In this document: positions 1 through 64,000 of the stretch, piece by piece
Layout: every line of letters begins with the position of its first letter
How positions within the stretch are numbered: position 1 is the stretch's first letter
Source of the DNA: Macrostomum lignano
Lineage: Eukaryota
Assembly: GCA_002269645.1 (NCBI GenBank)
Contig: NIVC01000801.1
Span: 1-64,000 of the forward strand
Length of the DNA stretch: 64,000 nucleotides
Reading direction: 5' to 3'
Program-made: the position numbers and the translations under genes
The notes under the pieces: model-generated
The model's database searches: none
What the model saw: the letters and a program-made list of their open reading frames with translations, nothing else
Told to the model about the DNA's origin: nothing

Positions 1-46
1 CCCGACCTTCAAGTCGTGAGTCCGAAGCTCTGACCACTCGCTACAG
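1..46 (-). mobile_element. Head of another SINE copy cut by the window edge
   Basis: CCCGACCTT..TCGTGAGTCCGA.GCTCTGACCACT matches 47331-47368. Confidence 0.6.
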
Positions 47-59
47 AGCCAGGCACAGA

Positions 60-235
60 GTATGTACATGCCATGGTGTACATGCCACTGGAATGTAACA
101 TGCCCACTGGAATGTACATGCCACTGGAATGTACATGCCCACTGGAATGTACATGCCCACTGGAATGTACATGCCCCCTAATGGAATGTACAGCCACACT
201 GAATGTACATGCCACTGGAATGTACATGCCCGGAT
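60..235. repeat. About 18-bp tandem repeat (CCACTGGAATGTACATGC)
   Basis: About 9 units seen directly. Confidence 0.9.
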
Positions 236-654
236 CCATGATTTTACCGTAGGGGGGAGAGTCAACTGAAAACTTAAGCACAAGCCTGAAATTGAACGCA
301 AGACGTCTAATTAGAGATTAAAACATAAATTGCTAGCGGGGGGCCTGCCTATCGATAAGTGCTTCTGCACCTGCCGATGATAATTGGCTCTAATTAGTCC
401 AACGCCCCACCCCCACCCTTCCTGCGCGGCGCAATTCCGAATCCACTGGCCCAGATCAGTTCGCCAGCAAACTGCACAGGCGATTAAGAACACGGAATGG
501 CAAAAACTCCATGCAAAGGATTTTCCTCAGAAAGACTGCGGCCATATTTCAGTTCCGCTTCTGCAGAGCTGAGTTGTAATTTTATGGCTTTATGCCTGGA
601 TGGCGTAGCACCGAGGCTGGGCTTGTCGCAGTGACTGGGTTGCTGATAGATAGA

Positions 655-1580
655 TCTCTCCCGTCCGTCTCTGTCTCGCCTCTGCATCTCTCTCTCCCTA
701 CCCCATTTCTCTCCTCTCTGCCTCTCCGTCTTTCCCTCTCTCCTACCCCATTTCTCTCCCTCTCTGCTGCTCCTTCTTTCTCCTCTCCTCTTTCCCTCTC
801 TCCCTACCCCTTCTCTGCCTCTCTGCTCTCCTTCTTCCTCCCATCTCCTCTCTCCTCTCTCCCTACCCCATTTCTCTCCCTCTCACCCTACAAATTTCTT
901 CCCTCTCTCCCTCTTTCTCTTTCCCTCTCTCCCTACCCCATTTCTCTCCTCTCTCCCTCTTTCTCTTCCCTCTCTCCCTACCCTTTCTCTCCTCTCTCCC
1001 TACCCCATTTCTTTTCCCTCCCTCCCTACCCATTTCTTTCCCTCTCTCCCTACCCCTTTTCTCTCCCTCTCCCCTACCCCATTTCTTCCCTCTCTCCCTA
1101 CCCTATTTCTCTCCCTTCTCCTTCTCCCTCTTTCCCCTCTCTCCCTACCCCTTTCTCTCCCCTCTCTCCCTACCCCATTTCCTCTCCCTCTCTCCCTACC
1201 CATTTCTCTCCGGCTCTCTCCTTACCCATTTCTCTCCCTCTCACCCTACCCGCCATTCTCTCCCTCTCTCCCTCTTTCTTCTTTCCCTCTCTCCCTACCC
1301 CCTTTCTCTCCCTCTCGCCCTCTTTCTCTCTGCCTCTCCTTCTTCTCCTCTCCTTCTTTCTCTCCCTCTTTCTTCTCCTCCTCTAACGCCTCCCTCTTAC
1401 CCTCCCTTTTACCTACTCCCATTTAAATTTCGCCTCTCTCCCTCTCTCCCTCTCTATCTCTCCCGCTCTCTCCTCTCTCCTCCCTATCTACCTCTGTCCC
1501 TCCCTCCCTCTTTCTCTCCCTTTCCCTCTTCCCCTCTCCCCTCTATCTCTCCCTCTCTTTCCTCTCTAACCGCTAACCCT
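655..1580. repeat. CT-rich degenerate tandem repeat (CTCTCCCTACCCCATTT-like)
   Basis: Pyrimidine-only plus strand; source of ORF 592-1386. Confidence 0.9.
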
Positions 1581-2129
1581 CCTCTGCACTCCACTCTCTC
1601 CATCTCTCCAATCTCGAAGTCCACTTCATCTCGCGCACCTGGATTCCAGTCCAGGTTCTCTCTTCAGATCCTTCATTCGCTCTATGTTTTTTTTTCTGAT
1701 TAAAAAAAAGCATCTCAGCCTCAACTTCCGAAGAATACAGAAAAAAAATTATTAAAGAAATATGAACGAATGAAAAAATCATTTAATAAGTAGCAGCTCT
1801 CATTGTCAGATCCCTCAATCATAAAAAATTGTGATTTCTTTACGAGCAGGTTAATTAGCGCACCAGGTGGTACAACTGTAATGAATTGGATAATCTGCGA
1901 GTTGTTGTGAAAGATATTTTTTTGGCACAAAGTGGGCGATTTTCGGCGAAAGGAGGACAGACGCCGCCCACCATCCAGGATTCCCGTCTCAGATTTCCTA
2001 TCGATGTTTTTTCTCCAAATTTAGACCAGGCCCTCATCACGTGCCTCCGGTTTTGCTCGAGAAAGGGGTTTGGCCCCTTCTGACTGCATGACTCTTATTG
2101 CAATTGGAAATCCCGCCTTGGGGATAATG

Positions 2130-2890
2130 TTCATCTCATTCTCTCGCACAAGCCTCTCCTCAACCTCTTCTGACTCTCCTACTTCACCGTCTCCCTCTCA
2201 ACCTCGCCTCTCAATCTCCTTCCCCCTCTCCATCTCCCTCTCCATCTCCCTCTTCCTTTCCCTCTCCCGCTGCCACTCTACCCTCCCTCTCCATCTCCCT
2301 CGCCCGCTCTCCATCTCTCTCTCCGTCTCCATTTCAATCTCCCTCCCAATCTCTCCCTCCCAATCTCTCCCTACTCAATTTCTCTCGCTCCCTCCCTACC
2401 CCATTTCTCTCCCTCTCCCTCTCCTCGTCCCTCTCCCTCTCCCTCTCCTCTCCCTCTCCCTCTCCCCTCTCTCTCCCTCTCCTTCTCCATCTCTCTCCCC
2501 CTCTCCCTCTCTCTCTCCTCTCCCTCTCATCTCTCTCTCCCTCTCCCTCTCCCTCTCCCTCTCCCTCTCCAATCTCTCTCTCCGTCTCCATCTCTCTCTC
2601 CGTCTCCATTTCATCTCCCTCCCAATCTCTCCTACTCAATTTCTCTCCCTCCTGCCCTACCGCCCATTTCTCTCCTCTCCCTGTATCCCTCTCCCTCTCC
2701 CTCTCCCTCTCCTCTCCTCTCCCTCTCCCTCCCTCTCTCTCCCCTCCTTCTCCATCTCTCTCCCCCCTCTCCCTCCTCCTCTCTGCTCTCCTCTCCCTCT
2801 CCATCTCTCTCTCCCTCTCCATTTCTCTCCCTCTCCCTCTCCCTCTCCATCTCTCTCTTTCTCTCCTATGTCCCTCCCCTCTCTCTTTCC
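2130..2890. repeat. CT-rich low-complexity tract
   Basis: (CTCTCC)n-type degenerate repeat. Confidence 0.9.
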
Positions 2891-3249
2891 CCATCTTTTG
2901 GCATTCAATATTTTTGTTGCACAAGTTTTAAAATCCTATACAACCCAATCAGACGGGCAATCAGTACCACCTGAGCTACCTGTTCGCCCACAGTCAGCGC
3001 AATGCCAGTAGGCCTTGAAGCTCCTGCCTCATTCTAGAAGAAGATTTGGCTTGGCAATCCGACTCCAGTTTTCATGTCATTAAAAATGACATCTCAATAT
3101 TCCATTGTCTGTTTTGAGTGCTTAGTGAAACACCCACTTTTATTCCCGGACTGCCGTTGCAATAGTTTTCAGTTGTTTGAATGCAATTTTCCGCTTTACA
3201 TATTTATCCTTTGGCCTCAAATGCTTTTAAATTGCTGTTCGCCTCGCTT

Positions 3250-3545
3250 TCACCCTCCCTCTCACCCTCCCTCTCACCCTCCTCTCACCCTCCCTCTCTC
3301 CTCCCTCTAAACCCTCCCTCTCACCCTCCCTCTCACCCTCCCTCTCACCCTCCCTCTCACCCTCCCTCTCACCCTCCTCTCACCCTCCTCTCACCCTCCC
3401 TCCCTCTCCTCCCTCTAACCCTCCCTCTCACCCTCCCTCTCACCCTCCTCTCACCCTCCCTCTCACCCTCCTTTTCACCCTCCCTTTCTCCCTCCCTCTA
3501 GCCCTCCCTCTCACCCCTCCCTCCTTGTTTATCACACCTTCCCTC
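3250..3545. repeat. 12-bp tandem repeat (CTCTCACCCTCC)
   Basis: Seen directly. Confidence 0.9.
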
Positions 3546-4139
3546 TCTCCTTACATCTCAGTTTCCCCAGCAAAAGCATGGTCATCCCGCCTGTACACAA
3601 ATCGATCATTATTGAAACTTATGCCAAAAAATTACAACTATGGGTTACTGGGGTCATTGGTTTTTTCAAATTCTTTTTTTTTCAGCTTTTACTCAACGCA
3701 ATACGTCAAACTATTTATTTATTTAATTTTATTTGCATGTTAGATTGGAGCACCCAGCCGCTGAATATTGATGCTTGCTGGCTAATTTTTGCTGCTTGTC
3801 TCAAAGGAATTTTTGCATAGATGCTAAACTAAGCAATAACGAATTCATTGACATTTTCGCATGCATAGTGAATTAATTGTCAACTGCTCTACTTTGGTTA
3901 GTAGGAATGCGAGAATATGGAATACCGTTTTCATGAGATTTTGTGAAAATGATGAAATAAATTATATCTATACAATTTTTATAAGTTTGTCTTTATCTGG
4001 GACAGAATTATAATCCTGTTAGGCTTTTAAATCACCCGGACCTTCACTTCCTGAGTCGAAAAAACTGCTTGAGTCTCGCTTGCTTTCTTTTTTTCTGAAC
4101 GCAGCGAAATGGATTGTGCTAAAAATAGAAATCATGCCC

Positions 4140-4870
4140 ATGACTGCGACTGTGAATGACTGTGACTGTAAATAGTCGTGATTGTGAATGTCTGTGACTG
4201 AGAATGACTGTGATCGTGAACAATGAATGTGACTGTGAATGACTGTGACTGTGAATGACTGACTGTGAATGACTGTGACTGTGAATGACTGACTGTGAAT
4301 GACTGACTGTGAATGACTGTGACTGTGAATGACTGACTGTGAATGACTGTGACTGTGAATGACTGTGACTGTGAATGACTGACTGTGAATGACTGACTGT
4401 GAATGACTGTGACTGTGAATGACTGACTGTGAATGACTGTGACTGTGAATGACTGTGACTGTGAATGACTGACTGTGAATGACTGTGACTGTGAATGACT
4501 GACTGTGAATGACTGACTGCGAATGACTGTGACTGTGAATGACTGACTGTGAATGACTGACTGTGAATGACTGTGACTGTGAATGACTGACTGTGAATGA
4601 CTGACTGTGAATGACTGACTGTGAATGACTGACTGTGAATGACTGACTGTGAATGACTGACTGTGAATGACTGACTGTGAATGACTGACTGTGAATGACT
4701 GACTGTGAATGACTGACTGTGAATGACTGACTGTGAATGACTGACTGTGAATGACTGTGACTGTGAATGACTGACTGTGAATGACTGTGACTGTGAATGA
4801 CTGTGACTGTGAATGACTGACTGTGAATGACTGACTGTGAATGACTGTGACTGTGAAGACTGTGAGTCTG
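4140..4870. repeat. GACTGTGAAT/GACT compound tandem repeat
   Basis: 14- and 16-bp variants interleaved. Confidence 0.95.
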
Positions 4871-5449
4871 TGATGACCCGGCCGGCGGCTGCACCGCCCT
4901 GAAGGTCGCTGCTATCGAATATCTTGGTGACTCATTTCCATCCCGGCCCAATTTCGCCAGTCTAGCTATCCGAACAGGCATATTGTGAGGCCTGCAAGGC
5001 AAGCTCTGTATGCTCTGAGTTCCGGCTGAATGACCCCAGCAGGCAGATGAACAAAATTAACGGCCCCAGGCGGAATTCACCCAGCAATGACTCAGCTGCA
5101 CGCAAAAATGTGGGTCTCTGTTTAACCCCCAGCCAGCTGCTATGCAACTCGAATGTCGCAATGCCCTAGCAACCAAGAAGATTAGCAATATCAATGATGA
5201 TCAGAGAGCCCCTTTGCTCATTGGCCTCAGCTTTGGGCGAGTGATTTGTCAAAACTTCATTAAGCCTGACTTTGGGAGTCGCTAATTATAGGTTGAATTC
5301 GCAGGTGAACTGCCTGCTAATTGATGATGAGGAACAGCAGCTGGGTCTGCCGTGCCTCACTGCCCTTTTCATCACCAATTCACTCCGGCGCGCTGCATCT
5401 CTTTAACTCTCTCTTTGTCCGAAGGCCGGAGCAGCTCAGCGCCAAAAAG

Positions 5450-6190
5450 AGTGTACATGTACATTCTAGGGCCGCTGTACACCCTGTGTGAGCGTGTGCA
5501 TGTACATGCTATGGCCGCTGTACACCCTGTGTGAGCGTGTGCATGTACATGCTATGGCCGCTGTACACCCTGTGTGAGCGTGTGCATGTAAATGCTAGGG
5601 CCGCTGTTCACCCTGTGTGAGCGTGTGCATGTACATGCTATGGCCGCTGTACACCCTGTGTGAGCGTGTGCATGTACATGCTATGGCCGCTGTACACCCT
5701 GTGTGAGCGTGCACATGTACATGCTATGGCCGCTGTACACCCTGTGTGAGCGTGTGCATGTAAATGCTAGGCCGCTGTTCACCCTGTGTGAGCGTGTGCA
5801 TGTACATGCTATGGCCGCTGTACACCCTGTGTGAGCGTGTGCATGTACATGCTATGGCCGCTGTACACCCTGTGTGAGCGTGCACATGTACATGCTATGG
5901 CCGCTGTACACCCTGTGTGAGCGTGTGCATGTAAATGCTATGGTCGCTGTACACCCTGTGTGAGCGTGTGCATGTACATGCTATGGTCGCTGTACACCCT
6001 GTGTGAGCGTGTGCATGTACATGCTATGGCCGCTGTACACCCTGTGTGAGCGTGTGCATGTACATGCTATGGCCGCTGTACACCCTGTGTGAGCGTGTGC
6101 ATGTACATGCTATGGCCGCTGTACACCCTGTGTGAGCGTGTGCATGTACATGCTATGGCCGCTGTGCACCCTGTGTGAGCGTGTGCATCC
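5450..6190. repeat. 43-bp minisatellite, about 17 copies
   Basis: Unit GTACATGCTATGGCCGCTGTACACCCTGTGTGAGCGTGTGCAT; period read from 5471 to 5514. Confidence 0.95.
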
Positions 6191-6344
6191 TGAGCGCTTG
6201 TGTGTGCTCAGGAGTCAGCGGAATGGGCAGAATGACCGCCGTCAGCGCTAGTGCTGCGTGACGATGTCGCGACAGGGTGCCCGCAGCCCTCCCGAAGGCA
6301 TTGATTTGTGCTCGATGCCACTGTGCCAACTAAGTTGATTTAAA

Positions 6345-7050
6345 CCTCTTCTCTCCCTCTCTCTCCCTCCACCTCTCTGTCATACCTTTGTCTCCCTCGT
6401 ACCCTCTCTCTCCTTATCCAAATCTCCCCCTCTCACTCTCCATCTCTCTCTTGCCCTATCCACCTCTCTCCCTCTCCTTGTTCCCCTCTCTTTCTCCCTG
6501 TTCCCTTTCTCCCTCCCTCTCTCCCTCTCTGTCTCAATATCTGTCTCCCTCTCTGTCTCCCTCTCTGTCTCCCTCTCTGTCTCCCTCTCACCCTCTCTCC
6601 CTCTCTCCCTCCCTCTCTCCCTCTCTGTCTCCCTCTCACCCTCTCTCCCTCTCTCCCTCCCTCTCTCCCTCTCTCCCCCTCTCTCCCTCTCTGTCTCCCT
6701 CTCTCCCTCTCTGTCTCCCTCTCTGTCTCCCTCTCTGTCTCCCTCTCTGTCTCCCTCTCTGTCTCCCTCTCTGTCTCCCTCTCTGTCTCCCTCTCTGTCT
6801 CCCTCTCTGTCTCCCTCTCACCCTCTCTCCCTCTCTCCCTCCCTCTCTCTCTCTCCCTCTCTCTCTCCCTCCCTCTCTCCCTCTCTGTCTCCCTCTCTCT
6901 CTCCCTCTCTCTCTCCCTCTCTCTCTCCCTCCCTCTCTCCCTCTCTGTCTCCCTCTCTGTCTCCCTTTCCGTCTCTCCCCCTGTCCCTCACTCTCTCCCT
7001 CTCCACCGACCTCTTTCTTTCACTTCTTCTTCTCCCCTCTGTGCCTGTCC
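6345..7050. repeat. CT-rich 12-bp repeat (CTCTCTGTCTCC)
   Basis: Seen directly. Confidence 0.9.
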
Positions 7051-7669
7051 TCTCAACCAGACTTGAAAGCCTGAAGGCATATCAATTTTGACACCTCTAA
7101 GACGACTAAATAAGCATAGAAATTAAGCTCCCAAAACACCGCATCTTATGTGGCAATCCTCATAGCCTCCTTAAGTCCGTCCCATGGCCCTAGCAACAAG
7201 ACTCTGAGTGCATCTGACCGCGTCAAACAGAATCAACAATGCGCCACCCGTCTTTTGTGTCTTTCAAGTTTTTTAAGTTTGCTGACTGGTGAATGAGACT
7301 CGATAAGAATAGGTGAATCTGTCCGCGAGTTTAGCGAACCCTGTCTTGACAGCTCTTGACACCTGCGCCTCCGTTCTCAACGGTTGGAAGAATAATTAAT
7401 TATAGGAGATTTTTTACAAAAAATATCGATTGGAAATTTTTCTCCACGCACCCGTGATCAGAGAGTTTCTATGGCGGGGAAATGTGGCAGTTTTTGTGAC
7501 ACTTTTTTATTGCCGAAATTAATTGAAATGCATAGCGGCATCTTCAACGAGATCTGAGGATTCCAGCTCATGGTAACTGCTCAAGGGTGACGGTGCCGGA
7601 AGTACAGTTTGGCGTGCTTGCTCCCCGTCTGCTTTTAAAAAAAGGAAGAGAAGCAGATGGAGCGGTAAA

Positions 7670-7980
7670 GGAAGAGGAAGAGGGAGAGGGAGAGGGAGAG
7701 GGAGATGGGGGGAGAGAGGTAGAGGGAGAGAGAGAGGTAGGTGGAAAGAGATGGAGAGGAAGAGAGATGGTAAGGGAGAGGGAGATCTAGAGAGAAGGCA
7801 GAGGAAGACGGAGACGGAGAGGGAAAGAAGGAGAGGTAGAGGTAGAGGGAGAGAGATGGAGAGCGAGAGTAAGAGAGTGAGAGGGAGAGGGAGAGAGGGA
7901 GATCTAGAGAGAGGGAGAGGGAGAGAGAGGGAGAGAGGGAGATCTAGAGAGAGGGAGAGAGAGGGGTAGAGGGAGAGGCT
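7670..7980. repeat. GA-rich low-complexity tract
   Basis: (GAGAGG)n-type. Confidence 0.85.
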
Positions 7981-8419
7981 GGAACAGGCACGCCATCATG
8001 CAGGCAGCTGGAGCAGTGGAGCACTGAAGCAATTTGTTATCTGATCGGGGCTGTCGATAATTTTCTCACCTCAAAGCCAACACAGACGGATACAGAATTG
8101 CCAATTCAAATTGAGCAATGTTTACCTGGCATTGAATGCTTAACCGCCCTTTGGGGTATAAAATATGCTAACCTTTCTGACAGGCAGTTTTACAGTCTTG
8201 CCGCTGGCTGAATGACGTCATCAAACACAATCCAAGGGTTTGTGAATAAATCTATCTAGTAATTTGATTTCACCTTGGCATTGGCAAACAATGAAGTTGC
8301 GCAGACCATTTAGAATTTGATTTACCCAATGCGACCGACTCAGAATATTGAATTGCCTCTTCAACTTGAAAACAAATGGGTTTTAATATGCTCTGCCATC
8401 TGTCTGCCTCCCGTGTCCC

Positions 8420-8839
<420 letters not shown>

Positions 8840-9295
8840 AAATGGTAGAAGGATTTATATTTCACTTTAAAAAACTATCACAAAGCCACTGTAACAAATT
8901 AAACTTCGAAAAGGAAACACTCAATCTTGTGAATGGCATGTATATTTAGTGTTGTAAAACTTTTTCTCCCTTCGCTCAAAGCGGGATATCCAAAACAGAT
9001 TGATATTTGGGGCAAAGGACGCTGGGCTTTTCACGCGGTTGGCCTGCTTTCTAATCTCTATGCAATGTTAATTAATTAGAATTACAAATTATTACTGATA
9101 TTATGTAATTTTCGATACATATCAGCACTATCCTAGACCAACAAATAGCGTTAAAAATAACTTTTAGTTTGATAGGCGACAATAATTAATAATAGCGGGA
9201 TCCGTTTGAAAACCTTTACACTCTACTGTTCTCGATCGTTAGTAGCATAGTAAGCATATTTCGTTAATTTTTGATATATTCCGTAAAAAAAGTTT

Positions 9296-15553
<6,258 letters not shown>

Positions 15554-15954
15554 CTTACTATCTTTACAATGTAAGATGGTTCAAAACATTGAGACGCTGC
15601 AAAATACGATTGAAAAATTTAATTTAAAAAACGTGGTTACTACACTGCCACTTTAAAGTTGTAATCAAGACAAAGAAAATCAGACGTGAATATAAATAAA
15701 AGTAAATTTAGGGCTATTTAAAGAAACACCTTCACTCAAAAGATTCTGAACATCTAATAAAAGTTTACACTTGTTTTAACCATCATTATTATTAATACGG
15801 GTCGGGCGAAAATTCAAATTACCATGCATTTTTGCACACTTCGCCTACTTCTACTTTACCTGTCACCCTACGGCCTACATCTATTACTGTAATAACTATT
15901 CACGCATTTTGTATTTTTATCTGTACCTAGAAACTTGCTGAACGAAATTCGAAA
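15554..15954. promoter_or_regulatory. Shared divergent promoter region of CFAP210 and CCT3
   Basis: The two ATGs (15553 on minus, 15955 on plus) face away from each other with 401 bp of AT-rich DNA between them. A pyrimidine tract ending in CTAG (15930) lies 24 nt before the CCT3 ATG. Confidence 0.65.
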
Positions 15955-18900
15955 ATGTCTGGAGGCACTCCCGTTATCGTCTTGAGTAAGCATTTCTACT
16001 TATGACATTATCCTATTGAAATTTTATATTATTACATTTTTTTTCTTTTCCAAAGCACAACTACTTTTTAGTTATTCACAAAAGTCTAAGATTATAAAGA
16101 AGAAATAGGATGGGCATTAAAGCAATTAGCTATAAATAGAATTTGTCATCAAATAGCTGAAAAGCTAATAATCAAATGTATTAACAAGTTAGTTGTTAAG
16201 TTTTAACAAAAAACTTATTTAGAATTTTAAGCCATGCCCATTAAAATATACAATAAAGTGCAGCATATTCATCAGAATAAAAACATCTGAATCTGTTGCT
16301 GTATGCTATGCACTGCTAAAACAAAGGTGCCACCAAATTTGTCAACTCTATTGACAAATCCAGTTTACCCCACACTCCAGTCTCCAGATCATGTAGTATA
16401 TGCCCCAAAAATTTGGGCATGCATTGGCCTTGCATGCCAAAAGTAGGCGTGCACAGTTGGCATGCATCACTTCTAAGAAAATACACCTGGCATGCACTTT
16501 ATAGAATCACATAGAGGAGTTATTGTAAAGTAAAAAAGGTAAAAAAAGTTCATTCTTAAGCATAAATTTCCCACTTTCTGGGTTTTAAAGCTTGTAATAA
16601 GGCATTTAAAGAAATCTTTGCATGTATCAATTTTCCATTGTATATAGGCATAGTATTGCCAAAAAGGCAGAAAATTAACCAAATTATCTGTCAAAAATGG
16701 TCTATTATACAATGAAAAAAGGTATAAATTTATTCTTACAATGTAAGAAGGTCATTTATTGTTGCAACATTGGCAAAGTTTTAAGAATGGGCATGCACTC
16801 AAATTTTTTTTGGTGTGCATTTGTACCTATCAATTTTTGTTTAGGCGTACACCTAGCATGATCCAGACTATGGAGTTTACCTTACCATGCATTGTTGACA
16901 AATTTAGTTTACTTGACAATACATATGCTATTTATTAGTATATTTATTTACTATACACTAAAAACTGAAAGACAAAGCCTATTGAGAAGATACATAAAAG
17001 ATAACAAAGGAAGAATGGTTTTCTTATTAATTTTTTATAAGCTGTTAATACCCATAGATTTTAAACCCTTTGATTTCAAATATTAAATCCCTGAAACTAT
17101 TTTTGCACACATTTTGAAATCTGAAGTCCAAAACCTTGTTAATGGTTGAGATAACTAAAACTTGGGATTAAATTTGAATTAAAATGACTTACTTCACTCA
17201 AGAGATGCAATAAAGCATACATGTGCAACTGCTGGCTGATCTGGCCACCATAAATTGTGGTGGACCAGGGGTAAGTCGCTAAAATGCCACCCCAAAGAAT
17301 ATGGACATAGTACTAATTAGATGCCGAGGCATTTTGGCCTGATGGGACAGTCAAAGTTACTCCTGCCATTTACCTAAAAATTTTAATTTTGCTTTAAGGT
17401 TTCCTTCACAAGTAAGTTGCATTTTTGGTCAAAAAGTAAGTCGCATGGCCAGTGTAAATCAGGGGGGGTTGCGCATGTATGTAAAGTGTAATAAAGCATA
17501 TGCAGCACATAAACCACTGATAGATAGTCTCCCCCATTTTTTTAAGTAGGAAAGCATCAATGATACTTGACAAATCTTGCTTAAGACATTTTTAGTTTCA
17601 ATATATCTCAAAAATAAAAAAAACCTTGTATGTATCATATGCCATTGCATTATTCCTACTGCTTGAGTAGACACTATAATTAATTTCTATTGGTACTTAT
17701 AAATTCTCTTAATTAGTTTATTTTAACTTTTAAATAATAATTCTGGGCCTATAATCTTTCTTACTTGTGTTTGTTCTGGAAGAAAATTGATGAATTTTCA
17801 TTATTTATGCCAGAATTTTGATGGTGGCTACACACTTGGTGCAATGGACCAGGTTGATGCTGGCTATCTATGAATTCAGAATAAAAACTAGCAATGGCAT
17901 TGTATACATGCATAAATAAAAATGAATACAATTTTTAAAAGTTACATTTGAAAATGATTTGTGGACAATGGCATCAGATAGTTAATTTACAGAAAATCTG
18001 CTAATAAAGTCAATTTTTTAATTGAAAGTGCTTATTATTACTAAGAGTATTTTGATTCCTAGTGTTTTATACGGCATTAAAAAACTAACATCAGAGCTTA
18101 AGTTATGTTTGTTATCAAATGAATAAAAAATTCAAATTCCAACATGTATTGTGTTTGCTGCATATTCAACCCTGCACTGCAGTTCCAACCCCATCTGTCC
18201 AACCCCACCCCATAACTAGATCAAAACACCAAACGCGAGCAAGGTCGCAAAGTTCAACTGACCAACATCCAGTCTGCCAAGACTGTGGCTGATGTCATTC
18301 GTACATGCCTGGGCCCCCAGGCTATGCTCAAAATGCTCATGGACCCCATGGGCGGCATTGTCATGACCAACGATGGCAATGCCATCCTGCGCGAGATCAC
18401 CGTGCAGCACCCGGCCGCCAAGAGCATGATCGAGATCGCCCGCACCCAGGACGAGGAAGTGGGCGACGGCACCACCTCCGTGATCATCCTGGCTGGGGAG
18501 ATCCTGGCCGTGTCCACCGCTTTTCTGGAGCAGAGCATCCATCCTACCATTATCATCACCGCCTACAGGCAGGCGCTGGAGGATATGCTCGAGATGGTGA
18601 GCAGTACTAACTCCAATACTGGCTGGTTTAATGTCACCCCCTGAATCTCAATAATATCATCCCTGAATCTCAATAATCTCATCCCTGAATCTCAAATATC
18701 TCACCCCTGAATCTCAACTATCTCACACCTGAATCTCAACTATCTCACCCCTGACTCTCAACTATCTCACACCTGAATCTCAACTATCTCACCCCTGAAT
18801 CTCAATAATTACATCCCCGAATCTCAATAATTACATCCCCGAATCTCAACTATCCCACTCCTGAATCTCCTAAATCTCATTTTAACTATCTCATCCTTGA

Positions 18901-20339
18901 ATCTCAATTATCTCACCCTGAATCTCACAAATCTCATCCCTGAATCTCAACGATCTCACCCCTGATTCTTAACTATCTTATCCCTGAATCTCAGCAATCT
19001 CACATCAGAATCTGAATTATCTCATCCCTGAATCTCAAAAGTCCCTCCCACCCCTTAATCTCAACTATCTCATTCCTGAATCTCAGAAATCTCACCTCAG
19101 AATCTTAACTATCTCATCCCTGAATCTCAACTTTCTCCTGCCTGAATCTCAGCAATCTCACCCCTGAATCTCAACTATCTCATCCGTGGATCTGAATTAT
19201 CTCATTCCTGAATCTGAGCAATCTCATTCCTGAATCTCATCCCTGAATCTCAACAATCTCGCCCCGAACCCGCAGGCCTCCAGTCGCTACTCCGTAGACG
19301 TGGACACCAACGACACGGACAAGATGCACGAGCTGATCCGCACCTGCCTCGGCACCCGAGTGCACACCCAGTGGAACCAGGTGGCCTGCCGCATCGCCCT
19401 GGACGCGGTGCGCACGGTGCACAAGGAGAGGGGGTCGGACGGCCAGGCCCAGGAAATCGACATCAAGCGCTACGCTCGCATTGAGAAAATTCCTGGCGGC
19501 AGCATCGAGGACTCCTGCGTGCTGGACGGCATCATGATCAACAAGGACGTGGTGCACCCGCAGATGCGCCGGCGCATTGCCAATCGCGCATTGTGCTGCT
19601 GGACTGCGACCTCGAGTACAAGAAAGGCGAGAGCCAGACCAATGTGGAAATCCGCCAGGAGGAGGACTTCACGCGCCTGCTGCAGCTGGAGGAAGAGTAC
19701 ATCAAGACCGTCTGCCAGGCTGTGCTGGCCGTCAAGCCCGACCTGGTCATCACCGAGAAGGGCGTCAGCGACCTCGCCCAGCACTACCTGGTCAAGGCCG
19801 GCGTGTCCGTGCTGCGCCGCCTGCGCCGCACCGACCAGTGGCGAGTGGCCCGCGCCATCGGGGCCACCATTGTTAACCGGCCTGACGAGCTCAAGGAGGA
19901 GGACATTGGCACTGGCTGTGGCCTGTTTGAGGTCTGTGAGCTGTCTGTGTGCCTGTCTGTGTGCCTGTCTGTGTGTCTGTCTGTGTGTCTGTCTGTGTGC
20001 CTGTCTGTGTGCCTGTCTGTGTGTCTGTCTGTGTGCCTGTCTGTGAGCTGTCTGTGTGCCTGTCTGTGTGCCTGTCTGTGTGCCTGTCTGTGTGCCTGTC
20101 TGTGTGCCTGTCTGTGTGTCTGTCTGTGTGCCTGTCTGTGAGCTGTCTGTGTGCCTGTCTGTGTGCCTGTCTGTGTGCCTGTCTGTGTGCCTGTCTGTGT
20201 GCCTGTCTGTGTGCCTGTCTGTGTGCCTGTCTGTGTGCCTGTCTGTGTGCCTGTCTGTGTGCCTGTCTGTGTGTCTCTCTGTCTGTCTGTCCGTGTGCCT
20301 GTCTGTCTGTCTGTCTGTCTGTCTGTCTGCCTGTCTGTA

Positions 20340-20384
<45 letters not shown>

Positions 20385-20419
20385 GCCTGTCTGTATGTCT
20401 GTCTTAGTGTCTGTCTTAG

Positions 20420-20494
<75 letters not shown>

Positions 20495-20495
20495 G

Positions 20496-20528
<33 letters not shown>

Positions 20529-22055
20529 GCCCCCAGCTAACCCAGTCCCGCTCCCCACCCGCAGGTGCGCAAGATCGGTGATGAGTACTACTCGTACCTG
20601 GTGCAGTGCCGCAACCCGAAGGCCTGCACCATCGTGCTGCGCGGCCCCAGCAAGGACATCCTGAACGAGATGGACCGCAGCCTCAATGACGCCCTTAACG
20701 TTGCCCGCAACATCGTCTTGAAGCCGAAGCTCTGCCCGGGCGGCGGCGCCTTCGAGATGGCCATCGCCCACGCGGTGTCGGAGAAGGGCAAAGCGCTCAC
20801 CACGGTGCACCAGGGCCCCTACCGCGCCCTGGCCGCGGCCCTGGAGGTGATCCCGCGCACCCTCATCCAGAACTGCGGCGCCAACGTCATCAGGACTTTG
20901 ACGGCGCTGAGGGCGAAGCACGCGGGCACGGAGCCGGAGGACTGGATGTGGGGCGTGGACGGCGAGACGGGCAAACTGCGCCACATGAAGGCTGACGGCA
21001 TCTGGGAGCCGCTCAGCGTTAAAAATCAGGTGCTCAAGACCGCCACTGAGGTGAGGAGCTGCGGGATTTTACATTATTTTTTTGTGCTGAAATGTGCACC
21101 GGGTCAATATTCTCCAGCCTTTAAGACCGGCTACAATCCTCACCTGTTCACCTGAGAATCCTCACCTGTTCACCTGAGAATCCTCACCTGTTCACCTGAG
21201 AATCCTCACCTGTTCACCTGAGAATCCTCACCTGTTCACCTGAGAATCCTCACCTGTTCACCTTAGAGTCCCAACCTGTTCACCTGAAAATCCTCACCTG
21301 TTCACCTTAGAATCCTCACCTGTTCACTTGAAAATCCTCATCTGTTCACCTGAGAATCCTCACCTGTTCACCTGAGAATCCTCACCTGTTCACCTTAGAA
21401 TCCTCACCTGTTCACTTGAAAATCCTCATCTGTTCACCTGAGAATCCTCACCTGTTCACCTGAGAATCCTCACCTGTTCATCTGAGAATCCCCACCTGTT
21501 CACCTTAGAATCCTCACCTGTTCACCTTAGAATCCTCACCTGTTCACCTGAGAATCCCCACCTGTTCACTTGAGAATCCTCACCTGTTCACTTGAGAATC
21601 CTCACCTGTTCACTTGAGAATCCTCACCTGTTCACCTTAGAAATCCCCACCTGTTAACTTTAGAATCCCCACCTGTTCACCTTAGAATCCCCAGCTGTTC
21701 AGCTTAGAATCCCCACCTGTTCACCTTAAAATCCTCACCTGTTCAGCTTAGAATCCCCACCTGTTCACCTTAAAATCCCAGCCCGTTCACCTTAAAATCC
21801 TCACCTGTTCAACTTAGAATCCCCACCTGTTCACCTTATAAATCCCCACCTGTTCACCTTAGAATCCTCACCTGTTCACCTTATAAGCCTCACCTGTTCT
21901 CAAAACCGCCATGTCCCTCGCAGACGGCCATCCTTCTGCTCCGCATTGACGACATCGTGTCGGGCACGAAGAAGGGCGGCGTTGAGGGCGCCGCCGCCGC
22001 GGCCAAAGCTGCCGCTAACGAAGCTGCGCAGCCAGCTGCCGGAGGCGACGAGTGA
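15955..22055 (+). CDS. CCT3: T-complex protein 1 subunit gamma (CCT/TRiC gamma), about 560 aa, 5 exons, apparent 1-bp deletion near 19585
   Basis: Exons 15955-15985, 18220-18596, 19276-19931, 20565-21050, 21924-22055; GT-AG with consistent phases. Motifs MSGGTPVIVL-NQNTKREQGRKVQ, TNDGNAIL, DEEVGDGTTSV, EKIPGG, LEYKKGESQT, PGGGAFEM, LLRIDDIVSG. The frame shifts at AATCGCGCATT, where AAT CCG CGC ATT (NPRI) is expected. Confidence 0.97.
18635..19260. repeat. About 22-bp intronic repeat (CCCTGAATCTCAACTATCTCA)
   Basis: In CCT3 intron 2. Confidence 0.92.
19932..20530. repeat. 12-bp CTGTCTGTGTGC repeat grading into (TCTG)n
   Basis: Fills CCT3 intron 3 from the donor onward. Confidence 0.95.
21135..21900. 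repeat. 22-bp intronic repeat (AATCCTCACCTGTTCACCTGAG), about 34 units
   Basis: In CCT3 intron 4. Confidence 0.95.
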
Positions 22056-22093
22056 AGACTGAACTACTGCTGACAAGCAATGCACCGTTTATT

Positions 22094-22107
22094 GTTGCCA
22101 TGGAAAC
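22094..22107. promoter_or_regulatory. RFX X-box-like palindrome GTTGCCATGGAAAC, 39 bp after the CCT3 stop
   Basis: Matches the GTTNCCATGGNAAC X-box consensus; function not shown. Confidence 0.35.
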
Positions 22108-23323
22108 CGTTATGATAAAAAGCAGAACTCACTCACCGAAATCGGCCTCCCCTCGGTCCGCCGCCCACACAAAATTCTAGCAAAATGCATAGTAGTATAT
22201 GTAGTAGTATGCTTTGGTAGGTTTGCTACAATACCGTTGGTTTTTTCTACACACAGCAAGCTGCTGTATGGATATACGCTCGTATACTACTTATGAAATA
22301 ATAATTTTCAATTTATTCTTTTTATTGCTTTTTTTGTGTCTTTGTTTTCTATCCATTATTGTTATAATCCAGCTTGTTTTTCTACTGTGCGCTGCTTCCT
22401 GTTTGTTTGTTTGCTGTGTGTCAGCTGGAGAGAGAGAGAGAGAGAATCAAACTAAAAAACACAGCAGACTGGGAAAACACTCAAAATTAATTAGCAAAAC
22501 TTAATAATTTATAATAGCATATTTAATTAGACACTAATGTGCGCATTTTGCTACTGCTTGAATAGCTGATTTAAAGTAGTATCATTGGGTAATATAAGCA
22601 GCAGATTTGCTTTTTCGCTATGAAAGTTATCAGTTGTACTTTTATTTGCAATTTGGCTTAAAACATTGAGCACTTCAGCCGACAGTTTAATATCCGGTTG
22701 CCCGCCGTGCCATCTTCGTTTTGCTGGTTTATTAATATTTCCTATTTTAATAAAATTAATTAAATTAAGCATCCATTCAAAGCCCTAGCATTTGCCTCTG
22801 CTTTTGCTTGGACGTGCTGTTCAACTTTGGTTTTAGAATTGCTATATACTCTTCTCGGACAACTGCATCCTGTATTTATAGGCAAGTTTGTTATTAATAT
22901 TCAGCAATAATTCCTCCCCCCCAGCAATGTCACTGCAGTTTGAAAGCAGCTCTCTGATGATTTCAATTCTTTCTTTTTCTGCGAAGGATTTAAGCTTAAA
23001 CTGTAAGCCGCCAGTGCTTCTCCTCTCTCTGGTTTGCCTTGTCCAAGTGATTGAGGGTGATGTAGTAATATATTGAAGACGGCAAGTCTTGAAATAAACA
23101 AACAGTTAATTGGAGAAAATAAATTTGAAATACGCAAATGAATTGTATCTGTTTCCAGTGTTTTTTTACTTTAACATTAGGAAATTTACGTGGGAAAATA
23201 TTAAGTTAGGGTCAGGGATATCTCCATTATTTGCATACAACTGTTAGCTTGCATATACCATTCGCTATACATGTAGATCTTGTATGCACAGATAACTTAG
23301 ATAACTGAGTGCGTGTACATTAA

Positions 23324-25050
23324 CAGTAGGAATACCAAGCCATTTTTCCGCCCGTCGAACTACCAAGAGGGGGGGGAAAATTTCCCCCCCCCTGACAATT
23401 TTTTTTGCTGCGCCGGAACGGAGCAACGCAGGCACACGAAATTCAAGAACACGGGCTAACTTTTTGTTGCGCACCTTCTCAAACAAGAATCAAGTCGCCA
23501 GCCCTTCGGACCGTCGAGATATTCGACGATTCTGCCAGAAGGTCGGATTTTTCCCATAAGCGCTAGTGTATTCAGTACACCCCTGTGCGCCAAATAGCAC
23601 TGCGCCTCAGTGCAGCCTTGCCAAGTCTCCAAATTTCATCAGCACGTCGACCAAATGTGTCTGCATCAGTTCTGACTTCGTTGGTTACTGGCCTTCCCCG
23701 AGACGGAGCTTCTAGACCTTCAACAGGTGGAAAAATCACGCTCAGGTGTCCTTACTCCCCTGGTGCCACCTGTTGAAGGTGCCGACGGCGTCGGGGTGAT
23801 GGCTGAATGCTTGACTGACTAGCTGAGGATGTCCAGCAGTTGAGGTTTGCTCATTATTGAAGCTTGATAAGAAAGACCTGACATATTTGCAACAGGACGT
23901 CCATAGTCACCTGATGCTACCTGTTGAAGGTGCCGACGGTGTCGGGATGATGAAGGAATGCTCAGGAGACTAGCTGAGGGTGTCTGGCAGTTGAGGCTTG
24001 CCTACTGTCGAGGCTTGATCGGTGAAACTAGAGAAATCAGCATCAGGGTGTCCATAGTCACTTGGTGTCATCTGTTGAAGGAGCCGACGGCGTCGGGATG
24101 ATGACGGAATGCTTGAGAGACTAGCTGAGAATGTCCAGCAGTTGAGGCTTGCCCACTGTCGAGGCTTGATCGGCGAAACTAGAGAAATTCGCAACAGGCT
24201 GTCCATAGTCACCTGGTGTAATCTGTTGAAGGAGCCGACGGCGTCGGGATGATGACGGAAGGCTTGAGAGACTAGCTGAGAATGTCCAGCAGTTGATTTT
24301 TGCCCACTGTCGAGGCTTGATCGGCGAAACTAGAGAAATCAGCATCAGGTTGTCCATAGTCATCTCGTGTCATTTGTTGAAGGTGCCGACGTCATCGGGG
24401 TGATGACGAAATGCTCGAGAGACTAGCTGACAATGTCCGTCGGTTGAGGTTTGCCCATTATTGAAGCTTGATAAGAAAGACCTGACATATTTGCAACAGG
24501 ACGTCCATAGTCACCTGATGCTACCTGTTGAAGGTGCCGACGGTGTCGGGATGATGAAGGAATGCTCAGGAGACTAGCTGAGGGTGTCTGGCAGTTGAGG
24601 CTTGCCTACTGTCGAGGCTTGATCGGTGAAACTAGAGAAATTCGCATCAAGGTGTTCATAGTCACCTGGTGCCACCTGTTGAAGGTCTAGAAGCTCCGTC
24701 TCGGGGAAGGCCAGTAACCAACGAAGTCAGAACTGATGCAGACACATTTGGTCGACGTGCTGATGAAATTTGGAGACTTGGCAAGGCTGCACTGAGGCGC
24801 AGTGCTATTTGGCGCACAGGGGTGTACTGAATACACTAGCGCTTATGGGAAAAATCCGACCTTCTGGCAGAATCGTCGAATATCTCGACGGTCCGAAGGG
24901 CTGGCGACTTGATTCTTGTTTGAGAAGGTGCGCAACAAAAAGTTAGCCCGTGTTCTTGAATTTCGTGTGCCTGCGTTGCTCCGTTCCGGCGCAGCAAAAA
25001 AAATTGTCAGGGGGGGGGAAATTTTCCCCCCCCTCTTGGTAGTTCTACTG
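23324..25050. mobile_element. Non-autonomous foldback-type DNA transposon, 1727 bp, TTAA-flanked, 374-bp inverted arms enclosing a 151-bp tandem array
   Basis: TTAA at 23320-23323 and 25051-25054; termini CAGTAG...CTACTG; arm 23357-23730 is the reverse complement of 24672-25045 with no mismatch noticed, including homopolymer lengths; internal units start at 23821, 23972, 24123, 24274, 24425, 24576; no transposase ORF. Confidence 0.85.
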
Positions 25051-25069
25051 TTAAGGTTGGGATAAATTG

Positions 25070-25322
25070 GCGTGTGTACATTGGTGCAGAGATGCTCGGT
25101 GTGTGTACATTGGGGCAGAGATGCTCGGTGTGTGTACATTGGTGCAGAGATGCTCGGTGTGTGTACATTGGGGCAGAGATGGCTGGGTGTGTGTACATTG
25201 GGGCAGAAATGGCTGGGTGTGTGTACATTGGGGCAGAGATGGCTGGGCGTGTTTACATTGGGGCAGAGATGGCTGGGTGTGTGTACATTGGGGCAGAAAT
25301 GGGTGGGCGTGTGTACATTGTA
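25070..25322. repeat. 29-30-bp repeat (GTGTGTACATTGGGGCAGAGATGGCTGG)
   Basis: Directly right of the foldback element. Confidence 0.9.
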
Positions 25323-25677
25323 TGAGTACATAGGCATCTTCTTGCATGTGCCTAAAGTGACTAAAAGTGCACCGCGCGGAGAAGAATTCATTCTCTTTAC
25401 AGAATAATCCTCAGTGTATCATCAACTTGAAATGCCCTGAGGCTGTCAATGAAACCTGCCAATCAGACTGCAGACAGTTTAGTTTGGTCCTCAACGATTG
25501 AATATTCAAACATCTCTCTATCTATACAGCTTCCTGGCAATTGCATTTTTCTACTGTGAAGTACTTTAGATGCCTCATCTCCGGCTTCACGATTGCTTTT
25601 AGTAGCAATTTAGCTGTTGCAGTCTAAAATTATCATGCGTTTGTCTGCTAATCTCATTTAATCTCACTATGCTCGAG

Positions 25678-25982
25678 AATCTCACCCAGTTAGCTATCAT
25701 TATCTCACCCAGTTAGCTATCATTATCTCACCCAGTTAGCTATCATTATCTCACCCAGTTAGCTATCATTATCTCACCCAGTTAGCTATCATTATCTCAC
25801 CCAGTTAGCTATCATTATCTCACCCAGTTAGCTATCATTATCTCACCCAGTTAGCCATCATTATCTCACCCAGTTAGCTATCATTATCTCACCCAGTTAG
25901 CTATCATTATCTCACCCAGTTAGCTATCATTATCTCACCCAGTTAGCCATCATTATCTCACCCAGTTAGCCATCATTATCTA
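25678..25982. repeat. 23-bp repeat (CTCACCCAGTTAGCTATCATTAT), about 13 copies
   Basis: Period read from 25681 to 25704. Confidence 0.95.
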
Positions 25983-26881
25983 ACTCAGCTGCGCCTTTAA
26001 CGTCACTCAGCTGCACTTTAATCTCAGTAATGATTCATGTTTCATGCGCAAAATCTTCATCTATTTGCAAAGATCTCTGCTTCTAGTTTTCTGCCCTTCA
26101 GCAGCAGCAGCTGTGCGGGTAGCAACCCAAATGACGTCAATAAACTGTATGCGCAATATTGCCTAAGCCAGCAATTTGTGGGACTTCGGGTCTTCAGACA
26201 GCCCTGCAGTACGAGCTATTGTCTCTGCTTTTTATAACTGCAGTCCAGAATTCTCTGCTTTGTATTTTTGGAATTTAAACATCTGTGCTCAGCTCATTCT
26301 CCTGAGCACAGTAAGAGAAGAAGAATGCAGGGGCCGGTATCTGAGCGGTCAGCCAAGCGCGCAGGAAGGAATTGAAAGAAGAAAAAAACGGACGGAGGGA
26401 GTGACAGACAGACAGAGTTGAGAATGAGGCTGATATAGGGCGGTTTGAAGTGGCATTGGGCAAGGAGTGCTCAGTCCAGAAGCAGGCTGAGATCTCGGTG
26501 AAACAGGGCTGTCGCTGTCCTGTCGACTTTTCCCTCCGGAGCTGCCGTAGTCAGGCGTAGGCGGCAGTTCATCCGCAAGGAGGCAAGCAGTGGCTTTTCA
26601 TTCCGCTGTCCCCTGAGCACCCGCGCGCTCACACAGGCTGTACAGCAGCCAGAAGTTCTCAACGTCTCAGCTCGGTGAGAACCGCACGACAGGCCCCCGT
26701 CCAGTCTGGCACACCGCTCCAGACCCCTGCTCTAGCAGTCCTTGGCTCCCAGAGCCCAATTGTGCATAGAGAGAAAAACAATTCTGCTTTAAAGAAACAG
26801 ACGCGCTTGCTTTTTTCCTAGAGAAGCAAACAGCTCGGCAGAAAGGAAATCAAAGAAGTCCGCAGTTGCTGTACCATTCGA

Positions 26882-27857
26882 ATGTCGGTCCCGCAGCAGC
26901 AGGCCGAAGGTCCAAGCCGCCGCAGCGGCCGCCGCCTGACAGCCAGCAGCAGCAGCGGCGGCGGCCTGAAGACTGGCTGGCTCCGCCATCGACTTCGCCG
27001 ACTGTCGCTGCCGTCACTACTTGCCGGAGGCTTCAGCAGCGGCAGCGGCGGCGGCGGTGGCGGCAGGAGGCGGCGGCGACGGCCTCGAAGTCCTGAGCAG
27101 CCGCTGACGCAGAAGCCGCAACAGACGCTGCAGCCGCCGGTCTCTTCGACACCGAAGACACCTGAAATCCGAGTCGTGCCGCCTTGGCGACCGCTGAGCA
27201 ATGCGGAGCGGCACCGCATCAACCTGCTGTACCACCTGCTCCGCGACCACACCGACGCACTGCGGCTCTGTTCGCTGAGCACCGCGGTTGAAGGCGAGGA
27301 GGACACCGTGGATGCCGAGCTGCTCAGCTCCTGGTTGGGGGTTGCGGCGGATGAGCTGCTGGACGAGTTCGGCGATGATGACGAAGTCTGGACGTCGGGC
27401 GGCAGCGAGTGCGACTGCGAGTGCGACTGCGAGGAGGAGGACGAGGACTGCTTTAGGCTGAAGAGTGAGCTCGGTTTGCTGTATGGATAAACTCACTCCC
27501 AATAAACTCACTCCCGATAAACTCACTCCCGATAAACTCACTCCCGATAAACTCACTCCCGATAAACTCACTCCCGATAAACTCACTCCCGATAAACTCA
27601 CTCCCGATAAACTCACTCCCGATAAACTCACTCCCGATACTGCAGAGTGCAAATGCGACTCGGACTCCTGCCACAGCGGGCACTCGGCTGCTCCAAGCGG
27701 TTCAAGCACCAGCGTCGCACGGAGCGCTGGAACCAGGAGTACGACAGGGAATATCGGAAGACTGTGGGACTGTGGGACCGCAACTGGCACATCAAATGAT
27801 GAATATGATGATGACCTTGATTTCGATCCATTCTCTGACCCATCGATTCTACCTTGA
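26882..27857 (+). CDS. Uncharacterised two-exon protein, about 264 aa, with low-complexity N-terminus and acidic/Cys-rich segment
   Basis: Exon 26882-27464 (AAGA|GTGAGC) joins exon 27646-27857 (CTGCAG|AG) in phase 1 across an intron filled with a 15-bp repeat; GC-rich coding-like codons; no family recognised. Confidence 0.6.
27487..27640. repeat. 15-bp intronic repeat (GATAAACTCACTCCC)
   Basis: Fills the intron of the 26882 orphan gene. Confidence 0.95.
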
Positions 27858-28232
27858 CCTATTTTTAAACCCATCTATTCGACCCACTCTGACCCATCAA
27901 CTTGCTGATCTATGTGGTGTTCAGCATGTACTTTCTCGCTCGATCGAAAGCGCCCACGTGTAAATAGTATGTATCACAAGAAAGTGCATTAGTTTTAAGC
28001 GCCTGCACACACAGTGTAGTCACGTGTAAAAATGGTGACTTTTTATAAAGTTTTATAAAATTTTAATACCGGAACTTTCTACTTCCGCAGCCTCTTATAA
28101 TTGTGTCTTAATTATCGCCGCGTACTCGAACAGTGCTGCGCCGCAGCGTTGTTGATTTCTGTTCTTCCTCAAGTTTTCTTTGTTTGTTTTGAGACTGCGC
28201 TCGTGTTATTAAAAAAATTGGTCCCTCCTCCC

Positions 28233-28682
28233 GGTCAAGCCCTTCTTACAAATGTACATTATCTACCCCGCCCCGTTTCTCTGTCTCTCCTATCGGTCAA
28301 GCCCTTCTTACAAATGTACATTATCTAGCCCGCCCCGTTTCTCTGTCTCTCCTATCGGTCAAGCCCTTCTTACAAATGTACATTATCTACCCCGCCCCGT
28401 TTCTCTGTCTCTCCTATCGGTCAAGCCCTTCTTACAAATGTACATTATCTACCCCGCCCCGTTTCTCTGTCTCTCCTATCGGTCAAGCCCTTCTTACAAA
28501 TGTACATTATCTAGCCCGCCCGGTTTCTCTGTCTCTCCTATCGGTCAAGCCCTTCTTACAAATGTACATTATCTAGCCCGCCCCGTTTCTCTGTCTCTCC
28601 TATCGGTCAAGCCCTTCTTACAAATGTACATTATCTAGCCCGCCCCGTTTCTCAGTCCCTCCTATCGGTCAAGCCCTTCTTA
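28233..28682. repeat. 62-bp minisatellite, about 7 copies
   Basis: Period read from 28236 to 28298. Confidence 0.95.
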
Positions 28683-28907
28683 TTGCAGTTTTAATAGAAG
28701 TACATTTAGTCGAGAAAAACGCTTTGGAATTGAAAATCAGTACGCAGAAAACAAACTGCTGCTTTAAGGGTTGAGCTCTGGTTAGTAAAACTGCTATTCA
28801 ACACGGAGTTTTGTATTTCAAATGCGGAATAGTTTGCACATGCTACAGCTAAGGCACGCGAAACACAGCGATGAAATTTAATGGGATCAGCAGAGTCCGT
28901 ATTGCGT

Positions 28908-29880
28908 CTAAAAGGGACTAAATTTAGCGGCAATGACAGAGACAGTGAGGCAAGATAAAGCAAATAAGAAAAGAAGCGTTTTAAAATCCAACTGCACAGA
29001 ATCGGGATTGAGAAGCAATGCAGGTTTAAAAAGCGGGACAAAGCAAACATTCTTCTTTTTGGAGACCTTAACACATGGACTAAATGAATGACGCTGCATA
29101 GTCACAATCCTATGCTTGATAGCTGTGATTTTATCGATTTTAACAAAAACTTTAATAGTATACGCTTTGAAAAATTATTATCTTATTAATACCAAAAAAG
29201 TCAAGCAGCTTACCTTAGCCACTTACCATCCAGCAACAGACTCCGGTCAACTTCGGTAACTAACAAAGCGAAAACCCTCACCAACAATGCCAAAGATTTT
29301 GATCTCGCAGATGGTGAGCAGGTCGCCTGTACGTGACTGAACTCGCAGTCTCCGGCCACCGGCACCGCAGGAAACGTTGAACACCGACTCGGGAGTTGAT
29401 GTCGAGTAGCTGGCGCACTCGGCGCCGTCCATCAGCAGCTGGAAGTTACCCAGCCTGTGCGGGCAGCAGTTGGCCCGGTTCCACAGGGAGACGAAGTCGA
29501 CTCGAACCGTGACGTCGAACTGAGCCTCCCACCAGCCGTTGTTGTCGCCTGTGGCGGTGCAGCTCCCGCCGTTCCAGTTCCGATTTGTGTTGCCATCGAT
29601 TGCTTTGCCGCAGACACTGCCGCTGCTCCAGTCCGAGGACTGCGAACAGGAATTGGCTGACAGCTGGGCTGATGCAGCTGAGAGGCTGGGCAGCAGCAGG
29701 GCTGCTAGAGTCTGCAACCTGAGTTGTATTGTAAGGGTTTATCAGCAGTGACCTACAGAAATTGTAGATGGTAGTAGTTAAATTGTAGTAGCTTTTACCG
29801 GATGCTACACTTCAAAATGATGCAAATTCGGTTGAGTCTTATCAAACTGACGGGAAAAATATTGAGTGGCTTAGGGCCAT
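28908..29880 (-). CDS. F-type lectin (fucolectin/FTP domain) protein with signal peptide
   Basis: Core exon 29718-29282 encodes SQSS..AIDGN..GSCTAT..WWEAQF..V..WNRANCC..RL..L.ICEIKIF, the F-lectin pattern. Putative exon 1 29880-29852 completes a signal peptide (MALSHSIFFPLQTLAALLLPSLSAASA). Putative downstream exons 29250-29227 and 29122-28908 fit by phase but are less certain. Confidence 0.8.
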
Positions 29881-31399
29881 AGTCTATGGATAGTAATGTG
29901 TTATTGGGTGGTGTGGGCCATAGACTACAGAAAATAATGGGTTAGGTTTACAAAACCGAGTTTCTTGTTCCTTCTGTCCATGGTGTCTAATCCCTGATTT
30001 AGTGCCGAGTCCTCGCTTGAGGGGGAGAAAGTGGAAATCGGAAAATGCGAAGCAAATTTTGCGAGCCTTCAAAGGACCGGTATAATACGTAAAGAAGAAA
30101 TTTCTTTTCTACAGTAAATGAGAATGAACAGCGTCAGAACACGTCCTTTGATGTTCATTCGTCTGTTCAGAAGCGTCCTCGCATGACAGCAAGACCGACT
30201 GTATGCTTGACTTGACCTAAGCTCTTCTAAAAGAAGTGAGATATGAGGGTCTGGAGTTAGATTGGGAAGTGGATGTGCTATCCCATGGAAGGACCTTGAT
30301 GAAATGTCTCAGTGCACATTTTCTAGTCAACTAGCGTGACAAGTTATCCACTGATATCGAGCACAGACAGTTTGCATGGATGAGCCTCAAATTATAAGCC
30401 CAAGAGACCGCAAGCAAGGTTTATATTCGTATGAGTCGTATGAGTCAATTAACCAATGCTTAGAAACTGCGGCGTCAAAGTACAACTCCCAAGACAAAAA
30501 GAGCTCTAAGCCATTAGGAGCTTGGAGGAAATGTATCGAAGCATCAGTTTACACCATAGACAGATTGAGTTGTTGAAAGCCAGATAAGCAGGATGACTCA
30601 TCCCTGCTCACCCGCGCGTGAAGTTTATTGGCTGCCTGGAGGGAGTAAACCGGATGACTCATCCGCCCAAATATATTTTAGCACACTAAAGCACGTGACT
30701 GCGCACGCATACGGTGCGTGGCATCTGACCTTAAGTCACGCCACTGTTGCCTGGCAGGATTGCCTTATTTGGAAGTTGGCCTTGAAGCACGCCTCTCTTG
30801 CATGACTCTGAGGCATGAAACTCATGTGACTTTTTGGGGTCGCTCGGCTATAAATACGGAGCACCTGGGAGCTGTTTTTCCTCAGACGCGTTCCCCGGAG
30901 GACCGGAGTTTCCTCCCAGCCTCCGCCTGCAAGGAGCTCCACTTCTCTCATTTCAGGCTTACAAGTTTTCAGGTTCGAGCAGCAATTTTAGGAACTTTGC
31001 CAATCAACTGTCGAGACATTTTCAGATCTGCCTTGCTCCGAGCGACTTCGTCATTTTCTTTCAGGTTACGGATAGACAACTCAACCGACAAGTCGAGTCC
31101 GCAAACCAAGGTGGCAGCAACCTTACCAAGTCAAAGGCTAACGTTTTAGGTTTCTTTTAGGCAAATCGATAGGTAGTACAGAGGTACTATCTAGCAACTT
31201 CCGGAGCAGCGAGTTCATTTTAGGTACACTGACAGAACTCGGCAAGGAGCGTAACAAATTCGAGAAGATCATAGTGAGGACAGAAAGCCGGAGCACTTTA
31301 TCCAGTTCATCAGCCACTTTAGTCGTACTGACGATGACGACGTCATGTCAGTGGAGCTGCCTGCCGACAGTAGATTGTGACAATGCCAATGAGAACGCT

Positions 31400-32180
31400 T
31401 CAACTTGTTGCTGGAGAGAGCGGTCCAGTCGATACGATGTAAACTGATTCTCTGCCTAAAGTCAACTCGAGAACAAATTGAATTGCATGGGCAAAGGTTC
31501 TCTGAATTTACGATGCTTAAGCTGGGTTACTCAGTGAAGTCTGAAACTGGATATGGTTCTGCATGCGGATCAGTGTTAAATAATTTAAAAAAACAATTCG
31601 ATATTGCAACGTTCAGCACTTCGACCGGTCTAATGGTGAACGACTGCGAGAAATGACCACATTCACTCTGCTGTACGCACTGGATGAAAGAGGACACGGA
31701 CATCCCAAGCAGTTACGCGGTAAATATAGTCTCATTGAAAAGACCAATAGTTACGGGAAGTCGTATTACGAATTGCCACCAATGTTACCTACGAAGAGAA
31801 GTGCCGATCTTTCAAGAGCTCAGCGTTTCAATCCTGGGAAGAACCTGTCAGGTCTGTATCCATTGGCCTTTGCCATCTGTAACTGAAGATGACGCCAGCA
31901 TCCGTTCTCAAGTAAGCAAGTACTGCGACATAAACTGGCCAAACACGTTCGTGCAGCGGATCACTGTGCAGGGTATACAACCGAAGCATGCTGTATTCAA
32001 GCCACTGTTACTCGCAGTTCCGATCTAAAAGATGCAGGATACAAAGTTTCCGACATTATGAGCATTACTGGCCAGCAAACGGGATCTACAGTGCGGTGGT
32101 ATCTCTCTCGGAAGCGCGACAATGCCACTCGAGACATGGCAACCAGTGTGGGTGCTACATGCGGGTGGTTCGAAGGCCTG
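31400..32180 (+). mobile_element. Decayed Crypton-like tyrosine recombinase remnant
   Basis: Across frameshifts and stops: LDERGHGHPKQLRGK..YGKSYYEL, then FSSKQVLRHKLAKHVRAADHCAGYTTEACCIQATVTRSSDLKDAGYKVSDIMSITGQQTGSTVRWYL (31902-32110), resembling the Crypton C-terminal pattern Q.LG.N.L..M....AG..YTNHS.RAT....L..AG.....IM..TGH......Y. Confidence 0.55.
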
Positions 32181-32390
32181 AAGCAGCGATACTACCGTCT
32201 CAACTAGCATCAGTAAAAGTGTCATCAACCGAGAGACAAGGACTATTCATGAGAATGCAAGTGCTTCACTGCTCTCCAACTGACAGTTCTTAAATACACT
32301 ATTGGTTTTATCTAGGAGTGAGGTTTGACATGACATTAATAAGTGCGTATATCAATAGTTGGAGTTGGTCTGTTTTTTTACTACAGCTGC

Positions 32391-32604
32391 TCTAATTGGG
32401 CAGATGTGCAACCGACAGCTCAGCCGCAGCTATTGCGTGGCGCATTTGAAGGCTGCGTACGGCTGTTTAGTCCGCAATGACTGGGGGGGGGGGGCGGGTC
32501 GCAACACACCCTCAATTACCCCCAGGTAATGCTGGCACCCATTTTACAGCTGGGTGAACTGAAGCAATGCAGTGTTAAGTGTCTTGCTCAAGGACACAAA
32601 TTGT
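32391..32604 (-). mobile_element. 5'-truncated copy of the tRNA-headed SINE family
   Basis: Close match to 47105-47290 and the reverse complement of 58300-58490 (GTGTCCTTGAGCAAGACACTTAAC...CACCCAGCTGTAAAATGG core, GGTTGCACATCTG tail). Confidence 0.8.
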
Positions 32605-32913
32605 TCACGCCTTGTTTCACACAAGAGGTTTCCGTTTCTGTCCAGTTCTTCACTATTTGTCTAGTCCAATTCTACCTGTTCGCTACTGAATTCTATCTTT
32701 CAACTGTGTGGCTGAACTTGTGCAACCAATGGCAACTAAGTTAACGAGAAACTAGCTCGGATCCCAATCCCCGCACTGTACCCAGCAGGATCTGCTGACA
32801 GAGCGTGCACCGGTGCGAGCTGTCAAATCTGCAGGGAGTTCCCGCGTCTCGTTTATTTGCTCAATCTGGAGTCTCCCTCATGGAAGGCCAAGCCCCGAGT
32901 GAGCTGGTGGCAC

Positions 32914-35900
32914 CACAGACCAATAAGTAAGACTAGACTGCGCATGGAGAGTAAAAAGTGTGCCTCTTTCCCAGTTATAAAAATGGCACCCAGCCAACCC
33001 CCCCCTCCGCGGTCGATAGTGGGTAAAGAATTTCCCTTCCTAAACCACTCCCACTCGTCTGCTTTTCGGTTCCTACAGGGCACAACAACAACAAAAAATA
33101 TTATCATAGCTTTTTAGACTCGTTTATAAATATTTTTCAAGAGATTCTTTCTAAAGACTTTTAATTTAATTAAAGCTTGCCTGTATAAAAACTTGCAGAA
33201 TCAAAATAATGAGTTCAACTTACCAGGTATCCGCTAGAATAGGCTAAACTACAGATTAAGAAATACCGCTGTTCGTAGAAGCTTTTGTCTCTTTCCTGAT
33301 TTTCTTCTGGGACATGAAAGGTCTTTCGCCACCTTCTTCATTCGAACCCGCATGTAGAGCAGCGCCATGATGCGAATCAAATGAAGCTTGTGGGATTCAA
33401 TGCCAATGCTGGCAGCCGCGGAATGCAAGTCAAGTTCGGGAAATGCATCAACTGACATGCGCAACGTCTCCTGGACAGCCACATCGCTAGAAAATCCGCT
33501 GTTATAGTTTGAACGTCGAATGATTGTTTCGGCATGAAGCAAAACTTGCAAGACATTGTTGCTTGGAAAAATCAACCCCCCAGTCCCTTCTTTATTCAGC
33601 ACATTTTTCATGGTGACAAGAGAGCAGGGCAACCGTGCAGCCGCTGACATTTCAGTGCTGGAAATGAGTGCTGATCTGCACGGCGCGCATTCAATTGATT
33701 TAAGCATGCTACGGACCACTGCGCCTGCAATGTAATACACAATCGACTGGCATACTTCGCATTTTGATGCATTCACACAATGTTGAATGGAATTAAGGCT
33801 TAAACCCAAACTGTTCTGAGCACTTATCTGCTTCCATTGAGGTTTTCCTGCCTCTGTTGATTGTGACGAAGGCAGACATGATAATGACAACTGAATAGTG
33901 GCATCCTGTTGCTTAACATTGGGACTAGTCAATTGGAGAATTCCACCTCCAGCGTGCACTAGTAACTGTCTAAAGGCTGAGCGAAACTGTCTCGGAGTCG
34001 GATTGTGATTCCAGCCGTTTCGAAGTCTGACGGCATTAAAAAATAACTCAAGAAAATCCTGCGACAACTTGTAAGTGCAAAGAAAGAAAAAACGACAACT
34101 TGAAAACAAATACTTGGCAAGGTCCATAACAGCCTCACAATTCACCATGAAGCCGAGAAAGCCTGTTTTCTTTGCAGTTTCAACAATTTTGCGTCCAGAC
34201 AGATTTTCAAGACTTCCGAGAAGCTTAATCGAGTCAGTAAAGAAGTCAATAAAGTCCGACTGGTTGTCAGCTCTTAGAGCCATTTTGGCCCCGTAATTTA
34301 CTAGTCGCTTGGAGTTAAAGGCGTCGAACAAGTCATTCATGTGCTCAATAAAATCTGCCGTCACAAGTACATCATGGTGCTCGAATCCGGCCAAAGCTTG
34401 CTGATGTACCCACCACAGGGAGTCAGCAACTGACTTACTAAAAAGCTGGGATACCAAATAGACCTTCATCTTTAAATTGGCAAAGTTGATGTGATGCCTG
34501 CTTAGTTTATTTCCCAGTTTGAGCCCGTGACTCTCCTGAACTTGCTGCAATGGTGAAACATATTTCCAATCAATATTCCCCCTATTCGGCCAAACTATCG
34601 TGCCCATTGATTGCCACTGATTGCGAATCAGCTTCAACATATGAGGCGGATCGAGGAAGGCAGAAACCTGAATGCTTGGGTCACAAGGATGAGGGAACGT
34701 GGCGACAATTGAGTCCGGAGAACTAATTTTAGCCCCAAGAAGTTCAATAGCTCGAATGTTGTGCTGCGTTCCATCGCATGTGAACGATGTGGCGACAACA
34801 CCAACCTGATAAAGCCTCTGAATTGATTCTTCTACAACACTAGACAAAAATTCACCATCCACACCATTTACTAGAAAATAACCCAATGGCAACTTCCAAT
34901 AGTTCTTCAGACCCACAGCCATCACTACCAATGCCGACGTCGCCTCCTGATCACTTGCCTTGCCATCTCCTTTGTCAACATAGCCGAAGAACATGCCTTC
35001 ATTCGAATTCCATTCAATCAGTGATTCCAATGACATCTCATCGGCCACTACATTGCAGTAGTCAAAGGCAGTGCCATCGTCGGAGCTGCGTCGATGAGAA
35101 AGTTCTTGGAAAGCCTGATCACAAAATCCAGGAAAGCATTTAGCGTTTGAAATCCATCTACGAAGAGATGCAGGGTGCGGAAGCTGAAAATACTTTCTGA
35201 CATATTCATAGGCTTTGGGGCTGTAAGAGTGCAAGGTGGACGCGAATTTTCGCACTTCAGTAGGAAACTTTCTTGTCCGCTTATTGCTTTGAGGCAAAAT
35301 GCTGCTAATCAAAGAATTCGAGGTCAAAAAATTCAGGCGCGACGCAGCCGCTTCATTCAGAATGCTCTTTTTCCTCAACTCTCCGATTGCCTCCTTCAGG
35401 GTTCTCGCTCTTCGCTTAATTTGCCTATGCTTTGAGCGCAATGATCGAATTTTGCGGTACTTGTTTCGAAGAGAACGCTGTAAGATTTCAATAGCTTTCG
35501 CACCTTTCTTGGACTTGGCATGAGCCGCTAGAAGCCTATTGTACCTGCGCCTCAGATTTTTCAAAGCTCTTACCTTCGTATTGAAATCTTCCCTGCTTAC
35601 ACAGTTGGCATGAAGGTCTGGCTGAGGAAGATCGTCATTGTTAGTAATGGCTTCCAAATCAGATTTCGTCTCGCTGCCTACTTGAGGCGCCTGAAATATT
35701 TCAAAATCAACTTCTCGAGCAGCCGCGGCTGCTGTGATTGTCTTTCTCTTCTTCTCAGCTGGCTGCAGATGTTCCGGAAACGCAGGAAAGATTGAAGGAA
35801 CAGCGTGCGGATACAGTCTTCTTCTGGCGTTGGGCAAGAAGCCTTCAAACTGCTCCTTGAAACAAGACTCAGAAAAGTGCTCTGAGCAGACTTTTGAACT

Positions 35901-36379
35901 TTTTGACGGTTTGAAGTCTTTTCGCCTCAGTGCTGCGACCCACTTCTTCTTCGTCTCATCGTCCTTGGGAAAGGAATGGAAGGAGACTCCGGAAGTTGAA
36001 GCTGCGCTATTCGTGCAACCAAAAGCACTGCAATAGCTGCCACATTTTCGAGTCTTCGACGGCTTGGAGAAATTAACTTCTTCCATCGCTTGATACAAAG
36101 TTGGTTGAATTAAATCGGTTTGATTCTAGTAGATAGGTAAATTTTGTGTTGTTTTAGCACCGAGAGAATGGCTTATTCGAACGCATATAAAAGGTGGGTT
36201 AGAAACCATAAGGACCAGTAAAATGCTCTGTACCCACTATCCTGTTCCCCCTCACCTTCACATACCATCGATTTTTTTTTCGCGGGAGCAAGGGACCATT
36301 TTTTCCACAGCGTTTTTGTCAAAAAACACGCCAAGGCAGGGAATGGGGCTTGCGCAGTCTAGATACTTCTTGGTCTGTG
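32914..36379 (-). mobile_element. Complete P-superfamily DNA transposon, 3466 bp
   Basis: 8-bp direct duplication GGTGGCAC at 32906-32913 and 36380-36387; imperfect TIRs CACAGACCAA(T/G)AAGTA..CTAGACTGCGCA at 32914-32944 and 36351-36379; encloses an intact transposase ORF. Confidence 0.95.
33249..36098 (-). CDS. THAP-domain P-element transposase (THAP9-like), 949 aa, single uninterrupted ORF
   Basis: THAP C2CH zinc finger (CSAFGC..FHSFP..W..VCSEHF..AVPSIF), coiled coil, RNase H-like core with VADEM, FTCDG, DPPHMLK, KMKV..QLFS and SQDFLELFF motifs. Confidence 0.95.
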   Translation of the reverse strand: MYQAMEEVNFSKPSKTRKCGSYCSAFGCTNSAASTSGVSFHSFPKDDETKKKWVAALRRKDFKPSKSSKVCSEHFSESCFKEQFEGFLPNARRRLYPHAVPSIFPAFPEHLQPAEKKRKTITAAAAAREVDFEIFQAPQVGSETKSDLEAITNNDDLPQPDLHANCVSREDFNTKVRALKNLRRRYNRLLAAHAKSKKGAKAIEILQRSLRNKYRKIRSLRSKHRQIKRRARTLKEAIGELRKKSILNEAAASRLNFLTSNSLISSILPQSNKRTRKFPTEVRKFASTLHSYSPKAYEYVRKYFQLPHPASLRRWISNAKCFPGFCDQAFQELSHRRSSDDGTAFDYCNVVADEMSLESLIEWNSNEGMFFGYVDKGDGKASDQEATSALVVMAVGLKNYWKLPLGYFLVNGVDGEFLSSVVEESIQRLYQVGVVATSFTCDGTQHNIRAIELLGAKISSPDSIVATFPHPCDPSIQVSAFLDPPHMLKLIRNQWQSMGTIVWPNRGNIDWKYVSPLQQVQESHGLKLGNKLSRHHINFANLKMKVYLVSQLFSKSVADSLWWVHQQALAGFEHHDVLVTADFIEHMNDLFDAFNSKRLVNYGAKMALRADNQSDFIDFFTDSIKLLGSLENLSGRKIVETAKKTGFLGFMVNCEAVMDLAKYLFSSCRFFFLCTYKLSQDFLELFFNAVRLRNGWNHNPTPRQFRSAFRQLLVHAGGGILQLTSPNVKQQDATIQLSLSCLPSSQSTEAGKPQWKQISAQNSLGLSLNSIQHCVNASKCEVCQSIVYYIAGAVVRSMLKSIECAPCRSALISSTEMSAAARLPCSLVTMKNVLNKEGTGGLIFPSNNVLQVLLHAETIIRRSNYNSGFSSDVAVQETLRMSVDAFPELDLHSAAASIGIESHKLHLIRIMALLYMRVRMKKVAKDLSCPRRKSGKRQKLLRTAVFLNL

Positions 36380-37894
36380 GGTGGCACCTACGCTACGAGT
36401 AACGATTTCTAAGAAACGGGTCTCTCTAGAAGGCGCCGATTAGGGCTCAGGAGATCTACCGAGTCATCCCAAGCGAGAAGCCTGTACAACATTGGTGGCA
36501 ACGGCCGGAGCCTGAGACTGGCCCGTTCAACGACCTGAGAACCACAAGCACTTCAGAAGAGTAGATCAAATTGACGCTAGCGTAAACAATGAGAGGCCCT
36601 GAGCCCGCTCCATCATTTCAGCCAGCCAGCCTCACCCTGACCCGGGATCAACAACGGCTGCGGACCCCCTCCCCCCACCCCCTGGCAATGGGATCAAGCC
36701 GGCCGGGAGACAACAGGGAGCTGGAGAGAGGGCCCAGACCCCTCCGGTAGATGAGCAGAAAAACAAACGTACCGTTGACGGTGAAGAACTAAGAGTATTG
36801 AGAGACAGAAACTTTGAAAATGGGAGAACTGCATATCGTAACTCAACCAATGCGTTAAACCCCCCCTCTGCCACCCCTGCGAGGGGAGAGAGGATCCCCC
36901 TAGCAACTAGCTAGTTTATCGCTTTTGGGCTAAACTTTATCAGGGGCTGCGTCCCAACTCAAAAACATTGCGAGTGGGTACTGTGGAAAGACACACCAAG
37001 GATGATACATAACAAATAACGTTATATTATAGTTGGGACGACCTATACGAGCCTAAGGCTAGGCTACTAAAAATGCGTTTATGAGACAATGTGCTTGTGC
37101 ATATGGTTTTGTCATAGACAATGATTAATTTTAGTCTCTCGTGGCCACTCGTCAAAAATTAATCATTCTCTACCTCAAAACCGAAACCTATATATACAAT
37201 CTATACCAGTATTATCATTATTATCATCAGTTATTCCAAGCTGAGCTGGCTATCCCAGCTGCACCCAAGTGATGGAGCGAATCACGAGCCGAGCCACAAT
37301 AGCCGGAATCCGCCTACCTTTCTGCGATGAGCATTCTGTGGAGACAATAAAAGCCATGAGTCTTCACATGCTTGCATCCTTAGTTAGTGCTTATCATGGA
37401 TCTCGAGTGACTCATTCTAATGTGTTCATGTGAATCGACCTTCACACTGAAGGCATTCTCGTTTGTTAGTAGTTTCTACTGTTCATGACTCCGTTGTATT
37501 TTCCCGTGATGTTCACGTTAGTGCTGTTAGTATTGGAATTTTGCTAATGAGGAGTTGATTGCCCAGTGATTGGCGGAACATGTCGCTTCTATAATAATAT
37601 GAACAACTTTTAGTTATTACAGTTCCTCACGTTTGCTGTGTATATCCTTCATGTCATTTATAGCGTTATACAGTCGAATAGGAGGGATCGGGAATCTCCA
37701 GGACTCATTTGACAACAGCGCAACGCTTCACACTACTGAAAAGTTTTTACTGAAATTATTTTTCACTACTGCATTTGATTCTATGGCTTTGCCTATATTC
37801 ACTCAGTGGCCCATGTGGAGAATATAGGATCTATGATGACTCAAAATAAATAGCACCCAAGTGGTCGAACTTCTAACAAGTATTGGGTAGTGTA

Positions 37895-38100
37895 AACTAC
37901 AGATATTCATGGAGTATTGGGTGGTGTGGGCCATAGACTACAGATATTCATGGGTTATCGGGTGGTGTGGGCCATAGACTACAGATATTCATGGGTTATC
38001 GGGTGGTGTGGGCCATAGACTACAGATATTCATGGGTTATCGGGTGGTGTGGGCCATAGGCCACAGATATTCATGGGTTATTGGGTGGTGTGGGCCATAG
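37895..38100. repeat. 41-bp repeat (TGGGCCATAGACTACAGATATTCATGGGTTATCGGGTGGTG), about 5 copies
   Basis: Period from 37931, 37972, 38013; a single related unit at 29901-29952. Confidence 0.9.
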
Positions 38101-38639
38101 AGTGCTGATATTAATGGAATAGGTTTACACCATGACCCACTGCATGGGATGTCAAATATTTCACCGAATCATCTTACCATAGCAGTTTTATAATTTCCAA
38201 GCGCGAAGCCATTCTTTCTGCCGATTTCTATAAAACGTTAAATTTTACTCCCATCCTAAAAGCGCTCAAATCGTGCACGAAGCAGGCAGGAATTTTTAAC
38301 AAATTAGGAATTAGAAAGTGGATGGCTTTGGATTGGCTAATCCAGATCGCATCCAACAGCAATGAGTGAGTGATCATTTTACGCACAACTGGCAGGCAAG
38401 GTCTGGAGTGCCATCCTATTTGGACAAATATCCTGCTTGAATCTGAAGCTAAACCAAATTCTACAGCCTCAAATAAATGTTATGCAATCGAATTTTATCC
38501 TCAATCTTTAGACCATCACCAGCAATCTTTGCCCCCCGATGAGGGACATCTAGATAGAATTTCTGTTCTCTACAAGTAACATAAAGACAGCAAAATAAAG
38601 CCTTCACAAAGACAACAGACATTCCCTCTAAACATAAAA

Positions 38640-39110
38640 CATCCCAAGACGGCAAGCATCCCCCAAATAGCAAGCACCCCTCTAAATACAATAGCAAGCA
38701 CCCCAAATACAATAGCAAGAAGCATCTCCCAGATAGCAAGCAACACCCAGATAGCAACCCCTCCCCCCAAGATAGCATGTACCCCCCTCCTCCAAGAGCA
38801 AGCCTCTTGCCTCACCAATATCAAGCATCCCCAGACAGCATGCAAGCGTCCCCCAGATAGCAAGAATCCCCCAGATAGCAAGCATCCCCCAGACAGCAAG
38901 GATCCCCCGATAGCAAGTATCCCCAGATAGCAAGCAGCCCTGGATACAAAGAATCCTTATAGATAGCTATAGCAACCCCCTCTCAGATAGCAAGTACCCT
39001 CCACCCCAAGCATCATCCAATAGCAAGTTACCCCAGATTGCAAGCATCCTTCCAATAGCAAGCATTCCCCTGATAGCAATAATCTATCCTTAAATAGCAA
39101 GCATCCACCA
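38640..39110. repeat. Degenerate ATAGCAAGCATCCCC repeat
   Basis: Seen directly. Confidence 0.85.
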
Positions 39111-39159
39111 AGACAAGAAATAGCTAGTGCAACAATATCCTTAGCTTTATAGTGGCTCC

Positions 39160-39560
39160 ATTATGTTTGACATGGCGGCTCTTTTAGGTTTGAGATGGTA
39201 GCTCTTTTATGTTTGACATGTTGGCTCTTTAATGTTCGACATGGTAGCTCTTTTATGTTTGACATGTTGGCTCTTTAATGTTCGACATGGTAGCTCTTTT
39301 ATGTTAGAAATGGTGGCTCTTTAATGTTCGACATGGTGGCTCTTTAATGTTCGAAATGGTGGCTCTTTTATGTTTGGCATGGTGTCACATGTATGTTTGA
39401 CATGGAGTCATGTATATGTTTGACATGGTGGCTCTTTAATGTTTGACATGGTGGCTCTTATGTTTGACATGGTGGTTCTTTAATGTTTGACATGGTGTCT
39501 CTTTAATGTTTGGCATGGTGGCTCTTTTATGTTCGAAATTGCGCTTCTTTTATGTTTAGC
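39160..39560. repeat. About 23-bp repeat (GACATGGTGGCTCTTTAATGTTT)
   Basis: Seen directly. Confidence 0.88.
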
Positions 39561-39959
39561 ATTTTATGTTTTTAAGGCGTTTTAATAAAAAAAAATTTAC
39601 ACCACTAAGATTCGAACCCAGGTCGCTACATAGCAGTCTAGTCTGTTTGCATCTAGGTTATCTCTTTTCAATTGGAGAACATGCATTGTGGCCCTTATAG
39701 TTCAATAGTTACAGCAAGTTGGTTAGAGTAAAAAGTTATGACAATCAATTTCTCAGTCAGCCAGTATCAGTCTCAATTTAAGTTAGCAATATGGTTACGC
39801 AATTTCAATCAAGTTGTGTGTGCATTTCTTTGACACTGTTTTCAACTGGTTGTGATGCAATCTTAATCAGAATTGAAATTCAGTCAGTCAGTTTTTTCTC
39901 TAGCATTCTTACAATGAATTTCAAGTCGAAAGAGCTGCTTGACCTTTGCAAAAAAGCAC

Positions 39960-40130
39960 GTTTTTCGAATATTTAATCCCTTTAACATTGAGAGATTTCT
40001 TAGCCTAGATGCATGTACCGTCCCAGGAAAATTTCTGATCGAATGGTGCAAGTTTGAAGAAAATCGGTTGAGCCGATCAATCGCATAGCTACATACATAC
40101 AAACAACTCATTTTTAGGATATAGGAAGGA
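39960..40130 (+). mobile_element. Helitron-like non-autonomous 3' end remnant
   Basis: TGCAAGTTTGAAGAAAATCGGTTGAGCCG followed by (TACA)n-AAC resembles microsatellite-bearing invertebrate Helitron 3' ends (recalled pattern, not searched). Confidence 0.35.
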
Positions 40131-40329
40131 ACGAGGCCAACTCCTCCGATGGAGGAGAAAGGGGAAGAACTCCCATCACCGGAATTCCATTCCCTGAAAT
40201 CCATCAGCTGAAATTCCATGACTTGAATCCCATCTTCCAAATCATCTCCAAATCCTCTGTAAAGCCTTTCAAATACCATATCTTGTTTTCCCTGTTCGCA
40301 AAAACTGACTGCCATTGTCCAGACTCAGA

Positions 40330-41065
40330 TTCTTCTGTCTCCTCTCTTCTCTTTTCTCTCCTCTCACGTCTCTCATCTCTACCACCTTATTTATCTCTTC
40401 TCCCTCGTCTTTCGTCTTTCTCTCCTGTCTCCTTTATCCCCTGTTTTCTCCTCTCTCCTCTCTTCTCTCCTCTCTCATCTCTCATCCCTCATGCCTCATC
40501 TCACTATTTCTTTCTCCTCTACTCTCAGCTCCTCTCTTCTCTCTCCTCTCATCTCTCCTGTCTCCCTCTGCTATCTCATATCTTCCCTCTCATCTCCTCT
40601 CTCCTCTTTTCTTCTCTCTCCCTCTTCGTTCCCGCCTTACTCCCCTCTTCTCTCCCATCTGTCATGTCTAATCTGTCCTCTCTCATCTCTACTCTCTTTT
40701 CTATAATCTCTTCTCTCTTCTCTTTTCACTCTTCTCTTTACCCTCTTTACTGACTGACTGAAGATACCAAATCCATAAAAATCCCTTCGTGAAACAGAAA
40801 TCCTCTCCGCGAAACAGAAATCCTCTCCGCGAAACAGAAATCCTCTCCGCGAAACAGAAACCCTCTCCGTGAAACTGGACTCCTTTCGAAATCCAATCCG
40901 CGAAACAGAAATCCTCTCCGTGAAACTGGGCTCCATGGAAATCCTCTGAGTGAAACTGACATCCATCAAAATCGTCTCCGTAAAACAGAAATACATCTAG
41001 ATTCTCTCCACGAAAAAGAAATCCTCTCCGTGAAACCGAAAACCATCAGAATACTCCGTGAAACT
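40330..41065. repeat. CT-rich tract (40330-40750) followed by a 20-bp GAAACAGAAATCCTCTCCG(C/T) repeat (40780-41065)
   Basis: Seen directly. Confidence 0.85.
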
Positions 41066-41239
41066 GGACTCAATCGAAATTTTCTCTGTCAAAAAGAACT
41101 TAACTCTCAGAATTCATTGGTTAGGGTTAGGGTTAGAGCTGCATAGAGCTGCGTGTTGAATTAATTGAATCAATTAATTGCGCAAACCATTTCTCAGTCA
41201 GACAGTATCAGTCTTATTTAAAGTTAAATAAACGGTTGC

Positions 41240-42052
41240 GCAATCTAAATCAACCCTCCAATACGCAGCGGCAGACCCCCTTCCAATACGCCCAACTTTA
41301 TCTATTACGTCTCGCAAAACTGAGTACAATTTTTGCAGAAAGTTAAAAGTATGGAAATAGTTTTTTAAATGCGGTGCTTTCTCTTTTCATATTTAAAGCA
41401 TACAACTTATATCCCCGAACTCAGCGCTGCAAGATCTTTCCAGCAATATAAGTCTCTCCTCTCAAAGTTTAAAACTCGAGGAACAGTTAGCGTTTGAAAT
41501 TTACCGATTTCCCGACTGCTTGCTAGAGAAGCTCGCAAGTTTATTCATTGAATTTCACTGCCAAACTAATACACAGGGCTGCCAATAATAAAACCAAATG
41601 AATCTCGACACAGTCTATCTATTTACACTGTACAACTGCTATGTACACTCAGCCCAAGCCCAACCCCCGTTCTGGGGGAAGCATTAAATTTAATTCAACC
41701 CCCAATACGCGGGGGTTTTATTTGCATTGAACCCAGAACACGCGCACCCACCACCCCTCAATACACAGCGGCCCGCGGGCGGAGGTTGGGGTGGCTATTT
41801 TTACAAACTGGCTGCAGCCCCAGGCAGAGTGGCCAAAGAAGGTTATTGGGGGTTAAAAAAGCAGATTTATGCTTTTTTAGGGATGTTAAAATGTGAAAAT
41901 TAAAAATTAAAATAGCCTAAAGCCTGCTCCGGAAAATTTGCAGTTTTCCCATATAAGTTTCGACGCTGACTTACCAGAATTGTAGGAGTTCACTTGCAAC
42001 ATACAGACAGACAGACAGACAGACAAACATCGCGTCGGTTTTAGTATTAGGA
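41240..42052 (+). mobile_element. Helitron-like non-autonomous element ending in (CAGA)n
   Basis: AAATAGCCTAAAG.. then (CAGA)5 and TTTTAGTATTAGG at 42000-42050, the layout of Lep1-type Helitron 3' ends; 5' boundary uncertain. Confidence 0.4.
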
Positions 42053-42558
42053 AGGAGGAGGAGGAGGAGGAGAGGAAGGAGGAGGAAGACTTGTTTGATA
42101 TAACTGAGACGCCATTGCAGATTAAATCAAATGAAAAATAACTGTTTTGACTGCAGAAGCTGCATAAACATTAGTGCGCTGGGTCATCATAGAGGACCCC
42201 TAACCTAGGACTGCAGCTGGAGAGGTCCTTGACCAGATCAGATTAAACGGTGTCCACAATGCTATACTGACACACAGCGAGAGCCACAATTAGTTTGAGT
42301 GCCCTCAAGCCCGGAGCATCCACGAGCAGGCCGCTCAGGCCACTTCCATTCCCTGGACTGCACCCGTCACAAAGCAGCCAAACTGAGACAGGGAAGGGGA
42401 CCCCGGTCAAAACATTGACAGGTTTATTAAGTTTATCAAGCTGTTTCCTCATAAAATGCTGCCGGAGAACCTCCTCTGCAGTGCATGCAGTGTACTACAG
42501 ATAGTAATGTGATGAGAAAATGCATTTCCAGACGTATTGAAAGCGTTACATACGGATC

Positions 42559-43352
<794 letters not shown>

Positions 43353-43726
43353 GCACTTTCCCAAAGCCCAGAGCAGCCTGAGCTCAGTGCAGCTGAATTC
43401 CATTGTCCCTGCCAGTGAGCTACAAATGCAAGGTTTTCTGCCTTCCAAGCCCCTTCAGTTCAGCCTGTGCAGAAATTCCCAGAAGAAAAAAGAGATACAC
43501 GGGTATTGAGATGCTGGACTCCCCATCACATTTCCGCAGGCTTTCTCCCCAGCAGCACTCAGTCTCCATGCATTCTTCCAGCAGCTGCAGTGCTGAGTGG
43601 CTGCAGGCAGCCTCAGAGGGCAGCGCAGCTCCTGACAGCTCCAGAATTTTCATTCTTTTTTTCGCTTTTCATACCGGCCTCCGCGGCTCCAAGTTGTCGC
43701 TTGCCGCTCTGCTCTCAGTTCTTTTC

Positions 43727-43990
43727 TACTGTAATATCTACCTAATCTACTGTAATATCTACCTAATCTACTGTAATATCTACCTAATCTACTGTAATAT
43801 CTACCTAATCTACTGTAATATCTACCTAATCTACTGTAATATCTACCTAATCTACTGTAATATCTACCTAATCTACTGTAATATCTACCTAATCTACTGT
43901 AATATCTACCTAATCTACTGTAATATTTACCTAATCTACTGTAATACGAGTTTCTACCAAATCGACCGTAAACTTTACCTAATCTACTGC
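43727..43990. repeat. 21-bp repeat (CTACTGTAATATCTACCTAAT)
   Basis: Seen directly. Confidence 0.95.
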
Positions 43991-44433
43991 ACTTTTACTA
44001 CTAAAGCTCTCTAATAGGTTATTTGCACCACTAATCCGTGGTGACAGTACTTTACTTACATAAAACCCACGCCGATTGCTCATGCTAAATGGTCTCCAAT
44101 CAGTCACATCGAGCCGTTATAGCCGAGCCCCTTTATCAGTCACGAACGGCGAACTCAATCCACCTCCCCTAACAAAACTAAGCAAAGAAATCAAAATCCA
44201 ATGTTAATTTGCAGCAGATAGAACAAGCTTTATTCAAGCTTATCAAAACATATTACAGAGAGAAGTTTATCAGAAACCGGAGACGTGCAAAGTTCATAAT
44301 TTTTCACCAGATTGTCTCAACAGGTAGTGCAGCTCACTTTTGGCAAATTAGTGTATAATTACACTCGACAGCAGTTCAAAACAAGGAATATTAAATTTTG
44401 TCTTTTAGGTCAGATTTGGACAATGCCGTGCCG

Positions 44434-45333
44434 TTACTTTGAGTAGTATGAATTCACCAGCTCCTCCAGTGAGTTGCCCTGCTGGCCACCGCTAGGCAGC
44501 GCCGCAGGCGGCACGTAGCGCCTCTTCCAGGCGCTCTTGCGTTCCAGACTGTCAACCAGGCGTAAAAAGCGCGGATCTAACTGGGGTAGGCGGAGAGGAC
44601 TCGTGATTGGCTGGGCAGTTTGGTCGACTCTCATTGGCTGGGCGGCTAGATTTCTTCTCATTGGCCAGGAGGCTAGATCGTTTCTTATTGGCTGGGCGGC
44701 TAGGTCACCTCTCATTGGCTGAGCGGCTTGATCGCTTTTCATTGGCTGAGCGGCTTGATCGACTCTAATTGGCCGAGGCGAGTTTTTCTCTCGGTCTCTG
44801 ATTGGTCGAGATGTCATCGATGAGGACAAAGACGGAAATTTGCTATCGCCAGCCCTAAAGCTGCTGGAAAGCGAATCCAGACCGCCGCTTTCACCTCCGT
44901 TACTGCCTTCGGCGTCTGTAGCAGTTGTTTTCGTGAGCAGGTCGCTGCCGCCGCTGTCGCCCAGAGACACCGATCGTCTGATGCCTTCTCGCTCTCGCCG
45001 GAGCCGCTTCTGCTGCTGAGACAGGGCCGCAATTCGCCCTAGCAATGGTTGCTTAGCAACGCTGATCAGGCTATCCCCGTAGCCGGTGAGCAGGCAGTCC
45101 GGCAGGATGTCCAGCGACCTGCTGTACCCGAGTCGGTGCAGACTCTGAAGGTGCAAAGTCTGACGTATGGCGAACTGCTTCATCCAGGTGGTGTCGGAGG
45201 CCTCCTGGCTGAGCTGCTGCTGCTCCAGCTGGGCCAGCGACAGCCGCAGCCGCTGCTCCTCCTGGCTGTTGGGGCCGGAGATCACGGCTGGCACCCTGCT
45301 GACCAGCTGCGCCTTGCGCTGCTGCTGACTCAT
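44434..45333 (-). CDS. Uncharacterised protein, 299 aa, with 9-aa internal repeats and a C-terminal LPQLDPRFLRLVDSL motif
   Basis: Open GC-rich ORF preceded by an ACAGACAG|GCACCTGCC-ATG acceptor; N-terminal helical segment; (AAQPMRxDx)n repeats; no family confidently recognised. Confidence 0.65.
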   Translation of the reverse strand: MSQQQRKAQLVSRVPAVISGPNSQEEQRLRLSLAQLEQQQLSQEASDTTWMKQFAIRQTLHLQSLHRLGYSRSLDILPDCLLTGYGDSLISVAKQPLLGRIAALSQQQKRLRREREGIRRSVSLGDSGGSDLLTKTTATDAEGSNGGESGGLDSLSSSFRAGDSKFPSLSSSMTSRPIRDREKNSPRPIRVDQAAQPMKSDQAAQPMRGDLAAQPIRNDLASWPMRRNLAAQPMRVDQTAQPITSPLRLPQLDPRFLRLVDSLERKSAWKRRYVPPAALPSGGQQGNSLEELVNSYYSK

Positions 45334-45337
45334 GGCA

Positions 45338-45712
45338 GGTGCCTGTCTGTGTCAGGTGAGCCTGTCTGTGTCAGGTGTGCCTGTCTGTGTCAGGTGAGCC
45401 TCTCTGTGTCAGGTGCCTGTCTGTGTCAGGTGCCTGTCTGTGTCAGGTGTGCCTGTCTGTGTCAGGTGCCTGTCTGTGTCAGGTGCCTGTCTGTGTCAGG
45501 TGCCTGTCTGTGTCAGGTGTGCCTGTCTGTGTCAGGTGTGCCTGTCTGTGTCAGGTGTACCTGTCTGTGTCAGGTGCCTGTCTGTGTCAGGTGCCTGTCT
45601 GTGTCAGGTGCCTGTCTGTGTCAGGTGTTCTGTCTGTCTGAGGTGTGCCTGTCTGACTCAGGTGCGTGTTTATGTCAGGTGAGCCTGTCTGTGTCAGGTG
45701 ACTGTCTGTCTC
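45338..45712. repeat. 16-18-bp repeat (CTGTCTGTGTCAGGTGC) abutting the acceptor of the 45333 ORF
   Basis: Seen directly. Confidence 0.92.
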
Positions 45713-46272
45713 GGATACCTGTGTTCAGAAGGTCTTCAGGTACTTATCTTCAGGAGTCTGTCTCAATTGTCCGGCAGAGTTCGTCCCAACACACGGCTCA
45801 AATAAACTTTTGTCAAATTGTAAAAAGCAATTCTGCCTGTCCGACTGTCTCCTCTCTGACAGGTCGGGGTGGGTTGTGAGCCGCTTGGCCGTGATCCTGA
45901 CTTGGCTTATGAGAAAAAAATAACTCTTCCCGCGCCACTGGATCTGTTGCTATAGTGAATGGGGCGAGGCTGGGGGATGGGGGATGCTGCATTTGTAAGC
46001 GCCAATGAGAGAAAATGCCCGGATGCTGATTCGTGAGAGAGAAGTACTGATGAAGAGAAGGAAGATTCTGGGAGGGGCCAGGTGGGGCTGATGAGGGACA
46101 GCCTCGCGGGGCTTTGGGGTGGGATTTGACTAGGAAAAATTCCTCACTGAACTCTCAGAACCTGCGGTTTATTAAAGAAGTGACAGGCTCAGCCCAGGGC
46201 TCATTGGGAATCGCATTTGATGGGGCAGTGAGAGTTGTCAGCTCGCGATAGCTGACGGATGGCAGATCAGGT

Positions 46273-46625
46273 AGCAGGTACAACAGGTGTAGACAGCAGG
46301 TACAACAGGTGTAGACAGCAGGTACAACAGGTGTAGACAGCAGGTACAACAGGTGTAGACAGCAGGTACAACAGGTGTAGACAGCAGGTACAACAGGTGT
46401 AGACAGCAGGTACAACAGGTGTAGACAGCAGATACAACAGGTGTAGACAGCAGGTACAACAGGTGTAGACAGCAGGTACAACAAGTGTAGATAGCAGGTA
46501 CAACAGGTGTAGAAAGAAAGTAAAACAGGTGTAGACAGCATGTACAACAGGTGTAGAAAGAAAGTACAACAGGTGTAGACAGCAGGTGCAACAGGTGTAG
46601 AAAGAAAGTACAACAGGTGTAGACA
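46273..46625. repeat. 22-bp repeat (AGGTACAACAGGTGTAGACAGC)
   Basis: Period read from 46276 to 46298. Confidence 0.95.
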
Positions 46626-47057
46626 GCAGCTGTTGCATTGCACAGCAAGTGTAAAAAGCAATCAGCAAAAGAAGAAGCCAACTCCTGTCGTCGTGGCAAC
46701 CAGCAATACTTGATGAATGCTGAGGTTGGTTTATTTAAAAAAAGCGACACCGCCAGCTCATGAATATTGACAGACAAAACAGCGCTGGAGTTGCTGGCAG
46801 ACTGACTCAAGCAGCGGCAGGTGCGCAGCTGAATACTCAGCATTTGCCCTCACGCAATCAAACTCTGCTCAAAGCCAAGCCAAGCATTTTGGAGAGTTTG
46901 GAGACTACAGAATTTGCAGTTGGGAATTAAAGTGATTGGGTATTATCATGCAGACCGGCACATTGAGGGCAATTTATATTATTGTAACATCGATTAGTGC
47001 ATCGAGGTTGTATCAGTGTACATCGGTCCGTACGTAGAAAGTGCATTATAGTTCACA

Positions 47058-47061
<4 letters not shown>

Positions 47062-47092
<31 letters not shown>

Positions 47093-47381
47093 CGATTTCA
47101 CTTGCAGATGTGCAACCGACAGCTCAGCCGCAGCTATTTGCGCGCCGCATCTGAAGGCTGCGTACGGCTGTTCAATCCAAGGACTGGGGGGTCGCCACAC
47201 ACACCCGCAATTACCCCAGCTAATGCTGGTACCCATTTTACAGCTGGGTGAACTGAAGCAATGCAGAGTTAAGTGTCTTGCTCAAGGACACAAATCGTTT
47301 CGAGAAAAAAATTGAGTCGAGAATCGAACCCCCGACCTTTCATTCGTGAGTCCGACGCTCTGACCACTGGGCTGCAACCCC
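47062..47381 (-). mobile_element. Apparently full-length tRNA-derived SINE, about 320 bp
   Basis: Minus strand: A-box-like GCAGCCCAGTGGTCAGAGCG, B-box GGTTCGATTC, conserved core GTGTCCTTGAGCAAGACACTTAAC..CAGTTCACCCAGCTGTAAAATGGGTACC, tail GCACATCTGCAAGTGAAATCG followed by (ATT)10. Confidence 0.85.
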
Positions 47382-47686
47382 TTTGGGACTAGAGTACCGG
47401 TACATGTACATCGAAAGTACATTTGTGTACATTGAAAGTACAGTAGAGTACATTGGTTGTGTACATAAGAGTTATAGTCTAGATGTACATCAACGTGATT
47501 ATAGGAAAAAAGTACATCACTCTGTACGACTAAAGTACACTTGAAGTGCATCGGTAGGAACTATGAATGTACATTTATAATATATTTTACGACAAAAAGA
47601 ACTTTCGAATGTACTAATGGACAATACGTACACAAAGACAAGTACATTGTGCACTAGTTATTGTTATTAAAAGTACCGCTTGTACT

Positions 47687-50600
47687 TTAAGCCGAAGCTT
47701 CCGCTTTCTCCATGGCGGCGGCGGCGGCTTCAAAGGGCAGCAGAAACCAGCGGCAGCTGTGCTCGTCCTGGCTGAAGCCGTACTCGATCAGCGGCTGGTA
47801 GCCGCCACCCCCGCCGGCTGGACGGTCGCTGAGCCGCTGGGAAATGGGAGTTTTGGGATTTTTGGGATTTTTGGGATTTTTGGGATTTTTGAGATATTTA
47901 GAATTTGTGGGATTTTTTGGAAGTTACTGATTTTTGGGAGCATTGGAAGTTTTGGGATCTTTTGGAGTATTGGGAGTTTTGGGATATTTGGGAGATTTAT
48001 AATTTTTGAGATTCATGGGGTTTTGAGATTTTTGGGATTTTAGGGACCTTTTGGGATTCACGGGAGTTTTGAGAACTTTGGGATCTATGGGACTCATGGG
48101 AGTTTTGGAATTCGGGGGATTTTCGGGAGCTCTGGGAGTTATGAAATTTCTGGGATTTTTAGGGATTTGTGATTTTGAGGATTGTTGGGAATGCATGGGA
48201 TTTTTTGGGATTTCAGGGACTTTTAAGAAGGCCTAGGATTTAATAGTTTTGAACGATTTTGCAGATTTTGAGACTCCAGCCTGGGATTTTAGCGATTCTC
48301 GGGATTATTTGGGTTAAATTTAAAATTTGAAAATTTTCCCATAAATTTTATATCATAAATTTGTGAATTTATTGACTTGAGAAGCCCCGCATCATCAACA
48401 GTTCTCAGACTCCCAACCTTCATGATCCGCTCCTCAGCCGACAGCAGGACAATCTCAGCTCGCCTCGCCATTGTCTGGAAGTTTTTTGTTCAGCAAAGAA
48501 TTCTAAATAAAAAATAAGTCGAATTGCAGATGGGATTGGATCAGAGAGGATCCCAGCTCGGTCTCACATCCAGCCCTTCCACAGTGGGGTGGTTCATGAA
48601 CTGCCTGCTGACATCCACCGCCTCGTTGAAAGCGAAGAAGCAGTCCTGAAGGCTGCACTGCCGAGTCACGAAGTCGCGGTGACGCCACGCGCCCGAGTCG
48701 GGCTCGAGCTCGTACTGACCGTGGGGGGGGGCAGTTGGGACAAACTGGAGTTCCTCAGCACTTTTGCTTATATTTCTACTATAAGTAGTAGGGTAGCTGA
48801 GGAGTTTTTTAATTACTCGTAATTTGGCTCAACCGTGTGGTGAAGTATTTTATTACGAGTATTTTGTCTATGGCCGAAATCTCAACTTCAGATTTGTTCA
48901 GCAACAGTTTGAGGCCTGTACTACGGACACCTACGGACACCTACGGACACCTACGGACACCTAAGGACACCTACGGACACCTACGGACACCTACGGACAC
49001 CTACGGACACCTACGGACACCTACGGACACCTACAGACACCTACGGACACCTACGGACACCTACGGACACATACGGACACCTACGGACACCTACGGACAC
49101 CTACAGACACCTACGGACACCTACGGACACCTACGGACACATACGGACACCTACGGACACCTACAGACACCTACGGACACCTACGGACACCTACAGACAC
49201 CTACGGACACCTACGGACACCTACGGACACCTACAGACACCTACGGACACCTACGGACACCTACGGACACCTACGGACACCTACGGACACATACGGACAA
49301 CTACGGGTACTCAGTTACCTCTGGCAGCAGCTTCCAGCCGTGCTTTGAGACCATCTCGAGCGCTTCGAAAATGTACGCGACCGTTTTATTGGGATAAAAG
49401 TAGGGCAGGTCTATGCAGACTGCGGCAGGTCTGGAGTGCACATGGGGGTGCACATTTTTACTGTCAGTCAGGTTCCTAGATGCAAAATTTTACTGTTACT
49501 TCTAGGAAACTAGGGCAAATAAGTGACTCACTCGAACAGCTCCCGAGCAGATACTCCGGAATGCCTGTTTCAAATCAGTTAGATTAGCAAATATTTACAC
49601 ATTTTAGTTCCTTGCTTGATATTACTTAGTAAGTAGATAAAGTAAGATATACTCGCTCTTTTTTATTTAATAAGCTAAAGTTTAGTCTCACCTCCGGCCC
49701 TCGTGATGGCCTAAGAAATACTCAAACTGCATTGCCAGACGTTGGTCTGAGTGGCGAATCAGATCCTGAAAGAATTACAGGGTTATCGCGTTGTCTTTAT
49801 TTTTTGTGTATAATTGGCATATTCTTACCCCTTTATGACCACCCCACCTCTCGCCCCCACCAAGCACAATGTACATGCCACTATTCAAGTAGCAGCCAAT
49901 AATCTATTTTTAGAAACAGCATCATAGACGTTTTTAGCTCGTAACTTTGCGTACATTTGTGCACCCTCTTCCTTTCTATACCTTACCCCTGCTGGAATGA
50001 CTCACCCAACCCCATAGCCGTGACAATAAAGGCGATGTACGAGCTACATCTAGCAGAGTTATTTTTAGAAACCGGAATTCCCCACTCTGACGCCCTGCTC
50101 CGGCCTAGCTCCAAAAGGTAAAGGGCCAACCAATTGCAGCCAACCTGAAGGCCACACCTGAAAGGAAATCTCCAGCACTCACAGCCAAGTGGCAGCTGCC
50201 CCGCAGAGGCCGCAGGCGGCACTGAACTCCGTAGAGGTCGCTGAGCAGCGCGGCCACGAAGCCGTGGTGCAGCAGGCGGCCGGCGAACTGCGCTGGACGT
50301 ACAAAGAAGGCGAAGATCGGCTGGCGGGCCTGGCGGCGGCTGCCCAGCAGCACGAGGCTCTTCATCGGCTGGAGCACCTCCCAGGCCCAGCTTTTGAAAT
50401 CGAGGTGTGGAAATTGTTTGTTTGTTTACTCCGATCCAATCTGATGCGGCTAGAAAATCCCGGGAGAAATCAGCACTGGAAACTGCTCAGGGGTATTGAA
50501 ATTGAGCTGACTCAGCCTGACTCAGGTCAGGTTTGATTTGGCAAACTGGGAGACTTTAATTTGGGATTGTGCGCCACTGACAGCCTTGATATTTAGCTCT

Positions 50601-53561
50601 GATTTATTGGGACTTCATTGAATTGGGTCTTCATAGTTGAGATTCGGGATTTCTAGACTTTTTATTTTTGGCCTCTCAAATGTGCGAGTCTGGGATTTTC
50701 ACGCTAGGGATTTAAAATTATGGACCTTTCTAAATTTTAATATTTGAGATTTACAGATTGAGATTCCCATAGTTGGGATTTCCAGATTGGGATTTCCAGA
50801 TTGGGATTTCCAGTTTTGGGATTCAAGAAGCGGGATTTCAAAGATTCGGGATTCCGGACCCTGCCCGCCTCACCGGACCAGCTCGCACTCGCGGTCGCGA
50901 ATCTCCTCCTCGCCGACGCTTCGCCACAGTTTGAAGGCGAGGCCGCAGCGAATCCGCCCAACCAGCCCGTCCATCTCACCGTCGCCATAGTCCGCGGCGG
51001 CCTCCTCCGCCGGCGCCGACACCAAGCATGATCCGCCGTCCCAGTCGCCGGCATCCTCCTCACCCTCATCCTCAGCTTCCGCCTCAGCCTCCAAGCCCTC
51101 AACGAATTCCCTGAGCCGCCGCCTGTCGGCCACCAGGAGGCCCGCGCTGCCCCCGCCACCCAGCAGGCGGTCCGGCGCCAGCAGCGCCGCGTCCAGGGCG
51201 CCAATCGACGCCAAGGCGCCAGCCGCTCCGGCGCCGGCCGAGGCCAAGTCCCACACCAGCAGGCCGCCGCGGGACCTGACGGCGCTCGCCAACGCAGCGG
51301 CGGCTGCCAGCGGCTCGGCGGCCCCCGTCACGTCGCAGGCGGCGCCGACCAGAGCAACGACCCGCCGACATCCGGCATCGTCGGCCAGGCGGTCAAGCGC
51401 CGACGTCGGCGAGTTCAGCGACGCTGCAGACAGCCGGGCGCTGGCGAAGACCAGGCGGCGCCAATGCCGCTGGGTTGCGTCGCTTGCATCGCCGACGCCT
51501 TCCGGGACGTCGCAGTCGTACGGGCCGACGAGAAGCCCGAGGCGCGGCTGCCGCTGCCGGCGCCTTCGCCCAGTCTGGTCGCAGCGGCGCCGTCGTTGCA
51601 GAGCCGCCGCCAGCCAGTCGGCCAGGCAGCGCGAAGCGTCGCCGACGCTCCAGCCGACGTGTTGGACGGCGAAGTCGGTGACGCCGAGCTGCAGCGCCTT
51701 GCGGATCTGCCGGTCGGCGTCTGCCAGGAAGCGGCCGGTCTGGCGGCTGGCGGTGCCACCTGCTGGCGCCGGCGCCGCAACAAACGGCAGCACGGAGGCC
51801 TGAAGGAAGTCCTCGATGCAGCGCAGGTGGCTGCGGGCGCCCGGAAGCGTGGAAAATCCGCCATCATTGAGAGCAAATTTTGGGATTTCAGAGGAAATTC
51901 CCTCAACAAATTTGAGGGCAGTCCCGCCTGGAGAATGAAAAAATTCCCTACTGAAGAATGCGAGAAATTCCCCTCTCAAGACTTTGAGAAGATCCCGTAA
52001 ATTCCTCTGAAGAATGTGAGAAATTCTCCTAAAGAATGTGAGAAATTCTCCTGAAGAATATGAGAAATTCTCCTAAAGAATGTGAGAAATTCTCCTGAAG
52101 AATTTGAGAAATTATTTTGAAGAATGTGGGAGTTTTATTTGAAGAATGAGAGAAATTCCCCCGAGGAATGTGGGAAATTCCCCTCACAAGATTTTGAGAA
52201 GTTCCCGAAATTTCCACTGAAGAATTTGAGTAATTCCCTTGAAGACTGTGAGTAATTTCGCTGAAGAATGATAGAAATTTCCCTCGAGGAATGTGCGAAA
52301 TTCCCCTGGAGAATGTGAGAAATTTCCCTTGAAGAATGTGAGAAATTTCCCTTGAAGAATGTGAGAAATTTCCCTTGAAGAATGTGAGAAATCTTCCTTG
52401 AAGAATGTGAGAAATTTCCCTTGAAGAATGTGAGAAATTTCCCTTGAAGAATTTGAATAATTCCCTGAAGAATGAGAGAAATTTCCCCAGAGGAATATGA
52501 GAAATTCCCCTGGAGAATGTGAGAAATTTCCCTTGAAGAATGTGAGAAATTTCCCCCGAGGAATATGAGAAATTTCCCTTGAAGAATGTGAGAAATTTCC
52601 CTTGAAGAATGTGAGAAATTTCCCTTGAAGAATGTGAGAAATTTCCCTTGAAGAATGTGAGAAATTTCCCTTGAAGAATGTGAGAAATTTCCCCCGAGGA
52701 ATATGAGAAATTTCCCTTGAAGAATGTGAGAAATTTCCCTTGAAGAATGTGAGAAATTTCCCCCGAGGAATATGAGAAATTTCCCTTGAAGAATGTGAGA
52801 AATTTCCCTTGAAGAATGTGAGAAATTTCCCCCGAGGAATATGAGAAATTTCCCTTGAAGAATGTGAGAAATTTCCCTTGAAGAATGTGAGAAACTACAT
52901 CATTGGAAATTCTCCATTGAAAGTGAGCTCCCTATAGAAAAATCTATCGGAAAAGATGGGACATCCCTCCTGAATAATGCGAGATGGTCTCTCCCTCTAA
53001 AAGCCTCCCTTTCTGATTGACGCGATTCCCAGAATCTCGGGAAGCACGCAGAGACCTGTGCAGTTCAAATCCAAATCCAGACTGCAATGGAAACAAAACA
53101 GGACAACCTGCTCAGAAGAGCAGCCCGGATCCCTGTGCGGACTTATCGAATGCATTTGCGAGCTCCCAAGCTCCGCCTCACTCCGAATCCACGGGCCCGA
53201 GGAGGTCTTTCAAATGACTTTAATTAACCGAGCTTCTGCCCCACCTCTGCGCTCTGCTCAGGTGACTCTCCCGTCCTGCCCTTCTTCCCGCGCTCTTGCC
53301 GCGCGACAGCCAGATCCCATGAGCTACTAAAGGCTGCTCCACCCAGGCTGTTTCATTAGAAATATCCCCTCAGGGACAGTTCGAGGTTGGGGGACGAGGG
53401 GAGTTTAGAAGGCGAGTTCGACCCCCCCCCCCGACTCGCAGAAGAGTCCTGTGCTCTATGTACTCTCGGCCTGGCTGTCTCTGTGTCTCTCAGCGCACCT
53501 GTCCATCGAGCAGGGGAATAATCAGGCTCAGCTGCAATTACATCTTTTTCCTATCTTGCAC

Positions 53562-53641
<80 letters not shown>

Positions 53642-56600
53642 GCCTCTCCGCTTTCTCGGGCTTCTTCTGCTCAGGACTTTTACTCGATATTAGTCTGTGT
53701 TTGTGCAGCTCTTTCAGCAGCAGCAAAGTTTGGACTACTCATTAATCCTGTTTGAGGATTAACTAAATCTCTGCCGATGCTGGTGGGAAGTTTAGGGATG
53801 GTTTTAGAGGGGGTCTAGGAGAGTCTATGGTAGCCTAGGGAGTGTAGAGAGCCTAGGGTAGTCTTGGGAAGTCTAGGAGTATCCTAAAGAGTTTAGTAGC
53901 GTATTCTAGGGGGATATAGCAGTGTGTAAGGATTGTGTAGGGTAGTCTAGGGTAGTCTAAGGTAGTCTAGATAGTCTAGAGTAGTCTAGAGTAGTCTAGG
54001 ATAGCCTAGAGTAGTCTAGGGTAGTCTAGGGTAGTCTGGGGTAGTCTAGGTTAGTCTAGGGTAGTCTAGGGTAGTCTAAGGTAGTCTGGGGTAGTCTAGG
54101 GTAGTCTAGGGTAGTCTAGGGTAGTCTAGGATAGTCTAGGGTAGTCTAGGGTAGTCTAGGGTAGTCTAGGGTAGTCTAGAGTAGTCTAGGGTAGTCTAGG
54201 GTAGTCTAAGGTAGTCTGGGGTAGTCTAGGGTAGTCTAGGGTAGTCTAGGGTAGTCTAGGGTAGTCTAGGGTAGTCTAGATAGTCTAGAGTAGTCTAGAG
54301 TAGTCTAGGATAGCCTAGAGTAGTCTAGGAAAGACTAGGATAGACTAGGGTAGAGTAGGATAGTCCAAGGGTAGTCTAGTGTAGTCTGGGATAGTCTAGG
54401 GTAGTCTAAGGTAGTCTGGGGTAGTCTAGGGTAGTCTAAGGTAGTCTGGGGTAGTCTAGGGTAGTCTAGGGTAGTCTAGGGTAGTCTAGGGTAGTCTAGA
54501 GTAGTCTAGGATAGCCTAGAGTAGTCTAGGAAAGACTAGGATAGACTAGGGTAGAGTAGGATAGTCCAAGGGTAGTCTAGGGTAGTCTGGGATAGTCTAG
54601 GGTATTCTAGAATAGTCTAAGGTAGTATCGAGTAGTCTAGAGTAGTCTAGGGTAGTCTAGGGTAGTCTTTTGAAACTCAATAGTAGACATTAGAGTTTTA
54701 GAATAGTCGATGAGCAAAGCTGGTTTGGCCAACTCACCGTCCAGTGGCTGAGAAGTCGCAGAAGATCACTGAAAGCAGAGAGCGCATTGCTCATTAATAA
54801 TATCGCGGATCAAACAAGACGATTAGCTAATGAAGTTAAAAAATTTTCACACCCTTTCTAAGGCCGTAGGGCCCAACAAAGCAGGCATCCGAGCCGATCA
54901 TGTTCCGGAACAGGTAGTCCATTTTGCACCTGGCCGAGCTCAGCGCCTCCGCCCTTCGCCAGTCGTCCGTCACGGACTGGAAGAGAAGGGGGGAGAGACT
55001 GGAGTGACAATAGATCAGTGACAGACAGATTGGAGTGACAATAGATTAGAGTTGCAGACAGATTGGAGTGACAACAGATCAGAGTGACAGACAGATTGGA
55101 ATGACACTTGATTGGAGTTACAATAGATCAGAGTGACAGACAGATTGGAGTGACGCTAGATCAGAGTGACAGACAGATAGGACTTGGAGTACAACAGATC
55201 AGAGTGACAGACAGATTGGAGAGACAATATATCAGAGTGACAGTCATTGGTGTGACAATACGTAGATCAGAGTAACAGATCGATTGGAGTGACACTTAAT
55301 TGGAGTGACAATAGATCAGAGTGACAGACAGATTGGAGAGACAATATATCAGAGTGACAGTCACTGGTGTGACAATAGATCAGAGTAACAGATCGATTGG
55401 AGTGACACTTAATTGGAGTGACAATAGATCAGAGTGACAGACAGATTGGAGAGACAATATATCAGAGTGACAGTCACTGGTGTGACAATAGATCAGAGTA
55501 ACAGATCGATTGGAGTGACACTTAATTGGAGTGACAATAGATCAGAGTGTCAGACAGATTGGAATGATAATAGATCAGAGTGACAGACAGATAGGACTTG
55601 GAGTACAACAGATCAGAGTGACAGACAGATTGGAGAGACAATATATCAGAGTGACCGTCATTGGTGTGACAATACGTAGATCAGAGTAACAGATCGATTG
55701 GAGTGACACTTAATTGGAGTGACAATAGATCAGAGTGACAGACAGATTGGAGAGACAATATATCAGAGTGACAGTCACTGGTGTGACAATAGATCAGAGT
55801 AACAGATCGATTGGAGTGACACTTAATTGGAGTGACAATAGATCAGAGTGACAGACAGATTGGAGAGACAATATATCAGAGTGACAGTCACTGGTGTGAC
55901 AATAGATCAGAGTAACAGATCGATTGGAGTGACACTTAATTGGAGTGACAATAGATCAGAGTGTCAGACAGATTGGAATGATAATAGATCAGAGTGACAG
56001 ACAGATTGGAATTACAATAGATCAGAGTGACAGACAGATTGGAGTGACAGACAGATTGGAGTAACAATAGATCAGAGTGACAGACAGATTGGAGTGACAG
56101 ACAGATTGGAGTGACAGACAGATTGGAGTGACAGACAGATTGGAGTGACAGACAGATTGGAGTAACAATAGATCAGAGTGACAGACAGATTGGAATTACA
56201 ATAGATCAGAGTGACAGACAGATTGGAGTGACAGACAGATTGGAGTAACAATAGATCAGAGTGACAGACAGATTGGAGTGACAGACAGATTGGAGTGACA
56301 GACAGATTGGAGTGACAGACAGATTGGAGTAACAATAGATCAGAGTGCAAGACAGATTGAAGTGACAACAAATCAGAGTGACAGACAGATTGGAGTGAGA
56401 CAAGATTTGAGTAATAGTTAATTGGAGTGACAGATTATTGGAGTGACAGATGACTGCAGTGACAAATGATTGGAGTGACAGATGATTGGAGTGACAGATG
56501 ATTGGAGTGACAAATGATTGGAGTGACAGATGATTGGAGTGACATTTGAGTGCAGTGACAAATGACTGGAGTGACATATGATTGGAGTGACATATGAGTG

Positions 56601-57308
56601 GAGTGACAGATTTATTGGAGTGACAAATGACTGGAGTGCACACAGACGGTCAGGAAAGTCTACAGATTAAACTTCAACAAGAACGGCCTCCTTCCTTCAG
56701 GCTGACGATCTCACCTCAAGCTTCTTCTCAAAGTACTGCGCCTTGGTCACGTAGCCGCTGCAGTCCAGTTCGTAGTTCAGAGCACCGCTGAAGGACCTGG
56801 ACACTGAGCTGTGAACAGAGGGAGATGCTTGATGATGATGCTGCTGCTGCTGATGCTCAATTCTCGCAATATCTGGCAGATGCGAAGTTGATCCCGAGGT
56901 TCGAATCCGCTGCTGATTTTGTCGATTTCTTATCGGATATTGATGGCGCTGTGACTGCTGATGAGGCTGACTTCTTGGCGGAGTCTGGGAGCACTGCTTC
57001 CTGGGCAGGGGGATCCTGCTGCCAACGAACACGGGGACCTCCTTGTACTTGTCCAGCATTATTGGAGGCCGGTGGTTCTTCACCTGCTGGTTGCTGGGGC
57101 GGTACTGCCTGCGCATACCTGTGCTCGGCTGGTCTGTGTCAAAATTATGGCCGGCCACGAATGACAGCCGGGTGAAATACGATTTCCGGACAGGGGCCGG
57201 AGGGGGGTTAACAGAGGACTCCGGCCAGTGCTTGAGATGAGGCGAAATTCGCTTCCATTGGATGGGACGAATATGCAGGCTCGGTGTGCGGAGGCTGGGG
57301 TTGGCCAA
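47687..57308 (-). CDS. Class-V aminotransferase / cysteine-desulfurase-fold protein lacking catalytic residues; 10 exons traced, 5' end unresolved
   Basis: Exons (minus): about 57308-56715, 54976-54853, 54768-54738, 51830-50874, 50390-50183, 49765-49692, 49430-49319, 48714-48568, 48474-48418, 47836-47687; all junctions GT-AG and in phase. Family motifs: DYLFRNMIG..FVGPYGLRKVIFCDFSATGR.L..IEDFL...VLP, VGPY, CDVTG, VWDLA, LLGGGGSAGLLV, RIRCGLAFKL, PIFAF..LLHHGFVAALLSDLYGVQ, RP....DLPYF, HGWKLLP.Y..EP.SG.WRH, RWFLLP.EA. Confidence 0.85.
47845..48300. repeat. Degenerate GGGATTTTT intronic repeat
   Basis: Last intron of the aminotransferase-fold gene. Confidence 0.8.
48921..49303. repeat. 10-bp intronic repeat (CTACGGACAC)
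   Basis: Seen directly. Confidence 0.97.
52000..52896. repeat. 23-bp intronic repeat (GAAGAATGTGAGAAATTTCCCTT)
   Basis: Period read from 52331 to 52354. Confidence 0.93.
53567..53639. repeat. (CT)n microsatellite
   Basis: Seen directly. Confidence 0.97.
53935..54668. repeat. 10-bp intronic repeat (GGGTAGTCTA)
   Basis: Seen directly. Confidence 0.95.
54995..56640. repeat. Compound intronic array built on TTGGAGTGACA/GATCAGAGTGACAGACAGA, with larger repeated blocks of about 114 bp
   Basis: Blocks beginning GATCAGAGTGACAGACAGATTGGAGAGACAATATATC recur several times between 55200 and 55870. Confidence 0.9.
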
Positions 57309-57339
57309 TGTAGCGGCGAATAGATGAAGGCATCAAAAG

Positions 57340-58160
57340 GAGGGTGACGATGATGAAGCTTCTGATGATTCTGGAGGGTGATAATGATGAAGCTTCTGAT
57401 GATTCTGGAGGGTGACGATGATGAAGCTTCTGATGATTCTGGAGGGTGATGATGATGAAGCTACTAATGATTCTGGAGGTGATGATGATGATGAAGCTAC
57501 TGATGATTCTGGAGAGTGACGATGATGATGAAGCTACTGATGATTCTGGAGAGTGACGATAATGAAGCTTCTGATGATTCTGGAGGTGATGATGATGATG
57601 AAGCTACTGATGATTCTGGAGGGTGACGATGATGAAGCTTCTGATGATTCTGGAGGGTGATGATGATGAAGCTACTGATGATTCTGGAGGGTGACGATGA
57701 TGAAGCTTCTGATGATTCTGGAGAGTGACGATGATGAAGCTACTGATGATTCTGGAGAGTGACGATAATGAAGCTTCTGATGATTCTGGAGGTGATGATG
57801 ATGATGAAGCTACTGATGATTCTGGAGGGTGACGATGATGAAGCTTCTGATGATTCTGGAGGGTGATGATGATGAAGCTTCTGATGATTCTGGAGGGTGA
57901 CGATGATGAAGCTTCTGATGATTCTGGAGGGTGATGATGATGAAGCTACTAATGATTCTGGAGGTGATGATGATGATGAAGCTTCTGATGATTCTGGAGG
58001 GTGACGATGATGAAGCTTCTGATGATTCTGGAGGGTGACGATGATGAAGCTTCTGATGATTCTGGAAGTGATGATGATGAAGCTACTGATGATTCTGCAG
58101 GTTGATGATGATGAAGCTACTGATGATTCTGCAGGCTGATGATTCTGGAGAGTGATGATG
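57340..58160. repeat. About 33-bp repeat (GATGAAGCTTCTGATGATTCTGGAGGGTGAC)
   Basis: Seen directly. Confidence 0.93.
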
Positions 58161-58260
58161 AAGCTTTGGAGAATCGTCAGTTTGGAGAATTTGCAAATGT
58201 CAAAGCTGCTTTTTGAATTGCTTGAGCGCTCGATTTTACAAGCTGCAGAAACAGCCATTT

Positions 58261-58521
58261 AGAAGGTCGGGGGTTCGATTCTCGACCCATTCGGAACAAT
58301 TTGTGTCCTGAGCAAGACACTTAACTCTGCATTGCTTCAGTTCACCCAGCTGTAAAATGGATGCCAGCATTAGCTGGGGTAATTGAGGGTGTGTGGCGAC
58401 CCCCAGTCCTTGGACTGAACAGCCGTACGCAGCCTTCAGATGCGCCGCGCAATAGCGGCGGCTGAGCTGTCGGTTGCACATCTGCCCATTAGAACAAGTG
58501 AAATCAATTAATTTATTATTA
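58261..58521 (+). mobile_element. Copy of the tRNA-headed SINE family, truncated upstream of the B box
   Basis: AAGGTCGGGGGTTCGATTCTCGAC, same core and GGTTGCACATCTG..CAAGTGAAATCAATTAATTTATTATT tail as 47062-47381. Confidence 0.8.
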
Positions 58522-59226
58522 TCTTAAAACGGAACTCTTTAAATAGTGACAATTTGCACTGGCTCTGACACGTTCTGCTGCTAAGAGGCTTGAGACTACG
58601 GAGAACCCCCCCCCCAGTGAGAAGGCACAGAAACCATATTTTTCCTCGTCATTCGAATTTTCATTATCAAAAGTTGCTTCAACCCAATTCTGATATTTCC
58701 TAGCCGACCGAGAGCTCCCAGCAGTGCTGGAGCGCCGCCCACTCACCGCAGCCTGGCTGCTCTGTGTAACAGAAATGCCACGGGAGGGGGGGGGAGAGAC
58801 GAGACGGGATCAGAGCTCAAGACACTCCCTAACTCAGTCCTCGCCTATTGATTTTCGTCTTGATCAGCGATTTGCGGCTGTTCCCAGCTCACCGCGCTTG
58901 ACAACCACCCTCTCCTTCCCAGTACTGTGCCCCCAGAATTCAAGGAGTTTCCAACTGCAGCAGTGCTGGGTAGGCGGGAGCCCACCGCCCCGCACGCGGG
59001 AATCAATACATATCGATTCTGCGCTCCCAGCGCTCTCTGTCTTGCACAAATCGATTCCAATATTTGATATTTTCCCAACTGGAAATATTCGCGCTGAGAA
59101 GCTTGGGCTAGAAGACACATACACAATTTTTTAAATAAAATTCCTGATATTTTCCGCGCAAAAAAGCAGCGAAATGCCGCAACAGCCCCAGCTCGCACTG
59201 GAACGCTAGACCGCAGTCAAACTCTG

Positions 59227-59240
59227 GTTACCATGGCAAC
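59227..59240. promoter_or_regulatory. RFX X-box GTTACCATGGCAAC overlapping the SLC17 start codon
   Basis: Exact fit to GTTNCCATGGNAAC; the central ATG is the predicted start at 59233. Confidence 0.45.
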
Positions 59241-60016
59241 CGAGGAGGCCAAGAAAGAATCTTCCTCGCCGCCGCCAGACGAAGGCGACGACAAGGCGAG
59301 CCTGATGGACCAGCTGGACTCCAAGTGCGTCATCCGCAAGCGCTACGTTGTCTGCCTCCTGTGCTTCCTCGGCATGGTGATCATCCACTCCATGCGGGTG
59401 AACATCGCCATCACGGTCGTCACCATCCTGGACAAGGCGCCGCACGAGAAGGTCGGCAGCAGCAAGCGGGCGCAGGAGCTGCCGGACGTCGACTGGACGC
59501 CCACCATGGTCGGCGTGCTGCACTCCGTCTTCTACGTCGGCTTCCTGATCACCCAGGTGCCCGGCGGTTACCTAGCAACGAAACTGCCGACCAACCGGTG
59601 GGCCTGGCATGACATTCATTTGCTCACCTGCACCACTCGCTCGCGTCTTCGCTCAGCTGTTGCAAGCATGCATGGGCTTGTGCGATGAGTCTGTCTAAGC
59701 CCTCCCCAAATCTCCATCTGCTTCTCCCTCTCCCTCTCCCTCTCCCTCTCCCTCTGCTTCTCACTCTCCCTCTCCCTCTCCCTCTGCTTCTCCCTCTCTC
59801 CCTCTCCCTCCATCTCCCTCTCCCTCTCTCCCTCTCCCTCTCCCTCTCTCCCTCTACCTCTCCCTCTCTCTCCCTCTCCCTCCCTCTCTCTCTCCCTCTC
59901 CCTCTCCCTTGCCCTGACAAAGAATTTACCTAATTCGAAATATCGGCAACTTAAATCAACTTGACTTGTTTGTCCTTTTTACATGTACCGCGTCCGTGCC
60001 TGAGATTTGAGGCGCC

Positions 60017-60064
<48 letters not shown>

Positions 60065-63000
60065 CTCCCTCCCTCTCCCTCTCCCTCTCTCCCTCTACCT
60101 CTCCCTCTCCCTCTACCTCTCCCTCTCTCTCCCTCTCCCTCCCTCTCCCTCTCCCTCTCCCTCTCCCTCTCTCTCTCCCTCTCTCTCTCCCTCTCCCTCT
60201 CAGTTTCCTACTCCCTCTCTTTCTTTCTCCCCCCTCTCTCTCCCTCTTCAACAGTCTCGTTCCCCTTGTCTCCCAATCCATCCCTATATTGCACTCGTAA
60301 GCAGCAATAAGTCAAGAATGCTTCGCCATCTCCCTGAGCACAGATCGCCCTAAAGCAGACATGCGCAGTGCAAGGATTTGACGTCGCCTATCGATTGGCA
60401 AATCCTTTAGAATCTGAGCTCCTATAACCCGTGAACTCGAAACTCAAGCCCAAGAGTAGGTTTATCGAGCGTCAGTACAGAGCTGTGTGTGCAGGTAGAC
60501 TTGGCTTCAGTGGCTTTTCGAGCTCTTTAGGCGGGGGAAAGACGGACAGGTACGGACGGGGGCACTCACGGGAGCAGTCTCAACTGATATGGGTGCCTAA
60601 TCCGTTGAGACGGATCAAGCATTCGTGTACTTTTGTCAATCCCTGATCTCGGTAATCCGCCGTCCCCCCATCCGCGATAAACAGGATATTCGGGCTGTGT
60701 ATCTGCCTGTCCTGCGCGCTGAACCTCCTGCTGCCCACCGCCATCGCCAATGTGGGCTTCATCTTCACCTGCTCTGTCAGGGTTGTGCAGGGACTGCTGG
60801 AGGTGAGGCTGCGGCTGTGTCAGCAAATGCGTCAGCGAATGTGTCAGCGAATGTGTCAGCGAATGTGTCAGCGAATGTGTCAGCGAATGCGTCAGCAAAT
60901 GCGTCAGCGAATGTGTCAGCGAATGTGTCAGCGAATGTGTCAGCGAATGTGTCAGCGAATGCGTCAGCAAATGCGTCAGCGAATGTGTCAGCGAATGTGT
61001 CAGCGAATGTGTCAGCGAATGTGTCAGCGAATGTGTCAGCGAATGTGTCAGCGAATGTGTCAGCGAATGTGTCAGCGAATGTGTCAGAGAATATGTCAAA
61101 TATACGTCAGCAAAAAATATCAGTGGGCCAGCAAATGTCAGTGAATCCGTTAGTGGATGAGTAAGACAATGTGTCAGGCAATGTGTGAGCTAGCGTATCC
61201 GTGAATGTGTCAGTGAATCTATCAGGAAATGTGTCAGCTATTGTATCCGTAAATGTGTCAGTGAATCTATCAGGGAATGTGTCAGCTAGTGTATCCGTGA
61301 ATGTATCAGTGAATCTATCAGGGAATGTGTCAGCTAGTGTATCCGTGAATGTGTCAGTGAATCTATCAGGGAATGTGTCAGCTAGCGTATCCGTGAATGT
61401 GTCAGTGAATCTATCAGGAAATGTGTCAGCTATTGTATCCGTAAATGTGTCAGTGAATCTATCAGGGAATGTGTCAGCTAGTGTATCCGTGAATGTATCA
61501 GTGAATCTATCAGGGAATGTGTCAGCTAGTGTATCCGTGAATGTGTCAGTGAATCTATCAGGGAATGTGTCAGCTAGTTCACCTACACAAACATGAACAA
61601 CCTAAATGAACAACCTCGCAGGGAGCCGTGATCCCCACCATGTACAAAATCGTGAACGACTGGTCGCCGAGAATGCAGCGCAGCTCCTTCGCGTCGTTCT
61701 GCATCACCGGTGAGCACTGCAACGCTTTTGAATTGTAAAATCATCAATATTTTGATATTAGCAATATATAAGCACTCTTTGCTACTGTCAGTAGGCGGAA
61801 ACGCATCAGAGAATTCAGATGGATCCCAGGATCCCAAACTGATTCGAATCTGAAATAATGTGTAAAAAATGCACAAACGACCTGGGCTCGCGCACCCCGC
61901 AGGCATGTACGCCGGTGCCATCATCGGATTTCCCCTGGACGGCATGATCACCCACTACGCCAACTGGCAGTACATGTTCTACATCCACGCCGTCTTCGGC
62001 TTCGTCTGGTTCTTCTTTTGGTTCCTGTTCGTCTACGAGCGTCCCGAGTTCGATCCCTCGGTAAAGGACGACGAGAAAAAGCTGATCATGGCGGGCAGAG
62101 ACCAGGTGGTCGAGCTGGACAAGGTGCCTTGGAAAGCAATTTTTACCAGCTTGCCCGTGTGGGCGGTGATGGTGTGCCACTTCGTGCGCAGCTGGATGTT
62201 CTTCTTCCTACTGACAAATGAGCCCGCTTTTCTGAACATGTTCAACTTCTCCATTGTGGAGGTGCGTTTGCCTTTGCTGCAATTTTATTAGTCTCCACTC
62301 TGCCAACCACCCACTCTGCCAACCACCCCACTCCGCCAGCCATTCGCCAACCACCCCACTCCGCCAACCACCCCACTCTGCCAACCACCCCACTCCGCCA
62401 ACCACCCCACTCTGCCAACCACCCCACTCCGCTAACCACCCCACTTCGCCAACCACCTCACTCCGCTAACCACCCCACTTCGCCAACCACCTCACTCCCC
62501 CAACCACCCCTCTCTGCCAACCACCACCTCCGCCAACCACGCCACTCCGCCAACCACCTGTCCACCTCACTCCGTTGTTAAACTTTTGCACAAAACAGAA
62601 CGGCATATTCTCGGCCACGCCGCACCTGCTGAAAGTTCTCTGCTGTATTCTGGGCGGCATAGTGGCCGACATTGTACTGCTAAAGTCGCCTTGCTCGCTC
62701 ACGAATGTCAGAAAGATGTTCACCTGTTTCGGTAAGTCAGGAAATTCGATTGACAAAGGCTAACTTTTCTTTTTCTGTCAAATCGTCACTGCTACCGATC
62801 CTGCAGGCTTCGGCATCGAGGCGATGTGCTGCTACGCGCTGTCCCGAGTGCAGCAGGGCTACGTCGCCATTGTGTTCCTCAACCTGGGCGTTGGCTGCTC
62901 CGGTCTCACCGTGGCCGGCTGGCAGGTAAATCACCTGGACTTGGCGCCCCAGTTTGCGTCCGTTTTGGCCGGCATTTCGGCCAGCTTTGGCACCATTGGC

Positions 63001-63769
63001 GGCATTCTGTCGCCCATTGTTGTGGGCATCATTACGCATCCGCAGGTGAGTTGGCAACCTGGATGTTACTGTTATTAACTTGAAAGTGTGAGCAAGTGAA
63101 TGCTTGCGTATCCATGTGCATTTAAGTCTGCGTGCTCAGGGCCATGACTGCTGGCCTCTCAAAAGCACTCCTGCAAACTAAACTGTCACTCACTCTTCGG
63201 ACATTCACTAACATTCGCTCATGAATAAATGTTAAGTTCATTGCGAAAATCACCATTTTAGACACTTTGGAACTGGCAAAAGTCGTTCATTCTCACTGGA
63301 ACCGTGCTGGCCGCTGGAGTCATATTTTATTTCTTTCTGGGGTCTGGTAAGTACATTCTAGATGGCTGTTTGACCTAGTCAATGTACTTTAATAGATCGA
63401 TTCGATCTATAGCAAGTGTACAGCCATCCATCTGTTCTTAACCCAAGCCCAGCCAATCACAGATTAGAGCTTTCTCACCCGCTGACTAGCAAGTGTACAA
63501 TAGAGTCATACTCCTAGCCTCCTAGCCCACTACTGACTAGCAAGTGTACATCACCAGAGTGTACATTAGCCCGCCCCACCCACCCCCCGATCAAAGGCGA
63601 GCTTCAACCGTGGGCTGCTGCTAAAGTCGAGTCGGGCGAGGAGAAATCAAAGCCGCCAGACGTCAAAGAGGGCGATGAGTCGCAGCAGCTCAAGGGGGGA
63701 CCGGCGGTGACAAATTACAGCAGCGTGGACCCGTCGCCGCCAGCCCAGCAGCAGGAGAGTGAGACTTGA
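59233..63769 (+). CDS. SLC17-family anion transporter, vesicular glutamate transporter (VGLUT/EAT-4)-like, about 519 aa, 8 exons
   Basis: Exons 59233-59597, 60685-60802, 61622-61709, 61903-62261, 62599-62731, 62807-63045, 63262-63346, 63597-63769; GT-AG, in phase. Motifs KRY...[67 protein letters not shown]. Confidence 0.93.
59700..60260. repeat. CT-rich tracts in SLC17 intron 1
   Basis: Two blocks separated by unique sequence at about 59920-60015. Confidence 0.88.
60830..61578. repeat. 12-bp CAGCGAATGTGT repeat (60830-61090) and related 48-bp repeat (61195-61578) in SLC17 intron 2
   Basis: The 48-bp unit is four diverged 12-mers sharing GAATGTGTCAG. Confidence 0.92.
62295..62570. repeat. 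About 17-bp intronic repeat (CCAACCACCCCACTCCG)
   Basis: SLC17 intron 4. Confidence 0.9.
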
Positions 63770-64000
63770 GAATTGATACGAGTAACAATCAATCAAAAAC
63801 AGTCTCACAGGGTCATATAATCTGCGTATATTTTGTACTTGCATAAACCGGTACGAGTATTCGACGATGATGATGAAAGTTCCTTGTCAACATCAATAGA
63901 GCTGGACAGCATTAAATATTTTATTTTTCAAGATATTCTTTACACTGCATGCTGGTGAAATGGGAATCAGGGTTGCACCTTATTTGACCCGTTAGAAAAC

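Follow-up and report, generated by a model that had tools for sequence, protein, structure and literature searches.

A structurally complete P-superfamily transposon with an uninterrupted THAP transposase ORF

A first-pass annotation of a 64-kb stretch of DNA (hereafter the window, meaning the whole stretch that was analysed) described a structurally complete, possibly active P-superfamily transposon, and this locus raises the question of whether the element belongs in that superfamily and whether it may still be able to move. The placement stands. Positions 32914-36379 (3,466 bp, coordinates that agree with that annotation) are, as read from the DNA sequence, a structurally complete and autonomous cut-and-paste transposon of the P superfamily (P element/THAP9-type), as the Pfam domain set, the resemblance to the Drosophila P transposase in both sequence and predicted fold, the catalytic and GTP-contacting residues, the terminal inverted repeats (TIRs) and target-site duplication (TSD), and the collinearity with relatives all bear out. 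As genome annotation this is ordinary, since the kind to which this new member belongs is very common and well understood. The second part of the question requires a more graded answer.

The claimed identical 8-bp target duplication was recovered exactly, with GGTGGCAC abutting the TIR tip directly on the left (32906-32913) and recurring on the right (36380-36387) with 8/8 positions matching; these two copies flanking the element are the only occurrences of GGTGGCAC on the plus strand of the 64-kb window. TIRs of about 30 bp starting CACAG were likewise found at both ends. The TIR at the 3' end of the element relative to the open reading frame (ORF) is CACAGACCAATAAGTAAGACTAGACTGCGCA (31 nt, 32914-32944, plus strand) and pairs with that at the 5' end, which reads inward as CACAGACCAAGAAGTATCTAGACTGCGCA (29 nt, 36351-36379, minus strand), with two mismatches and one 2-nt indel between them. 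The terminal 3' base of the element is G, as at the Drosophila end that is contacted by GTP. On both sides GGTGGCAC is followed by C, so that the repeat could also be read as 9 bp, GGTGGCACC; since the ends would then no longer be symmetrical, an 8-bp TSD with CACAG...CTGTG tips is the simplest reading. By our own estimate, for one fixed pair of positions the chance of an 8/8 flanking repeat is about 1.5e-5 and that of a perfect 10-nt inverted tip about 1e-6, and a chance origin of the two is negligible even when some 2.5e5 position pairs around the ORF (also our estimate) are allowed for. TIRs enclosed by a 7-9-bp, typically 8-bp, TSD are what is seen in the P superfamily, and the first-pass annotation was right that an 8-bp TSD and a CA-starting TIR are present here, but it went too far in taking them to define the superfamily. 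hAT elements likewise generate 8-bp TSDs, and these features are therefore not enough, leaving the transposase to classify the element.

The transposase is encoded on the minus strand by a single-exon ORF (33249-36086, as placed by the ORF list, Pfam and alignments), which runs from an ATG at 36086 to a stop at 33249-33251 and specifies 945 aa. The stop-free frame described previously was confirmed, but its length of 949 aa holds only for the listed ORF (33249-36098), which starts at a TTG upstream of the first ATG. When the element was shuffled 300 times, no open frame exceeded 224 codons, compared with the 949 observed, and TSD, TIRs and a 945-codon ORF occurring together are not plausibly chance. 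On either side of the ORF, 36087-36350 would represent the 5' UTR and a putative promoter region, with a TATA-like sequence at ~36184-36193, and 32945-33248 the 3' UTR, in which putative ATTAAA-type poly(A) signal variants lie near 33162-33177 on the ORF strand.

Pfam places THAP, Tnp_P_element HTH, TNP-like RNaseH_N, GBD and RNaseH_C domains along this protein, all far beyond the cut-offs. The THAP zinc finger that had been claimed occupies residues 19-100 (35787-36032; PF05485, E 8.5e-20), with the C2CH residues C19, C24, C67 and H70 in place and an AVPSIF motif, and it is matched in sequence and fold by the THAP1 and THAP2 structures and in fold by the Drosophila P THAP domain (3kde). It is followed by one continuous long helix in the AlphaFold model (residues 165-239, 35370-35594), a putative coiled-coil or leucine-zipper region which, by comparison with the region at that position in the Drosophila enzyme (PMC7776569), we take to be responsible for dimerisation, and by the P-transposase HTH DNA-binding domain (residues 236-311, 35154-35381; PF12017, E 3.3e-22). 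The N-terminal half of the RNase H fold (residues 318-451, 34734-35135; PF21787, E 3.6e-37) carries D349 (35040-35042) and D438 (34773-34775), and its C-terminal part (residues 672-706, 33969-34073; PF21789, E 8.1e-16) carries the GTP-contacting D677 and the catalytic E680 (34047-34049), with the GTP-binding insertion domain between them (residues 482-601, 34284-34643; PF21788, E 6.6e-33). The C-terminal domain (residues 712-945, 33252-33953) has a conserved CxxC (C800/C803) and H899 and aligns to the last residue (..NL) with three of the nearest relatives (P0001-P0003); it gave no match in our local copy of Pfam. PF22824, which appears in precomputed Pfam matches of relatives, went undetected with local Pfam in both the window protein and P0001, and we treat it as uninformative.

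The residues on which chemistry would depend are preserved. The VADEM, FTCDG and SQDFLE motifs pointed out in the first-pass annotation align with D230, D303 and E531 of the Drosophila enzyme, which gives the catalytic triad D349/D438/E680. The GTP-contacting residues listed for Drosophila P transposase (PMC7776569) are conserved at 8/8 positions: K527, K541, V542 and S550 correspond to Drosophila K385, K400, V401 and S409, and F587, D588, N591 and D677 to F443, D444, N447 and D528. Within a 13-member family alignment the window protein retains 63 fully invariant columns, and in columns otherwise invariant it shows a single private change, which is conservative (L to V). phmmer found the Drosophila P transposase chain 6p5a with E 1.7e-39 (139 bits, residues 211-711), and the AlphaFold model (mean pLDDT 69.8, and mostly >80 in the catalytic core) has its best PDB matches in 6P5A (6p5a_A) and 6PE2, at E 3.7e-22 and a target TM-score of 0.78. 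The element therefore combines a C2CH THAP finger, an HTH domain, an RNase H DDE triad, a GTP-binding insertion and the P fold. Membership of the hAT superfamily was considered and rejected, given that Pfam found no BED finger or hAT dimerisation domain and that the fold match to Hermes was weak (target TM-scores of 0.25-0.28, with Transib and RAG likewise far below 6P5A).

The absence of an intron from the transposase ORF, which the first-pass annotation took to imply some other form of control, is borne out by the alignments, in which the uninterrupted ORF is collinear from first to last residue with relatives of 927-934 aa and has no unaligned insert, and therefore no retained intron is visible. 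A hidden in-frame intron at residues 657-671 (YLFSSCRFFFLCTYK), a stretch that is T-rich on the ORF strand, has GT...AG-like borders and lies immediately before the catalytic E, was rejected because each of its residues pairs with coding sequence in every homologue. With its 945-codon ORF reading as uninterrupted, the element would not belong to the canonical Drosophila type, in which the gene is split by introns and splicing of the last is regulated. The transposase genes of Galileo and 1360 also lack introns, and the ancestor too has been proposed to be intronless (PMC3698922); because of this, and because 26 of the 84 related loci fetched first (L001-L084) have uninterrupted ORFs of at least 800 aa, the intronless ORF is not unusual, and an uninterrupted ORF is a common and probably ancestral state in the P superfamily. 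It also follows from the missing intron that retention of IVS3, as in Drosophila, cannot be the means of control. If the element is controlled at all, this must be at the level of transcription, small RNAs or protein.

Internal to the TIRs, the two ends share an 11-mer, GATAGTGGGTA, in inverted orientation. A repeat search placed one copy 102 nt from the 3' tip (33015-33025, plus strand) and the other at 36231-36241 on the minus (ORF) strand, 139 nt in from the 5' tip, and an 8-mer within it occurs only three times in 64 kb, two of these being the inverted copies in the element ends. The 11-mer includes AGTGGGTA, which faces inward at each end of the window element and at each end of one relative (L086), is present at both ends of another (L085) as a variant with one extra base, and occurs as a single copy in a third (L002). 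In L085 and L086 the TIR itself includes the AGTGGGTA-type motif, at 11-24 nt from the tip as opposed to 102-139 nt in the window element. AGTGGGTA resembles both of the Drosophila THAP sites, TAAGTGGA and TAAGGGTT (PMC3698922), and we consider it the best candidate for a docking site of the THAP finger. A further motif, AAAATC(A/G)AT(A/G), was picked post hoc near the ends of relatives and is absent from the 3' end of the window element; we regard it as a lead only.

The nearest relatives of the transposase (P0001, P0002, P0003, P0134 and P0135, from loci L001-L003, L085 and L086) come from public read and metagenome assemblies and are 42-46% identical to it over the full length, whilst among themselves they reach at most 53.9%. 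Since no relative exceeds 46% identity, the window element would form a family of its own. The relatives have the same economical layout, with a 5' region of 170-290 nt and one intronless ORF of 904-934 aa in contigs of 3.1-3.8 kb. The TIR tip CACAGAAC is shared by at least two, L001 and L085, with transposase identities of 45-46% to the window protein. Each end of L085 and of L086 bears a TIR, and the contig of L001 begins exactly at the TIR tip, as would be expected if copies with different flanks collapse during assembly. More broadly, >1,000 clusters of such transposases at 50% identity were found at E <= 1e-30. Collections drawn from ~15 billion proteins held none more than 46% identical to the window transposase, an exact-protein look-up found no contig for it, and a scan of metagenome contigs gave no TIR match. 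An automated TIR/TSD search of the 26 related loci with ORFs of at least 800 aa, most of whose contigs are too short or collapsed for this, yielded one convincing complete element (L010).

The element resembles the Drosophila P element in its 8-bp TSD, in its ~30-nt TIRs with a CA start and 3' G, and in having 11-bp subterminal inverted repeats, here candidate transposase-binding sites, at unequal distances of ~100-140 nt from the ends. The two transposases follow one domain order, in which a THAP finger, a coiled coil and an HTH domain precede an RNase H domain interrupted by the GTP-binding domain, with a C-terminal domain last; they also have in common the DDE triad and every GTP contact, and no structure matched the predicted fold better than 6P5A. 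The differences are also considerable. The aligned core is ~24% identical, the TIRs are alike in sequence only at the CA start, and the Drosophila gene has three introns where the window ORF has none, so that germline restriction through IVS3 is inapplicable. The Drosophila protein has 751 aa compared with 945 aa here, and the C-terminal domain of the window protein is longer and THAP9-like. Vertebrate THAP9 is closer by bit score, at 264 bits (27% identity) versus 139 bits for the Drosophila enzyme. Zebrafish Pdre2/zfTHAP9 differs in having 13-bp TIRs that start CATACC, as opposed to 29/31 nt starting CACAG, and it is known from ~50 mostly deleted genomic copies and experimental evidence of excision, whereas the window element is known from the sequence of one copy. 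Galileo and 1360 (Hoppel/ProtoP), compared here by their published description, share the intronless THAP transposase gene (PMC3698922) but have 7-bp TSDs, and the TIRs of Galileo are very long and Foldback-like.

Within the 64-kb window, BLASTN with the element returned the self-match only, with no second copy or MITE, and a TIR pattern allowing up to three mismatches found the two known ends and one match at chance level, with no solo ends. BLASTN with the rejoined flanks found no empty paralogous site in the window; it did return a 210-bp interspersed repeat, unrelated and ~300 bp away from the insertion. Rfam and tRNA scans of the window were empty. The window also contains a CCT3 gene, the exons of which are at best 73% identical across insects, fish and molluscs; this marks the host as an animal with no close relative in the database, and lends no support to the flatworm host raised in the first-pass annotation. 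The surroundings of the insertion are repeat-rich and apparently non-coding animal DNA.

The element would have arrived by transposition into this repeat-rich, apparently non-coding stretch. If it behaves as the Drosophila enzyme would predict, the THAP finger, probably together with the HTH domain, would dock on the subterminal sites, the coiled coil would dimerise the transposase, and GTP-dependent synapsis would pair both ends, GTP holding the last 3' nucleotide of the element, a G, in place within the RNase H active site. The 3'-OH ends of the excised element would then attack the target 8 bp apart, and repair of the gaps would leave the GGTGGCAC duplication. Given that nothing in this copy is visibly broken, we favour, on sequence grounds, the reading that it is a single autonomous P-superfamily copy that is probably still competent for transposition or was so until very recently. 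Counting against it are the single copy visible in the window, the lack of any protein above 46% identity in the collections, the differences between the TIRs, and the example of zebrafish Pdre2/zfTHAP9, a full-length copy of which, complete with TIRs and TSDs, can excise without integrating (PMC10983969).

It may instead be that this is a genuine P-type insertion which has died too recently to have gathered disabling mutations and is now immobile, for example through the TIR indel, missense changes at positions other than the conserved columns, or silencing by the host, no active lineage being left. This is unlikely but carries appreciable weight. A perfect TSD and an open ORF fit youth as well as activity, no further copies or derivatives were detected in the window or the collections, and the differences between the two TIRs may be native or may impair synapsis. 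However, active elements commonly have imperfect TIRs, there is no identifiable lesion, the catalytic residues, GTP contacts and THAP zinc ligands are all intact, and the conservative substitution noted above is the only private change in invariant columns.

Rather improbable is an incipient host gene, in which selection for a cellular function would maintain one THAP9-like transposase, present as a single copy and with its old ends still attached, as in zebrafish Pdre2/zfTHAP9. Such a gene would account for the long, intact ORF and for the fact that no other copies were seen in the window or the protein collections. Yet domesticated THAP9 is marked by loss of TIRs and TSD, and here the perfect TSD, the long TIRs and the preserved subterminal repeats suggest that little time has passed since insertion. 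The nearest relatives are also transposon-like, with two TIRs in L085 and L086 and the contig start at the tip in L001, and the first catalytic D, which is lost in the aligned reptile THAP9 proteins, is kept in the window protein. That the locus is not P-type at all but a hAT-type element, or a product of chance or assembly, is very improbable indeed, for although the 8-bp TSD and the CA-starting TIR, taken by themselves, would fit hAT too, Pfam found P-type domains only, the Hermes TM-score is 0.28 against 0.78 for 6P5A, the conjunction of TSD, TIRs and ORF lies beyond plausible chance in a window with 0 N bases, and the Pfam matches, Drosophila alignment, conserved residues and fold effectively refute it.

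Returning to the favoured reading of a competent or recently competent transposon, we would go further only tentatively, in suggesting that it could be an active autonomous member of an undescribed, compact and intronless P lineage characterised by a CACAGAMC tip and the AGTGGGTA THAP-site motif. No transposases other than those of the P type are known to have GTP as a cofactor (PMC7776569), and human THAP9 has been reported to be catalytically active (bioRxiv 10.1101/2020.10.06.328815). Classical Drosophila transgenesis rests on P-type transposons, and very few of these have been proven active outside Drosophila. An intact single-exon copy is simple to clone and test, and could add a second natural system in which to study GTP-dependent transposition and the recognition of THAP sites. 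If active, the element would be an example, from beyond flies and fish, of a natural P-type transposon that depends on GTP, and may serve as a gene-transfer vector for its own host or for other animals; should that host be a laboratory animal, it might provide a native vector.

The plus strand of the window has GGTGGCAC at two places only, 32906-32913 and 36380-36387, and directly between these two copies sits a P-type element of 3,466 bp (32914-36379). Its left terminal inverted repeat (TIR) starts at 32914 (CACAGACCAATAAGTAAGACTAGACTGCGCA, 31 nt) and its right TIR ends at 36379 (CACAGACCAAGAAGTATCTAGACTGCGCA as read inward on the opposite strand, 29 nt), the two differing by two mismatches and one 2-nt indel. 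The simplest reading of these boundaries is a target site duplication (TSD) of 8 bp with symmetrical CACAG...CTGTG ends, a 9-bp repeat GGTGGCACC being the formal alternative. The 8-bp duplication and the TIRs of about 30 bp starting CACAG, both proposed in the first-pass annotation, are therefore borne out.

The superfamily of the element is settled by its transposase, for which Pfam identifies a THAP domain (residues 19-100), a P-transposase HTH (236-311), the N-terminal half of an RNase H domain (318-451), a GTP-binding insertion domain (482-601) and the C-terminal part of the RNase H domain (672-706), every one of them scoring far above its curated cut-off. THAP domains are confined to animals (PMC7776569). 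Among solved structures, the Drosophila P transposase 6p5a is closest in sequence (residues 211-711, E 1.7e-39), and mapping this alignment onto the Drosophila numbering places D349, D438 and E680 at the catalytic D230, D303 and E531. Eight residues of the Drosophila enzyme are reported to hold GTP (PMC7776569), and in the same alignment all eight are conserved here (K527, K541, V542, S550, F587, D588, N591 and D677). An AlphaFold model of the transposase (mean pLDDT 69.8, catalytic core mostly >80) has 6P5A and 6PE2 as its top PDB matches (E 3.7e-22, target TM-score 0.78), and folds residues 165-239 into one long helix, matching the position of the leucine-zipper dimerisation region in the Drosophila enzyme. 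The hAT group, which also makes 8-bp duplications, is rejected by the domains, residues and fold matches alike, with Hermes, Transib and RAG giving far weaker fold matches than the P element structures. The assignment to the P superfamily, with a THAP transposase carrying D/D/E motifs, was thus correct when first made.

The transposase is encoded by a single open frame on the minus strand (33249-36098); the longest open frame found in shuffled versions of the element was 224 codons. The uninterrupted frame of 949 aa described initially stands, with the qualification that this length counts from a TTG, the first ATG (36086) giving 945 aa. The protein is collinear with its three nearest relatives (927-934 aa) from the first residues to the last (ending ..NL). 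An alignment of 13 family members has 63 fully invariant columns, all retained here; at one other column, where the remaining 12 members agree, this protein alone has a conservative L to V substitution, a private-change count no higher than that of other members. We considered whether a small in-frame intron might lie in the T-rich stretch at residues 657-671, and rejected this since the stretch aligns with ordinary coding sequence in every homologue. As judged from sequence, the gene looks undamaged and its frame appears complete and without an intron.

The first-pass annotation reasoned that an intronless element must be controlled in some way other than that of Drosophila. This holds insofar as Drosophila-style intron retention cannot serve for tissue control, and any regulation must act at transcription, via small RNAs or on the protein. 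The lack of an intron is itself unremarkable: among the related loci, 26 of the first 84 to be retrieved (L001-L084) have an uninterrupted frame of at least 800 aa, and Galileo and 1360 also lack introns, an intronless ancestor of the superfamily having been proposed (PMC3698922). An intronless frame would therefore be the rule outside Drosophila-type P elements.

Inside the ends, the 11-mer GATAGTGGGTA is present in inverted orientation, at 139 nt from the 5' tip (the right side of the element) and at 102 nt from the 3' one. Similar internal inverted repeats, likewise unequally spaced at the two ends, are found in the Drosophila P element (11 bp) and in zebrafish Pdre2 (12 bp). Its core, AGTGGGTA, occurs three times in the 64-kb window, twice as these subterminal sites; the third occurrence (36973-36980), about 590 bp past the right end, is probably due to chance. 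The core faces inward in both TIRs of one related locus (L086), is found with one extra base in both TIRs of another (L085), and is present in a third (L002) as TAAGTGGGTAA. Given its resemblance to TAAGTGGA and TAAGGGTT, THAP sites defined by experiment in Drosophila (PMC3698922), we propose this core as a candidate THAP-binding site. L001 and L085, with transposases only 45-46% identical to that of the window, keep the TIR tip in the form CACAGAAC, which argues for a functional tip. The element ends in a 3' G, and in the Drosophila complex GTP contacts the 3'-terminal G (PMC7776569). A further motif, AAAATC(A/G)AT(A/G), picked after inspecting the sequences and scored with one mismatch allowed, faces inward at both ends of the related contigs L001, L002 and L003, at 18-105 nt from the end of the contig. 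It also occurs in the 5' end of the element (about 36271-36280) and was not found in the 3' end, where there is only TCGATAG.

By analogy with Drosophila (PMC7776569), the THAP and HTH domains would bind the subterminal sites, the coiled coil would make the protein dimeric, and the ends would be paired through GTP-dependent synapsis. Cleavage of the ends would fall to the RNase H active site (D349/D438/E680), after which the ends, with the terminal G positioned by GTP, would attack the target 8 bp apart, the GGTGGCAC duplication arising from repair.

Open frames that cross the reconstructed empty site reach 62 codons at most; the element probably landed between genes or within an intron. A roughly 210-bp interspersed repeat has one copy (32388-32606, plus strand) 300 bp from the insertion site and two more at 47104-47299 (plus) and 58294-58496 (minus), which are 87% and 88% identical to the first. 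About 3.2 kb from the transposon is an exon for an F5/8 type C / NedA-like galactose-binding domain (29250-29738, minus). Exons of the chaperonin CCT3 (TCP-1 gamma) lie on the plus strand at 18216-18641 and 20541-21152 (Pfam Cpn60_TCP1, E 1e-41 and 4.8e-48), with further probable exon sequence at about 19234-20043; the gaps between them coincide with tandem-repeat arrays (18630-19239 and 19932-20529). Among the proteins listed, identity to these exons reaches at most about 73%, the best matches being scattered across insects, fish and molluscs, and is 53-57% for those of parasitic flatworms. The host's own CCT3 is therefore absent from the collection; the host is an animal of a thinly sampled lineage, with nothing here for or against a flatworm. 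Two plus-strand exons match Major Facilitator Superfamily transporters, that at 61866-62288 passing the Pfam cut-off and that at 59098-59685 falling below it (20.2 bits). Minisatellites and microsatellites are extremely dense in the window: Tandem Repeats Finder lists 91 rows scoring >= 80, and many arrays, built of 10-70-nt units, extend over 0.3-1.6 kb, with strong local GC skew (for example 690-1567, 4142-4865, 5451-6188, 11889-12913, 21135-21899, 42559-43352 and 54996-56646), and many of the long 'ORFs' are translated repeats. This may also be true of a 285-aa ATG frame matching Pentapeptide repeats (27017-27874, minus; Pfam E 1.7e-14), within which a 15-nt tandem repeat falls (27486-27639).

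The 64-kb window yielded no further copy of the element and no MITE, solo end or paralogous empty site, the exact transposase protein was on none of the indexed contigs searched, and the TIR matched no metagenome contig scanned. Relatives are abundant, with 1,096 representative clusters at E <= 1e-30 and 15,186 at E <= 1e-3 (the latter including some THAP-only matches), as well as 282 confirmed relatives in a metagenome scan. Another apparently complete P-like element, about 4.1 kb long, lies on the metagenome contig L010 (3795-7924), one of the 26 loci mentioned above; its uninterrupted frame encodes 864 aa, its TIRs are about 35 nt long and CGGCACAG is its probable 8-bp TSD. L001, a Logan contig, starts exactly at the TIR tip CACAGAACAATAAG, and L002 opens (1-30) and closes (3354-3383) with the same 30-mer, inverted. 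A de Bruijn assembly is expected to break in this way where a multicopy element begins or ends, or within a TIR, which suggests that these relatives are repeated in their hosts. Indirectly, and for other genomes, this groups the clade with mobile elements and not with host genes. L085, the contig of the closest relative, has a perfect 36-nt TIR (CACAGAACATAGGAGTAGGGTAGAATGCTGATGCGC), preceded on both sides by about 12 nt more of inverted similarity (1-100; 3450-3660); no 8-bp TSD was found in the flanks of its TIRs, and its left end, GTTCTGTC followed by CACAGAAC, is palindromic with the tip. Insertion head to head, a palindromic target site or a chimeric scaffold could each explain this structure.

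The perfect TSD, preserved ends and undamaged 2.8-kb frame of the window element mean either that little time has passed since insertion or that selection has acted. Activity is plausible, and a zebrafish case illustrates that such a copy can excise yet not integrate (PMC10983969). Use as a native transgenesis tool, as suggested in the first-pass annotation, would hinge on what the host is. The nearest proteins (from a 5.8-billion-cluster collection and a 1.84-billion-representative library) are only 42-46% identical, so the element would found its own family; it adds a new and well preserved member to a kind of transposon that is well known and very widespread.

Follow-up and report, generated by a model that had tools for sequence, protein, structure and literature searches.

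A SufS-like cysteine desulfurase gene of Macrostomum lignano with a degraded active site and an open ten-exon frame: a probable pseudoenzyme

Introduction

All sulfur trafficking in the cell begins with cysteine desulfurases, and a gene of this kind that has been deprived of its catalytic residues while remaining readable from end to end raises the question of whether its product may still be of use to the organism, or whether the frame is simply on its way to disappearing. Such a gene is found in the window studied here, that is, the whole stretch of 64,000 nucleotides from contig NIVC01000801.1 of the flatworm Macrostomum lignano, where a first-pass annotation had described a cysteine desulfurase-like frame without catalytic residues and had proposed that it is a maintained, non-catalytic paralog. 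The answer requires the gene model to be rebuilt, the protein to be placed within its family, and the signs of decay to be set against those of maintenance.

Results

Gene structure

The rebuilt SufS-like gene occupies positions 47687–57116 of the minus strand and consists of 10 exons separated by nine canonical GT-AG introns, with zero stops and a continuous frame up to the final TAA, as the first reading had held (Table 1). The donors read GTGAG in seven of the nine introns, and GTGTG and GTAAC in the remaining two; the acceptors are all YAG or AAG, and each exon junction corresponds to a gap-free, length-exact alignment with the homologues, which for the micro-exon 3 includes both junctions against the intact paralog discussed below. 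Upstream, the frame is open to 57332 and no ATG is found between 57332 and 57116, so that translation would start at 57116 unless there exists an upstream or trans-spliced exon. Counted from this first ATG, the protein has 745 amino acids (755 with the alternative acceptor of exon 9) and not the product of about 820 codons first reported, and its N-terminal extension, previously put at some 200 amino acids, shrinks to about 105 before the homologous region, the final ~30 amino acids of exon 1 being alignable to the paralog. The latter has a Q-rich N-terminus as well, so that this extension is not peculiar to the degenerate copy.

The acceptor of exon 9 also had to be moved. The position chosen earlier, 48744, is in frame too and adds FVPTAPPHGQ, but 48714 is preferred since it follows a long polypyrimidine tract, restores the family LLPxY spacing, removes a spurious 10-amino acid insertion, and is the one used by one of the UniProt models of the locus (P0002). 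The candidate cassette exon within intron 9 has the acceptor ttccag and the weak donor GTTGGG, and falls outside the family-conserved regions. A tRNA-like sequence lies just 3′ of the gene; a tRNA gene was ruled out there by ARAGORN and Rfam.

Table 1. Exons and degraded motifs of the SufS-like gene (positions within the window; motif changes given as family form to flatworm form).
Feature	Position	Strand	Description
Exon 1	56715–57116	-	CDS from first ATG 57116; Q/P/S/H-rich N-terminal region and start of homologous region; donor GTGAGA
Exon 2	54853–54976	-	SVTDDWRR...NMIGSDACFVGPYGLRK, family N-terminal motif IGxDxxFxGPFGxR; acceptor cttccag, donor GTGTGA
Exon 3	54738–54768	-	31-nt micro-exon, VIFCDFSATGR (family YCDYTASGR); acceptor tttcag, donor GTGAGT
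Exon 4	50874–51830	-	957 nt, 73% GC; entire PLP-binding large domain, motifs degraded
Exon 5	50183–50390	-	Start of small domain; RQPIFAF and LHHGFVAALLSDLYGVQ conserved; degraded catalytic-Cys loop RLRPLRGSCH at 50189–50218
Exon 6	49692–49765	-	DLIRHSDQRLAMQFEYFLGHHEGR; acceptor tttcag, donor GTGAGA
Exon 7	49532–49564	-	33-nt micro-exon, HSGVSARELF; acceptor aaacag, donor GTGAGT
Exon 8	49319–49430	-	PAAVCIDLPYFY...VSKHGWKLLPE; family-specific C-terminal extension, well conserved
Exon 9	48568–48714	-	YELEPDSGAWRH...; preferred acceptor cag/TAC at 48714
Exon 10	47687–47836	-	C-terminal RWFxLPxEA motif as CRWFLLPFEA at 47726–47755; stop TAA at 47687–47689
Candidate cassette exon	48418–48474	-	57 nt, in frame; TMARRAEIVLLSAEERIMK; within intron 9; in both older UniProt models
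NTHT to APAP	51758–51781	-	Exon 4
GSGxT to GWSVGD	51632–51655	-	Exon 4
Basic insertion	51542–51595	-	Exon 4; RRRRCDQTGRRRRQRQPR
EHHSN to DCDVP	51497–51526	-	Exon 4; GPYDCDVPEG, with 10-aa insertion
SAASNVTG to GAACDVTG	51323–51346	-	Exon 4
WDYA to WDLA	51242–51256	-	Exon 4; pyridine-binding Asp retained
SPHK to APDR	51167–51178	-	Exon 4; His to Asp, Lys to Arg
Acidic insertion	51041–51091	-	Exon 4; AEAEAEDEGEEDAGDW, 16 aa, directly before degraded GGGT
GGGT to GGSC	51026–51040	-	Exon 4
EGGTP to DGEMDG	50966–50983	-	Exon 4

Family placement and intact paralog

With the protein alone, a PDB search gives nothing significant and a direct Pfam search is not significant either (no match in one run, E = 0.21 in another), so that the gene can be placed only by exhaustive phmmer searching, which gives 1453 relatives and E-values to intact family members down to 2.9e-51. 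These intact members match Pfam Aminotran_5 (PF00266) at 5e-44 and TIGR01979 SufS at 6e-44, and the family profile aligns with the solved SufS structures (E = 1e-48) in such a way that the Lys, the Cys, and the two His coincide. Judged by these comparisons, the gene belongs, as a very divergent member, to an uncharacterized SufS-like family (type II cysteine desulfurases, Aminotran_5) that is distributed over invertebrates, protists, and bacteria; the NifS/SufS class-V PLP homology initially proposed is thus upheld, as is the equivalence of the lost Lys, Cys, and His-His pair with the SufS residues.

With SufS and CsdA the family shares a homologous fold-type-I PLP architecture, along a profile of ~380 positions in which the motifs EHH[AS]N, S[GP]HK, and R-x-G-x-x-C-A-x-P line up. 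The AF2 model of the flatworm protein (pLDDT 78, pTM 0.82) has top Foldseek matches that are all SufS, with target-normalised TM-scores of 0.70–0.74; this model is driven by the alignment of intact relatives, a single-sequence run reaching a pLDDT of 37, so that the fold predicted for the PLP domain depends on those relatives. The flatworm protein differs from SufS and CsdA in its acidic and basic low-complexity insertions, in a family C-terminal extension of ~200 amino acids, in the Q-rich N-terminal region, and above all in the active site. With the members of its own family (‘probable cysteine desulfurase’: Branchiostoma XP_066305031, Asterias XP_033625079, Capitella R7TN41, and M. lignano A0A1I8IG06) it shares the domain order, the N-terminal IGxDxxFxGPFGxR...YCDYTASGR, and the C-terminal KPGFxRxNLPYF, GWKLLPxY, and RWFxLPxEA, at 24–35% identity, whereas these members retain every catalytic motif.

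The last of them is the catalytically intact paralog that had been sought in M. lignano. A0A1I8IG06 (P0006) presents GNTHS, EHHSN, SPHK, and RAGCACAGPY, and retains 73 of the 74 near-invariant columns (99%), against only 44–49% of the family-invariant residues in the degenerate gene. The two sequences are sisters in 199 of 200 bootstraps, with a branch of 1.09 for the degenerate gene and of 0.21 for the intact one, that is, about five times longer, and a gene duplication in the Macrostomum lineage is the most likely origin of the former. Any argument from these branch lengths for an old duplication depends on P0006, itself a model taken from an assembly prone to error.

Loss of the active site

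The alignments bear out the replacements first read at EHHSN and SPHK and add others to them, the features lost comprising the Schiff-base Lys and its adjacent His, both His of EHHSN, the phosphate loop, NTHT, the type-II beta-hairpin region, and the persulfide Cys. Core residues 127–381, which make up 255 residues of the PLP domain, contain not a single Lys. The loop RGGCACAGPY, whose second Cys corresponds to SufS Cys364, has become RLRPLRGSCH; the persulfide Cys is indeed gone, although the Arg said to have replaced it is obtained in the ungapped alignment and gives way to Leu in an alternative gapped one. Three residues downstream of the old catalytic position there is a Cys (Cys571, in GSCHL), in a loop whose motif has vanished. 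The GGGT region had been described as replaced by an acidic stretch: the acidic insertion is real, but it stands beside the degraded motif and does not take its place. None of the frames of exons 4 and 5 encodes HHSN, PHK, or GCxCAGP.

Among the catalytic features compared, the only survivor is the pyridine-binding Asp (core D276, in WDLA), invariant in 41 of 41 aligned sequences; also retained are the Asp of LDA (family KDA) and the GG pair in the Lys loop. The survival of this Asp had been correctly noted at the outset, but the scaffold motifs, which were thought to have survived with it, did not fare as well, given the retention figure above. Judging from its sequence, the gene product most likely can no longer perform PLP chemistry.

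Signs of maintenance and of decay

No disabling lesion, be it a stop, a frameshift, or a broken splice site, is present in the 745 codons and nine introns. Frame survival was simulated with region-specific rates, to allow for the high GC content and much greater divergence of exon 4. With such rates at a GC-rich equilibrium, the number of stops expected under neutrality is about 3 for the PLP domain and about 3.4 for the flanks, where none is observed (probability of no stop 0.04 and 0.03, respectively, and ~0.001 jointly); under uniform divergence, with the whole core set at 50% identity, the open frame survived in 0 of 1000 simulations. The gene-specific indel blocks are frame-preserving in 14 cases out of 14, all 36 bases of the splice-site dinucleotides are intact, including those around the micro-exons of 31 and 33 nt, and GC3 is 0.55–0.89, with 0.67–0.82 in the neighboring genes and a GC content of 27–51% in the introns. 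These data make a neutral decay of the frame unlikely.

Along the protein, the retention of conserved residues is very uneven (chi-square p = 1e-4 among regions): it is 0.68 in the N-terminal part, falls to 0.29–0.39 over the PLP domain, stands at 0.75 and then 0.50 in the two segments that follow, and reaches 0.87 in the C-terminal part. Across conservation classes it is roughly flat. At formerly conserved sites, the test for conservative replacement gives no signal beyond that expected from random single-nucleotide changes which, together with the low retention of invariant residues, makes the PLP domain look almost unconstrained per residue. The open frame of exon 4 is by itself weak evidence, since this exon is GC-rich and its other frames hold just 0–7 stops. 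The idea of a maintained non-catalytic paralog is favored by the frame, the splice sites, and the retention at both ends of the protein, but not by the residues of the PLP domain.

Degenerate relatives elsewhere

Other members of the family have degenerated independently, namely the SufS-like and TtcA-like fusions of insects (Parnassius CAK1589211, Diorhabda XP_056640818, Temnothorax XP_071641002) and one Logan transcript (P0097). The columns that they have lost overlap with those lost in the flatworm gene and correspond to the active-site motifs (NTHT, HH, the His of SPHK, EGGTP, and the Cys loop), and the scaffold and C-terminal columns that they retain are also the same (Fisher p = 0.002–0.013); in Parnassius, the SufS-like domain is likewise undetected by Pfam. 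These insect proteins are not orthologues of the flatworm gene, and they differ from it in being joined to a PP-loop/TtcA-like domain with long linkers, and in that several of them retain the Lys and/or the Cys. Fusion of the SufS-like domain to a TtcA-like one occurs in shrimp, a sea star, and insects.

Discussion

The reading that we favor, with some reserve, is that the locus is a protein-coding, non-catalytic paralog of a SufS-type cysteine desulfurase, in other words, a pseudoenzyme. The protein would be translated with its overall fold kept, and would act through protein-protein contacts and not through catalysis, using the surfaces that are still conserved, which lie in the N-terminal arm and, at the other end, in the C-terminal small domain and the C-terminal extension specific to the family. 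By means of these it could bind the sulfur-acceptor partner of the family, or serve the intact paralog as a subunit with a regulatory or adaptor function. The fusions just mentioned make a TtcA-like tRNA thiolation enzyme the probable partner. The more specific suggestion of a dominant-negative dimer partner, put forward at first, gains no support from these data.

The same observations could be read as a decaying unprocessed pseudogene, functionless, whose frame has stayed open owing to a very recent loss of constraint, to the GC-rich sequence, and to the fact that open frames are those selected for notice. The loss of 51–56% of the invariant residues, replacements indistinguishable from random single-nucleotide changes, a retention almost independent of the conservation class, and an exon 4 nearly open in several frames would all be expected of such a relic; moreover, recent duplication has been extensive in M. 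lignano (PMC5730564), no evidence of expression was found, and two chimeric UniProt models are all that protein databases contain for the locus. Nonetheless, we judge it unlikely, as the joint absence of stops, the frame-preserving indels, and the untouched splice sites are difficult to reconcile with it, as are a GC structure by codon position and a GC3 that are gene-like and sharply unlike the introns, and a retention that is significantly heterogeneous and reaches 87% at the C-terminus. The databases contribute little here: word-index protein searches returned only a single bacterial match besides two chimeric models from M. lignano, and missed P0002 once, which deprives their negatives of weight, and exact-sequence look-ups of the exon-4 frame and of P0006 gave no record, an absence that is uninformative because the intact paralog is equally missing.

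A new activity, in the form of non-covalent binding of PLP or another ligand, or of a new chemistry at Cys571, seems improbable: the retained pyridine-binding Asp, LDA Asp, and Lys-loop GG would suit it, as would a Cys near the old catalytic position, which one alignment places under the first Cys of the family, and the long branch could reflect positive selection, but nearly all the PLP contacts are lost (phosphate loop, stacking His, Asn, the His-Lys pair, and beta-hairpin), no Lys is available in the domain, and the replacements outline no new conserved pocket. Least probable of all, and hardly to be expected, is an artefact of the gene model or of the assembly, in which other exons or frames would restore the catalytic motifs or the locus would be misassembled. 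The two UniProt models (P0001 and P0002) read parts of the locus in other frames and join it to neighboring genes, and both the 5′ end and the possible cassette exon are ambiguous. However, the frame switches of these models reproduce exactly the other frames of the locus and recur in the neighboring gene, which is typical of indel errors in the ML2 assembly, where 31.9% of the bases were error-free (PMC5730564), so that the models cannot count as independent copies; the family motifs, for their part, follow one another in order within one frame of single exons, and the other frames of exons 4 and 5 offer no intact catalytic motif.

If we return to the pseudoenzyme as the preferred explanation, a broader and decidedly tentative proposal can be added to it, namely that the animal SufS-like family has a second, non-catalytic role, residing in the N-terminal arm and the C-terminal extension and surviving catalytic death, and that the flatworm copy may have become a dedicated regulatory or adaptor subunit working with the intact paralog or with its sulfur acceptor. 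Such a role would explain why the loss of the active site with retention of the reading frame has recurred independently, having struck the flatworm, several insect orders, and one further lineage. Conceptually, the situation resembles that of the antizyme inhibitors AZIN1/2, dead paralogs of the PLP-dependent ornithine decarboxylase that bind the partner of the active enzyme, in that a paralog of a PLP enzyme has lost cofactor binding and catalysis; these, however, belong to fold type III and not I, act in another pathway, are vertebrate proteins, and have been established experimentally, whereas binding to a partner is only proposed for the flatworm protein. The searchable literature describes no catalytically dead paralog of a cysteine desulfurase, and contains nothing relevant on the animal TtcA fusion or on this gene in Macrostomum.

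At present, UniProt represents the locus solely by chimeric, frame-shifted models with misleading names. The role of the gene lends itself to direct testing, since both transgenesis and RNAi are feasible in the model organism M. lignano (PMC5730564). If expressed, the gene would provide a naturally occurring separation-of-function variant of a type II desulfurase, one that keeps the partner-facing N- and C-terminal parts without the chemistry, and it would help to define both the role of the animal SufS-like/TtcA-associated family and the regulation of such enzymes through dimer or acceptor contacts.

Gene Model and Locus

The region is eukaryotic; its coding blocks are GC-rich and are interrupted by introns that are richer in AT and full of tandem repeats. 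The minus-strand SufS-like gene of the window was rebuilt as ten exons, its introns all GT...AG with matching phases and its frame open to the TAA stop, and at every junction the alignment to relatives is length-exact, micro-exons included. The first-pass annotation had counted about 820 codons; the frame is indeed open to 57332, but its first ATG lies at 57116, so that, barring a further exon upstream or one added by trans-splicing, the product has 745–755 residues. For exon 9, an alternative acceptor (cag/TAC at 48714), 30 nt downstream of the one originally chosen, is preceded by a long polypyrimidine tract, restores the family spacing GWKLLPxY and drops a 10-residue insertion found in no relative. 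Tandem-repeat arrays occupy the five longer introns (1, 3, 4, 8 and 9; periods 2, 9, 10, 14, 22/23, 10/30 and 16/33/113/414), a 34-bp array adjoins the 5′ end, and many of these arrays yield long spurious ORFs in several frames.

Features of the locus (positions in the window)
Feature	Position	Strand	Remarks
Exon 1	57116-56715	-	rebuilt CDS
Exon 2	54976-54853	-	rebuilt CDS
Exon 3	54768-54738	-	rebuilt CDS; 31-nt micro-exon
Exon 4	51830-50874	-	rebuilt CDS
Exon 5	50390-50183	-	rebuilt CDS
Exon 6	49765-49692	-	rebuilt CDS
Exon 7	49564-49532	-	rebuilt CDS; 33-nt micro-exon
Exon 8	49430-49319	-	rebuilt CDS
Exon 9	48714 (or 48744)-48568	-	rebuilt CDS; two candidate acceptors
Exon 10	47836-47687	-	rebuilt CDS; stop 47687-47689
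Possible cassette exon, 57 nt, in frame	48418-48474	-	intron 9; good acceptor, weak GTTGGG donor
Basic low-complexity insertion RRRRCDQTGRRRRQRQPR	51542-51595	-	lineage-specific; resembles nuclear localisation signal
Acidic low-complexity insertion EAEAEAEDEGEEDAGDW	51041-51091	-	lineage-specific
Tandem-repeat arrays	47845-48224, 48921-49306, 50744-50855, 51999-52894, 53565-53638, 53813-54668, 54996-56646, 57339-58143		introns and 5′ flank
tRNA-like sequence, GGTTCGATTC T-arm then T-run	47300-47380	-	about 300 bp 3′ of the stop
Q-rich ORF	44437-45351	-	no Pfam match
Trichoplein-like TPH-domain coiled-coil ORF	10364-11194	-	6e-08
MFS/SLC17-like transporter	59098-63135	+	Pfam MFS_1 2.7e-15

The locus, together with its neighbours, is matched by two UniProt entries of M. 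lignano (A0A1I8F4I8 and A0A1I8F844), which identifies the window as M. lignano sequence. These are the sole database proteins for 43534-63763, and both use the candidate cassette exon. The blocks in which they differ from the window, some of them inside a neighbouring gene, are identical to its other reading frames, a hallmark of indel errors in the older ML2 assembly; that assembly is only 31.9% error-free and has fewer intact ORFs, according to the Mlig_3_7 paper (PMC5730564). Both entries are chimeric, frame-switching models of the same gene, continued into the downstream gene (43.5–45.4 kb) or into stretches antisense to the upstream transporter gene; they were discarded as independent evidence. 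Their names (‘RING-type...’, ‘Exostosin domain-containing’) are misleading. The tRNA-like sequence, called by neither ARAGORN nor Rfam, could be a decayed tRNA or part of a SINE.

Family Membership and the Intact Paralogue

With the protein as query, neither Pfam nor the PDB sequences gave a significant match (best Pfam score, Aminotran_5 at E=0.21 in the C-terminal third). An exhaustive phmmer search found 1453 relatives, of which 38 reach E≤1e-30. Members of this family, of 550–750 aa and annotated as ‘probable cysteine desulfurase’ or uncharacterised, occur in amphioxus, sea stars, sea urchins, a bivalve, an annelid, a rotifer and an octopod, and also in a choanoflagellate, a chytrid, a green alga and bacteria. 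Intact members reach 5e-44 with Aminotran_5 and 6e-44 with TIGR01979, the SufS subfamily model, the latter under its trusted cut-off, which makes the family a distinct subfamily. The family profile matches solved SufS structures (E=1e-48), aligning EHHSN with SufS EHHAN, SPHK with SGHK, and RGGCACAGP with RAGHHCAQP, so that the second Cys is the persulfide Cys. An AlphaFold2 model of the window protein that depends on the alignment of 40 relatives, a single-sequence run being uninformative, reached pLDDT 78 and pTM 0.82, and every one of its top structural matches is a SufS (target-normalised TM-scores 0.70–0.74).

The proposed search for a catalytically intact paralogue was successful: A0A1I8IG06 (P0006) of M. 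lignano keeps every motif and 73 of the 74 near-invariant columns, against 44–49% in the window protein. The two genes grouped in 199 of 200 bootstrap NJ trees, with branches of 1.09 (window gene) and 0.21 (P0006) substitutions per site. The P0006 branch, as long as the sea star–sea urchin separation though possibly inflated in what is an ML2-based model, hints at an old duplication. Both proteins have Q-rich N-termini, and their mutual alignment begins some 30 residues ahead of the point where the family usually starts; the extension, being common to both, predates the duplication.

Loss of the Active Site

Two alignments agree on the substitutions in the window protein. From family to window protein, ANTHT has become AAPAP; the phosphate loop GSGxTxA, GWSVGDAS; GPxEHHSNxLPW, GPYDCDVPEG followed by a 10-aa insertion and HW; SAASNVTG, GAACDVTG; KDAxFxSPHKFxGGPGTPG, LDAALLAPDRLLGGGGSAG; REEGGTP, YGDGEMD; and QARGGCACAGPY, QCRLRPLRGSCH, while WDYA reads WDLA with its Asp kept. 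GGGTV has become GGSCL just after a 16-aa acidic insertion, both falling within the stretch that makes up the type-II beta-hairpin (PMC8300815). The acidic run is predicted to be disordered, and the basic run is of low confidence (pLDDT 65–74). The replacement of the persulfide Cys by Arg, read in the first pass, holds in the ungapped, more parsimonious alignment; a gapped alternative places Leu there and a Cys under the family's first Cys, and under either alignment the catalytic Cys position is lost. No Lys occurs across 255 consecutive residues of the PLP domain, which leaves no substitute Schiff-base Lys. It is shown that neither an internal aldimine nor a persulfide can form on the protein.

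Maintained Gene or Relic

Taken together, we consider the gene to be probably a translated, catalytically dead paralogue. It could instead be a non-functional relic, which we hold to be unlikely. In simulations of neutral substitution that let divergence differ between regions and kept the GC-rich base composition of each, the PLP domain acquired about 3.2 stops and the flanks about 3.4; the probabilities of none were 0.04 and 0.03, respectively, and jointly about 0.001. At a uniform 50% identity 0 of 1000 runs were stop-free. Against a relic stand also the frame kept in 14 of 14 window-specific indel blocks (a few possibly alignment artefacts), the 36 of 36 intact splice-site dinucleotide bases, and a GC3 (0.55–0.89) like that of the neighbouring genes (0.67–0.82) and unlike the introns (27–51% GC). 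Moreover, retention of family-conserved residues is uneven (chi-square p=1e-4), being 0.68 in the N-terminal part (core 1–100), 0.29–0.39 in the PLP domain (101–372), 0.75 in 373–460, 0.50 in 461–520 and 0.87 in the C-terminal part (521–651), and independently degenerate members (butterfly, beetle, ant, one Logan transcript) have lost overlapping columns, in the active-site motifs (odds ratios 2.5–3.7, p=0.002–0.013), and retain the same columns in the N-terminal part, the scaffold and the C-terminal part.

In favor of a relic, replacements at conserved sites of the protein show no excess of conservative changes over random single-nucleotide substitution, no rise of retention with column conservation was found, and the very GC-rich exon 4 is nearly stop-free in its other frames too (0–7 stops). 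Absences from databases say nothing about its expression, since the intact paralogue is missing from them as well. A new function as ligand-binder or enzyme would be quite improbable, and a gene-model artefact very improbable. Exons 4–5 (50183-51830) show a strong shift to Ala/Arg/Gly/Leu, with GC1 of 0.74–0.79 vs. 0.51–0.67 and GC2 of 0.48–0.57 vs. 0.32–0.50 in neighbouring genes, and their flanking introns have just 42–46% GC; GC-biased substitution may have driven this amino-acid turnover.

Possible Role and Significance

The dead paralogue would act via its retained protein–protein surfaces. Its small domain and C-terminal extension, both conserved, could bind a sulfur-acceptor partner, probably TtcA-like, or the protein might form a dimer with the intact copy; in SufS-type enzymes the active site lies at the dimer interface, and a ‘dominant-negative’ partner is possible. 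Pseudoenzymes are a well-known kind, and antizyme inhibitor offers a precedent for a dead PLP-enzyme paralogue that works by partner binding; our literature searches found no described dead cysteine desulfurase.

In shrimp, a sea star and insects (P0033, P0147, P0024, P0085, P0015), a C-terminal TtcA-like PP-loop domain is fused to the SufS-like family, matching NF007972 at 1e-60 in the Penaeus fusion, and by the logic of domain fusion the family would probably supply sulfur for tRNA thiolation. We found no literature on this fusion. In the insect fusions the SufS-like active site looks degenerate, as do the TtcA cysteine motifs in that of Parnassius. The case described here is lineage-specific and fast-evolving, within a parent family that is itself uncharacterised, and for the whole of which a conserved non-catalytic role, one that would explain the recurrent catalytic death, may be entertained as a somewhat doubtful proposal.
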